A DNA stretch of 64,000 nt, taken from the NCBI GenBank assembly GCA_036172245.1, contig JAYWIR010000039.1:744001-808000 (forward strand), in the 5' to 3' direction. This DNA is from Raillietiella orientalis (lineage: Eukaryota). The translations under genes and the position numbers were made by a program. Of the stretch, positions 1 through 64,000 are shown piece after piece. Below the pieces are notes generated by a model. That model saw nothing but the letters and a program-made list of their open reading frames with translations, ran no database searches and had not been told where the DNA came from. Each line of letters opens with the position of its first letter. Positions within the stretch are counted from its first letter, which is position 1.

Positions 1-329
1 TGGCCCCCGAAGAGGCATGGAATTTCCTCCTCCGCACTCGTAGGTGTTTATCCAGAAGACAGGATGCAATAACATGCTATTTAAGGAACTATGGCTGCGT
101 TCGGGAGGAGATGAGAGTGATAAGAGTGCACCTTATTGCCCATAAAACTCTGGAGCATGCCAGAGGGGAAGTGCGCGAGTGCCAGTGAATCACCTCGAAA
201 GATACGGCATCATCATCATTCAGAGAGCACATACAGGAAGGATGCTTGTTCGAAACAGGGATCACATGAGATGGTGTTGATTTCTTCGGCTGGATTTAGT
301 GAGCACCTTGTTAGCGATTCGACGAAACT

Positions 330-660
330 TCCTCCCATCAGCAAATGTTCCCGGTCCAAGTCATTCTTGGTCCCCAAGTATGGGAGTGACTACGCGAAAC
401 AGATCGGAGGCAGTTTCGGAGCACACGTGGTAGCCGCATTTGTCTCCAGCCTCGTCACGCAGCTACTAGTAGGCTTCGCCCGAAAGCAGAGAAGAGACTA
501 CAGAGAGGGCACGGCAGCTTGGGCGCGACCTCAAGAGCAATGCAGGCTGGTTTAATTGGAACTCTGAGAAGGCAGAAAGGTCGCCCCTATTCCGCCGCCT
601 CGAATCAGCCAGCGACTGCTCAACGGCAAGAAAAAGATACGGATGGGAGGGGATGCAGCG
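330..660 (+). pseudogene. Degenerate DUF4806-like domain remnant (transposon-associated)
   Basis: DYAKQIGGSFGAHVVAAFVSSLVTQLLVGF, then in another frame LIGTLRR...EKDTDGRG. This resembles the iGG...v..im..l.t..l / dR.ggR pattern of DUF4806; by eye only. Confidence 0.3.
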
Positions 661-3039
661 GTCGTTTGGGATTCTTGTCTGCTGCTAATGTTCAGCAAGG
701 AGCTCCTCCTGATAATTTCGAATGACGAAGTGCCGTTATTCAGTTGCGACCCATTCCCTATTCATAGTTTTGAACACATAACGTATGCATAGAAAATTGT
801 ATTGGAGCTCTTCGAAATGTCCCATATTTAGCGGATGAGCCTGCAGGGACGGAGTTCCTGCATAATCCGGAGGTAATGCTCCATGGTTGCCTGGCACAGG
901 AGAAACGGGAGCTTGCATTATTTATTGTGGTCTGGTTGCGCGTGTCTTTTAACGCGCGAAATCTTTTCGGTGCGGCCCGGACGCGCGAATTTCATTTTTG
1001 AAAAATAAAAAGCAAAAATAAAAGCGAGAGCATGCATCGCCTGGAACCGAACCTCCAGCAAGAGAGATCTTGAACCGTGATGCTGCGACGAAAGATCCAA
1101 TATTCCTTTCTGGCGACAGATCTGTGTCCCGAGATCTTTGGAACTCGGCCGTTGCTACGCCACGGTAATCCGGTAAGGCGTGCCCACGCGTTAAAATTAC
1201 ACTGCTAAACGGCAGCCCTGACTTCCCTATCCCTCAAGAGAGGGGTGCAGGTTTGCTCGAACCGTTCCTCAATGCAGAAGGCTCTTCGGGTGGAAGCACC
1301 AGCCGCTCTTGAGCTGCTCTTGTTCGTGTCCCCAGAACACTCACAGACTGTGTTTCTGCTGGAGTTTTGCCGGCAGCAACGGGTTGGTTTTCATCCTGCA
1401 CTTCTAGTCAAAGTGCTGAAAGACTGTCCTTTTCTTATCGTCGGAGCTTGCGAAGACCTTCCGCGAGAGGGTCCCGATGTGCTTTTTCCAAAGACTGTTG
1501 ACCCGACCTCTCAGACTCGAACATCGATCCTTCGACGTGCGTCCTCCTTGGACGATCTCCTTGGTTTGAGTTTGATCAAGACCGCCTGCCTGCTTTTGCT
1601 CTCTGCGGTTCTCCCTCAAGCTTCTAGGATCGCAGATTTCCCCTTAAACAGCTATCTTTTGTCAATGCTGATTCTGATGACGAGACGCATGTCTGACCTG
1701 CACCGGAAACTGAGGACCTCCTATTTGAAGGAGAACATTCCTGCTGGGCCTGAGCCGAGGCCTCGTTTGCCACAATCGGTTGACGGCTTTCCTGCGTGAA
1801 GTTTCCAGAACGGTGATCTGGGGGGCCTCGTATCGCGCGCCGCGCCGCAGGCGCTGGCGCATCAGGAGTGCTATTTCGGTTTCGCTATCCGTCCTTCGCG
1901 AGGTCTCATCCGAGGGAAAGAGCACCGCAAGTCCAGAGGGAAGAATCTTCCGCGGAGCATCTCCGAGGAGCTGAGTGGGAGAGCCGCCACCGGCTTAGAA
2001 GGCGACTCGTTTCGCACAGGTGCGCCTTCGGCTTCGGCGCGGATGAAGCGGATTAAGAGTACAGCAGGAAGAGAAGCGAAGCAATCTGCGTCCCTGCAGT
2101 CGCGAGCGCTACCTCTACTTCTAAGAATTGGTCACCAGGTCGAAAGCTTTGCAGCAGCGATCCGTGAGCTGCGCCATCTTTCCGCCAAGCTTATGCGGAC
2201 GCAGACCGTACAACTATTGCAAGTTTCCCCCCCCCCCCCTCCTTTGCGGATGACGTTCCCCGTCCCCGCGGCTGCCGGAATCCTCTCGAAGAGGCTAAGA
2301 GCAAATCGTGCGAGCATCAGTCGGCTTCCCGACTCCTCCGCGCACACATTCCCACGCATCCGTCTCCGTAAGGACGGATCTTGGACCTGTGGTTTGTCCA
2401 CAGGTCCGCAGTCATTCAGTGAGTGGTTTATCCTCCGCGGTTCCATGCTGCTTACGTGATCCGAACCGAACTTCCAAACATTCGTGCAGCGTAGCAGCAG
2501 GTTCTCTGGACCGCTCTCGATTCCTGACTGTTGTTATCGCTTCGGGTCGGCTTTTGGTGGTGGTGGTTATGTCCGTCTCTTGCTTCAGGCGTATGAAAAC
2601 TGCTGGCTCCCATACGGGGTACCATCCCAAGAGTTCTCCTTTGGGTAGTTTGCTGCTCCAGTCTTTGTTGCCCCATCGGCGCGGTGCGAGAAGGTAGTAG
2701 CCAGAAGAGATGGCGCCTCCGATGGGGAAGTGAAAAGGGACGAGGATATCGAATCAGAAAAACGAAAAGGATGGTGGTAGCTTGAAGTTCCGCAAGGGTG
2801 GAACGCGTGGACTTTCTGAAAACTTTGCTCTGGGAACGGACTGCGCTTCTTCCTCCAGCATTCGGTGCAAATTGGGATCTCTCTATCGTCTACCGAATCG
2901 CGCCCTAGCAATGCGGCGCAGAATAAAATCATTTCGCAGTCCCCTAACTATCTATCAATTAACATTGGCAACCGAACATGTCAGAATCCCCTCGGAGCAT
3001 TGGATAATGCAATTTTTTCACTTTTCGCTTCCTCTGGAG

Positions 3040-3133
3040 TCATGGCATTTATCATCGCAGTAGCCGAGCTCTCCAACGATGCAATCAATCCTGAAGACCT
3101 ATTTTATGTCCCTGTGACCATCCAAGCTCAAGA
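3040..3133 (+). CDS. Candidate GPCR TM1 exon (start uncertain)
   Basis: Encodes VMAFIIAVAELSN...; the donor ga|gtgact at 3134 is phase-compatible with the 4277 acceptor and gives the canonical 28 residues from N1.50 to 2.50. The residues after the N (DAINPEDLF) are atypically polar. Confidence 0.4.
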
Positions 3134-4276
3134 GTGACTTTACGAACCACTGCTAAAAAAGCGCATGCTGGCTCTAATAGCGCTAGCGACCTGTAGTTGC
3201 GTTGTCCGAGTTTATATCGCTTGCTTCAGTCCGGGATTCCGTCGATTCACCTCTGCATTTGCAAGGTCAAACTTTCCTGAAGGTGATCGGAACGCTTTCG
3301 TTTGCCGATCCAACTTTTTGCGGAAGTTGTGGCTGGGCTTTGCAGATGGCGCGCTCCGGTGCATCTGTACATGGCTGCTGGCTTCTCAGTACACTGCCGC
3401 CAGGAGTTCCTCTGCACCGCCCTCTTGTTCTTCTCTGTTTGACCCTGTTCGCAGGTGGATTCAGAACCTGAAGGAACAGTTCCGCCCCGTCTTCCTTCTT
3501 TAACCCGCTCATAGTGGACATGAGCGGCCATCATCTATTGCCTTCATCAAAGAATCAGCGTTCTTGATGCATTTGCAGTGTCCTATGTAAACTTGCGTGC
3601 GATGTTGGTTCCATGACAGTGCTGTGAGTGATGCGACAAACGCAGGGACATCTTCAGAGAATACCATCACCCAAAATGTACTTAAGAAATTGTTTTTTGC
3701 TTTTTTTGTATCCTTTTACCTTTCCTCGATAAGAACAGAGGCGTGAGTACTCGATCAGGAGCGGTATACGGATGACAGCCATCGCGATGTGATGGTTCAC
3801 ACGAATCTGCGTTCGCGGATGCGATCTGTCAAAGCTGCCGCTTCCGTAGGAATGAATCCTAGACGATGATTGAGAAAAGGATGAGATGCTGTGGGCGAGC
3901 TCGCGCTTGCATTTTCACCATCCGAGCGCTCTGACCCCTCTGTCATCACCGACAATTACGCGATCGTTCCTTTTTGCTGGCGTCCGGCAGCTGTTTGTTT
4001 TTTGGGGTGGGTGGGGATGTGATTAGCGTGTGCACCAACGAGCAGCTTTGCCTATCTGGTTCGTCCTGAAGTTTCGTTCTCCGCGGCGAACTCCCCAGCG
4101 CTTGACGAAGGGGTTGTTAGGTCAGGTGGTGCTGGCGACACGCCGAAGGACACGGCTCCTTTCCATGCGCTTCTGGTGTGCCTGTTGGTTCCCAAAACAA
4201 ATGCAATCTGATTGCCAATCACTCTGCCGTTCCTCCTGACAACCGTGATGTGAAATGGTTTATGGTTTTCCCATAG

Positions 4277-4425
4277 GATGATATTAAGTCTAATTATATC
4301 TAATCTGCTGACGTCTGGTTTCGTCGCTCCCTGGAGGATCGTTTGGAACTTTACGGGAGAGACCGTCCACGCGCTCTGGCAGTGCCAGACTCTGGGATTT
4401 CTCACCATCCTAGCCGTTCTTTCAG
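4277..4425 (+). CDS. GPCR internal exon (TM2-ECL1-TM3 start)
   Basis: Acceptor ttttcccatag (ends 4276) and donor cag|gtaag (4426). Encodes MILSLIISNLLTSGFVAPWRIVWNFTGETVHALWQCQTLGFLTILAVLS. Splicing to 9591 puts Cys3.25 exactly 25 residues before Arg3.50 of DRY. Confidence 0.85.
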
Positions 4426-6278
4426 GTAAGCATCCTTCTCCCTCAGTCGACCCCTTTGCTTTGTGCGTGTGCTTTAAGTTGGCTTCTACTCGCCATCCAA
4501 ACGCGAATTTTCGGCTGAAAAATCTCCACGGATTCGTTAATGGCTCTTGAACCGTCGTTGCAGTAGGGGCCGAAGGCGAAAAAACATGAGGGATTGCACG
4601 AAAATCCCCGCTCATCCTTTCCCCTCTGTTAGTTCCTAGAGTCCCGGGCGTTCGAAATGAGGATTGCATGCTGATCGTGCTGCTAGCACTGGGCGGCATC
4701 GTTGACACCCGGCGGGTGTCCGGGCGGCATGCGTACAGGCAGGAGAGAACAAGAAAACGAAGAAACTGCTCCACTCGGACCGCGGAGGCGAATCCGTGGA
4801 TTCCGTTCAGTCAGCCCGTGCGCAGCTTTTGAAGGAATTCTTGAACCCCAGCAAGCCTTCTGGGAGGGCTTAACAATCGGAGGGCTTTGTTCACAAAGAG
4901 CAGGAACGACCCTCGTGAACCAAGGGGTTGTTGCAATCTCATCCGTGGTACGAGCTGCTTCGTCGCCTGTCACTTCAGGGTTTCATCCGATAGTGCACTC
5001 GTGAAGGGGTTGCTTCCCTTAATATCAGGATAGCCTCGTCTAAATGGTTGCTGCCAGCAGCCACTTTCCTATTAGCCACGCGATTAAGTTGCTTTCGCTA
5101 TTTCTTGACGTTCCCTGTACCGCTGCCCATAATCCACTGAAGAGTAAAACCGAGTCGAGTGAGGCAGCAATGAAGGGAGGTGACATCAGCGAAACACATT
5201 GCTGCTGCTGCTTTTTCCTTTTTCTTGTTCGCGGATGGAGTTGGTTTCGTGTCTCCCTCTCGCCTATTCGCATCCTGCGCGTCATCCAAGAGATGCCACT
5301 ATGCTTGTCCATTAATGGGGCTTATCGTGCTGTGCACATTAAGAGTACTTGTGGATGGCGCGCGCTTCCGAAAGGTCTCATTTTCCCTCCTTTTCTGTCC
5401 AGAAGCAGGAACGAACTCGCGAAGAATCGTTACGTCGCAATGGTGCGCCTCCGGCATCGAACACGATTCCATTAACCTTCGGTAAACACGTGGAGAAAAT
5501 AACCAGACCCCTGAATTTCGCGTGCTTGTTTGAATCATAAAGCCTTGCGTGTCACGGGTGCCGTTCGCCATGACAACGCTGTCGATCACGGAAAGATAAA
5601 AAGTCGATTTTCACTCTGTGGGGATGGAATGGAACGGGATGGGACATTTCCGTTTGCAAGACCCGAGGTCAGTCGGATGAAGCCTTGCTGGGGACGTCAA
5701 GAGGAAGACTACGAGCGCCGAGAACATTCTGGCGGAGGAAAGAGAAATGATTGATGGCTCCATCGAGGCGAGATGAGCAGCTGCAGCAGACCCTGACCCA
5801 TCCTCATCTCTCTCTCACTTCCATCAATAACTCTCCTGAAACCAAGAACGAACCATCGGCAAGAGGACGTCGGGTTCCGCCGCATCCCGCCTTTTCACTC
5901 CTTCTTCAAGCTGTCGTTTCCCTCTTCCGTAGCTGAGATGGAGGAAGCGGCGCGTCTGAGCTTCCTGCGTGCTCGAAACTGCAGCGCGAAGATGACTGCG
6001 GGCGCATGGGGATGATCATCTCTGGTTTCCTTGCCCAGTGTCCCTAAGGAATCAAGCACGTCCACCTCCACTGTTGGAACGGGCGATCGGATGAAAGGAA
6101 AGCACTCCCGGGAACTTCGGAGGGGCTATTCGAGCGGTCGCTTTCCTTGGTTACCACGCAAAGTCCGCATCCAGGAACGGAATCTCAGGAAAAGGCATTC
6201 CATTTCGAGATACTCGGTTGCTCGGGATACCATGGCACCTTAAAAGTTATGGCTCTTCCATGCAAAATAAGACCGTTA

Positions 6279-6413
6279 TGAGGACTCTTGCAGGGATTTT
6301 CACAATGATTTTGAAACGACACAGTTGACCACAGGGTCCAGGGAGGTTCAAGCTCCACGCGCCACGTTAGAAATTCTGTTCGATGCTTGGCAGCAGAGAA
6401 AGCAAACCAGAAG
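6279..6413 (+). repeat. 135-bp direct repeat, copy 1
   Basis: Matches 7647-7781 with about 8 mismatches and no indels (tgaggactcttg...gcaaaccagaag). Confidence 0.95.
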
Positions 6414-7646
6414 GACCCCGAGGTGCTTTTCTATTCCATCCCCAAGGGGACGATTCGAGATCCTCTCTGCTCGACTCTTCTTTGGAGTCCCGTCCTCGAA
6501 GTTTCCCTCATTTTGCAAGCACACGGACCTTTTCACTTCCTCGGGGAGACTCCCTCCGGGCGGGTGGGAGCTCTTGGGCGGAAGAACTCGCCGCCTCCTC
6601 AGAGGAAAAAAAAAGAAACTCTTGAGTTTTGCACGAGCTCCTGGCTCCCTGGATCCTCCCCTCCCCTGCTTGTCCCCAGACCGGGAATTCCATCCTTATC
6701 CTCCCGGAAAAGCGGCGCCCACGAACCCCGAGAGGGAGGGTCTCGGTGCGCCCGTGGGCAACCCTGAGACGAGCGTGCAGGAGCGAGAGATCCCGTCCTC
6801 GCTGTCAGAGGAGACGGATCGGGGAAGGACGAACAGGAGAAGGGGGAAGGCTGCCGAAGGAATGCCCCACCTCTTCGGAACGACAAGTCGTGATGGATTG
6901 CTTGGCAAGGATTTCAATAACCAGGAAGCGAACCCTCAGGGCACGTATCGACTTTCCTTGATGATGTGCTACAGGCAGGAAATAAGAAAAGCGAAGAAGA
7001 GCCATCGCACGATTCGCCGGAGAAAAGGTGCGAGAGAAAAGGAAAGCGAGCGTGCGAAATCCCTGCTACTAAATACGGAAATCTGCGACCGGGTAGAAAA
7101 AAAAAAAAAAAAGCTGCGGCGGAGAGAATCGCGGATGGCGCCCATTCCGGAAAAGCGTGTTTCGGGAAGAGGCAGAAGAGGTAGCGTGGCGGGGGAAAGG
7201 AAAGGTCCGAGGAGCTCCGCACGCTTTCCGTTCCGCACAGGGTGGGCCTTGGCACTTGCGAATTTCGGCTGCGTAGCGGAAGAGAGCACGTCTGTCGAAG
7301 CAGACTCCCGGTTTTCCCCGCTTACTGCGACCGCGCGAGCAGGATCTATGGCGGAAGGGAACTGCGGGCGGAAGGGCAGAGATGGATTCGAGGCGTGCGA
7401 CTGGCAAGCGGCGCTGCAGGCGCGCGGCAGTCACCGGGAGGGAGAGCACGCGAGCGCACTTCCGGCGGCTGTCGTGCGCCTGCAGCGGAAGCGCCTCGCG
7501 AGCAAGAGGAAGAGATCCTGACTGGGCGGCTCCAGAGGTCCAAGCTTCTTTCTGCGTGGGAGATGAAGCAAGAGTGGAACCTGCAAGTGCGATGAGGGCC
7601 TGCGAAAAACTGCAGCCGCAAGGAACTGAACGCGTGGAGAGGCGGC

Positions 7647-7781
7647 TGAGGACTCTTGAAGGGATTTTTACGATGATTTTGAAACGACACAGTTGACCAC
7701 AGGGTCCAGGGAGGTTCAAGCTCCAGGTGCCACGTTAGAAATTCTGTTCGATGCTTGGCAACAGAGATCGCAAACCAGAAG
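7647..7781 (+). repeat. 135-bp direct repeat, copy 2
   Basis: Matches 6279-6413 at an offset of 1368 bp. Confidence 0.95.
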
Positions 7782-9000
7782 AGAAGACAAGAGAGTCTCT
7801 CCTCAGTGGTAAAGGAAAGTTTTCCCCTGTAAAGAGGGAGATGCTTTGGTCTTCAAGGATGCTCGCAGAAAAGAAAGTGTTTCTCACTGATAAAGCGATG
7901 AAAGTGATTCGAAAGCAGGGGTGTTGTGCAAATCTGCTCTTTGATAAAAAACCTTTTGCTGGTGTCCGTTTTTATTGTTTGGATTGCATCTGTGGAGTTC
8001 TGAAACACGATCAGTTTCTTAATCCTAAGGGAAATGACGGGGGTCAGAACAACCAAAGGTGAGTTTTGTCAACAAGGTATAGGACACACAAAGGGAGCAG
8101 GTGAAGAAGATGCTTCTCCAGTAGGGAAGGCACAACTAGCATTTTTTTCCTGTAAGGTTGCGGAAAGATTGCTCTGTACATTCGCCAGCACCATGCTGTA
8201 TCATCGACCTTCTGCAAATTTCCCATCTCGAAATCGGGTGTTGTGCTCTCGGAGTTTCTGAGTGAGCTTTCCATGATGCCAGCAGGAGGTTTCTATCGAT
8301 GGCCCGTGTGATTCACAGTCTATGATTCACTTTCGTCAGTGAGTACATACAATCAACGATCGTATGATGCGGAGGACAGTAATGGCATTCCCTTCGGGTC
8401 ATTGCTGAGGGAATTTCGTTCTGTTCATGATTTTGCTAGTGCTTTTATTTCTAGCTGATGTGTAATAATAGGCGCGAGATCTGAATTGTACCTTGGACGA
8501 GTGAAAGGTGTCCACTGTGTACTATAAAGCCATTACCGTTCCTGATGAATTCGTGAGGAAGCCGAGCTGGAATGTTCCTGCTTTGCAGGAGCGAGATTTC
8601 ATGAGGAATTTTCCCCATCAAAGAGATCCAAAAGGATAACACTGTTTCGTACAAAGGCTTATCTGTGCGAGGAGCTGTGGAACTTCTGGTCCTACTGTCC
8701 CGTGCGATGAATGCTTCTGCATTTCGTGTGCTTCGCTGTTTTCCCCTCGTCACCACCTTCATCCTTAGTTCACTCGGTAGTCAGGTAGACATGGAGCTAC
8801 CCTTCTCTCGTTGGATTGCAGATTACCTCCTACCTCCTCCTTCGTTGGATTTCAGTTACCACTAGTCAGGGAATTGTGACTCGGGTCCCGTTACAGAGAT
8901 GGCACTGTACCTACGATGAGATTGCAAGCTCTGTGCAACGGCGGGTGGGTGCGGCCATCTGTGAAAGGTTCGGCGAAATAGCAATCAGCAGAGGCGTAGT
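7750..9000 (+). mobile_element. Decayed CMC-type (Mirage/Chapaev-like) DNA transposase remnant inside the GPCR intron
   Basis: Motifs in the expected order across frameshifts and stops: LLSGKGK (G..KP), CICGVLKH (iCDaPAr), IGHTKG (GHng), VPDEFVRKPS (P.EFaRKPR), LLSRAM (Ls.Ai), PLQRWHCTYDE (GpL..fSafpFE). Confidence 0.4.
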
Positions 9001-9590
9001 GCCATCGCTACTGAACTTTTCGCCGGGTCCTCATCCCCTCCCTAAGGCTGGAGAGAGAGAGAGAGAGACAGGACGGTGCTGCTGCCGTTTGTCCTCTGGC
9101 GACCCAGAATAGCATCGAGTCGGAACCGGGTCGGCCGGCTTGCACGTCATGCCATTCGGGAGTACATCGGAGCACGTTGCGCCTTTGGCGATCGAGGCTC
9201 AGAGGCTAGGGACCAGTTCCTAGGGGCCGCCAATCTCCCTGGACCATCGCGGATTCTCGGCGTCAAACTCTCACGAGCCCCCCTTCCCCGTGCTTTGCTC
9301 AGAGAGCCAAGCACGGAGAAGGGGAATCCAAGGTCCGAGAGGTCAGTGCCCACGAGGGAGGAACGAAGGAGGATAGAAGTATAAGGAGGGAGAATGAAGG
9401 GAAGGGTCTTAGTGACTGAGAGGTCCTCCCTTCCCCCTTGGGCGCTTTCTCCAAAACCCTGTGCGTTCCGCGTCTAGCCTCCGCACGCTCATGAGCCAAC
9501 ACGATCCGGAGGAAAGAGTCCCTGGCGGTCACCGCGCGACCGAGCCTTCGCCTCCGGTTTTCCTCCTGCCGATGACGCTTCTCTTTCGAG

Positions 9591-11353
9591 GGTCCTTCTC
9601 CGTGCTGGCCATCGGGATTGACCGCTACTGCGCCGTGACCTGCCCGCTGCACTACACGATGAAGATCACGAGGAAGCGGAGCAACATCATGATCTCCACG
9701 TCCTGGGTCTTCTCGTTCTGCCTGTCCGTCACCCCTCTGTTCGTGGTGCTAGCGAGCAGCATCTCCGGCTCCGACCCCGACCTCCTGCAGTGCGACAGCT
9801 CCCGCATGTCCCTGTGGAGGGGCGCGCCCCTGTTCCTCGCCTTCTACACGTCCACTGTCTTCGTCCTGGGGTTCTGCGTCCCCTTCGTGTTTCTGGTGGC
9901 CATCTACCTATCCATGTTCAAGGCCGCCCAGCAGAACAAGTCCCGGACGAGGAAGACCAGCTCCTCGGTTGGCATGAGCGAGCTCTTCGGATTCAACTCG
10001 AAGCTGAGCCTGACCGAAGGGGGCGGCCTCGTCCCCGGCGTGACCTGTTCCAAGACGGTGGTGGTGAACCGGCGCTTCTCGAGCGGGTGGGCGAGCTCCT
10101 CCTACTTCCTGGAGGAGATCAAGGGTCTGACGACCACATTCCTCGTGATCGGCTCCTACATGATCAGCTGGCTGCCCTTCTTCGTCATCGAGGCTTGCGA
10201 GATCGGCTTCTACACCGTCTCTGTCCCGGCCCACGCCCAGTTCCTCGCTATGGTCTTCCAGTTCAGCAGCAGCATCATCTCGCCCCTCGTCTACGTGTTC
10301 CGCAACAAGTCCCTGCGCTTTGAGACCAAGAGGCAAGTCTTCTTCTGGAGGAAGCGCCTCTCGGACAAGAGGACGTTCATCCCGAACCAGTCCTGCGGCT
10401 CCCTCATCTCCGAGACCATCATCGTGAAGAGGAGCTACGTCAGGGATCTCAGCTCCGCGGACCTCAGGAAGTGCGAGTCCTGGCGGGCCAGGTGCAGCGA
10501 CGCCGGCGGAGACCCCTGCGAGCCTCCCAAGGACGGTGTCATGCCCGCCGAACCCGGGCCCAGGTTCCCCCTCCGCTGCCTGGACGGTCGCACCTCGGTG
10601 TCGTCTTCGGACGGCCAGATCATCGTGACGAAGGGCATGGCTCGGGAACGGACCGAGCAGCTGTCCGTGGAGACCGCGGAGAGTCCCTCCGAGGCCACCG
10701 CGGCGGTCGAGGGCGTCGTCTCCCGGAGGAAGCTCGTCCGCCAGTACTCCGTGGTCGAGTACCTCGAGGGAACCTGCAGCGTGACCTGCGTGTGCTGCTC
10801 GGAGCCTGCCGCCAAGCGACCCAGGGAGCCGGCCAAGCCGCCGCAGCCTCCTCGCGCTCCGCGGCAGAAGAGCAGCTACCGCATCCTCACCAACGAGCCC
10901 AGCTTCGACAAGGACAGTTCCGATGCGGCCCCGGAGGGCTCTGAGGAAGGAGGGGAGGCCACCACAGACCCGGAGGGCAACCGCCAGGACGGCCTTTGCC
11001 GCCTCGGCTTCCCGGTCATTCAGATCCACGGCGCCGAGGACGACGACCTCCAGGTGGCTGCGGCTGCAGCTGCGGCCGCAGCCGCGGCGGCGTGCGGCGC
11101 CAAGAAGAAGATCCAGTCCCCGGAGATGCTGGCCCCCGTGCGGACGGTGCTGGCGATCAGCCTCCCGGACAAGCTGGAGGCCATCATGTCCTCCGAGGAC
11201 GCGACCCCTCTTCGGGCGCTCCAAGGACGCGATGCGTGCCACTCCTACTTCTCCCTGAACATCAATGTGGCCTGCAGGGGGCTGGACCTCCCCCTGAAGG
11301 ACCGCCTCTGTGGCAGCCCCGCGCTCGGCACCAAGGCGTACCGCCAGCTCTGA
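9591..11353 (+). CDS. Class A (rhodopsin-like) GPCR, GPR161-like orphan receptor; terminal coding exon (TM3 end to TM7 plus long C-tail)
   Basis: ORF 9461-11353 contains IDRY (DRY motif), TM4 SWVFSF, TM5 FCVPFVFLVAIYLSMFKAA, TM6 SWLPFF and TM7 SPLVYVFRNK, with strong GC3 bias. A pyrimidine-rich acceptor ctctttcgag ends at 9590 and its phase matches the upstream donor at 4426. The GPR161-like call is by resemblance only. Confidence 0.9.
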
Positions 11354-12935
11354 AAGAGAACCCCACCTGCCCGCCCATATCTCTAGCGTGGACTCCCCTT
11401 CCCTCCGGTATCCGTCCGGGGAGCGTTCCCAGGGACGCTGGGCTGCCACCCTACCATCCCCTTCCTTCCCGTCCGCGTGCCGCTCCGCCCACTTTCCTCC
11501 CCCGGTGGCGCCCGCCATTCCAGGGGAGCCCCGCCCACGCCCTGGCGCACGGGGCGCAGAATACACTGCTATTTTCCTTCTCGGGAGTCTTCTTTCTCCC
11601 CCTCCCCTCCGAAGTAGGGGACTGGGCGGGTCTTCGAGGCGATTCCCCCGCACCCCTAACCCGAAAGCAGCGGGAGCTCCACCTTTCCCTGGGTTACCTC
11701 GCCAGCACGAGGCCTGCAGGCTAGGATGGGAGACCCGGCGGAGGAGCGGATCCGGGAGAGAACTGCGGAGACGATGAGTAGCGACGGCGGAGAGGACCGC
11801 TGGAGGGAGAGGAAGAGGAACGAGGGGCTGGAGAGCGTCTTTCGGCGAAGAGCGAGTCCCAAGGCCTTCAAGTTTGTTTCCTCTTTGCCGTTCGGCGGGC
11901 TCGAAGGTCCCTATTAGCTTGTTTCGGGAAGAACCTCTTGAGTTCAAAGGAGGAGAAGGGACAAGGAAATGGGCGGTATTCGACAGGTCACCCTCCCTTT
12001 GCCCTTCCAGGAAGAACCCCGCGTCTGTGCAGAGGGAAGGGGCAGCGAACCTATTTAGGCGTTTTTCCCGCCGATGCGGAGTCCCTGAGCCTTCGCCACA
12101 GATGGTGCCACTGCATACAAAGGAATACGGTCGCCCCAGAGGTGCTCGTGGTCCCTCCAGCGGCGCTGATCTGAGCTTTGGAATCAATCTGTTCCTGCGG
12201 TTCCCTCCCTCTTTGCACCCCTCTGCGGGGGGAATCACGGGCAGCGTCTGAACTCTCCGGTGGGTGGGAGGCGTTCGGGGACGCAAGACCTTCGCTACTC
12301 TTCCTAGAGATCAGCATCTTCGACGAGAGGGCAACAGCACGTTTGCCGATCTAGCACTTCTTTGGAGTCTCCTCTCGATGCTCAGATGGAAGGATCAGCG
12401 GACATGAGCAGAGGGAGCTCTTCTGCAGTGGCTGCTCCTGACTCCGTCTTCCTCTTTAGTCCCTCCGGACAAACGGAAGCGCCAACTAATCCAGGCAGAG
12501 TGCGTTCGCATGACGCCGAGCACTGTCCCTTAGGCGCCATCTCGTCATGCCTCGGCAGGACGAGGGGCTGGCTACATGCAATGAGTGGTCCAAGATGCGT
12601 GTGAATGATACCCTCCCGTACCATTCGAGGCATCTTCAGCGCATCTCATCGCCGAGCGCCGCCACCTCTTTAGAGTTCGGTTCATCTGGCACCTCTGCTG
12701 TCTTCCTCTTCTGAAGACATCTGAGTTTCTTAGTCCTGGCATCGCCTCCCGAGCTTCTGGAAGATACAGCTCAGTTTGGTGACTAAAGAAAATGTAGTTC
12801 TTTTCGTTCGTCTGTCTTTTCCGATTCCCATCAAGATCAGGTGACGTCAGAAGGAGGGGGTGAGCTAAAAGCATCGGTGGAGGTTCCACAGAAGAGGTGG
12901 ACCGAAGTGATTTTGCGTCCTCAGTCTACTGCACT

Positions 12936-13744
12936 GCGAGGCGTCTTGCGCTTCTGGCGCGAACGCGGCCTCCCGAGTCACGAAAAGCGAGAGGATTTCA
13001 CTGCTTCCTTGCACTCCCGGAGGACCGGAAGGAACACCTGAGGCCTCATTCCGAGTGGATAGATGGATTCTTCTTCGTCCCTCTCGGGGCCATCCTCAGT
13101 AGGTTCCGAACTGCCCTCGTGTCCAACACGTATCTGGCGTCAGCTGACCAGTTTCAAGCGCTACTTCCAAGCCACTGCCCAAGGGAAAACATAACTCGGG
13201 ACGGAGTGAAGCCGCTGGAGGCACCGGCGGCTCCGGAAGGGGCAAAAAATAAGGAAGGGGGGGGGGACGTGAGCGCTTACGCGTCAGGAAACGAGCTGCT
13301 GCGTGAGCAACAAGATCAGTGATGGTGGAGCTGACTCCTGCGGACCGCTGGCGAAGGGGGAACCAAGTCCCACGGAGATAGGCGAGTCATGGTAACACAG
13401 AGGCAGCTGCTCAGCGACGGCAAGCAGCGGGAAGGTGGTCGTCCTCTCGGCAGACGGCGTCGTTGATTCTTGCCACTGGAGCTTCTGAGCAACTCCTCGC
13501 CGAGGGTTCCTTGCGCAGCTTCAGCCCGGGGCAAACCGCAGGCCTCCACCAACATGGATCCTCTTCACAGCTGGAGCCACTTCTGCCTGCCACCACCCTC
13601 TCCGAAAGGCGGAATATTCTGGGATCATGCTCTCCCTCTTTCAGGCGAGGCGTCTTGCGGTTCTGGCACGAGCGCGCCCTCCTGCGTCACGAAGAGCGAG
13701 AGGGTTCCACTGCTTCCTTGTTCTCCCAGAGGACCGAAGGGGAA
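12936..13744 (+). repeat. Pair of ~100-bp diverged direct repeats (12936-13034 and 13645-13744)
   Basis: gcgaggcgtcttgcg..tctggc.cga.cgc..cctcc...gtcacgaa.agcgagagg.tt.cactgcttccttg..ctccc.gaggaccg is shared; roughly 80% identity by eye. Confidence 0.85.
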
Positions 13745-15039
13745 GTCTTTCCCACCTATTCTCGAGAGTGTGCCACGCGGTTGACCCCTCACCCCCGCGC
13801 GCACAAAATATCCGTCAAAGACGGACGTTTCTGGGTTGTCCACGCGAGACCAGAGCTTGGGAAAGCGCTGAAACCTTCGGGCTATATGGAGTGATGGCTA
13901 AGTGAATGGGGGACTCGGAAATCCCTGCCTCTCAGTCCTTCTCTGACGCGCGCCCCAGCTGTCCCGACCGCAAAGGCGAGCTCCCCGCTTCCCAAACGAG
14001 GCCACCACGCTTCGCTAGTAGGTGCCTCCAGTGCCAAGAGGGGTGAAGCCTTCCACCCTGTCCTTGCCACACCCAGTGCAGCGGCTTCGCGAGTTGGAGC
14101 TCTGTTCCTCCCGAGAGCGGGTCAACGCGCGGCATGCTGGCGCCACCCTTCGCCCGCGGTCTCTGGCCCAGCAAAGCACCCCTCGAGCATCCGATCTGCC
14201 CCCAAGGCTGGTAATGGCACCTCCCTCCGTCCAGCCGCCGCTCCCCTTCCCGCGAGAAGCGTGGGCTTTGCCGGCGTGTTCCGGGATCTGGGAGCAGTCG
14301 TGTGCTCTCTGCACGCAGCGAACAAGGGTAGTTGGAGGTGAGGACGCGGGTCATGAGTTCCCAGCCCTGCGTTGGGTCATGAGAACTTATCGCACACTCC
14401 CCGTGGAGAAACGCACACTGGGTGGCACCCCTCCTTCGGGCAGTGTCCCCACTGAGGGCACAAAATGAGATGGGATCACCGCTAGCTGCGAACTCCAAGA
14501 GCACTCCCTCTCCAAACATGAGCACATATTACACTGCCCGACAGCTCGGATGGGGACCGCAGAGGCGTTTCCCGGTGGTTCGAGGAGGAGGGAGGAGCGA
14601 GAGCGACGGTTCTCCCGGTCAACGGACTGAGAGGCTGGGAAGCGACAGGGTGCCGGGAAAACGTGCGTGAAGAGCACCTTTTCGTTGGGCACCGTTCCCA
14701 TTCGTTCGGAATGGCTGCCCACTTCGTTTGCCGAGCCCCTCGTCTTCATCCACTTCCGTCTGTGCCACCATCATCTTTCACCATTTCGCTTTCTCGAAGG
14801 ACTCAGCTGAGGCGAAAATGAGCCTGCATCCTTTATGGATCCAGGCTGTGCTCCTTCGGAGCGTGCGCGCTCATCCATCACCACTGGTCTCCAAGGGTAC
14901 TCAACAGCCTTCATGCTGGTGCTAGCTCCTCTGAAGTCTTCTGAAGTTCCTCTAAACAGAAGGGGGTACACCTTTCCGGAGGTTCTCTCCCTGGTAGGGC
15001 TTTGGGTTTGCAACCGCCTCTCCGCGATGACGCGGAGAG

Positions 15040-15195
15040 GCAGAGGAGGACGAGAGGAAGGGAGGAAACAACGAGGAACGGAGGAGGATGAGAAGGAAGG
15101 GAGTAGGAAAGGAGGAGAGGAGGATGTGAAGGAGGAGTTAGAGGGTGAGAGGAAGGGAGAAAATAGGGAGGAATGAAGGAGGAGGAGGAGGGAGA
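15040..15195 (+). repeat. Purine-rich (GGA/GAG) low-complexity tract
   Basis: Run of gagga/gga motifs that is almost free of pyrimidines. Confidence 0.8.
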
Positions 15196-15329
15196 CGTGG
15201 AAACCATAACTCCTGAAAGCTCCGGTGATCTTCAGACGGTTCTCTGAACGTGGAAATGAGTGTCCTTCCCTCCTTTGGTCTCCATGCTTAAAGGCATGAT
15301 GGGATTCAATCAGCATCCACCGTTCACAC

Positions 15330-16520
15330 CAAAAACAAGGCAGTCGGATGCAGTGAACGATGCAACTCACAGCAGCTAAGATACTTGCAGAATCCTCTCG
15401 CACAAATAGGAGGAATGGGAGAGGCTTGCTTCCTTATGCGGTCCCTTGCAAACAGTTGCACTCACCCCTTTCAACCACAGCATTCATCGAAGATCTCCTT
15501 CACGCTCAGACTGCAGAGCTTCTTTCTGCTTTCTATCACTTCCGGAAACGTGGCTACCTGCTCTTGATGACGAGTCGACGCATTCCTCCTCCTCCTCTTC
15601 TTCTTTCAGCTTACCTTAATGATGCTCGCAGACATCCTGCGAGAATTGCACCCTTCCCATCTCTTCAACGTGGAGCCGTTCATTCCCTGACCCTTGCTGT
15701 CCGTTCCCTTTGATCCGTCCTCGTCGTAAGGCTGGGAAACGACTTCGTGAGGGAAAACGACTGCTCATCTCATGCTTCCAGGTCAACTGGAAATTCTGCC
15801 TGTTGGGTTTTGAGTTTCTCTAATGTCTCTGGCAGTTCGCTGGGTTCACCGTTCATGGGAACCTACGACTGGCGCTCCTGCTGTTGCGGCATTTTTTAAT
15901 TAGCGGACAGGAGAGCAGTCCTGGATTTTTGCTGTCCTTCTGCCTTGCATCAAGCAGGACCTTCGAAAAGGACTGAGCAACCAAAGACCGGTACTTGCCC
16001 CCTCTCCCTGGAGCAACAGGTCAGGTGTGGCTTCGGCTTCGAAGCCGCTTCGGATTGGAGGTCATCAGTTCCCAGTGCTTCGTGGGTCACCGGTCTTGCT
16101 ATGCGGCGCGCGTTGCTATGCGTCCCCACATGGTCTGGCTGCTTCACATCCGTTGGAAATGTGACCCTGCGATTCTTCCACACAGGCACTTCCACACGAT
16201 CTCTGATGAGCGATGCCCGCAACACAGAAAGTTGGGTCGCGCGCCTCCTGAATCCGTCGGTAATCTGAGAGGTAAAAGAATACAAAATGCCCTCAACCAA
16301 TCCGCCTTCCAACTCAGCATATGACCTTTTCTTGATCCGGGTGTTTCCCAATAAGGCATGTCCATGTCTTGCGATCGTGTCCAGGCTGACGACGACTTGC
16401 TTCCTCCTTCCGGTCTCCTTCTAGTTCTCTCTCTTTGAAGGAGACTGGAAGCTTCCCTGACTGCCGTCCAGACGCTCCTGGTGTCGCCGCAGTCTCCCCT
16501 CCCATTTTCCGTTGATCGCA
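15330..16520 (-). mobile_element. Decayed pogo/Tigger-like transposase (CENP-B HTH plus DDE_1)
   Basis: Minus-strand motifs in order: TRIKKRSYAELEGGL (CENP-B kR.r..y.elE.aL), LRASLIRDR, NGEPSE...LEKLK...FPVDLEA*DEQ (GE.as / iFNaDET), LVIKSR*PRF (lvIGks..PRcf), EIFDEC, FLLFVRED (LLllDN). Multiple stops. Confidence 0.55.
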
Positions 16521-17328
16521 TCGGGCCTGAAGTCTTCTAGATCTTCATCCACTGCAGATTCCTGCAGCTCCTTCCTTACCACTTACCTTTTTTGCGAATT
16601 CTGCACGGCCGACAAAGCCGCCGTGCAGAGTGAAGTTGCCCCACACCGGCGTAAAGTTAGGTAGTATAGGTCAGGAGATGCACCTGACACCCGGCATGCA
16701 CTCAGAGTGCAGTGCGACCGTTCAATCTCCATAACGAATAGGAGGCAGGCGTCCCTGGATCACGGCTTCTTTCGGGAACAGAACTGTTCATCGGAGGAGC
16801 GAGAGAAGGGCTGCCGCTTCCACGGGTAACTCGGCAGGAGGTAGCCAGACTGGTGGGATGTGTCCTACCGGCACCAGACGAACTTCCCACTTGTCTCGCT
16901 CCAGGGAACTTTCTGGATGAGCCTTCGATCCCTCCTCCTCGCCCGAGAGGAACGTTTGAGGTAGCTAGTGGCTCAGGCAGAGTGGTTCCGTAGGCAGCGA
17001 TATGCACGATAAGACATATTATGAAAGCACCGGCTTCCCTGTGGAAGCTAAGCATGGAGAGAGATGGGATTCTCGACGCGTTGCTTAGGATCCACTAGCA
17101 AGGAATGCAGCAATCTATTTGGAGAGAATAAGAAAGAGCAGTGGATCGCAGAGACAACCAGAGTGTGAAGGATTCCCTACGGGTTGCCTTCTAACTTGGA
17201 TGAAGAGTTACACATATGCTCTGGTGGCGTTCACGGTGTTTTAAGAGCCTTCTGAAACCCCGTGTGGAGTCAGCGCCGAGCCTCTCCGATGCCCCTCAGG
17301 GAAGAGAACGGACAGTTCTTGTGTTTTT

Positions 17329-17918
17329 ACCGGTTGCGCCGTGGCGTTTCTTCTTTACAAAATAGAAAGAAACAAAACAAACAGACGGGAGTCGGTGGAA
17401 CTGGTTCCCCACCAAGTCCGGCCATCACCTGAGGAACCCCAGCGAGGTCTACATAACCTAGGGGGTTATGGGATAAGAAAAGAAAAGACGAAAAAAAAAA
17501 GCAGTTGGTTAAATTGGGGGGAGGGGGGGGAGGAAAGGATTACATCGCAAGATGTGGAGTCTTTTGCATTCTTTGAAGGATGTTGTCCAGCTCCTCTTGA
17601 TGTCCTGACAGGAGGTCCATCTCGCCCCGAACCGTAGGAATCGAATGGACAAAAGGATGGCTCCCTGCCGTGTTGTCCTCTCTCGGAGTCGTTCCTGGAG
17701 GCGTAGGCCCCCAGCAGGCAGCACAGCGCTGCGGCGCGGCAGCTATGGAGACCAGGCACAAATAGGTCCCTCAGAATGTTCACTGGACTGTCCACAGGGA
17801 AAGGAAGGGACGCGGGGAAACTTTCCCACAGTGTCCTCAGGGCAACACGCCCAGGTGGAGGAAGTAAAGGACTTTTTCTCCCTGCATCTGGTTCAGTTGG
17901 CACTGACGCTCCCTCCTT
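17329..17918 (-). mobile_element. L1/Tx1-like non-LTR element copy A, 5'-truncated 3' end
   Basis: VALRTLW...LFVPG...AALCCLLG and EELDNILQRMQ (homologous to copies B, C, D, H), then a T-rich 3' UTR and the terminal motif aagaaacgccacggcgcaaccggt (17352-17329). Confidence 0.6.
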
Positions 17919-17922
17919 GTCA

Positions 17923-18900
17923 CCCGGGTGCGCCGGGGCGTTTATTACAAACTATTCGGGAACAGAGTTCCCGGACAAAGGGGAAAACAAGAGACGAAGG
18001 GGGTGGGATCCCCGACACGCAGGTCGGTATGCCGAAAGTCCGGAACGGGAGGGAGGGGACCACAAATACACTACTATAAAAAAATAAAAAGAAAAATATG
18101 GAGGGGAGGGTACAGGGGTCTTTGGTTCGGCCGTTCCTTCCTTTCAGAACCGGCGATGGATGCCGGCGATCTCTCTCCTCACGCTCTCTGGTAGGTGGGC
18201 CCACTCGGCAGCCGACGACATGCTTGCGCTTGCTAATCCGGTGGGCTGACGAACGATGGCCAGCTTCTCCAACTCTCGGTGGGCCTTGTCGATGGCGCGG
18301 GTGCAACACACGGTTGCAACGACAGCACCCAAAGACAGGCCGCCTGGCGTGAAGAAGCGGCGCATCAAGTCCCTCGCGGCGTCCCCCTGGTGCAGGAGAG
18401 CTGAGGCCAGCCTCCGCCAAAGTCCTTGGAGGGCACCGCAGTCCAAAAGCAGGTGCGGGAGCGTTTCCACTTCCTGACGCTCCCTCTCGTCCAGTGGTGG
18501 TGGCGCGCGTTATGCGGGAGTGCCCAGCGCAACGTCAGCAGCGCCGACTGCTGCGTTGTGAGGGGGGAGGGATGGTTTCCTCGCAATCACCGGCGTATAT
18601 CCAGCTCTTCCGGAACGATGTTGAAGAGTTCATCCTAGCAAACTAGTCCTCGGGGAAAAGTCACTTTTGTTGAGGCATCAGCGAGCTTGAAGGAGCGGTT
18701 CGAACTCAAACGGTTCTTGAGCGAGCTCTTCGCTTGCAGCCTTGAACTTCTTTGAGAGAAGTTCTCTCCCCTCCATGTGGTATGGCGAGGCCATGAGCTG
18801 TTGGCATGGCTCACGCAGACCGCCCTCTTGTTGCGTCCTTCGTTTCCGGAAGTAAAGCACGCATTCGTTGCATTCGTCTTCTGCAAAAAGGGAGTAGGTT
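17923..18900 (-). mobile_element. L1/Tx1-like non-LTR element copy B, 5'-truncated 3' end
   Basis: LRWALPHNARHHHWTRG plus ETLPHLLLDC (zf-RVT/CCHC-type), FFTPGG...VCCTRA...REIAGIHRRF*, a T-rich UTR, and the terminal aataaacgccccggcgcacccggg (17946-17923). Confidence 0.7.
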
Positions 18901-18904
18901 TGAA

Positions 18905-21900
18905 CGCGGTTACTCCGGGACGTTTATTTTGCAACAAACAAACAAAATAAACCACAAGTCTGAGACAACAGTGTCAAAAAACAAAAAAACAACAACGGAA
19001 AAAAAAAGTTCATCAGGGATGAGCGCCGGCAAGCAGGCCAACTTCCAAAAAGTTGGAAACGGAAGGAGAGGACAGTAAATAAATTAAAAAAGAGGGGAGG
19101 GTGAGGACTGGGAGCTTTAGTGTAAGACGTTCCTCTATTTCTAGAAGCGACTCTGGATGGTGGCGATCTCCCTGGAGACTTCTTATTGCAATCTCCCTCG
19201 CTGCTGCTATGCTGGTCGCCTCTCTTCGCCGCGAACTTGCTTCTCAGACATGGTAGACTGTCACTACAGCGCGGATGCAGCAGAATGTTGCGATCACAGC
19301 ACCTTTCTCGAGTCCGCCACAGGTGAAGAAGCTCCAGAGGAATGGTCTACTTCTTTCCGTGTACTTCCTGTACGCCTCTCAGGGAAATTGCCTCACAGAG
19401 AAATGCAGGGAGTTTTCTCGCTGCATTTCTCTGTGGTTTGTCTTCTCCGTGACGAAACGCACCTGATCGCGGCAACACGAAGAGCAAGAAAGGGGACAAT
19501 AAGCGGATTCGCTTGCGGAAACGTCCGCAGCCTCTTCCATACTTCGGAGGAATTCTGAACAGTCATTCCTCTTTCGTTCCTCTCTTTCCGGAAGGGCACC
19601 ACTTGAAGAAGTGGCAGTCACCAAGGGTGTTTCCTTTTGGGTAGGAACCCAACTGTTGTCAAGCTCTAGGAGCACAAAGTTTCTGGATTTCCAGGCGCAT
19701 CGCATGTTGGGTCAAGGAGTTACTCTCCAACCTGTCACGCGAGGGGGGAACGGCCATCTTGAAAGGACACGTCTAGGGAGCGCGTCTGGAGCCAGATACA
19801 TACACGTAAGAGCTTGGACGGACGTCGACTTATCACGGATGAAGATCAAATTAAAGGAATAAATCCCAGGATCGATACCTGAAAGAGAAGTACATAGAAC
19901 CTCCGGAACTATCGGTTCTCTAAGACGAGAACAGCACCATGGACCAAAGAAGAAAACGAGCATGGTGAGGAAGTGGTGGAAAAGCTCTGCCTTCGTTGCT
20001 GCCACACTTCCGCAAGACTTTTTGGAAGAATCTCCAAGCCCCAAACGCCAGCTAGGAAACGAGCAGGAGATCGATCTTGCCGTGGGTTCCAGACGAAGAA
20101 TGAAACGCTACCCACACATCTTTAATCATTATGGAGTCAATGCTTGAATCGTTCGCCTCTGCAGCAGGAGGAGCCATGCCTTGATCTACCACGTCCAGGA
20201 GACGGACCACGGAACGTGGAAGTTCCCACCCAGCAACCAAGTGATACCCGGAGCGGAGTTCTCTGAGACCTGATCTCATCCCGGGAAAACGGAAACGCGC
20301 GTCGTCCTTCCGCCTCCAAATAAGCGGCCAATAACCTCCAATAACCCGCCCTATCGAGTAAGGAGTAAGCGCTCTCTTGCAAGACGACTGACGAGATGAA
20401 TTCGGAATTGGAGAGGGAAGAATGAGATCCACAGGCAAGCAAGAAATAGATAACTGGGTGGTGCAGTGTGTGAGGAGAGACGGCACTGGCTAGACAAGGA
20501 ATCCAGAAATCTGTGAATCCTTCCTTCACAACAGAGGAAAGCTTCCGTGTCTGACAGTTTAAGATGATTTTTACAGCCCCCTTCTGGCTCAAAAACACGC
20601 CCCTCTAGCAACCAGATGAATTTCAGTTCTCGCATGCCGCTGGTCTGTATTCCCAAGCGACGATTGCCTGAGGCTCTTTCCTGTTGTCTGATCACAGTGA
20701 TAGACATAGAGTGACGCGCGAGGGAATTTCAATACGCCCCATGGATACACGGCAACTCTCAAACGAGAGCGGACAGGAAAATAGTTGCCTTCTTCCCCTG
20801 AGGCGGGTGTGTTCAATGTTGCAGCAACATCGCTGGCTCGCCTGATGAGTCGTGGGAAATCACCTCTTGGTGGGAAAAGACCATGGAAGTCTGGGTGTCC
20901 ACCCTGCAAGTGACCTCAGAAAAAAACTTCGTTTTTTGAAGAATCTATGCAGCGTTCTCCTGAAAGTACTGTTGAAAGATACCATCAAGTGGTTCAGACT
21001 GGCCACCGCATTTCATGCTGCAAATTGTCCCTTCTTTCGCCGTCTCCCTTTAGGCCTGTTGGTAAGTAGCGACAGTAGCCAACCAGGAAAGTAGGAGTTC
21101 TGCATTACTTCGGGAGTCACCAAACTCTAAGACGAGGGAGATGGGAGAAGGAGCGAGATGGGCGAGATAGGGCGAGCGAGATGGTGGTCGCCGCCGCTCC
21201 ACGGTCTCAGGCAAAAGCATTGCTCCGGTTCCGATCCCCCGCAGAACGAGTAGTCTCTTCCCTTTGCATGGGCGCTTTGGTTTTCCTCCTCAAGTGGAAG
21301 CATCAGGTGTGCACCCCTTCTACATTTAGGTTTCCGGTGTAAAGAGCGCGTAAAACCTCGTTGCCGGGGGAATTGCACCCCTGAACTGTTCCAAGTGCTG
21401 GATTGGATTGCAGAGCCCTCCGGTAACTGTAGCAAAGGCTGGCTTTACCGCTGCTTGCATCCGGAAGACACGGCGAGAGATGTGCTGTGGGCTTTCGTGT
21501 GGCGAGAAGATGGCGGCGTCGGGTGGCGCACGCGTCATTTTGGCTGCCCGCATCGCCCTGGAGCTACTCCTGCAGCAACGCCCAGTGCTCTAGCCTCCGT
21601 GAGAGCTGTAGCGAGTGCTTCTGGTACACATCTCAAGATTAGTGGATGTTCGACTTTTTGCTTCTGACCACACCCTTTGCCCAATCGAAAATCCTCCGAG
21701 TTCATCGTCGGCCGAGTGCTCAAACCCAAGAAACCCACAGAGAACCCCCCTGCTGCTGCAGACGTTCTTTTGAAAACAAAGTAAGGAGCCAATCCACAGC
21801 ACCTTCTCCCCTTGTTCCCTCGCTCTTCAGCACGCACCGCTGAGTACTCAAAAAGGCGTGAGGCAACTGGATGATTACCTCCTCTTTTCCCTGAGACACG

Positions 21901-23400
21901 AGGTCTCTCTGCAACCTCGGATCTATTCTCAGGATAGTCTGATTGGTAGCCATTAATTCCCAGTGTTTCCGGTTAACCCTATCGAACTGGGTCACCAGTT
22001 TTGCCAGGCATATGGAGCGTTTCGCAATTTTGTAGGTCGTTCTTGAGCAAGGACGCTCTTCAACATTCAGTGCCCGCAGGATGCAAATTGGAAGCATGGA
22101 ATGGACCGTACGCCCTTCTACAAGAAGAATCTCAACTAGGAGAAATATCCAGATCCGTAGGGCAGTGAAGCTGGATACTCAGCTCCCAGTTCTTTAGAGC
22201 AGCACTCGATCGATTCGCCGAAGACTACGTTGATGAGCCAGAGGCTGTACGCAGCTCTGTGCTGAGCTGTGCTGACGATCTAACTGACCAAACAGAAAGC
22301 GCCTTCAGACTCAACGTAGGCTGGGACTACCCTTCAGTTTCAAGAGAGTGCATCCTCACATTCCGTAGCAACAGCACGAAGAGATGCCACGAAACCTCCA
22401 AACTGGAGAACAGGCGACGTCCCGATTCCCGTGCATGACGATGCATGCGGGAAATCCAGAGAAATCATCTGGACAGCAGTCGTTCCCATCTCAGCAGACC
22501 AGGCTGAAAATCCCAATCAAAGAGATAGCCAGGATTAGTAACGCAACGTCCCCCCCCACGCTCTAAAAACGGATGCGGCGTGCAAGTCGAGCGCCCGCCC
22601 TCCCAACAGCCGAAAGCGTCCACGATTGAAATTCCTCAGTCGGCATTTGGAAGCGGGGACGATACTTCGGATCCATCGAGCAAGGCGAGCAGCCACCATC
22701 CTTGCGCTGGTGTCTCGAAGGAATGAATCGGCCTTTGGAATCCATCAGAAAGGAAGCACGACTTCACCGCAGGCGGTTCTATCCAGCCGCCAACCCACCG
22801 AACCCGCCGGCAGCTCGGCAGCACCTCTGAGCATCACAAGCGACAGTGTTGAGGGAGCTGCGCGCACCGCCGGCTGACGAGACGTTCAGAGAGCATCCGC
22901 GCCAGGACCCGTAGAGGGGAAGCACCAGAGACCCTCAAGCAAAAAACACCGGAATCGCTCCGGAGAAGGACCAGGCGTCCATAAGAGAAGGCGCAACCTC
23001 CAGGAAAGAGATGGGAATGCAGCCTGGGACCGGGTCGTTGATGGAGAAGCCGGTTCTTTCCTTCATGGGGAAACACTTTCACTGGAAACGGGGCAGGGCA
23101 GAGCTCCACGACGGCGCATCTCCCATGCAGCGGTCGAAACGCGAGGTTCCCCGGCTGCAAATTCCCCCGTGACTCCATTCTCTGAGTCCTCCTCAGCAGC
23201 CACACCTGTCAAGGATGGCGCCAACTAGGAAGACGCACGCGGTACGCGAGAAAGAGTCCTGTTCCCCTAGCAAAACATCTCCAGAAGGGACGACGATGAA
23301 GAGTGGTCATGACCCCCAGCCAATCGACCTGTTCCTCCTGGAGAAGATGCGAACCCGTGAGAGCTCCTGAGCGGCGGGAGGTTAGAGGCATAGGAGGACC
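18905..23400 (-). mobile_element. L1/Tx1-like non-LTR element copy C, near full length but highly decayed (ORF1-like, APE endonuclease, RT, C-terminal domain)
   Basis: Motif order on the minus strand: LRALNVE (EN start, ~22070), VLCGFLG (GDFN), TPASGEEG (KaPGpDG), AVKIILNCQTRKL (RT2), VVLQESAYSLLDR (DqeKAFD), GMRSGLRE (GvRQG), AEANDS (YADD), FHSSSG, FLAGV. It ends FFTCGG...FCCIRA...REIATIQSRF* (stop 19141-19143), and the 3' motif is at 18928-18905. The 5' boundary is approximate. Confidence 0.6.
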
Positions 23401-23699
23401 CTCCACCGACCTTACGTCGATACGACTGCCACAGCGCGAAGGCGGAAGGACAACTGCAGGAAGGCCGGCGGGCGCCGATACTTCCCTACTTCGCCGCCAG
23501 GAGCGTGCCCTCAAGCGAAAGTCGCAGGGCGCTGATCTGTATCCATGGACACAGAAGCGAATCGCGGACTATTCAGAGAAGGCGAAGATCGCTGAGAGCC
23601 GGATGGGGCGCGAAGAGAGGGAAGGCACAGCGTGGGCCGCAGCGGGGAGATCCGCTGGGGCCTAAGCGCGCGGCAGGAGCACTGAAGGCACGTCGGCGA

Positions 23700-26600
23700 A
23701 GCTGCAGCCACGAGTGGGCGATGAGGCGGAGAGGACAGAGAGATACAGCGAAAGGCCACTGGCCTCATCCCATGGGAGGCGATACAAGCCCCATGGGTAA
23801 CCCCCGGCAATAGAAGACCCCAGCAGAAACCGCAGCGTCATCACGAAGACGGCTTCAAGGGAAGACACATGGCTGGAAATACGGAAGGGTGCGCGCGCCG
23901 TCCAACGCTGCACTTTCCTCAGCATGGACGCAGCGGACGCATCCGCGACCAGCTCTTCCACGTGCGAGCGGTCCCAGAAGCACCTGCCAAGAGCCCTCTT
24001 CTTTGCTCAGCGACCATTCTTCAAGGCCTTCCCAAACCGATGACGTACGGGGGGAGTTACCTCGCGTTCAGAGGGCCACCACCAGTTCCAAAGAGTTTCG
24101 CATTCATCGAAGCCCAGCATGCTGAAGAGCGGCACCAAAACGCCTCGAGCAGAACGGAGCTCGGAAAACCCGCTCAAGGCAGACCAACTCGGCAGCCACC
24201 TCAGCAACGCCCCTTCCCTCCGCGTCCCAGCATGCATCTATTCCAGCCGTGGAGCCGTGCCACACGCGGCTGACCCTTGAGGCGACAGCACACCTGACCT
24301 CGCGTAAACCCAAAACACCGGCTTGCCCCGAGACGACTTCGGCTCGACCTCCGACGCTCCTTTCCAATCGTATGGACCACAGAGGACTGCGGCTGACCCC
24401 CCTTTCGCTCATGCCTCGGCAGCCCTGCTCGCAAGCACTTCCCTTTACCGAGAGGCACGCAGCCGGCGAGATGCGCCAGGCGACCCACGAACCTGCTATT
24501 CTTCCCCTGGGATGAGGACAGCCTTGCTGACCTCAGGCGTGCAGTGCAGCCACTCGCTTCCGCGGAGAGGGACAAGATCTTACCCGCATGGCCGCCGCGC
24601 CGGATCATCGAACCGGCCAAGACGACGAGTCATCAGGATCGTCGCTAATATAGCTGCCGAGTGCCATACGTTGGTGCTTTCTCGCTCCCGCACAGGCAGC
24701 CCGACCTCCGTCCCTCGCGAGAACACGCCAGGAAGCAGCCCCAGAGCCTCCGCGTGGCAGCCGGGTTCCCGGAGGGCGCAGGCAGCGCACCGGAGAACGT
24801 CTCTTCGAGTTGCTGGCGATCGTCACGCGAGCTAGAAAAAGAATCTGAAAGGATGCGCTGCACGAGACGGCGCTCTCGCCGGCGGAACGCCGCGCAGCCA
24901 GGCGCACCCGCCGCAGATGCACGCTCCGCAAAGGCGCCTGAAGCTCGCAACCAGCACGTTTCGTCCACGCACACCCCGTCTTCGCTGAGCCGCGTGGCAT
25001 CTTCTCGCCGTGCCCGCGTTACTTCCTCCTGTCTGAGCGCGCGCAGGCGGCGAGGACTCAGCAAACGTGCCACCAACAGTGCCATCTGCTGGAGGCGAGG
25101 CAACGGCCTGTCTCTTGGAGTCTTCGGTCGACTGGGGTCAGGCTGAATGCAGCGGTGAAGCCTGCTATCTGGCTGGCCCACGCCGCGCACCGGTACTGCC
25201 AGGCAACCGGGAAGAACGGCCTCCTGAGAAGCGAATCCTCAGCTTTGGTGGATCCACTGCTAGCCACTCTGCTGATCGATCCTCTTTCTTGCTCTTTTTG
25301 CGTTCTTTTAAGCGAAAGGGCTCCATAGCCCGATTCTCCGCTCGGACGCTCCTGCGAAGCCGAAGCAAGTTCCCGTGGCGAGCTCTCGGCGGTTCGCCTT
25401 CGCAAACGCATTCCCCGCGAAGTGTCTTCGCGTGCCGAAGACATCGAGGAAGCTGAAGGAACGTTCAGCCTCCATCCGGAAGGCCAAGAGGCAGCCTACG
25501 TCCACCTCCATCCTCCCGTGCAGCGTCTGCAGTCTCCGTAGATGGCCAGAAGGCAATAGAGGGGATTCCTGGCCATACGCCTTGACAAATTCCCCTCTCC
25601 ACTCTTCGCTGTCCATAGGATCCGCTGAAGTTCAGGCGCTTTCGATGGAGGGCTCGATCCATGACGCAGCGCGCCACCGACCTGCGCGGCGCTCGAGCGA
25701 AGAAGCGATGCCAAGAGGGACGTTGCCGTTGCCGGTCGGTACAGTTTGGGCGGTGCCTGCCACGCCCCTCCTTGCTCGGACAGTCCCAAAGAGAGCGACG
25801 CCACCTTACGATGGAGGCACTCGGTGACGCATCTGCTTCTACGACGCCATTTTACGGTTTCGCTACCTGCGCCAAGAGCAGTGGTGCTCGTCTGTGTCTC
25901 GAAAAGATCACCGGTCGCGGAGTCATCGCGTACCAGCTGTAGAAGAAGGCCGCTGGAGTGCGTCGCGTCCGGAGGCTGCACATTCGGCGACGAAGACAAG
26001 AGTACTCGAGTGGCGATGCTGGTGGAAGATCCGAGTGCAAGTGTGGAGCTGCAACACCAATCCCTTTGATGCGGGACTCGATTCCCATTTCCGTTCCTTC
26101 GTGTAGAGCCTGTCGAACGCATCCTCTTTATGGCTGTCCTTCCTCGTGCATCTACGCAACAGCGGCCACGCACTGTCGGTCGCTCCACTCTCTCTGCCCA
26201 TGACATCGGACCGCAGCGAAGCAACTCGGGAGGCGAGCTGGCTGGCGCCGTGACCTCTGTAAGAGATTCAAAGCGGAAGCCTCACAGATCGCGGAGAGTA
26301 GCGATGGCGGATTCATGAACCAAGGAGAAGAAACGGGTTTGCTCCCGGCGAGAATTCTCTCTCGCATCAGCTTGAAGATGGAAGCCTCGAGCTGGAGCTG
26401 GTCATCTCGAAGGAGGACTCGATGTGCCGGTGCCAAAGAATCACGGTGACGCGCGCACGTTTGATGGTGCTACGGCGCCAATCTCCTAGAGGCGCGTGCG
26501 GCGTGCACTGCACCCCGAACGAGGAAGCATTCCTTTCGTTCTGCGGGATCCGGAAGGGAAAAAAATCACCGCGTCGTCATGGGTTCCATCAGCTTGACGA

Positions 26601-29600
26601 AGACAACAAAAGTGCAAATCCTAGAAGGTGTGGCGGCGTGCGGGATTTTTCGCTTTTTCCTTTTCTTTTCGGCGGAAGCGGAAGCATCAGATTTCCGAGC
26701 TAAAACTTGGATACGGAGCCGCGCAAACCGTGTCCTTCCTACAATCCTGCGGACAAGGGGGTCGCGTACGCAAGGAAGGCTGCGAAAAGGCTTTCCTCCG
26801 CATTCCCATGGAAACGACGCCTGATAACGAAGGCGCGATTGCATCGGCGATCTCCTCGCCATCTCTCTCGCGCTCCGTCGGATCACCTCGCGTTCCGAAA
26901 CACGCCGATCCGTGTCCGAGTCCACCGTCTTTAACCCGAGCCACGGGTCTCTCGCGCGCGGCAGCACGGCGGAAGCGGCGCAGGAAGTGCCGATGCTGCA
27001 AGAGAGGCAACGGAAGGACGTCCCGAAGTGCCTTTCCAGGACCGCTAGACGCTCGCGGTGCCACCGCAGACTGCGTTTCTTGCGGCAACCGACAGAACCG
27101 CCCCTGGCAGCTGTTACGTCCGTTTCTTCCAAGGCGCTGCAACTGGTCAACTGGCGGCCGCGAAGATTTCCGCCCAAAGGCGCTGCTTTCGGGCTCACAT
27201 GGCTCCACAATATGTGCTCAGCCCGATGGTGTAGACAACCTCGGAAGGGCAGGAGCCAACGAACGGAATCCGCGCAGGAGCAAGCCACGCCTGTGCCCGT
27301 GCTTCTTCCTAGAGTCGTACGGTCCAGTAAACTTGGAGCTGACGCGGCACGAATGTCGCAAACGCAAGAGCAGGTCGCGGTCTTCCTTCGGAACTTCCTG
27401 GATGCAGTTGGCGGTAGGGAAGAGACAGGCGAGGGCGTGGAGCAGCGGTCCCAGCGCATGTGTAACGACGGTACGCAAGCTACATGTTCAGGAAAAGACC
27501 CCCCCTTTCTTTCTGCGGAAAAGGCACGAAGCGGCCGTCGAAGCCGAGCCGCCCGAGTCCCCCACTGCGACCGCGGCAGCAGGCAAAAGAGGGCCGAATA
27601 GGCGGCCGCGGACACGCGGGTCCAAGCGGACTTCAGATGCGGAACGGGATGCGGGGAGATCAAGTCCCGAGTAATGCCAGAGCGGAACCAGCAAGAGCGA
27701 TGGGTGCCTACGGAACGTGGACCTGCCAGCACGACTCATTCAAGAGGTGCCTGAAGTTCTCGGTATAAGGGTCGAACCACAGGCGACCCAAGCAAGAAGC
27801 CGGAAGGCCCGCTGTCTCAACTCTTCACCCGACGTGTGTCCGGCAGTCAAGGAGAACACGCGAGCGGAGTGCATCGGAGCGGACCTTCCTTTCGGTGGCT
27901 GCCCTCGGGGGAGTGTCGGCTGCTGGGAGAGCGGAGGACGCGTGGATCGGAGCGAACGGAAGGGGAAATTCCGAGTGGTTTCCAGGAAAGGCGGGGCGGA
28001 TTCCCAGGGAACGGATCGCGGAACTGGGATTCCCTCACCCTGCGTCTTCGGAGCAGCCAGCCCACTTAAGGAAGCATCGCGTCTTCTGTCCCACACGTCA
28101 TTCGTGAAGGGCCGCCTCCAAGCTGACGGCGGAGAAGCAGATAAGGAACGATGCAGCTCGTGTAGCAGGGTCATCTCGGCCTGAAGCGATTCCCTCCGAT
28201 CCCGATCAAAGTCTGGGTTTCTTTCCGAAACAAGATGACCACGATATGCGGTCCCGAATCGAGACGATCTTGGGTATCCCGAGAGTGGTCGCGTCGTAGT
28301 CCTTCGGTTGTTTAAGGAGCACTAGCAGGAGAGGAGAGCAACGCCCCTTTGAAGCAAGAAGCGGCAGCGCAAGGAAGACGCGAGGCGGTGCAGCCATCCG
28401 ATACTGAGCTCCCTGGGATCCGAGGCGTGCGCACTAGGAACCAGGACCGGTCGAGGAGAAGGGAGTGGGCCGCGCTCGAGGCGAATGGCCAGCGCGGGTT
28501 CGGATAGGGGTGACTCTGACCGCGTGCAGTGCGGCCGAAGGGGAAAATGGTGTGCGGTCTCATTGAAGATGTCGAACGTTCCCCTCACAGGAATCCAGTT
28601 GTCGGGATAGCGTTTCTTCCGAAGGAGTGGATCCGTGTATGCGTCACCGTGATCGGCAAAATCTAGCGCAGGCGTCTGCGTCTGGAGAAGGAAACCGGGA
28701 GGGAGACTCGAGTCCTCTACGAAAAACCCTGTGCAGGTGTGGGAGCCGCTGACAGCGGAGAATCAGCGAGGAAGTTCAACCAGATGCACTGCGGGGGGTT
28801 TCGCATGGCTGCAGCAAAGAAGCAACTGGAAACGGAGAGCTCTGTTCCTCCGGAGAAAGTCAATCCACGATGGAGCATTCCGATGGTAGATGGCGCGGGT
28901 GTGCCGTCGTCGGTTCGCCCATTCTCGCGTTGCGGCGGATTCTTCATCCCTCGGGGATTCCACTCTGACGTGAGGTCCAACTTTACGAGAGGGCATGCCC
29001 GGATACGCATGTCCATCGCTGCGTGGTTGCGGGTTGGTGGGATGGCTGCCTTGGAAACCGATTGGCACTCCCGGCGGGACCCATCCTGAAACCGTACCGT
29101 ACCCTATCCTAAACCTTAACGTGGGATGGCGGCGTGTGCAGTGGGATGAAGATTTTCGGGCTTTTCAGCCGGATTTTCCCAGCCAGAGAGTAGGGGAATT
29201 CGTGCAACTAGGAGATTCGCATTCACCCAAGCGTTGTGGAACGCAGAAGTTTCGCTGACGGCGTCCCACACTGGCGGAACGGCCTGCGGTGCTGTCTGGC
29301 GCCGTTGTGCGTTGTCTTGCGCATCCCCTGCAATGAAAGCACAGTTGGGCACAAGAAGATGTGAGGCAAAGGTTTCCATATCGACGAAACGCTTCTTCCG
29401 GGGGCCGCTGCCGCTTTCGAGAGCTCCCCTGAACAGCCCTTCGCATGTCCGCGAAACCTCGCGAAAGCCCTCTGCTGGTAGGTCGGCTGCTCTTCTCTGG
29501 CCAGCGCAAGGTCGCTTGAATTTTTTCCTGATACTGCACTGGGGTCTCCCGTGCAATGCGCGCCGGCACCACTGGACGAGGGGAAACGCATCGCCGATCT

Positions 29601-30163
29601 GTGCCAGGTGAGGGGAGGAGACATTCCCCACCTCATAGTGCAGTGCGTTGCCCTCCGGGACTTGTGGGAACTTCCGCACCCCATGAACAATCCCGGTGAC
29701 TCTTGAGGCCCCTCTTCGTGCGAGACGCCATGACGCCCGCAGCCGTAATCGCAGCGCTGTGCTGCGTGCGCCGTGTCGTCGAGGCGAACTGCGACGCCGA
29801 GAGAAGCGGCAGCGACGGGGGGCTGTCCTGCACGCCATCACTTTCCTGCAGATAGCTTTGACGTGGCCCCACCTGGAAAGGGAGAAGTTGGAGCTCGCCG
29901 ACATCCTTCAACGGATGCAGAGGCCTCACCAGCCACGAAATGTGATCCCTTCCTTTCCTCCAATCTAATTTTTTTTCTTTCTTTTTCTTGTTGTTTGCTA
30001 TAGTTTGTTTTCATTTTCTATTTTTGTTTCATCCCCCCTTTCCGTCGTGTACGTGATGGACCTCGACGGCTCTCCCTCTTTTTCCTGAAGTAATAATTGC
30101 AATCGGTGAGGCTCTTGGCTCCATCGATTCCTGCAAGAGGATTAAACGCCCAGGCGCACCCGG
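23700..30163 (+). mobile_element. L1/Tx1-like non-LTR element copy D, near full length, decayed
   Basis: GQAEC..CYLAG (ORF1 knuckle-like, ~25140), RILSF...FLLFLRSF (EN start), LVNWRP (RT1), EVLGI (RT7), HWGLPCNARRHHWTRGNASPICAR..ETFPHLIVQCVALRDLW, AALCCVR, KLELADILQRMQ. A T-rich UTR (29960-30030) precedes the 3' motif attaaacgcccaggcgcacccgg at 30141-30163. Confidence 0.6.
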
Positions 30164-30164
30164 A

Positions 30165-32200
30165 TGTGAAATCACGGCGCTCGCCATCAGCCCGCACTGA
30201 GCAAAGGAGCGCCGACGCAGCAAGTCCGGAGGGGGGGGGTACGAAGGTGGACGAAGCGCCGGAGAGAGTCGCTGCCACATGTTCTCCAGGGAGCTGCAGT
30301 TCCAACAGGAGGTGGGGGAACGCTTGGTTCGCCCCGCACACCTGGAACAGTTCAGGAAGGCAACTCCCCCGGAAGCCTGGTGTCTGCGCTCATTGCACCG
30401 GGATGCTCAGAGAAGAAACGCAAAGCATCCCGCTCCTAATGGAACGGGAACTCGGAAGTGTCCGTACACAGGCAAAGGACCACGAGTTGTGCGAGGCAGG
30501 GCACTCCACCGGAGCAGTCCGTTCGTCGGGAAACGAGGTGTGGCGACGTGTACCGACTCGCTCCTCCTGCAGCGAAGCCGCAGTTTCTCGACTCTTGTAA
30601 TTTTGCAGGGCAGCTCTCACTACGCCGGTTGGCTGCTGCCATCGACTGCCCTCAGGGAAAGCAGTGCTGTGCCAAGGGGTGTGACGGCTATCCGGGACCG
30701 CTGCGTCCACTTCTGCTGGAGATCTGCCAGCGGCTCGCATAGGAGTTTCCTCAGTGGGCGCCGTATTTCTCTGCGCCCATTTCCAAAGTGGAAACCCATG
30801 ACTCCAGTGCCGTTAGACGTTCCCGTTCTGGGGATGGAAGGGATTCCAGGGATGAGCTACCAGAAGTGAGGACAGATGGCTCAGGGGGAGCCAAATCCAG
30901 TCCTCTCAAGTGGGTTGCGTGGCGGCAGCGGAAAAGTCCTGCGTTTCCAGAGCATCGCCGGAGAATGTGGCGTGCCGGAGCCCACCAGTGAAAAGTTCAC
31001 ACCTTTCCACCAAAAGTCGCAACTGCACCTGCAGTCCGATCTTGTGGATGGTCAGGCCATCATCCTGGAGCTGCGCCACGTAATCTTTCAGTCGGATCGA
31101 GTTGCTCGTTCGTCTGCTCTTCTCTGCTGGAGAGCTCAAGATCTCTCGAAAACCTGGAAATAGTTTTCTGCGCTTCCGGCGAATTGGAGCGGGTATGCGG
31201 GATGTGGCTGGCCACAACAGGGTCACGATGCGTGCACTCGTGATGCGAACTGCTCCTTCGGGTGTCGTGCAGACTCTGGAAGGACTCGCATCCGTTTTCT
31301 GTGCGAGCTCTTTGGACGAGATGATGCGGTCATGTAACTGGCTGCTCCTCGAAGCTGCCATTCTCTTCCTCGTCCTAGAAAAGCAGCGCGCAAAGCTGAA
31401 AGGAAGTCCACTTTGTTTCCTCGGCCTCGGCGAAAGCAGCCGAATGGTGTCTCCGGATGCAGACGGGCATCTGCATCTTATTCCTTTTTCATCTTCGTGT
31501 CGATTGCCATCGTTGAGCATGCCCGATTGGGTTGATGCTCGCGCATCGGAGTGCCGGCATGCGACAGTCTGGTACCCGGCTTAAGACTTTTGCATTTTGT
31601 CATCTCCAAGATGTCGTTTCGTCTTCCGAGGGCTGCAAACTCGAAGAGGGAAGCTTTCCTTTCGGAAGCACGGGATTAGGGGAAACTTGTTCGGAAGGGA
31701 CGCCCGACGAATCCGCGTCCATTCGAGATGCCTGCATCGTGCGCACGAGATTTTTCCAGGGCGGCGCCAGACGCGGAACGCGCTGCAAGTCCCGAAGGCA
31801 CTTGGCGTTGGATCTCCGACGGCTCGGGCGGAGAGGGAGGTCTGGAGGCGGACGCTCCGAAAACAGTTTGCGAGCGTTCAGGAAGACACCGGCAATGCAC
31901 AACTTGCCAGGATGCACCCCGTTTTCCCGCATGCCTGCGAAACCTGCTCCCAGGCAGCGAAACGCGACCGCGCTGCCATGTGCCCCCGGACGCCAGCGGA
32001 GCTGCATGCGCTCACCGCTTCGCGAACGATATGTTGTCGATCCACTCGCTCTTCCCCATGCAAGGACACGAATCAGACCGATCTGCAGCACGGCATCCTC
32101 CGATTAATCTGTTGAATCTTCTGGATTCCACGTCTATCCGGGGCGGCGTCTCCGGGCGCGTACGCGAAATCGGCGGGCGGGAAACTGCAAAAAACGGGCG
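30165..32200 (+). mobile_element. Non-LTR fragment G (APE endonuclease-like region and downstream) directly after copy D
   Basis: KRGVAT (GVail), EKFTPFH..QSDLV (fT...sRiD), FQSDRV (SDH), TWK*FSALP (WKlN.slL), RFFQG (kyFf). Decayed; ends approximate. Confidence 0.4.
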
Positions 32201-32959
32201 GTGGAACAGTTCCACGAGGGGCGTTTGACCACTTTTGCAGCAAAAAAAGGCAGAGTGGAAAGAGACGTCATGAAAGTTGCCTATTCCCGTGCGAGCAACA
32301 CGTTCCTGTTTATAGTTGGTTCGCATAAAACTTCAATTCAGAAACAGCATCTGTTTTCTCCAGGACGCCGTCATGCTCGCAACACTTGCGCATATCTTAT
32401 CCGCAGAAAAATTTTGCCTTATCTACGAAACCTATGATTTATAAAGTTTTCTTAGTTGTCTAGTGTCACTTCTGCTGGGTTTGTTCTAGAATGACTGTTT
32501 ACACGGTGAAACTTTTTGCAGACGTTGTACAGTTTCCCGAATTCCATCTCCCAGAAAGCTGCGCAACGTTTAAGGTAAAGTATATTCCTTGCTTCCTGCG
32601 GTGTTGCGCGCATCCGGAGTGAAACTTGCATTCGCCTGCGTTCGTTTGTGCGCGGAAAAAGGAAAGAAAGAAAGATGCAAAGGGAGGAAGAAAGAAAGAA
32701 ACCGCACCGAGTTTTTTGCCTTGCGGTGCACGGAAGCGGCCTGCAAATCTGTGAAACCTTTGCGTTCCGTGCCAGCGGAAAATTATAAAAAAAATAAAAA
32801 TAAAAAATTCAAGGAAGAAACACCGGGGGCGAACCGGTAACCAAGGAAACGCAACAATGAACGAAATCGTTATTTTTACGAACGTATGGTTACTTTGGTT
32901 ACCCTCGGGGGAATGAACTACCGGAATAATTGACTACTGACTTTCAGACAAAGCAAGGG

Positions 32960-33135
32960 CATTTTGTTTATTTCGTTTTGTATTTGATTTTTTTTCTTGT
33001 TACCTCATATTATTTTATTATAGTTTAGTTTGCTCTATTTTATTTTTTTATTTCATTTGTTTTTTATTTTATTTTGTTTATTTCTCATTTATTTTATTTC
33101 ATTTATTTTTGATTTTATTTTTGTTTAGTTTAGTG
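32960..33135 (+). repeat. T-rich low-complexity tract
   Basis: About 175 bp dominated by ttt(a/g)ttt repeats. Confidence 0.85.
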
Positions 33136-33999
33136 TATTTCTGCAAAGGCACCTGGCTCTCTTGCAATCGGAAAAATTTTCGCTCTTCGGAGCTGGCAAC
33201 CGCTTTGTTCGTACGTGCCGTGCAGGAACGATGACTTTCTCGGCAGTGCAGCGCGGAGCTTCGCGTCATCCCAGTTCTGGAGGATAGCGATGTTCATCGA
33301 CTGAAGCTCACGCTTGCCGTATGATGATGCGCTCCGTATCTCGCTGACGCGTCTTTGCAAGGTCCCTTGCGAAGCAGTTTGCTTCTGGAAACTCAGCCTC
33401 GAAGCACTGGGTGCACGCCAGGAGGCACGCAGGTACGTACGCTGAACGTGTCTCTGGCACGCCTCGATAGAGTACCCTGCGATCGGCTGCCTTTCACGGC
33501 GTTCCATGGTGAAATCTAGGAAGAAGTGTCGTTGTGATCCGGATTCCGGGAACAGAACAGGTTTCGCCTCGCCTGGTGGTTCCCCTCACATTCGGCCTTC
33601 GTTCCCGCTGCTGCTTTCGCAAGAAAAAGCTTTCGCCGCCTGTGCAAGTGCAGGGCATTAACCGAAGTCTCAGCGGCGCCGACCTACGGCGTTACTTGAA
33701 ACCAAAAACGCTTGTTTCCTCATCCGTTCCCTTCACCCAGCCTGCTCAAGAAAGCTTTCTGAATCCCACGGAGTCGAGACCTTTTGCATTCCATGAGCTT
33801 CTCTTCTCAATTATTCCTTGTTCCGCTGAAATTTGTTTTTTTCTTTTCTTTCTTTCTTTCTTTTTAATTCTGGATCGCGGTGGTTCATTCCACAGTGTCG
33901 ACTCGATGGTCTGAGAATTCTGCCAGGAATCCATTTCGTTTGAAAAATGGATGATTGACTTCTATCTTTCTTCTTTCTTCTATCTTTAAACAAGCGCAG

Positions 34000-36900
34000 A
34001 ATTCTGGTGTCTGCCTATTGCGAGAGCAAACCGTCCGATCTGTTTCTAATTGCCCTGCCATGCAGTCACTCTCACGAGGAGACCCGGCAGGAATGCGCCA
34101 AGGGAATGCACTGCTGCTCGTTGGCTAGCCTCCCAAACCCGTCCACCGAAGCAACCGGCTCGACGACTCATCTGCGAGGAAGAAGAGGTCTTCGAAGATC
34201 TCCGTGCGTGATCCTCGAAGGCCGGATGTGCTGGTAGAGCAGATGCAAGCCTACGACTGGGGCGCGAGCAAAGCAGGCGACACGGGATGGGCTTGTGGAA
34301 TTCATCGATGGATGCTCGAGTGAGATGATCGAGTGATCAGTGGATGAAGGGCGAAAATCCGGGAGGTGTTGAGAATCAGCGGAGGCGAGGTCCAGCTTCA
34401 GAATAGGGAGAGATACGAGGAAAAACCTTCGCAACCTCCCAAGGAGGAGGAGACGTGACCGCACTTGAGTCGAAGCCGACGAGGTCGAGACGAAGACAGC
34501 GAGCTCTCTCGAGAGATCCAGCTCTTCGAATGCTTCCCTGGTTCTCCCGCCATTTTGGCCATCCAAGAGTCACCTCGGACGCTTTCCAAAGCGAAATCAA
34601 CCTCGGGCAGAAAATCAACCTTGGCTCCTGGACTGTTCCCCTCCTCTGAGTCGCAAGCGGCAGAGAACACGCCTTCCCACAGAGCATGAACAACGGGAGT
34701 GCGAAATCACTATGTGCCATGAGAATGGGCATCATTAGACGTGCTCTCTGGCGCGGCATGCTCAATGGTAACTGATCTGTACGTCAAGAGTGGCATTGTG
34801 GTACCTAACAATATTGTATGAGCCCAGCAAGCGGGCTTCTCCGTCCACGGCTAGGCGGTATTCACTCTTGCTAAGAGCTGGGCATCCAAGGCACACCGTT
34901 TCAATTGGCAGGTCACTCCCTTCGTGCAAAGTCACATACGTTGGAAGGTGCTCACCTGCTCTCACACTGGGCTCCTGGGAAGAAGAATTATGGCAGCCGC
35001 TCACCTGGTGGTGCTGGTGTTGGTAGGCGAAGGGCAGTTCGTGGATCGATCCAAACCTTCCTGGGATCTGGATCGGGAATAATCGGCCGTCAGCCGTGCG
35101 TACGAAACTCCTCTCTCTGAGATGCTGGCCGAAGATCACGAATGCTTCCCGGTCCAAGAACGGGAGATGGTCAGGCTGTTTCTCTCCTAATGGCCTCGAG
35201 GGAAGATGGAATATGCAACGGCAGTCGAGTCTCGTTCGCTTCGTAGTGGCCTAGTGGAAGGGGTCAGACCTCGGTGGGAACGGAAGGGGTGGAATCTCCT
35301 CACCACCCTGAAGCTCCAGGAGTGTAGTCAGACGAGCCTGTCGGCAGAAAGAGCGCGCCCCCGGCGTTTCCCACATAAGCGCGCAGGTCTGGATGACGCG
35401 TGTGCCGGTGGCAACTGGTCCCTCCTACAGCAGACTGGGAAGGAAGGGGTCACAGGGCAGGTCCCGATGAGGAGTCTCGACCCGCGACTCGTGGCCGGGT
35501 GCGCTCTTCCTGTTACTGCCTCCCAGAGCGCTGCGTGCCTCCCGAATGCAGGACCCTGCCCTCAAACAGGGAGCGGCGGTCAGCCGACCAGACCCGCCTA
35601 CCACCTACGGGGAGTCGCGGTGAGAGCCCAGGACAGGGTGGAATCCTGCATCTACTGACAGCGAACCCACCCGCGCCCGAATCTACCCCGAGGTCAACCC
35701 TGCGGAGACCGGACCTCTTGAGGTCGACTCCTTCGGAACCGATCTCCTTCAGAAGAGGGCTGCCACATCCAGAGATCGCGAGTTTGAGTTCTCCGGAAAT
35801 TTTGAAGGGGTGGAAGAAGGGGGGGGGATCCGCAGATCTTCAAACAGAAATAGAAATAGCCAGAGCGCTCTTCAGATGGCACTTCCTGGTTCCTCCGCCA
35901 AACCCTCAGCCTGGAGGAAGACGCCTGAACATGGCCAACCAAAAGTCGACAAGTGGACGGGGTGGACCCACTGTGACATGGCCGATCGGGTCTTCTGAAG
36001 CAGTGCGATTGCTTTTAAGTCCTCGAGGTCCTCCGCAAGAGTCGTCGAAAATTCCAACAATCTGTAGCAGTCAGGCAGTCTAAAAAAAAAAGGGGAGCAC
36101 CCCATGTTTTTTTTTTTTTTTTTTTAGTTTTTTTAGTTTTTTTCTTTTCCTCTTGTTTTTTTTTTTCTGCCGCCAATCAAACACGAAAGGAGGGACCAGT
36201 TATGCCCTCGCGCCTGGACGAAAGAGGGCACGGCGAGGCGTCAAAGGAGGTCGAGTTCGCACGCGGTGGTGAGCTGTCTCTCCGTTGGGAATGGCTTCTG
36301 CGCCAGGGTGCAACAGCGAGGATTCGCGGTGCTGCTGAAGACGGGACCCCCGGGGAGGAAAAATTCGTTTGTCTGAGGCATGAGCTTTTCCTGAGGCACA
36401 GAGACAAATGACCTGTGGACAACCAACAAGCAGCACCGACCAAAGCTACCGGAGGAACCGCTCGAATGTCTTCGAGAGAAGCGCACAGCAGCGCTGGAGG
36501 GAAGGAAGGGCTACTCGTCCCCTTTTCATTTCGAGCGATGACTTTGAAAAAGGAAAGCGGGAAGCAGGAGGAAGAATCTTGTCCGATCCGAGAGAGCAAA
36601 CTGGTGCTGTTGTGGAAGGCACCACGAAGAATGAAGCTCAGCGGATGCCAGGGTTTCCTGGAAGCAGGATTCGTATACATTGCAATCAGTAGATGACGCC
36701 CACTTACCCGTTCCTAGTAGAAACTGTCTTCTCTGGACAGACGCTGCTGGGTCATACCGGTTGCCTTTCAAGAGTGAGAGGGATTGACTGCTTCCTCTGG
36801 AGTCTTTCTGGATTCATAGAATGGTCCCTCCGGGACTGCCACCTTAACTCAGACGATCACACCCACCCTCAGGTGGTGTGAACAGTCTTTAAAGAGCTTC

Positions 36901-38165
36901 GTGAGGCCTCCCGACGGAGTCGAAAGGTTCTTCACCACTCCTTGAAACCAAACAAGAACAACGACAAAGCTGGAAGGAAGTCGTCATGATGAGCATTCTG
37001 CTTCATGTGGCTTCCAACCACACCACCGATCCACAAGAGACGACTAAAAGCGCACGCGCGCCGAGGCGAAGAACGGCCTGGGAAACGTAATTTGGCACAG
37101 AAGGGCGTGCGGAAACCACCTTCTTCGAGGGAACCACGTGATGTGAAGTGAGACAGAAGAGCTTTTGAGAACATGGGCAAAGCTCGAGGAAGGTTCCGTG
37201 ATGGAACATGAGGCGAAATTGGGAACGAAGGAAGAAGACGCAATGTGAACAACGATCAGCGACGTTTGGATGGAAGGCTACGGAAGAGACTGCTTTAAAC
37301 TTGGGAGACGCAGAGCCTTTCGTATCTTCCAAATCCAGTGCGCAAGAGCAGAACTGAGAGAGCCGACCCGTTACGATGTCCGACAGAAGCTCTTTTCCGT
37401 GCTTCTCATTAGGAAATGATGAGGGGTTCTTTCCGATTTTCTTCAGACTACTTTGCTTGCCCAGTCCGCACAAAGAGCCCACTCCCGCTTGTGTCCCAAA
37501 GCAAAAAACAAGCTGCAGAGGAAGCAAGCACAGGGAAAGATCCGGTGAACAGCTGCGTCGCTTGTTGGTGCCGAGGGAATCCATGGAAATGCGTGCCCAG
37601 CTTTTGGATGGCGGGAAAAGTCGAGTCGCAGAACTTCAGCAGCTTTAGGAATTCAGGGGCGGCTCAACAGGTGCAGCCGGTGGGCCCCAAGCATCGTCTT
37701 CGGGTGGCGCTGCGAAGAGAGGAGTTGTCGCGCTTTCGGGAAGCGTGAAGCGAGTTCCAAAAAAACAGATGCCAGTCCGTTGCTTTGGGAGAGGAAGTGA
37801 GTGCACGTCTACCTCAGGTCAACACTGGCCGGCCGACTACCTCATGAGATCCTTCACAGACTGCGGAGCAGCCTCCGAGGCGAGTGAGCACCCTCCCTCC
37901 GCCGCCACCGGGGACCACGATCACGGCGAGGGTTTCGGTGGTCGTCAAGCCCGCAGAAAGGGGTGAGAAGGAGATGCCCACCAAGCCCGTCGGTCTCTGT
38001 TGTCGCGCTCCCCATGGGGAGGACGGCTACGCGTCCCTCCACTCCTCAGCATGCCCGGTCACCCCTCCCACGGGGGCGCTGCCACGAGGTGTGGAACGGG
38101 ACACTGGGTGGTCGGGCGTTTCTCCTCCGCAAGCTGGCGGATGACTGGTGGGCGCGGGAGCTTCC
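34000..38165 (-). mobile_element. Non-LTR copy E: 5' region, ORF1-like and APE endonuclease relic (no RT seen; may be interrupted near 35.2-36.2 kb)
   Basis: 5' region is homologous to F, C and D. ORF1-like VPSRNLPR...LLSHFTSRG...WIGG; EN-like DGEARLL, PILMAHSDF (GDFN), GRLRRFFLVS (RlDrffvS), STDHSII (SDH). Confidence 0.45.
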
Positions 38166-38526
38166 GGATGCCAGGACGCCAACTGCTCGCACCGAAGGTC
38201 TGACCCGGCTATGCGTGCGCGGACGAAGCAGCGACGCCCGCCTCCTCCCCTTCCGGTGAGCAACACGCGGCGGCGCTCTCCCTGCGCCGCTGTTTCCAGG
38301 ATACCACGGAGCAGCGCCTCTCGTCCCTCCGGAAACAGCCGCAGGTCGAAGGGCAGGACGTGGACGGACCTCCTCTGCCCGCTGTCCAAGTGCAGCGCGT
38401 GGCAGACGCGTCGCTGCTCCGTGCCGTTCCACGCCTTGGGGCGGCGCCCCGCAGGAGGGGCGACCGAGCGTGTCGAGGAGTGAGCAGAACGCGGTGCTGT
38501 CCTCCCCATGGGGAGCACAACGACAA
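37998..38526. repeat. Imperfect inverted repeat (arms ~37998-38100 and ~38422-38526)
   Basis: Both arms carry the 14-bp palindrome ctccccatggggag (38008-38021 and 38502-38515) and align over ~105 bp at roughly 70% identity; weaker homology extends outward to about 37810 and 38700. Confidence 0.9.
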
Positions 38527-41500
38527 TAGCCTTTTTGCATCCACTTCTGAGGTCGTGACGACCGAAAAAACCCCTCCGTGGTCGCCGTTCCTGGCGGCTT
38601 CCGAGGGAAAGGACTCGCTCACCTCGGGGCTGCTTCGCAGACTTTCCAAAGTCCCAAGACGATGCCCGGAGTGCTGAACCTGGAGGGAAGGATGTCCTCT
38701 AAGGGGGCCGCAGGGCGGGGTCACGTAGAGGTCGTTTCCACGTCAAGTGCTGTGTCGCCTCTTCCAGCTCAAGACTCCGACGATCTCCACGGCTATCCAG
38801 ACGACGAAGAGGAGGCGGAAGTGACGGTGAACCCCCGCGGCGTGTTTTCCCCTGCGGTGACCCTGCACCAGCTCCTTTTCCCCCCCTGCCCCCTCGTCTG
38901 AACCCCGTAGCATGGTCGCTGGAGGCCACGAGGAGGCGCTCCACCCCAAAGCGAACAGACGACTCGCCGCGCACCCGAGGTGCTCCGGAAGACGCGCACC
39001 GAAGGGCCAGGCCTGATCCGCGCCGCCTCTCGCCAGGCGGCGTGGACAAGCCTCGGCCTCCAGCGGGCGTCCTCGACCCAGCGCCGTCCTCGCGGGAAGG
39101 GCGACGCTGAGGAAGAGGCGCTTCGCAGCTCCCCCACCACGCCTCCGCAGCCGTCGAGGGGCCTGCATGGAAGCGCCAGTGCGCCCGTCCCTCCGAGCCG
39201 CTTCTCTCCCACACTCGCCCCGCCCTCTAAGGAAGGGGTAGGGGGGCGCCGTCCCCCTCGTTCCCGGCGGGACGTAGGCTCGGGGGTGACGGAGTCGCTC
39301 CCGCCTCCAGGCGGCACCTCTGCGCAGGCCTCTCCGGATCGGGCGGACCCTTCATCGCCCTCGGGAAGCTCCGAGGAAGGGGCGCTGGCCATCGCGAGCC
39401 CCGCCGCCACCGCAGAGGCTGCGACCGGTCCGCAGGGGACCAGCAAGGTGAGGCTGGGAAGCGCGGGCACTCCCGGAAGCGACGGGAGGGCGCTGATGGC
39501 TCCTCCCCCACTCCCGCGCTGCTCAGAGGCAGCAGAAGAAGCAGCAGGAGCAGCGGAGCCGCAGAAGGAGGTCGTCGTCGTCGTCTTCGCCGGCGGCGGG
39601 CGCCCAGGACACCAGGCGGCGCGCTCGGCGGGCGCCGTCGTCGTCGTCGCATCGTCAGCGCGGCCAGCCGCGGAGTCACCGCTCCAGGAAGTCGCCGCCC
39701 TCTTCGCCAAAGAGGGCACCGGTGGCGGCGGCGGCTTCCCCGGCCGCGACGGAGGCGCCCAAGAAGAGGCCCTCCAGGAGGAAAGGTCTGCCCCGCTTCT
39801 TTGATTTTCCGGCCGGCTCCCCGGGCGGTCCCAGGCGCCGGGGGACGTCCTGACGACGCGCGAGGGGGCAACGGCAGGGGAAAAGTGGGAGGTCTGAGGG
39901 GGGGGAAAGAAGGCGAGTGCAAGAGCCACCACCGGCTCGTCCAGCCGGATACTGATCCGAGATCACTCTGTGTAGATGAGCAGGAATTAAAGAGTGATCC
40001 CCTGCTGCAGCAGCTGGGGACCAACGACCATCTGGCGACGGAGCTGCCTGGGTACAACTGGCTGGAGGAAAAGATCCGCCGCCTGTCCAGGAACAGCGAC
40101 GGGACTCTCGAGACGGGATCGGCGCCCTCCGAAGAGGAGCCGCTCCGTGGGGCATCCGGGAAAGCGGGCGGTCCAACGTACCGCACTTCCGGCGACCCCG
40201 AGCAGGATGAAGACCTCCAGTAAGCGTCTGTGGAGTGAAGGGAGGGGGGAACTCCCTCCCACTCTTCCCACCCCGCTCCCTGGATGTTCCTGGGAAGGCG
40301 GAGAGCACGCGCGCTCGCGGTCCGTCAGGACGCGCCCGCGGTCCGAGCGCTCCCGTCCCGCCCTGCGACCGGAGGCGTCCACGAGGCAGGAGCGCAAGCG
40401 TGCCTCCTGCGCAGACCTCCGGGACCCCCACGTTTTTGTTTCCATCCCTCCCTCTTCCCCACGCCCTTCTTCCCAGCTCCGCCGGAGACCCCCTACCCTT
40501 CTGTACATCTTTCCCAGGATGCCCTCGAGTCTTCCCTCCGGCTGCATCGCTCTTAAGGGCGCGTCCTGTGACTCTCCGCCCTACGAGAGATCCAAGGAGC
40601 AGCAGGCGGAAGCCTCGTCTGACCACCCCTCCGAGGAGGAGCCCAAGGGCTCCATTCTCCAGCATCCAGAGCCCGCATCTGCAGCCGGCACGACGGAGAA
40701 TCTTCCCGAGTACGGCGAGGACTCCGACTGTGGTAAGTAGGAGGAGACCCAGCCGCTCCCTTTCCCGTCGACCCGCAAGACTCACTCTCGGCTTCCGGAA
40801 AGGGTTCGATGCCGAAAATGGCGTACCTGGAAGGCGCTCCACCGGTCGTGGCCGACGCTCTGACCTCCGGCTCGGCGAACGCCTCCCCACGTTTCCCCAC
40901 TACGCGTCCTCACAGTCAGAGTAAGGGGGGAGGGGCTCCGCCGACGCTCGGGAGGGCGCGGTCTCACGGCCACCCGATCTGGCGCGCCCTCCGTGGCCAA
41001 CTCTTCTGCTCCGAGAGCGGACCCTCGCCTGGACATGCGCCGCTCCTAGAAGAGCGCCTTCCCGCAGAGGTGGCTCACCGCGTGGGCCCCCGTGGCCATG
41101 GTCGCGGGTTCGGATCCGCTCGGCGGGATGCACTTTCTCCGAGGAAAGGAACCGCTGGCGAAGAGGACCGCACCGCGCGGAAGTTGACTCGCGGTTCCCA
41201 ACTTCCGCTTCCGCACTCCTTGCCCTCATATCCGGAAGCCGTCCGCGCGCGCGGATTGGCGCCGCACGTGGGTGGGTGTTCCTCTCACGGCTGCGAGGAT
41301 CACCTGCCGGGGCTGGGGAAACGTAATTGTTCAGGCAGTTTCCTTGACCGAGAAGTGAATCAAGCAAAGCAGTGCCTAAGGGCGACCTCACTGCGCTTCC
41401 TCGAAGGTAGCGGAGCGGCCTGAACGACCCTGCTGGAGCACTGAAGCTCTTGCCGGTCCTTGAGTGCCACTGGGACTGCACAGAAGACAAGGACTTTGAA

Positions 41501-42720
41501 ATGAAGTCTTTTGTTTTTTTTTCTTTTTTCGCACAGGGTGAAGCGCGTGGTTTGCGCATTTCCCCTCGGGCAGTTCCCAGGTCATTTATCTTGCAATTTT
41601 GTGCGCGATGATCTGTCGTCACCGTGGCGGTTGTGGAGAAAATACCAGCAGTCATTCCAGTAGCCGTTTTCAGAAGCCGGAAGGTCGTTCATGTGTTTTC
41701 CATGTGCAGCCATTCCTTAGAAAAAGGAAATTTTGTTGATTCCCGTTGGAACCCACGCTCCCTTTGCTCGCAGGCAGTCTCTCATTCCCTCTTCTCGCTC
41801 TCCTGCTCCGGCATCTGTCGTTGTTTCGGGTTTTAGAGATCAAAGTACTGGAGTTTTCGATGGATACGAGGGACTGACCGCTTGGCATGCATTCCGCGGG
41901 AGAGGTCTTTCGGTCTCTGGATCGCCTTGGTAGCCTTCCGCGATGCGCTCCGCACTTCGGTGTGCTCCCTAGGAATGAAGATCGCCTCTTCTGCGCCGTG
42001 TCTCCCGTAGGGCTTCGGTGCCGTCGAGGTCGCAGCTCTGGCGAAGCATCTCCAGCCACGCTGCTTTCATTCCTTGTTGCTGCTCCCTTTGAGAAAGCCA
42101 GATAGACCTGGTAGACAAACGCTTCCCGTCCGAAACTCCCGACTCTCTCGGTCCTGGTCTTGTGCTCGATTTGTGCCTCCTTGCTGGTGATCATCTGGAG
42201 CCCACCGTTCTGTCCGAAGTGCGGCGTGCGCACTTCAGGCGCCTGCGCTGCCACCAGCAGCTACCTTCCTCCCAAACAACCGGCAAGAGAAAACGAGTGG
42301 GCGCGTTCCTCCGTGGGAATTTCCTCCTTCCGTCTTTGCTTCCCTGGGCTGTTCGTTTCATTTCCACGGAGTCGCCACCCAGGATCCGCCGCATCCTCGT
42401 TGGAATCTCCTCCTGTCTGAAGATCCCCATGCCAGAAAGGATCTGTCCAGTCAGTGCGGTAGCCCGCCGGGAGGAATCCCGTTGGCGTCCTCTTTCCATT
42501 TTCTTTCTTTTCCCTGTTTTCTCCTAGCGACGAAGATACGTTTCCGACCTTTCCGAGATGCCTTCGCAATCCGGGAAGACCGCCATTTGCTCTGCACGCC
42601 CCTCCAGCTGCAAGTGGCCCTCTGCTTCTTCCGAGCGTGCGAAAGCAGCCGTCGTCCACCCGGCTTTCCACATCCTCAGTTTGCCGAGAACTTTTATGAC
42701 GAGCGAACTTCTTGTCAAAT
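38365..42720 (+). mobile_element. Non-LTR copy F: 5' region, GC-rich ORF1-like region and APE endonuclease relic (no RT seen)
   Basis: 5' region is an inverted homologue of E. LPHSL...GGCSSHGCEDH (ORF1 knuckle-like, ~41270), CLLAGDHL (GDFN), PRIRRILVG (RIDrilvs), RWRPLS (WklN). Followed by an A-rich then a T-rich tract at 42729-42812. Confidence 0.45.
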
Positions 42721-45548
42721 TCATCTCTAAAAAAAAAAAGAAAGAAAGAAAAGCCTCACAGATGACCTCTCATTATCTTTTTGTTTTGTTTTGCTTTGTT
42801 TTTCCTTTTTTCGCGTAGTCTTGAAAGTGCACCTCATTGACTCCCAATGAGAAAACTGCTTGCTGTAAGGCTTCATTTCAACGCTGTGACCTTTGCTTTC
42901 ATGGGCTCCCTAGGGAGACGACACCTTTCACCACTTTTGCCTAGGTGGGAGCCTTCTGTCTTCACCATCTCAGTAGCCCCTGTTTCCACCATCTTATCGT
43001 GCATTCCACTGTTCATCTCGCTGACTACCCCCTGCGCGAAAACAACGCTGTCTCTGTCCAAGAGGAGCAGCGCTCCCGATACGTTTTTCTGTTGCTAGCT
43101 GAGTTCTTGTCGACTAAAAGTCCTCTTGCGCTGCTTGTCCAGCGTCTATGAGGCGGATGTGTAGCCGATCTGGGGTTCGCTTTGAGGGAAGCAGAATGAA
43201 ACTGTTCCCTTGGTTGGAATCCTTTTCGGACCTGGGGCTGCTCCATTGCTTCAGCGTCAGACTCGGCTCCGTTTCGGCAGAAACACAGAGTCCTTTATAC
43301 ACTCGGCACCCCTGCTTTCCACTGGGATCGTGCGACGAGGCTTTTGCGAATTTGTCCTGCCAAGCGTGGAATTTCACCCGGAGCCATGACTGCTTGCGGA
43401 TCAATTAGCGGGTTCATACAACCAGGAACGAGGTCGTCTCTCTTTCCATGAAAGAATCACAGTTGTCCCCATTGCTGTATCCTTTTTCCTTGTTTCCATG
43501 GTTTCCTCTTTCCATCGCGACCACTTGAGTGCACCTTTCTGAGTGTCTTTTGAAATGAACATGACCAGAACTTCATCGCGATGCCGCATTTCCCAGAAAT
43601 CGCTCCCAGAGTCGAAGCTCATCCCTTTCTTGGTCATTAGAGGATCAAGGACCTCAGCTGAAATCTTCAGAGAATTTCTGGGCAGAGATCTGCGTATTAA
43701 GAGAAGTCGTTTTTCTTCTTCTTTTTGGCCTTGAGTCCCCGCCACAGCAGCTGCTGCATCCAGTGCTTGGCGCAGAAGAATTCTATGTCTTCGGTTTGCT
43801 CTTACAGAAAGAATTCATCTCTTTTAAAACACCGCAAGCCTTAGCAAAGTTGAAAGTTGACCGTTGCTTGAGCGGCGGAGCGTTTGGGATGAAGGTGCGC
43901 GCGATGCTGGAATTTTGGAATCCTCACAGGGGTGTTCCGACAGCGGGAAAAAACAAGGCGCAGGAAGTCTCAGAAGAACCTAGAATTTCTAAAGCACTAT
44001 GAGCATTGAGAAAACAAGATTGCAAAAGAGGTGAAAATACCACCAACTACTAGAGATGAAGCTCCGTATCGGTAGTCAGGTTGCAACCACGTCAACAGCG
44101 TTTCCCCTTTCATGTTCTTTTTTTTTTTCAAAAGTTTTACCCTGTCTTCATCAGCTCTCCTGGTCCGCGTTCCAGCAGCACCCTTTTAACAGAAATACCG
44201 ACTTAGTTCGCAAACACAGACATCTCGATGCTTCAGAAGTGCTTGAGGATCGCAAAACTCGCGGCGACGACATCTCTCGACAACGAACAGAGCACATGCC
44301 AACCTTCGTTGCTCTGAGCTTCCATGTCCACGCAAGGGTCGCAGTGCTGCGAGACCCAGTCCAGATATCGAGCAGCAGAGGAGTGTCAATTCCAACGCGC
44401 AGATGCGGAGCAAACAGGGAAGGAAGGAGGCAGCAGCACGTCCGCAAAGACCGCGGGTCAGAAGTGAAGACCGGCGATCTGCAACCTGATTCCTCTTGCT
44501 CCGCTGCGAGTCTGAAGGCTTCCGTCGCAGCAACCGCTGCGGATTCGTCGCTTGCTTTGACCTGCCACCGAGTCTCCTTCTTTCTTTCCCTTTCTTTTTT
44601 TTTCTCCCTTCTGCACGTGACTCACCAGATTCGGTCTGCTGCGGATGCAAAACGCCATCGATCAAAAACGAAGATACTCCCGTTGGGTTCGGTTCGATCT
44701 TACTTTCGCTTTCCATTTTCTGCTCCATGCTCGCACGATTGTGTCTGTCATAAACGTGAAAGACGATAAGGAAGAAGGACGACAAAGTGGCAGCACACCA
44801 AAAATTCCTGGAATGGTACTCCTAGAGAAATACTCGTCTGAGAAATCGATAAGTCTGGTCACGTGTCTTTGGAATGATGGAAAGCAGAGCGAGCATCCTT
44901 CCAGAGATAGCTCGCATCCGCACCGGTTCAGGAGAATTTTGAAAGGCCCTACAGAGTTGCCCCTTCTCGAGGAAGCTGTCGTATGTGCATGACTCAGGAA
45001 TCCAGGGGAGAGCTCATGCTCGTAAACACAGCCGAAGCGGTGTCACGGCGGGTAGGGATAGTGAAAATTTCCAGTACCATGGAGAAGATGCAGTCTGGGA
45101 ATGCAAGGCATTTCGGGAGAGGCAAATCTGTCCTTCCGCGCGAAGAAGCGCACCTGCGATTCTTCCTTGACGGGCTCACGTGCGTCTGCCAACACACAGA
45201 AGGCACGGGAATCCCCAAAAGGAACTCCCCTCAGTGGTAACAGTCAACGATGGAAAGTGACACCATCGACCGGAGGGTTGGTTCTGTTCTTTGCGAGTTT
45301 CAAATGAGAGTTTCCGCATTTGCGTTTGCCGCGTAGCCTTCCTTCCCTGCTATCTGGTAGTTGCCTCCTTAAAACGCATGCGTCCAATCTGCGTGTTTCG
45401 TGTTTCAGTGTCCGAAGAGGCCCCTGATCTGGCCCAGTTTAGAGATGTCAATTGCCATGCTTTTGAAAGTTCCAAAACGCCAGCATTCTATTTATTTCAT
45501 CATGAGCGGAAGTTCCTATGCAATTTTCTCAAAACGTGACACTGACCC

Positions 45549-45700
45549 ACCTAAATCACCATTGTCTACCCTAACCTTGCCTATAACTAACCTGATCTAA
45601 TCTAATCTACCCTACCGTAACCTTATCCTTATCCAAACTAACCTGACCTACCCTACCCTACCCTAACCTTGCCCCTAGCCAACCTAATGTAACCTAATCT
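45549..45700 (+). repeat. Degenerate (CCTAA)n / TTAGG-like pentamer tract
   Basis: Run of cctaa/ctaac/cctac/tctaa pentamers, e.g. ctaacctgacctaccctaccctaccctaacctt. Confidence 0.8.
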
Positions 45701-48009
45701 GAGAAAGTATGTAGCTCTTGGAATGTTCATAAACCACGCAGCGCTTCGATGGTTTGCGTGCCTCTTGGATAGTCTTTCTTCTAAAATCTTGGTCGAGCTC
45801 GTTTATTCACTCAGCTTGTTTTCTCTTTCTTCCGGATGTCTTCTCCTAAACCGGTGCTTTCCTCTTCTCCGAAGCACAGATCGCACTAAGCAACGGATGC
45901 AATGAATGCACAACTCTACCTTCTTGAGGTACGACTGCAACGAAAGATCTAGAACAGAGGGATGACAGCAAAACATTCTGTAGCACCCTTGTGAGCAAAT
46001 AATAATAATAAAAAAAAGAATTGAACTTCCAAGGAAACATAAGCAAAGGATCTCTTTGGTCAAGAGAAACAATCATTGAATCCTCATTTGAATTCTAGAT
46101 GGTTTTCACAGGAGTGGAATAAGGTGGGAACCAGAAAGATTGACAAAGGACGCAGTTGAGCAAAGGCAGCGCAAAATCATTCATGAGGACCGCGGATACT
46201 TCTACCAAATCAGATTAGATAAGGTCGTCGGGATCGCAAGGCTCTTACCAGTTCCTTAGAGAGTTTTCATTTCCGTTCTTCGGCTGTCTGGAGACGGAAC
46301 CATGGAGGCTGCTACCCCACGGATCGCTAGAACAGGATGCATTGTCCTTTGGCTGCGAGTCTGTTTTGGAACAGCAAACGGCAGAGCACATTCTGAACAT
46401 TCGGCACGGAATGGTTTTTCCAACCGCGAGCAAAGGCGACCAGATCCAAAAGAAGCGGGAATTACTGAACGCAGATCATAAGCGCTAAGTGATCCTGGAG
46501 CTTCCTGCTACAAGTTGTCATAAATCGTTGAAACGCCGGCGCCAATTTCCAATCGAAACTGATCTTTGGGAAACAGGGAAACTTCCAAGGGCAGCACGAG
46601 GGCGATTTGCAGCTTGCGATGGGGTCCTCCGACGCATTGAGGACCTCCGACATTCACTCTAGCAACCCGGAAACCTTTGGGACTCTCTCGATTCCGGATT
46701 CTGCGCGGTTTGCGAGACTAGAGGCTGCTCGACGGATTGTCCACCCACACGCAACCGTCCAGCTCCGGGGCAGATGCCCAGCACTCGGGGAAAGGTGGAG
46801 TCTGCGGTTCCCGTCAGCCGTCTCCGAGCCGGCGGCTCTCCGGAATTCATCTGCTTGCTGACGGATGCCTCTTATGAACGCGTGCCTCCACGGCTGTCGC
46901 TCTGCTCGCAGCTTCCCTCACGAGCCACACACGAGGAAACTCTGCATTCAGTGCTTTTGCATGCAGTGTCGGCAGTGGCATCCAAGCGGTGAACCGTCAT
47001 GTGCAGGCTGAGACTCGGGTGCAAAGCCCAAGGATGATCTGTTTCCTGACGCAAAATGAGCCGCCAATAAAAATGGTGTTCTTCCGGAGTAACCTCGGCC
47101 ATCTGGGAATGGGGTATCAAGCAGTGCTGCATTCGCGGAGGTCGGGAGAGTGTGAACGAACGCCGCATCGTCTGGATCGAAGCATCCAAAAGAGCTGAAT
47201 CCGGACTGTGGAAAGAGGTGATCGTGCGGTGTCCTCATTTCCCGGAACCACATTTTTTTCGTGACCACTTTTTGGTGGATGCCGGGCAGAGGTCGCTACG
47301 CCTGCGCTCAGTGGGAAAGAACACGTGCGAGGTGCAGGTGGCTAGGCCGTCACGGCAACCTTCCGCCCTTGTCTTCCAGGCTGTCGTGTCTTAAGGCAGA
47401 CCACGAATACGTGTTTGGGAACATCAAAGGGAGAGCACGTGAAACGTGTGTGAAGAGCAGTTTCCCGGGTGATACCGAAACAGGGATAGCCCCTGTCCCG
47501 GTTTGATCGCTGCAGGGCAAATCCAAGCAGTGGGGAGAGTGCCGGAGGAAAAAAGTCCCGTTACGACCCACAAACACAGCTACCCCCGTTTGACACGTAT
47601 CCTCATCCTCCGCGGCAGCGCAAAACTCCACCGACGCTCCCGATGAATTACTCCCGCTCAGGCGCTCAGGAAAACTCGCTCGACTGAGTTCGCGAACCAC
47701 CTGTGTTGTCGCACGACGGCCTTTCCTTCGGTTTCGAGTGTTTCTTCCTCAGTAAACCAAACACTCTTCCACGAGTCCTGAAGTCTGGAGCACGGGAACT
47801 CTGATACGCAGGTCGGTGGCTAAGGAGAGAAGGAGCGCTCAGCACGGGGGAAGTTAAGCGGGCAATTCATGAGAAAAAACTGCTTGCTTGACCTTTTGGC
47901 GACCCCAGCCATGGTGGTTTCGGCCTCCGTGAGAGCAAAATGACTGCTTTTGCGTGCAGAAGCAGTAACAGCAGTCTAAGAAGTTGGCTGTCATGTTGTG
48001 CGCTTCCAG

Positions 48010-48524
48010 ACGGCGCCTCCAACGGGAACGCCGAGAATCTGGATCGCGACGAAGCCGAGCTCGACTCCATCTTGGCAAACCTGCCCCCGCCGCTGATACG
48101 CATGTCCAAAAGAAAGTTCTCCCAGATGCAGCAGGAGTATGTGGAAAGCAAGAAAGGCGGAACTCTCGACGGCGTCTTCACGAACGAAGGTAAGAAGGTA
48201 GGGGAAGGTTATTGGTCTTTTTCAAAGAGGCACAAACCAGGTCTTCATGCAGAAACGCAATGCGCGAAAAAGAGGAAGAACGAAACGTTTGGTAAGATCC
48301 TGGAGGAGACCTACTTGACCTGCATCATGAACATCAGCAAGCTTTTGTCTGAAAAGAGAGCGAGGCTCCTCAACGTGGAGCATGAAACCACGTTCCAGCT
48401 CCGGAAGCTGGCCAGCATCTTGAAGAACAACAAGGAGCTCTTGTACGAGCTCCAGCTGAACATGCTGGAACTGCAGAAGCTCAAGATGAAGGCGGACGAG
48501 CTGACGAAGGAACTAATGCTGTAA
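48010..48524 (+). CDS. Terminal exon(s) of an unknown coiled-coil protein gene; probable small intron 48190-48252
   Basis: Acceptor gcttccag ends at 48009. Stop-free, GC3-biased reading frame with a heptad-like C-terminus (LRKLASILKNNKELLYELQLNMLELQKLKMKADELTKELML*). Donor gtaag at 48190 and acceptor catgcag at 48252 are phase-compatible. Upstream exons not identified. Confidence 0.55.
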
Positions 48525-51379
48525 TGTCCTTCCGTCCTCGGGAGGCGGCTGCCGAGATCATACACTGCCGCGAAACGGAAGACGCTGTTCTTTGCGAACG
48601 AAGCAGAAGCCTAGCCAGTGTTCCCGAAGCAGCTACCTGCTGGTCAGTTTTGTGAAGTTCTGCATCCTTCGGCAGCCCCCTGAGACGCGGTTCCTTCGGA
48701 GCTTCCGAACGGCAGTGTTCCCAGACCCATTTGCCCCGTCGAGAACTGCAAGCATCCTCCCTCGTTAGACGCAGCGTGCTCCCGCTCAACGCTTGCACTT
48801 CTGACCTCCGTGTCTTCCAGATTTATTCGGGCGTCGCTTTCGAAAACCAACGCTTCTCGGATAACCCAATTTCCCACTGAGGGCTCTTCGTCCCCAGAAG
48901 ACGGAGAGCTTGCCCGTTTGTCTCCCTCCCTCACCGTCCAGAGCAGACCGGCGGCTCCTCCAGCTACAGAGTCCTACCCAGATTACTGTTCAGCTGCGTC
49001 AAAGGAACCCTGGTGCCCCCTCCACCCGCAGAACTCGAGAACTGGCAGCACCGTTCAAGGAAACTTTCCTTCTGGGACTTTTCGAGAGAAAATCGCTTCC
49101 TCTGAGGACCGTCGGATGACGAGAACGGTTGCGAAGATGGAGTACCAAACTAGCAGTTCAATCGCAGAATACACCTAAAACGATGGTGACCAGGGAGATC
49201 CTCATTAACTTCTCACGACCACTCGCAGCGCCCACTCTTCCGAGCGACAGTCTTTACAAACGCAGTTTGCTCTTGGCGAGAGAAGCGTCGAGACCTCACC
49301 AACATCCGAGGCCGACCTGAGGGAAACGTCAACTGTTTTCTTTCAACTTCCACTCGCACAGGTCAGTGGAAACCGGAAGACGAGAGCGGAGGCGGAGCTG
49401 GAGGAAGCGCGGATTGCGAAGGACGGGAAGTGACCTTCCGGACAGAGACAGACTCCCTGTCCGTGACCCACGCACCTTATTTAAACCGCCCCACAACGTG
49501 GGGCTCTGGCTCACGCTGGGCCTCCTCCTCCACACGAAACATGCACCCTGAGTAAGGAATACCCGCCGTGCTCAGAAGCTTCACTGCGACGGATATCCAG
49601 CTGCCTCCGGCAAAGATTTTCGAGCACCCATGGTGTGGCGCGCGCGAGATTCTGAACCGTGAGCTAACTCTCAGCCAGCAGTCTGCCGGCGCCGATAATG
49701 ACCGTTGACCTGGAGATGGGTTCTCCGGTGATTTCTTGGCGTTTCGATTTCCAGGCTGCGGAGACGCTCGTGCTCCTCGAGAACTTGCCGCCGCAGCTAG
49801 GACAGGGACAGAGCAACATCCCGAAGACAAAAAGTACCGATGCACGCCCTTGCTCGTTCCCGCCAGCACACCACCCCGAAAGGAAGCTGCAGCCCTGCAA
49901 GCATCCGTGCAAACGGAAACCAAAGCGTGGATTCGGAGGCCAACACCGCCAGATGGGAACGGGAGATTCATTTGAGGTTTCCTTGCCAGCAGAATTCCTC
50001 ACGCGCGTATTCCCCGTGATCATTGATGCCTGTTCACCTGATGGGTTCACAATGGGAACAAAAAGTCACAGTCAGTGATCGTCAAGCGGTGCACGGGGAG
50101 GCAGCACTGTCCCATTGAGGGATCCGAGCTACAAACGGATGCGACGCTGCTTGCCCACGGGAAAGCAATAATCAATCAGTGATGGATTAATTTTCGAAAT
50201 AAATACCATGCCTGAAGTGAGCTACTCTTTGCCAGGACCTCGTTCCAGACAATTGCTCTGAGAAGGCAGCACAGAGATCCCAGCAGTGGTGGCAAATTCA
50301 CCGCCAGTTCATTTTCTTTTTCCTTTTTCGGAAGCAGCGTGAAAGTCGAGAGGGGAGAGCACCTCCGGTTTTGAGGAAGAGTCTTGAGAGAGGGGGCCAT
50401 AGCATTCCGCCGGCTGGGCACCGCCCCGAAGTGGGCGTGCGTGCACGGAGCATCACCTCGTCGTCGCTCGTGGGGTGCGTGACGTGACGTGGGTTCCCTC
50501 AAACGCACTGCGCCGTGCGTACGCTGCGTCTCCACCCGGAATACGGGCGACTGCGAATGGTTTCATGGAATCATCATCTCGGCAGCATCATGAATCGGAA
50601 AGAAATAGCTATCTGACGGTGGATCTTCTTGCCATCCGATCTTCGCTGTCGATGGCATCACGACATGGAGAAAGACTGGTAGTCATCACCAGAATCATAC
50701 TCAGCGTGAATAATTTGATCCCGGAAACACTGAGAAAAAATAACTTTCACAACTGTAAGCTACTGGAGTCTTTTTCATTATGGATGTGGGTTCTCAGATG
50801 ACATCATCAGGCACAAGAACAGGAAAGAGAGATGAAGAAAATTGTTCCTCGCGAGATGTCGGGATGGATGATGTTCTTGAGATAAATAGGATGGCACATG
50901 CACGGCGATAATGCAAGAAGAAAAGAAAAAAAAGGAAGAGAAGATCCAAACGCTTCTTTCGAGTGGACTGTGTGCTTTCCAGGTGCTCAAAGGGTGGGAG
51001 CTAAGTTTTCACCCCGGGAAGGGCATCTTCGTCCCTCGGAGAAGTTGGTTGCTTTCGCTGAAAGATGACTTGTCCAATATTGTGAAGGATTCCAAAAATG
51101 CTGATTCTGTGTTTCCGAAGAGCAGTTAGGAAATAACCTGGAAAAAAAAAAAAAAAAAACGCACTTCTAAGAGAGGTTTTTCTTTCCTCTAAAAGGAACA
51201 CTCTTTAAGTTCTCTGACTTTCTTTCCGTACTTTAGACTGTGTTCAGTTTATGCAAGACACCAGAAAATAAAATCTTGGTTCGCACCCTTCGAATGGTGT
51301 CTTCCAGATTCTTTGAAGCTTCCTTCATATCTATGTGGCAATGAAGCACAAGCTGCAGTTTCTTGAATATTTTCAATGA

Positions 51380-51640
51380 AGTGTCTTCACAAGCAAGTGT
51401 CGGTACACCCCGCTTGCATGATGATGCGGCTACCAAATGGATGTTAACTTGACTTTTATTTGCCATGGACACCATGCAACGAAAGAAAATGAGTATGGAA
51501 AAATTTTCAGTAAAGTGTTTCGCTGCTAAATGCTGCATTGCTAAGGAAAATGCCACCCACGTGAAACTGCATCCAAGCAGTGGTGGATATGAGAGCTTGC
51601 CATCTTTACAAGTTCAAATAATTTTTCAAGGGACACCTGA
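51380..51640 (-). pseudogene. Decayed THAP domain (P-element-like transposase N-terminus or THAP gene relic)
   Basis: IFRCPLKNYLNL*RWQALI...AAKHFTENF...KRGVPTL across a frameshift matches the THAP pattern F.FP...W...CskHF...aVPTl. Confidence 0.4.
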
Positions 51641-54600
51641 AGATGTTTTCGAAAAATTGAGTGAATCCTGCTGAATTTTGAAAATTTGGTCACATGGGGT
51701 CATTAGTCATTAGACGAACTTTGTCTCTTAATGATGTGACCACCTCATTTGCATCCTCCTTGCTTTGACTATCCTGACCTCACGAAACCAGCATACGAAT
51801 TTTGACACCGTCGAAGACATTTGAGCATTGGGAAAAATGCTGCCGAAATAATTCAGTTCAAGATGTTCCACATCCGTTAATCATCATACCTCTAGATGGG
51901 AGTGAATCCTAAGAATGCTGTGAACCCCATGAATGAGGGCCACCGTGAGGTAAATTGGAAAAAGGACATCAAATGGTGGATTCTTCTCTGCATCGCAGAG
52001 AATAGAAGAGTTCATGAAAGTGGAATTCACTCGCGATGGTCATTTAGGATTCTGCATAAGTAATGTGTGAAAAGAAGAAAGTGTGTTATTTCCCACAGAG
52101 TCAAACGCTGCGGAATGGCAGTTACCCAACGAGAGACAGAGAGAAAAAAGACAAAATGCACATTCAAGAAATAAAAGTTTGTGGTGTGGCGAGCAAAGAA
52201 AAAACATGATAAAATTGTACTTAAAATGAAACGAGGAGAAGAATTAATGATTAGATTCCTCAGAATTAAAATTAAAAAATTCGTGAGCTGCATACAATTT
52301 CCATCCGCCTTCCTCAATGCAGGAAGCTCAAAGACAAAGATGCTTCAAAAATAACACATGTTCAAATAGCAAATCATTTATCATTTCGAACATTTTGGCA
52401 GTTTCTTCGGATGTTGCCTGGATCAGAATAGGAGCCGTAATATAGTTCATTCCGATCAAACGACCGTTAATTAATTCACACCTGATTCACGCAGTGTAAT
52501 TAAAATGCCTCGGGGAGGAGTTAAAACTATTTTCTCCAAAGAGAAAACAGAAAATGCATTCTTTGGGGTATATTATACGCCAAAGATGGTAATCGGAAAG
52601 TGCAAAGGCAGTTGCTTTCCGAATGGAATTAGGTAACCTACATAGCATCCTCTAAAGCATTCTCTGGGTGTTTGAGGATTTTGTGCAGGAGGCTCACCCG
52701 TGTACATTTTTAATTATTACTATGGATCATCCATTCCCTTAGGGATGGATGGATCTTCGTGGAAGTCCTTCTTGTAGTTTTTGAATTTTCTGCAAGTACC
52801 GTACCACCTAATGTATTCTCATTTGCTCATTTGGATTACATCGTTTCAATACATAGGAGCACAAGTGTCACTCCTGTTATGATGGGGACCAAAGATTGTT
52901 GCTCAAGTGGTTGAGGAACACTCGTGGTTTGCACGCCTCTTTTGGGGTAAAGCATGGGGCTTCTGTCCCCTGGTCATCTCATTCGCTTTCGCTCCCTGCA
53001 ATCTCTTCAGCTCACCAGCTGCTTTGCAATTCAACAGCAAGCACATTGGACTGACTCACTGCATTTCAAGTTCCGCAAGGATCGTTGCTGAATCCCAAGT
53101 TCTGCTTTGAATTTCGCTTACAAACGAGTTCTTCTCGCAAGTGCCTTCTGAAAAAAGACAGGGAACAAAAAGACAATGGATGGAAGCGAAAGAACGGAGC
53201 TTGAAAACCAGTGAGATAACAAAAAAGATAGAAGAAATTCAAGATAACCTTCACATGCTTACAATCGCTTGCATACTCCAGCCCATTAATAAAGGGATCA
53301 TGGATTGATTATGGATAAACGAATGATAATTCTTTTAATGAACCTTTTAGGGAATTAACCAGAACAGCAACGCAGCCCGCTCCTGTTTCGAGGCAAGTTC
53401 AGTTGAGTGCTCTGGGGACGACCAGAAGACGCTGTCCACTCGTTAGTAATGGGTTTGAAACCACCTCTCAGGACTCTGAAAACGGCTGTTCCATACCTCC
53501 ACGCCGCAGCCGTGCCCGATCCACTCTCGAGTGAAATTCCGTGGTGAATCCATTTGAACGCCAGATGCTTCCATCCTAATCTTTGGAAATCTCAAACGAG
53601 AGCCACCGCTGACTTCGCGAACGAACGTTTGCTCCTCTTTTGTCCTCTCACCTTTGAACCGCCCGAATTCCCAGCAAGCAACAAAAGCATCTCTTGCTTG
53701 TTTCACGAGCAGCGTGAGAAATCTCCTCCGAGCACAGACACCATGAAAGACGGCATCTACCATCTACTGCCGTTTCCCAAGGAGCTGCCCTTTCAGTCGC
53801 TCCCGGAAATCATGAGGAACAGAGAGAATCGTATGTTCCGTCCTCGACGCTGCCTAGCACCCTGTGAAGGATGGAGAAATAACAAGGGAAATAACTGTGC
53901 TTTCCCTTTTCGGAAAGCAGTTTCATGATTTCCCAGAAGCAACCTAAATCAAGTACCTAGCCTCGAACAGCCTCCCAAAACCTCTTAACACGTATCTTCC
54001 GTACCCACTCGTACCTCGCGACCAATGGGCGATCTTTCGCGTCGATTACTCGATTTACCGTTTCCACAGTTTGCGTGAATGCGCGAAGACTCCGCTTCTT
54101 AACAGCATCCTTCGAGAGAGATTCGCAAAATTTTGGGCATTCAGGTCCTCCTGCTGAAAATGCCTGAAGGGAAGCTGATTGGACCGTCGGGAAACCGGGG
54201 CAGGACTACACAAAACTATGCTGGATGAACCGGACACGTATCGAAGAATCATGCGAGTCAAGCGGAAAGCAAAAAGCAGCGACTTTCTCGTCTCTCGGAA
54301 GGGGTGGACACGCATGTTGGGAGTGTGCACGGAGGCTCACGTTAAACTGGCATTCCTGTTGTCCCTTGGGGTACGGCGCTTCGCAGAACGATGGGCATCT
54401 CGTTCCTCCTTCTGGTCCTTCCGCATGCCGGGTTTCGAAACGCGCAACTGGAGCGGCAATAAAGCATTCCACCTCTCTTTTTTTTTATTCCCAGGACACT
54501 GGGCATTCGGTCAACTTGGTAAATCCACCGCCGACGTGCTCTTGAAAGCGCGCGCGCCAAAGTGAACGTCCAGGCACTTCCAGCAACCAGGAAGAGCAAA

Positions 54601-57600
54601 GATTTGTCGCGCGGCTCCAAGCGCCGGCTCTTGGCGTGGCGATAACTAGAACGGAGAAAAACTGGTCGCCTGGAAAAGCTGATTCGACCAAGGTGGACCT
54701 ACTCGTGAGCTTCCTTCCACGCGGCTCTGCCAGCATGAAGATGGATTTTCATGAACGTCTTAGAAGCCGGACAACCCCGCTGCCTCCTCCCTTATTTGAG
54801 AGCGACAGGGATTTCAATTCGAAGTTTCCTTTCCGTGTGCACTCAAGCTGAAGTTGCTGCAAGTCTTTTCTTCAAGGAACGTGCTGCAAGCGCGGCGCGA
54901 ATTGCTCTTTGCCGTCCAGGGATGGTACTGATCTCATGTGCGAAAGATGCAGAAGATGGGGCGGATTCTCGGTGCATAGCCTGCAGCCACCGAAGGACAT
55001 GGACCCCTGACCTGGGTTATCACCCAGGTCAGGGGTCGCAAGTCAACAAAGGGGCAAAAAAGGAAAAAAACAATCCAACTAGGCCACTTCTATGTACCCG
55101 GAAGCTTGTGGCTTCCAGCCACTCCTATACCGGGGATAGACTCGAAGGTGAAGACAGTCCAGGTGCTCCAGAGCGAAGGAAGGGGAAAAGAAATCATTCC
55201 GAGCGTCTCTTTCTCTTCCTTCCACGTGGACTCAGCAGAGGCTCTAGAAGAGAAGGGGCGAAAGAGAGGAAGGCACAGAATGAACCACTGACCCTCCACT
55301 TCTCCCCGGAAAGAGATGTCCGCATCGGGGTAGGAGCGATGGAGGGGTGGATGGGTGGGTGTGGTGTGGGTAAGGAAGTTCGGATCTTCTAAAGGTCTCT
55401 CTCAGTAGGACCATGAGCTTGTGAGGGAGGAGGGGGGAACAGATGGGATTTATCTCTCCAAGAGGTGGAAGATGAAGGGAGGAGGAGGAAGAAGAATAAG
55501 GAAATCGCTCTTTCGAGTGTCCCGGGATTTGTGCTCGAAACTCTGTCGAGAGGAATAAGGGATTCCAAAGGACTCCTTGTTTCCGTCTGACCACACCCTC
55601 AGTTTTGCAGCTCGTACCCATTGCAAGCCGCAAAATGAGGACGAAATGCCTGCGTCTTTTCCAAACTTGCACGACCTCCGAGACGCCTCGAGCTCTGCTG
55701 CCGGGGCACCGAGTCTGCAACGCCGAGGTGCCTCTGGGTTGCCAGTGTCGTGAACAGGAGGGACACATCTCTTGCTGGAGCGAATGAGTTAGCACAGTGA
55801 TGATGATCTTTGACGGATTTTGCAGCCAATGATCCTTCCAGAAGCACAAGGTCGTTTGCATCGTGGAGATCACGTGCCGCCGGCTCGCGCTCTCTCGCAC
55901 CACGCAGCCAGTCGCCCTCCGCAGCAACTCTGGGACCCTCGTCCGCGCCGAAGAGCTGCGCCTCCTCCTCGCTCCCCCATTCTTCCATTTTTTTTTTTCT
56001 TTCTTGAAAGATGCCGCTGGAAGTGGGTCCACGCAGAAAGACCCGCAGCCTCGATTATTAGGAAGAGATTTTCCCGGCTCCCGGAACTTAGTCATTTGCA
56101 GCCAGCCAGAATGCTCTTCTTTGTTCTTCTCAGCGCTCCCTGTAGCAGCATCCGTCCCGCAGCTGGGTCGCATCGCCTTCCCGGATGACACGTACATGCG
56201 CCCCGCGTCGTTGTACGAAAGATGCCGCACTGTCGTCCTTTTGGACTGTTTGAAGGAAGGGTCGTCTGCAGTCCGTGAACCTCACTGTCTGCTCACCCTG
56301 GGGATTTCGTGTTGCCAGCGAATGGGAGCGTGGAATGCTGATGGTGGAGGGAAAGTAGCTCACGCCACGCTGTTCACTGATGCAACTCCAGCCTCCCAGG
56401 AGAGCATCGCTCCGCCGCAGTCTGCTTTTGGTTCTCCCCTCCCGCTTAACTGGCTGTTTCCGGTCAGTGTCTTCAGGGCACGTACCCCCTTTTAGAGCCA
56501 AACACGAAAAACGCGCAGGGAAGGCGGCAGCCAGATGCCGGAAGGAGTCGGGATCCGCCACCTTAAACCGAGATTCTGTGCGAGTGAATTCTGTGAGTGG
56601 GAAAAAGATGTGAAGCATGGGTGGCCACTTGATCTGACATGTCAGCAATTGCCCCGGTGGTCTAAAAGATGTAGGAAATGCGAAATATGGATCAGTGGTC
56701 CCGAGCGTTCTTATGAATGGAGGAGGAGTTGCTTTCAGCCTCCGAGAAGGACGCATCTTCTTAAAGAAAAGATTCTTCTTTGCCTTTCGAGAGATCGCGT
56801 CAGATGAAGCAGCATCCGAAGATGTTGAGAAATACCCGCAGGAATCAGCAAGCCAGTGATTTGAGGCGAAAGCATCTGGATGGGCAGCTGCCGACGACTG
56901 AGGGAGAAAGAGGCATGGCTTGCATCCCGAGTTGCTGAGGGCTGGCTCGTTGGTTTTCGGGAACACATCTCAGATGATGCTGATCTCGAGAAGAAATCAG
57001 ATGCTGAGATTCCGAATTCTTTAAGGAGCCGGTTTGCCCGCTGCACGAAGGACATTGTTTCGCCTCAGGGCACGCTCCAGAGGTCTTGAGCTCGGCTTCG
57101 AGCGTGTACGAAGTGCCTCCGTTTTCATTCCTGGAGGCAGCACGCTTGGTTTTCGTGTGTGTACACGCGCGTGTGTTTTCTTCCCATTTACCAATAGATG
57201 TTTCAATGGCAAATGAGCTTCAGATCACTCACTAGCTTCTCTGGTAGATGTCTTCCACTTTGAGGATCCTTGCGCTTGACTCGCAGCTTCATTAGATGAC
57301 CAAGGGTGACCAAAGTGATATATCTTTGACAGCTAGGAACGAAGCGTCTCATCCATTATGAAGAAAAGTAGCATCCGTTGTCCTTTGGGCGGTCGGTACT
57401 CATCGATTGGCACTGCACGTTAGCACATGTTGGACTGTCTGGTTAAAACACAGATACACCTTGTACGTCAACCGCGACGGAACGCACTACGCCACAAGCC
57501 ATGACCCAGCACTTCAGGAGACTAGGGAAAAAGTCCTCGGGTTGCAACAGCGGGTCTGACTGTTGCATAATGGACCTTTGTTTCAAACTCTGTTCGTCGA

Positions 57601-59372
57601 TTCCGTGTTAATGTGGAGATACAAACAAATGGATGGGAGCAATTACCACCGTCTTCTCGACCTGGTTGTCTTCCTTGGCCCGTGCACATGGCAAGACTGC
57701 GATTCTTGAGGATTCCTCCATCACCCGAGACGACAATCAGAAGCTTTCGAAGTGCATCTCTGGACATTTGATCATGGCATTCGTTTCCTGATGTGTCCAT
57801 CCGGTCTTCCAGGCAGCTCTCTCTGAACCCTCTCGTTCGTCGGATCCTAGCATCTTAGACAGCCCATAGAGAATGTTCTTGCTGCTGTTGAAGGCACTCT
57901 TTTGTAGGCCAGTCCTGCATGGTTCTCCTTTTCTCTTGTCTCTTCCGGTACCCATTACTGAGCGTTCGAAGTTATAGATGGCATTCCAGCGTTTGCCTTC
58001 CCTTTTCCTGAGAACGTCAGGTCTGGCTTCAGCTTTACGCCCACTCTCGGGATAGCCCGTTTTACAGGCCACGCACTCCCAATGCTAACAGCATTCTTGA
58101 CTCGGGTCATCACAAAACTCATTAGACCTCTCTGTGATCACTATCTGCTGACGCACCCGTTGAGTGGATGAATGCAGGATAAAAGTAATGCTGAGATGTA
58201 TCCATCCCAGCTCTCTTTCCCACGCATTCTCCTGCTCAGACTATCAGCTGCAAACCCGGTGGGCGATGCCCGCACAGGCAGATGATTGGGTCGTGCTGCA
58301 TTCATGAATCTCCAGCCAGCGAACCCAAGACCGATCGACAGATGCTGTGAAGTGCTGTTCCGTCCAACGAAGAGTATGGCGTTCTTTTGAGCATGGTATT
58401 CTGTACTAAGATTTAACCCGTTGCCTTGCTCTCATTCTCCTGCAGGCTGGAGGCGATTTTCTCGCGCGCACGAGCGTTGCACGTGAAGATCATCAAATGT
58501 GCATTTCGTGTTTCCTTTTCAGGGATGCGTTTTATTTGAACTGGACCTCGGATGCTTTTGGTGTCATCACTGAGTCCATTTCACTTTGTTAAAAAGAAAC
58601 CATGGCTTTCTCTGTCAAAAGAAAGGAACACCGAAGCATCGGTGTGGATTGCCAAAAAAAAAGGAACTATAATGAGGAGCTGTTCCTCTCACATGCACCT
58701 GTCGAGGACTAAGAGATTGAACCCTTTTCACTGTGCGCTGAGATTTTCAAACTCCCTTCGTCGAAAGGGAGATCAAGTAGCAGAGCAAGCTTTTTTTCGA
58801 AAATTCCAGCAGGATGCTTTCTATCACCATTTATCGATCTCATCTTATGTAATGAAAAGGGACCCAAACGAGTAAAAAAGGAATAGCGTAAAGTTCAGAG
58901 TCCTGTTTACCTTCGATGGCGCTTCAAAAATTTAAAGGAACACTTTCGCACACCAGCAGGGGTGGTTCTTGAAATCCAAAATGCTCGAAACTCTTTTTCG
59001 AAGGAAACCATTATGAGTTTTCGCGGCTGCTCTGACTGAACTCGGGAAGACATGCTAAGCGGCAGGAGGATTCGAAGATTCCGAGGCAAAGATGGAAAAA
59101 AAAAAAACTGCCGATTGGTTGCCTAAGGTGTCCTCAGGAAAGGCTTATTCGGTATGGTAGGGATGAGGAGGGGAGCCACTAGAACGCTTGACGTCCGACA
59201 TCTGTCCTCGCCTCTGATGCAGCCCTGCATCCGCTCGTGGTGGCTGTCTGAACTTCTTTTTCAGATTCCCGCAGCCCAGGTCATCATCTTATCTGCTTCT
59301 TGGCTGCTTTTTGCCATCATTCTTTCATTTCGAGGAGCATTACTAGAAATCCTCTACATGACACTCAGAGGC

Positions 59373-59778
59373 AAGGGTGAGCCACTCAAGACTGGCCCTC
59401 CTGACCGCCTCGCTACTCTTCGCGGCGAAGCCACACTCGAAATCGCGCCGGTTGCAAATGGCCCACCCTGTGTTTGTAGGTTGCATTGTTGGGCGTCATG
59501 CTGACCGCGCGCTCTGACGTCACGCGGGGAAGCCTGAATCCAAATGGGGCCGGTTGCAAGTGGCCCACCCTGTATTTATAGGTTGCATTGTTGGGTTCCA
59601 GGCTAATCGAGCACTCTGACGTAACACCGCGAAACCGCACGCGAGGAGGGCTGGTTGAAAGTAGCCCACCCTGTATTTTGAGACTGCATTGTTCGGCGGC
59701 ATGCCTGATCTCGTGCGGTGACGTCACTCGGGAAAGTTACACTCGGAAAGGACCTGTTTGAAGTCTCCCCACCCTGTA
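59373..59778. repeat. Tandem array of ~102-bp units each containing a Tc1/mariner-like TIR end, preceded by one inverted TIR copy
   Basis: Core gccggttgcaagtggcccaccctgta starts at 59447, 59549, 59650 and 59752. An inverted copy aagggtgagccactcaagactggcc lies at 59373-59397. Confidence 0.85.
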
Positions 59779-59859
59779 CAATCATGAGCGGACACATTCT
59801 CGGCGTCCAACTCAGCCATCTTGCGAGCTTGGGATGCACTCTCACATTTCCTGCGATCC

Positions 59860-60300
59860 CTTAATCCTGGATTTGGATCAAGGTGTTATTGCAGAGGATA
59901 ACTGGAACTCCTTCAATCCAGCAATTTTCATGAGCAAAGGATGAGCGGACTTTGCTCCCTGTTTTCCGGTCTACTAGCCGTTGCTTACGAGCCAAAAGTC
60001 CTTCTAATATCCGATAAACTGTCATCTTTCCTGTCCCTGCGCGACGTTTTTCTTAAAGGCTTTTGTCCTCATCCTGTGCAAGCTGACAGGACATTTAAAA
60101 CTCGTAGTCGTCTTTCAGGTGGATCCATCTGGCGTATTCGTGGGGACAGGTTATTTGCCACTCGCACTTTGAAGAGCACAGGGGTCCTCGCTGCTGGACG
60201 CTTCTCGCTGGATCCCATCGGGCAGGGCACCGGAGATGAGCTCGACGCATCGAACTACTGGACTCTCGAAAGGCTGCACTCTTGGCTCCAGAATTCCGCC
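59860..60300 (+). mobile_element. Possible pogo-type DDE_1 transposase relic
   Basis: NSFNPAIF (wm...iF), KVLLISDKLSSF (k.LLilD...sH), STGVLAAGRFSLD (tT..lQPlD). Weak, by eye. Confidence 0.25.
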
Positions 60301-62549
60301 ACTCGCCTCGGTATCAGATGCTGCTCGCTCATTCTCATTGATGAGTCACTTTTGCAAAAACCTAGAGAAGAGCATCTAAGGTGTGCAGGCGTCTTGCCGG
60401 CCACTTCATAAGCGGCTTGTCAGCCCGTGAGCAGATCTTGCCTGGTTGCTTTGGACCCGAGGCGGTTGCAGATCGAAGGCAAGGAAGGATAGGTAGGGAA
60501 GCAAGCGAGAACGGGGAGCGAATGCTGAGGTGCTTTGAGCAGGCGAAGATGGTCGAAAGTCAGTCGGACCTTCGGGCCACCACGCGCACGTCTCTGAGGT
60601 ATTTCCCTCCCCCTTCTCCCCCCCCCCCTCGCGTTCGTTTTCCACTCTTCTTTCCCCCCCTCCCCCTCCTTGGTTCGATTCAGACGCGCTCGAATCGAAA
60701 CGTTTCGTCCGTGGGAACGCGAGTTCCCGGTTTTTCCCTTTCCGTTAACGAAAGTTTCCAGGGCAACACCCAGGCCGCTCGTTCCGAGTGGCGGAACTGG
60801 TCCTCGCTCGGTACGCAAGGCTGCGCGAGGGCAACCTGGACCTGGGCGCGAGCGGTAGAGGGAACTGCTCGACACGCCCAGGTCCGATAGAAGTCTGCTT
60901 ATTTAACCATGGGAACGGCGCGACGGCGAGCAGCGCCCTCGCGTCGCTAAAAACAGCCCGTCGCCAAAGGTGCGGTCGGCCGTCCAACGGACGGAGGTTT
61001 CGGGCGGGCTGGCGAGTAGTGCGACTTCCCGAAATCAATCCCGAGTGCGGGCGTCCCGGGACGGACGACGGCCGGGAGTGTGTGCCGTGGGAGGGCGAGA
61101 GCTTCGCGAAAGGTTCCAGTGAGACATTGAAAGCCGATTGGGAGGAGATAACTTTTCTGATGGCGTAATCGGCGATCATCTCCCGAAGTGCTAAACGCCG
61201 ACAACACGCAGCTGCTGGGAACCCTGCACTTGCTGGAATTCGAATTCCGAACTGTTCTCCATCCTCGCTCGGATGCAAATAAGATCTTACCTTGAAGCAG
61301 CTTCCAGCTTCCGATTCAATGCGGCAGTTCCTCCTCCGCACCGCGCAACCCAAACTTCCATTTCCACTCCGGCTCCCCCGCGATCAGAATTCAACCAAAG
61401 TGGTGTGAAAACACCTGTGGCTTCATCAGCGCACACAAGGAGGCTGCGGCTCCGGGTCCTCCTCCCCTCTCAAACTGCTGGACGGCTGCTTCCGGAACGA
61501 TCCCGGAGCGGGCACGCTGCCGAACGACGGCGACTTTTTTCCGATCGGCGCGTCCCGCTCGCGTCGGGTCGGCCTCCCTATCTCCTGGACGGCAGCGCTT
61601 CTCCCCCCTCCCTCCCCCCCTTTCCCCGTCGGACGCTGCAGCACGCCCACCGATGCTCCTCGTCGACGAACTCCTCCGCCCGCTCGTCCTTTTCCTCCTT
61701 TTCCTGCTGCGTCGCGAGGTGCAAACGAGCGCAGGCGGCTCCGCAAACGACACGGCGGCGGGAGGGCTCGCGCGCTCCGGAGACGGATGTTGGTCTCCGG
61801 TGGCGCACTCCCGCGGTCGGCATCCTCCGTGGGACAGCTCCGCAGCACGACGGAGGGAAGGACGAAGCCGCGGGCGCCGCGCCGTATCACAACCGCGCGG
61901 GGACGGCTTTTCTGGATCCGTCGCTGGATTCGGGAGCAGTCGAACGTGAGGCGAGAAAGGGAAAGCCGGGAGTTAATTTTTTCCCAGCTCCATGCTCCGG
62001 GAGCACACACATGTACGAACTAACAGATGAAGCCTTTCTATCATCTCGGCTTTGCTGAGAGCGTGCTTGCGTGCAGACGCGAGATGCTGGTTCAGGTTCT
62101 GGAAGAATTCCAGCAAACAACAAAACACTTGTATGACGGCGGCAGCAGCTCGCGAGATTTCTCTACCGCAGGGGATGATTGCAGGGGAAGATTCGTTGCG
62201 CTCGTCTGAGTAACTCCGTCGCCTTAATAAGCCCTCAGACTGTTTGCGAACAACGGAAACGAATAAAATTCTCGATCGTCTGAGCCGATAATGAGCTGCG
62301 CAGCACTTATTTGGATAAAACATTTGCTTTTGTTTTTGAATCTTTTCATTTTTTTTTTCCTTTTTTTTGCTGATCATTCCTTCCCCTCCCTTTTCCTCCT
62401 CCTCCTCCTCTTCGCTCCTTTCCTCCTCTGAAAAAGTCATGAGCTGAAGCATTGAGCGAAAAACAGGTGAAAAATATTCCCCGAATGTGCGACGTGCGTG
62501 GCCATTCAGATTGAACTACGCAGGCACCACAGATGGAGGAGCCCGTGAA

Positions 62550-63515
62550 AGCGCAGTGATTCATTAGCGGATCCACCGTGGTGCAGCATCACGGGGGAAG
62601 CGCGCACGAGCTCGGAGCTGTGCGCGCACTCTACCCTGACACTTCCAGGTAGGCGCCTGGACGGAGGACAGTAGCGAGAGCTCCGCACGGCGCTGGAAGA
62701 ACCGATACATCCGAGGCTGGGAATCGCCCAGGAGGGAAGCTGCGCCGATGGGTCCAGCGGCGAGGGCAGACCCTGACGTGGAGGAGAGTCCCCTCCAGCG
62801 TCTCTCAGCCAGCCGCCTTGAAGATCGACTGCCATGTTCGGGTCGACTGCCCTGCGCTCCTTCAGTACCAACGGACTTTTCCTTTTTCGGTTCGCTAAGC
62901 ATCCAAGAGCCGTTTCCCTGATTGGAGGGAACTCACGACGCTCTTTAGCACCGTCCACTCCCCACCCGAGGATGCGTGGAACTCTTCCAGTTGGAAAGTT
63001 TCCGTCCGATGTTGCCGAGCTCTGCGACAAGATTTTGTGGTGGGTGGCTCTGCTGAGCTGCTTTTCAACTTGAAAGAACCTTCAAAGCTCTCTGCAGCGA
63101 GTGATCTCTATCAAAATATTTTGGCTGTCGTGCAGAATTCGGAAAAAAACAAAATCGCTACATAGAGCAAGAGAACGTGGCAACCCTGCTTCCATCCGAA
63201 CTGGGAATGTCCCTTTCACAAATGAGCTCATTTTCAGCTCTTCCTTTTGCAGGAGCTCCCCACAGTGATTCAGACTGGAACTCTGCTGGAAGAAAGCCTT
63301 CCGAAGAAGCGTGAGGCGTCACGCAGGGCGATACCGAAACCATCAGAAACACCATCAGGGGTCAGGCAGGGGTTGCTGAGATCGGCGTACAGGTTTCTCC
63401 CATCATTTTATCGCGCATAGATTGGCCGTATTGGAAGTCACTGCTTCGGGACGACCTCACTGCACCCTTCCGCACTCCTTGCTTCCATGGAAACACGGAC
63501 GTTCCAGCTCGAAAT
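62550..63515 (-). mobile_element. Non-LTR fragment I (APE endonuclease-like) directly after copy H
   Basis: DGSRVATF (GVail), DGAKERREF (aP...eR..Ff), GDSQPRMYRFFQRRAEL (sRlDrff). Decayed. Confidence 0.35.
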
Positions 63516-63521
63516 TCACAG

Positions 63522-64000
63522 CTGAGCATGGCGGGGCGTTTGTTAAAATTCAAAGCAAACTCATACATTGTGGTGGGACACGTGGCCCTGCCACACTCCG
63601 TTTGTCTGCAGGGCCGCCGGGCCGCAGACCGATGAGGTCCGCCTCGGAAGAGGAGGGGAGGGAGAAACAAAATAAAAATAAATGAAAACACTGTGGGGAG
63701 CCAGGAAGGGATCACAGTCCACTGGAGGGATTCCTCTGCATCCTTTCCAGGATGTCGGCTAGGTCGGTTCTAATTGCATCCAGGTGGGGCCGTCTTCCTG
63801 CCATCTGCAGGAAGCAAGGTGCGTACTCGATGGCGTCCCTTTCGCTCGCTCCTGCCTCAACGTCGCTCCAGGCCTCCACAGTCCCGCGGATGCAGCAAAG
63901 AGCCTCTGATGCTGCGGCTGGAGTGCGAAGAGGACTTTTACAAGGTCCCTGGGGTTGCCAAGCGTTGTCCGTATGGTCGTCCCAGCGTGCCTCCACAGGA
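63522..64000 (-). mobile_element. L1/Tx1-like copy H, 3' end (continues beyond the window)
   Basis: EALCCIRG...RTDLADILERMQ, then tgtgatcccttcct (also in copy D), a T-rich tract, and the 3' motif aacaaacgccccgccatgctcag (63544-63522). Confidence 0.65.

Follow-up and report, generated by a model that had tools for sequence, protein, structure and literature searches.

The R2 and R1 elements target rDNA, R2 by means of a restriction-like endonuclease. The LINEs described here resemble both in carrying target sequence at the RNA 5' end, in their precise full-length 5' junctions and in tandem insertion at one site, but differ in having an APE endonuclease, target-site duplications (TSDs) of 11–17 bp and other LINEs as targets. 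Within the Tx1 clade, several families are directed to transposons: Tx1 to Tx1D, the crocodilian Tx1-Mar and SINEU to Mariner-N4_AMi, Tx1-8_Crp and Tx1-4_AMi to LTR elements, and Tx1-9_AMi to Harbingers; a LINE is regarded as target-specific when > 20 % of its flanks are of one type (Kojima, 2015; PMC4494074). The present elements are like these in their partial bias towards one fixed site within another transposon, the orientation often being opposite, in sequential insertions that yield tandem copies sandwiching a TSD and, as in SINEU-2B_Crp, in a 5' extension that stems from the host transposon (Kojima, 2015). They are unlike them in that the targets are coding sites (plus one UTR site) of sister LINEs of the same clade, with several families each having its own; the targets named in the available parts of that account are DNA transposons, LTR elements, microsatellites and RNA genes, LINEs not being among them (Kojima, 2015). 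The system represents a variant of the transposon targeting known from Tx1-type elements.

Zepp of Coccomyxa and ZeppL-1_cRei of Chlamydomonas are likewise L1-type elements that insert into existing LINEs and form clusters made up mostly of 3' fragments (Craig et al., 2021; PMC8226300). Zepp inserts into copies of itself, giving tandem arrays with one cluster per chromosome (Craig et al., 2021), and ends in poly(A) (table in Ohshima, 2012; PMC3472496). Here, by contrast, poly(A) is absent, most copies of our family B are dispersed, and B targets another family in antisense rather than building such arrays of its own copies. As in the monocot LINE1-1_ZM group of stringent-type L1-clade LINEs, in which a conserved 3'-terminal stretch of ∼45 nt that includes a hairpin is common to otherwise diverged LINEs, one terminus is shared between families; the stem of that group varies with compensatory changes (Ohshima, 2012), whereas ours, from an animal-like genome, is nearly fixed and has a variable loop. 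A survey of titles and abstract openings, with few subscription papers or Repbase reports among them, returned no case of site-specific LINE insertion into the ORF2 of a sister LINE. Our overall reading, to which we assign a probability of about 0.8, is that these families share a poly(A)-less tail, have family-specific antisense targets, and are represented in the stack analysed here by a B copy inserted in an older copy, C.

The stack of three LINE 3' ends

The window (the whole 64,000-nt stretch of DNA that was analysed) contains three LINE ends in the same, minus-strand orientation, at 18928–18903, 17946–17921 and 17352–17327, as the sequence-only reading had recognized. Each has the T-rich UTR and terminal motif that it described, with 1, 0 and 3 mismatches for copies A, B and C, respectively, over 17 scored positions. 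The features are as follows.

18896–19375, minus: copy A, a decayed, 5'-truncated 3' fragment (ORF2 end plus UTR) of L1/Tx1-like LINE family A
18903–18928, minus: 3'-terminal motif of A, one mismatch to the motif pattern; the relatives' ends are the same variant
18722–18895, no strand: A–C spacer of ∼175 bp, no detectable LINE homology
18710–18721, minus: weak candidate 5' TSD of C, 12 bp with two mismatches to 17323–17312, where C homology ends
18474–18709, minus: copy C, 5' part, from the C-terminal region of ORF2, with homology detectable from 18687 onwards; its final 13 bp are the next feature
18474–18486, minus: 5' copy of the 13-bp TSD of B, identical to 17915–17903
17916–18473, minus: copy B, 558 bp, 5'-truncated, family B, lying within C and oriented like it
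17921–17946, minus: 3'-terminal motif of B, exact match; AATAAA followed by a GC stem of 5 bp that encloses a 5-nt loop
17903–17915, minus: 3' copy of the 13-bp TSD of B, a perfect repeat of 18486–18474
17324–17915, minus: copy C, 3' part (remaining ORF2, UTR and decayed motif at 17352–17327), 67–74 % identical to relatives

The three copies had been described as directly head-to-tail, which is not the case, as B interrupts C and ∼175 bp separate A from C. Besides the 13-bp TSD, the interruption of C is indicated by the continuity of its two parts in relatives, as six of nine C-like loci can be aligned to the sequence flanking B at either end. Copy B lies in mid-ORF2 of C, ∼570 bp from its tail, and is 92.7 % identical to a near-full-length B copy at locus L036 (88 % at the amino acid level to residues 1095–1203 of that copy's ORF2); its insertion site is of a GAGGG type, closer to the sites of family F2 than to those of family B itself. 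The stack is a product of ordinary nesting and not a targeted array.

Copy A is 72–75 % identical to its relatives over 19335–18896 (n = 9 fetched relatives), with homology reaching 19375 at the translated level, and the DNA upstream of it shows homology no better than shuffle level. No TSD was found for A, such that its insertion event cannot be reconstructed. Comparison of 18896–18690, which contains the spacer, with five C-like loci gave shuffle-level scores, a single protein-level score of 39 standing against a shuffle maximum of 36. Nesting of A in C was considered and rejected, as the spacer and the DNA upstream of A have no homology to C-like or A-like relatives.

A Pfam scan of 30 window ORFs returned zero retroelement domains because the copies are decayed. 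In families B and D, both PF03372 (EN) and PF00078 (RT) score above the cut-off, as in ORF2 of the L1/Tx1 group, which combines an N-terminal APE endonuclease with RT and a C-terminal zinc-binding domain, and PF13966 (zf-RVT) is found in D below the Pfam cut-off (E-value 5.6 × 10−5). Among solved structures, the endonuclease matches human L1 EN and the LTX/LR1 entries of that protein best. A long ORF precedes ORF2, with two CCHC-like knuckles discernible by eye and no Pfam match. The nearest proteins to B and D are 21–31 % identical, and a quick RT tree of 66 rows, built without labelled Tx1 or L1 references, placed the two families on one long branch (2.38) at an unresolved fork. The pieces are 5'-truncated copies from a single, deeply diverged clade of L1/Tx1-like LINEs that have two ORFs and an APE endonuclease.

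The common 3' terminus

We sampled 92 motif ends, and for 36 of them found an exact TSD of 11–17 bp starting 4–9 nt past the motif core, within a search span of 1.5 kb that many of the remaining ends exceed in length. Such variable TSDs, together with 5' truncation, are as found in the L1/Tx1 group, where TSDs are ∼10–20 bp long. The TSD sequences differ between sites, the downstream flanks are heterogeneous, and some TSD-bracketed insertions hold as little as 22 or 38 nt of sequence before the motif (27 short B copies span 71–1061). The earlier suggestion of a duplicated target site is contradicted by these data, since the motif is held inside the TSD pair and the TSDs that follow it vary; the empty target of family B, moreover, is without it (19 of 20 sampled sites are empty). 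The alternative suggestion, of a structured 3' end that is re-targeted, stands in its first half, the motif being the RNA terminus, whilst re-targeting of the motif itself is unsupported. An A8 run was present within 25 nt of only three of the 92 ends, belonging to the TSD in two of these, which bears out the claimed absence of a poly(A) tail and sets the elements apart from mammalian-type (relaxed) L1.

The 92 ends fall into 15 UTR clusters, all with the one motif, and mean column identity is 81 % over 32 nt (33 distinct ends), a conservation across families of the stringent type. When the terminal 81 nt of B are folded in silico, the stem of the motif forms (z = −3.07), and 82 % of cells are paired as opposed to 23–48 % for slid partners; for window copies A, C and F4 the hairpin was not predicted. 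Among 33 sequences we detected compensatory change in none of seven pairs, with no two-sided changes and no excess over shuffles, and here the terminus departs from the stringent type. As in stringent LINEs, ORF2p may recognise the shared tail. A known RNA family was ruled out, as Rfam has no match in 16500–20000 at E ≤ 1. Likewise rejected was the idea that the motif, as the reverse complement of endonuclease 'RGV' codons, is a guide to the target: native endonuclease sequences differ there, three of them aligning poorly to the motif.

The 23-mer of the sequence-only reading has three window matches at ≤ 3 mismatches versus 0 in 100 shuffles, and an exact 20-mer has 322 matches genome-wide versus 0 for the reversed control, with motif ends scattered along all large contigs among those listed. 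The motif lies ≤ 600 nt after the ORF2 end in 88 of 109 cases versus 0 of 400 shuffles, in a set biased by the use of the motif to fetch most loci. Of the further window copies proposed, those at 30141 and 63522–63544 are genuine, the first lying at 30141–30166 on the plus strand with two mismatches and the second, decayed, at 63544–63519 on the minus strand with four mismatches and an ORF2 end ∼200 nt upstream. The weaker one at 32815–32838 is background, with five mismatches (as at 20 other window positions), an upstream side that is A-rich instead of T-rich, and no LINE homology. The corresponding features are as follows.

29500–30172, plus: family F4 3' fragment, motif at 30141–30166, inserted antisense at the preferred site of F4
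30167–31097, minus: host LINE ORF2 fragment ending at the F4 junction, approximately residues 829–1147 in B numbering (tblastn)
63519–63998, minus: 3' end of another related LINE, with the decayed motif at 63544–63519

A search for TSDs of the F4 copy (30144) and the 63519 copy gave none that was convincing. The host codon at the F4 junction (30167) is the junction codon of other F4 loci, and this junction falls within a 9.3-kb duplicated block.

Antisense target sites in sister families

Three families each repeatedly use one exact antisense site in the ORF2 of a sister family, and the sites differ between families. The target specificity that had been suspected thus exists at the genome level, whilst the window stack, an off-target nest, does not display it. 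Family B inserts antisense at one nucleotide of the endonuclease gene of family X in 11 of the 60 B ends that were sampled (an identical duplicate pair makes up two of the 11), or 14 of 60 when a second B site is included, and its TSDs mostly start ACA[AG]C. Genome-wide, 38 B–X junction matches compare with 206 X site matches; the X sites are clustered in the genome. At least eight independent B truncation points meet the X nucleotide with host continuing on both sides, and the distinct B lengths there with host on the 5' side are ∼840, 890, 1070, 1650, 1920, 4140, 5700 and full length; for nine of 18 long B-at-X loci, host continuation was absent within the 5.6–7 kb fetched. Four of nine D ends lie at WQxSALL codons, and D insertions with both junctions seen have lengths of 160 and 5475. 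For F4, five of nine distinct ends, chosen by UTR alone, are at one site. By Kojima's rule, D (4/9) and F4 (5/9) are target-specific and B (11/60 or 14/60) is borderline, in samples that are small and retain some duplicates. As 45 of 60 B ends have no LINE coding sequence directly downstream, and so are dispersed, the specificity is partial. Furthermore, near-identical composites account for many of the junction copies (one host sequence is common to ∼10 of 20 D junctions), and junction counts therefore exceed true events.

Where LINE coding sequence is directly adjacent it is antisense at 20 ends and sense at two (B and D protein references only). True head-to-tail tandems arising by TSD re-use occur at L036, L038 and L156. 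The full-length B 5' end carries a target copy of ∼27 nt, matching the X site at 23 of 27 nt and exceeding the 11–17 bp of the TSD; by pairing with the overhang of the second strand, it could render full-length insertion precise (L241 and L248).

Competing explanations and significance

That the motif is a target site belonging to a multicopy gene or a repeat and becomes duplicated when an element inserts, with A–B–C a tandem array upon it, would account for a single motif behind so many unrelated UTRs and for the true tandems at other loci; it is, however, already refuted by the position and variability of the TSDs, the heterogeneous flanks, the motif-free empty sites, the nesting of B in C and the lack of an Rfam match, and we consider it to have almost no chance of being correct. 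Zepp-like self-targeting, in which new copies home to the 3' tails of resident ones, is very unlikely. Two of the 92 ends are directly followed by a same-sense copy and a B 3' end precedes two of five full-length B 5' ends, but in all four instances the adjacent copies have a TSD between them, meaning that the original site was re-used and the tail was not targeted. The antisense excess and the mid-ORF2 position of the window B copy also speak against it.

An explanation without real targeting, which we regard as improbable, albeit the least so of these three, holds that segmental duplication, hitchhiking or 3' transduction multiplied a few nested composites, in addition to a weak preference of the endonuclease for 5 nt in regions rich in LINEs. 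The identical or near-identical composites (L019/L020, L242/L249 and many D junctions), the position of the window F4 junction in a duplicated block, and the correlation between B and host divergence (r = 0.49, 55 pairs) would all be in keeping with this. It is countered by the different B 5' ends at a single nucleotide, by the greater divergence of hosts than of inserts (mean identity 76 % versus 86 %) and by sites that differ by family.

In our preferred reading of a shared tail with family-specific antisense targets, the families examined end ∼200 nt past the ORF2 stop in a common terminus of ∼30 nt (AATAAA, CCCGG-N5-CCGGG and a few A's), at which copying begins, whilst the endonuclease would probably determine the target choice of each family. 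A second insertion at the regenerated TSD produces the head-to-tail tandems of some loci, and the window stack is an off-target, same-orientation insertion of B into the older C, with the unrelated A ∼175 bp away. More tentatively, and at slightly less than even odds, the families may form a guild with one RNA tail and diverged endonuclease specificities, each landing antisense at its own conserved codon in other families and disrupting these. Through the shared tail, RNA of one family could also be mobilised by another and brought to the latter's sites.

LINE families here serve as, and suffer as, one another's landing pads, being both used and disrupted, and the window contributes another use of the F4 site, at 30167. 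Moreover, the system provides, in nature, a set of closely related APE endonucleases that differ in their 15–25 bp preferences, with abundant filled and empty sites. How LINE endonucleases gain and switch sequence specificity, a long-standing question, thereby becomes directly testable.

The GC-rich motif and the LINEs that carry it

The GC-rich motif of ~30 nt (AATAAA, a GC stem-loop and a few A's) was found at the ends of copies A, B and C, three minus-strand LINE 3' ends stacked within window 17324..19375, and at two further positions.

18928-18903, minus strand, 3'-terminal motif of copy A
17946-17921, minus strand, 3'-terminal motif of copy B
17352-17327, minus strand, 3'-terminal motif of copy C
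30141-30166, plus strand, motif of a copy of the LINE family F4
63544-63519, decayed motif

These are the placements proposed in the sequence-only reading, whose 23-mer had three matches in the window (≤ 3 mismatches) compared with none in 100 shuffles. A weaker copy that it placed at 32815-32838 was rejected, as it has five mismatches over 17 scored positions, a background-level score equalled by 20 other window positions, and stands after an A-rich tract without LINE homology. A resemblance of the motif's reverse complement to endonuclease 'RGV' codons was put down to chance, as the native sequences there differ.

Across the 210-Mb genome, the 20-nt motif core was matched exactly at 322 positions and its reversed control at none. 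We sampled 92 of these ends (the first ones listed, on contigs 1-11), which fell into 15 UTR clusters; only three had an A8 run, in keeping with the proposed lack of a poly(A) tail. Exact target-site duplications (TSDs) of 11-17 bp started 4-9 nt past the motif core in 36 of the 92, whilst in two insertions the element reached no further than 22 and 38 nt before the motif. As the TSDs begin past the motif, and given these two insertions, the motif is carried inside the element and marks the start of copying. The TSDs also vary in sequence, which speaks against the motif being a duplicated target site. Within the fetched loci, the motif lay ≤ 600 nt (≤ 3 mismatches) from 88 of 109 distinct ORF2 ends compared with 0 of 400 shuffles, a set that is biased because the motif was used to fetch most loci. 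Stem positions could pair in 82 % of cells, compared with 23-48 % when partners were slid; no compensatory changes occurred among 33 ends, and the stem is predicted in window copy B, not in window A, C or F4. The motif is a clade-wide LINE tail. ORF2p may read it, by analogy with stringent LINEs (Ohshima 2012; PMC3472496).

Locus L036, a near-full-length relative of copy B, contains an uninterrupted ORF2 of 1203 codons, preceded by a long ORF with two CCHC-like knuckles (by eye). In both family B and family D, Pfam identified an RT and an endonuclease of the APE type, and in D also a sub-threshold zf-RVT match. The closest solved structures to the endonuclease were human L1 endonuclease entries, database relatives shared just 21-31 % identity, and in a quick RT tree B and D shared a long branch within an unresolved fork. 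The label 'L1/Tx1-like' is justified; it makes no claim to Tx1 membership.

Anatomy of the stack

With L036 as reference (92.7 % identity), copy B spans only 18473-17916. A 13-mer at 18486-18474 recurs exactly at 17915-17903, on either side of B, and six of nine C-like loci align on both sides of it; B is therefore a same-orientation insertion inside C. Copy C extends from ~18709 to 17324; its candidate TSD is weak (12 bp, two mismatches). Copy A extends from ~19375 to 18896, with no TSD found. The interval 18896-18690 scored only at shuffle level against five C-like loci, whilst the adjoining part of C was far above shuffle in four of the five. As B lies within C and the A-C interval shows no homology to C, the direct head-to-tail order that had been proposed for the three ends does not hold; no junction in the stack pairs one element's 5' end with another's tail. 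The stack is ordinary nesting. Window B is unusual in its same-sense nesting, since of the sampled ends that directly adjoin LINE coding sequence 20 had it antisense and two sense; its TSD also lacks the start that is usual in B TSDs.

Elsewhere in the window we observed a long plus-strand ORF (9416-11353) encoding a 7-transmembrane receptor domain of the rhodopsin family (E-value 1.8e-24), which points to an animal host; a 135-bp direct repeat (6279-6413 and 7647-7781, 1368 bp apart, 94 % identity); a young low-copy repeat of 342 bp (20041-20382), 93 % identical to G000:C7:3327914-3328255 of the same genome; an inverted repeat with arms of ~245 bp and 70 % identity (37858-38643), possibly a decayed MITE; a degenerate ACCTA/CCCTA-type short tandem repeat (45549-45700); and a decayed tandem array of approximately four 102-bp units (59421-59780).

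Target sites in sister families

Eleven of 60 sampled B ends, including one identical pair, adjoin one antisense nucleotide in X, a sister family, at the G-R-L codons of its endonuclease gene; random insertion would give ~0.00004 of 60 (by arithmetic, from ~244 such positions in 2 × 210 Mb). The B-at-X junction pattern had 38 matches and the X site pattern 206, and 19 of 20 sampled X sites were empty. Empty targets, as envisaged previously, exist, and those sampled hold no motif, again at odds with a duplicated target site. The host continues beyond the 5' ends of B copies at X that are full length or measure ~840, 890, 1070, 1650, 1920, 4140 and 5700 bp; since these ends are distinct and have host sequence past them, the insertions are independent. 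Against this, nine of 18 long B-at-X loci showed no host continuation in range, several are shared composites, and 45 of the 60 B ends lack a LINE coding flank. Off target, TSD positions 1-3 were A, C and A in 21, 23 and 24 of 27 cases, such that a short preference is kept. Another family carries a second B site, antisense in its 3' UTR (L004, L077, L094, L216).

For family D, four of nine ends lay at WQxSALL codons; its junction pattern had 21 matches, and about half of the 20 read represent one duplicated composite. For F4, a single antisense site near aa 1147 accounted for five of nine distinct ends chosen by UTR alone, the window copy at 30167 among them.

Several further arrangements were observed at these loci. 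B copies at the X site in L232, L243, L244 and L245 are all broken at ~B position 3620 by similar sequence, which marks either another hot spot or a composite common to the four. The first 100 X sites among the matches listed cluster in short intervals, for example at 8.0 Mb of C1 and at 2.35-2.47 Mb and 3.5 Mb of C5, and towards the ends of contigs, a pattern like that of heterochromatic or centromeric islands. In a multi-level nest at G000:C1:8044600-8058849 (L036, L041), X is struck three times, twice by B at the site in its endonuclease gene and once by another family, itself struck antisense by a full-length D. Window 23565-32863, including the F4 junction, has an inverted, near-identical copy (98.7-99.9 % identity) ~106 kb away at G000:C39:653647-661761, either a recent duplication or an assembly artefact; this copy lacks window 24778-25955, and no obvious terminal repeats were seen at the borders.

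Tandems, 5' ends and known systems

Five full-length B starts away from the X site open with part or all of its sequence (best match 23/27 nt) amid unrelated flanks, whilst the full-length copies in L241 and L248 join the X site seamlessly. Starts with an X target copy were seen in L214-L217, L039, L241 and L248, unrelated loci among them. Most simply, B copies inside X would give rise to transcripts that include the TSD; by analogy with R2, the 5' target copy may anneal to the second-strand overhang.

True head-to-tail pairs do occur (L036, L038 and L156), each with a TSD sandwiched between the copies, which led us to reject tail targeting as their source. The tandems are re-use of a regenerated site, and match the sequential insertion of SINEU-3 described by Kojima (PMC4494074).

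Tx1-clade elements are known to insert at fixed positions within other transposons and to do so in tandem (PMC4494074), self-nesting is known for Zepp (PMC8226300), and conserved L1 tails are known from a monocot lineage (PMC3472496). Cross-targeting among sister LINE families was not met in the limited literature searched. The undescribed target specificity suggested by the sequence-only reading does not reside in the stack, which is nesting; the real specificity, seen in B, D and F4, is for fixed antisense sites in sister families.
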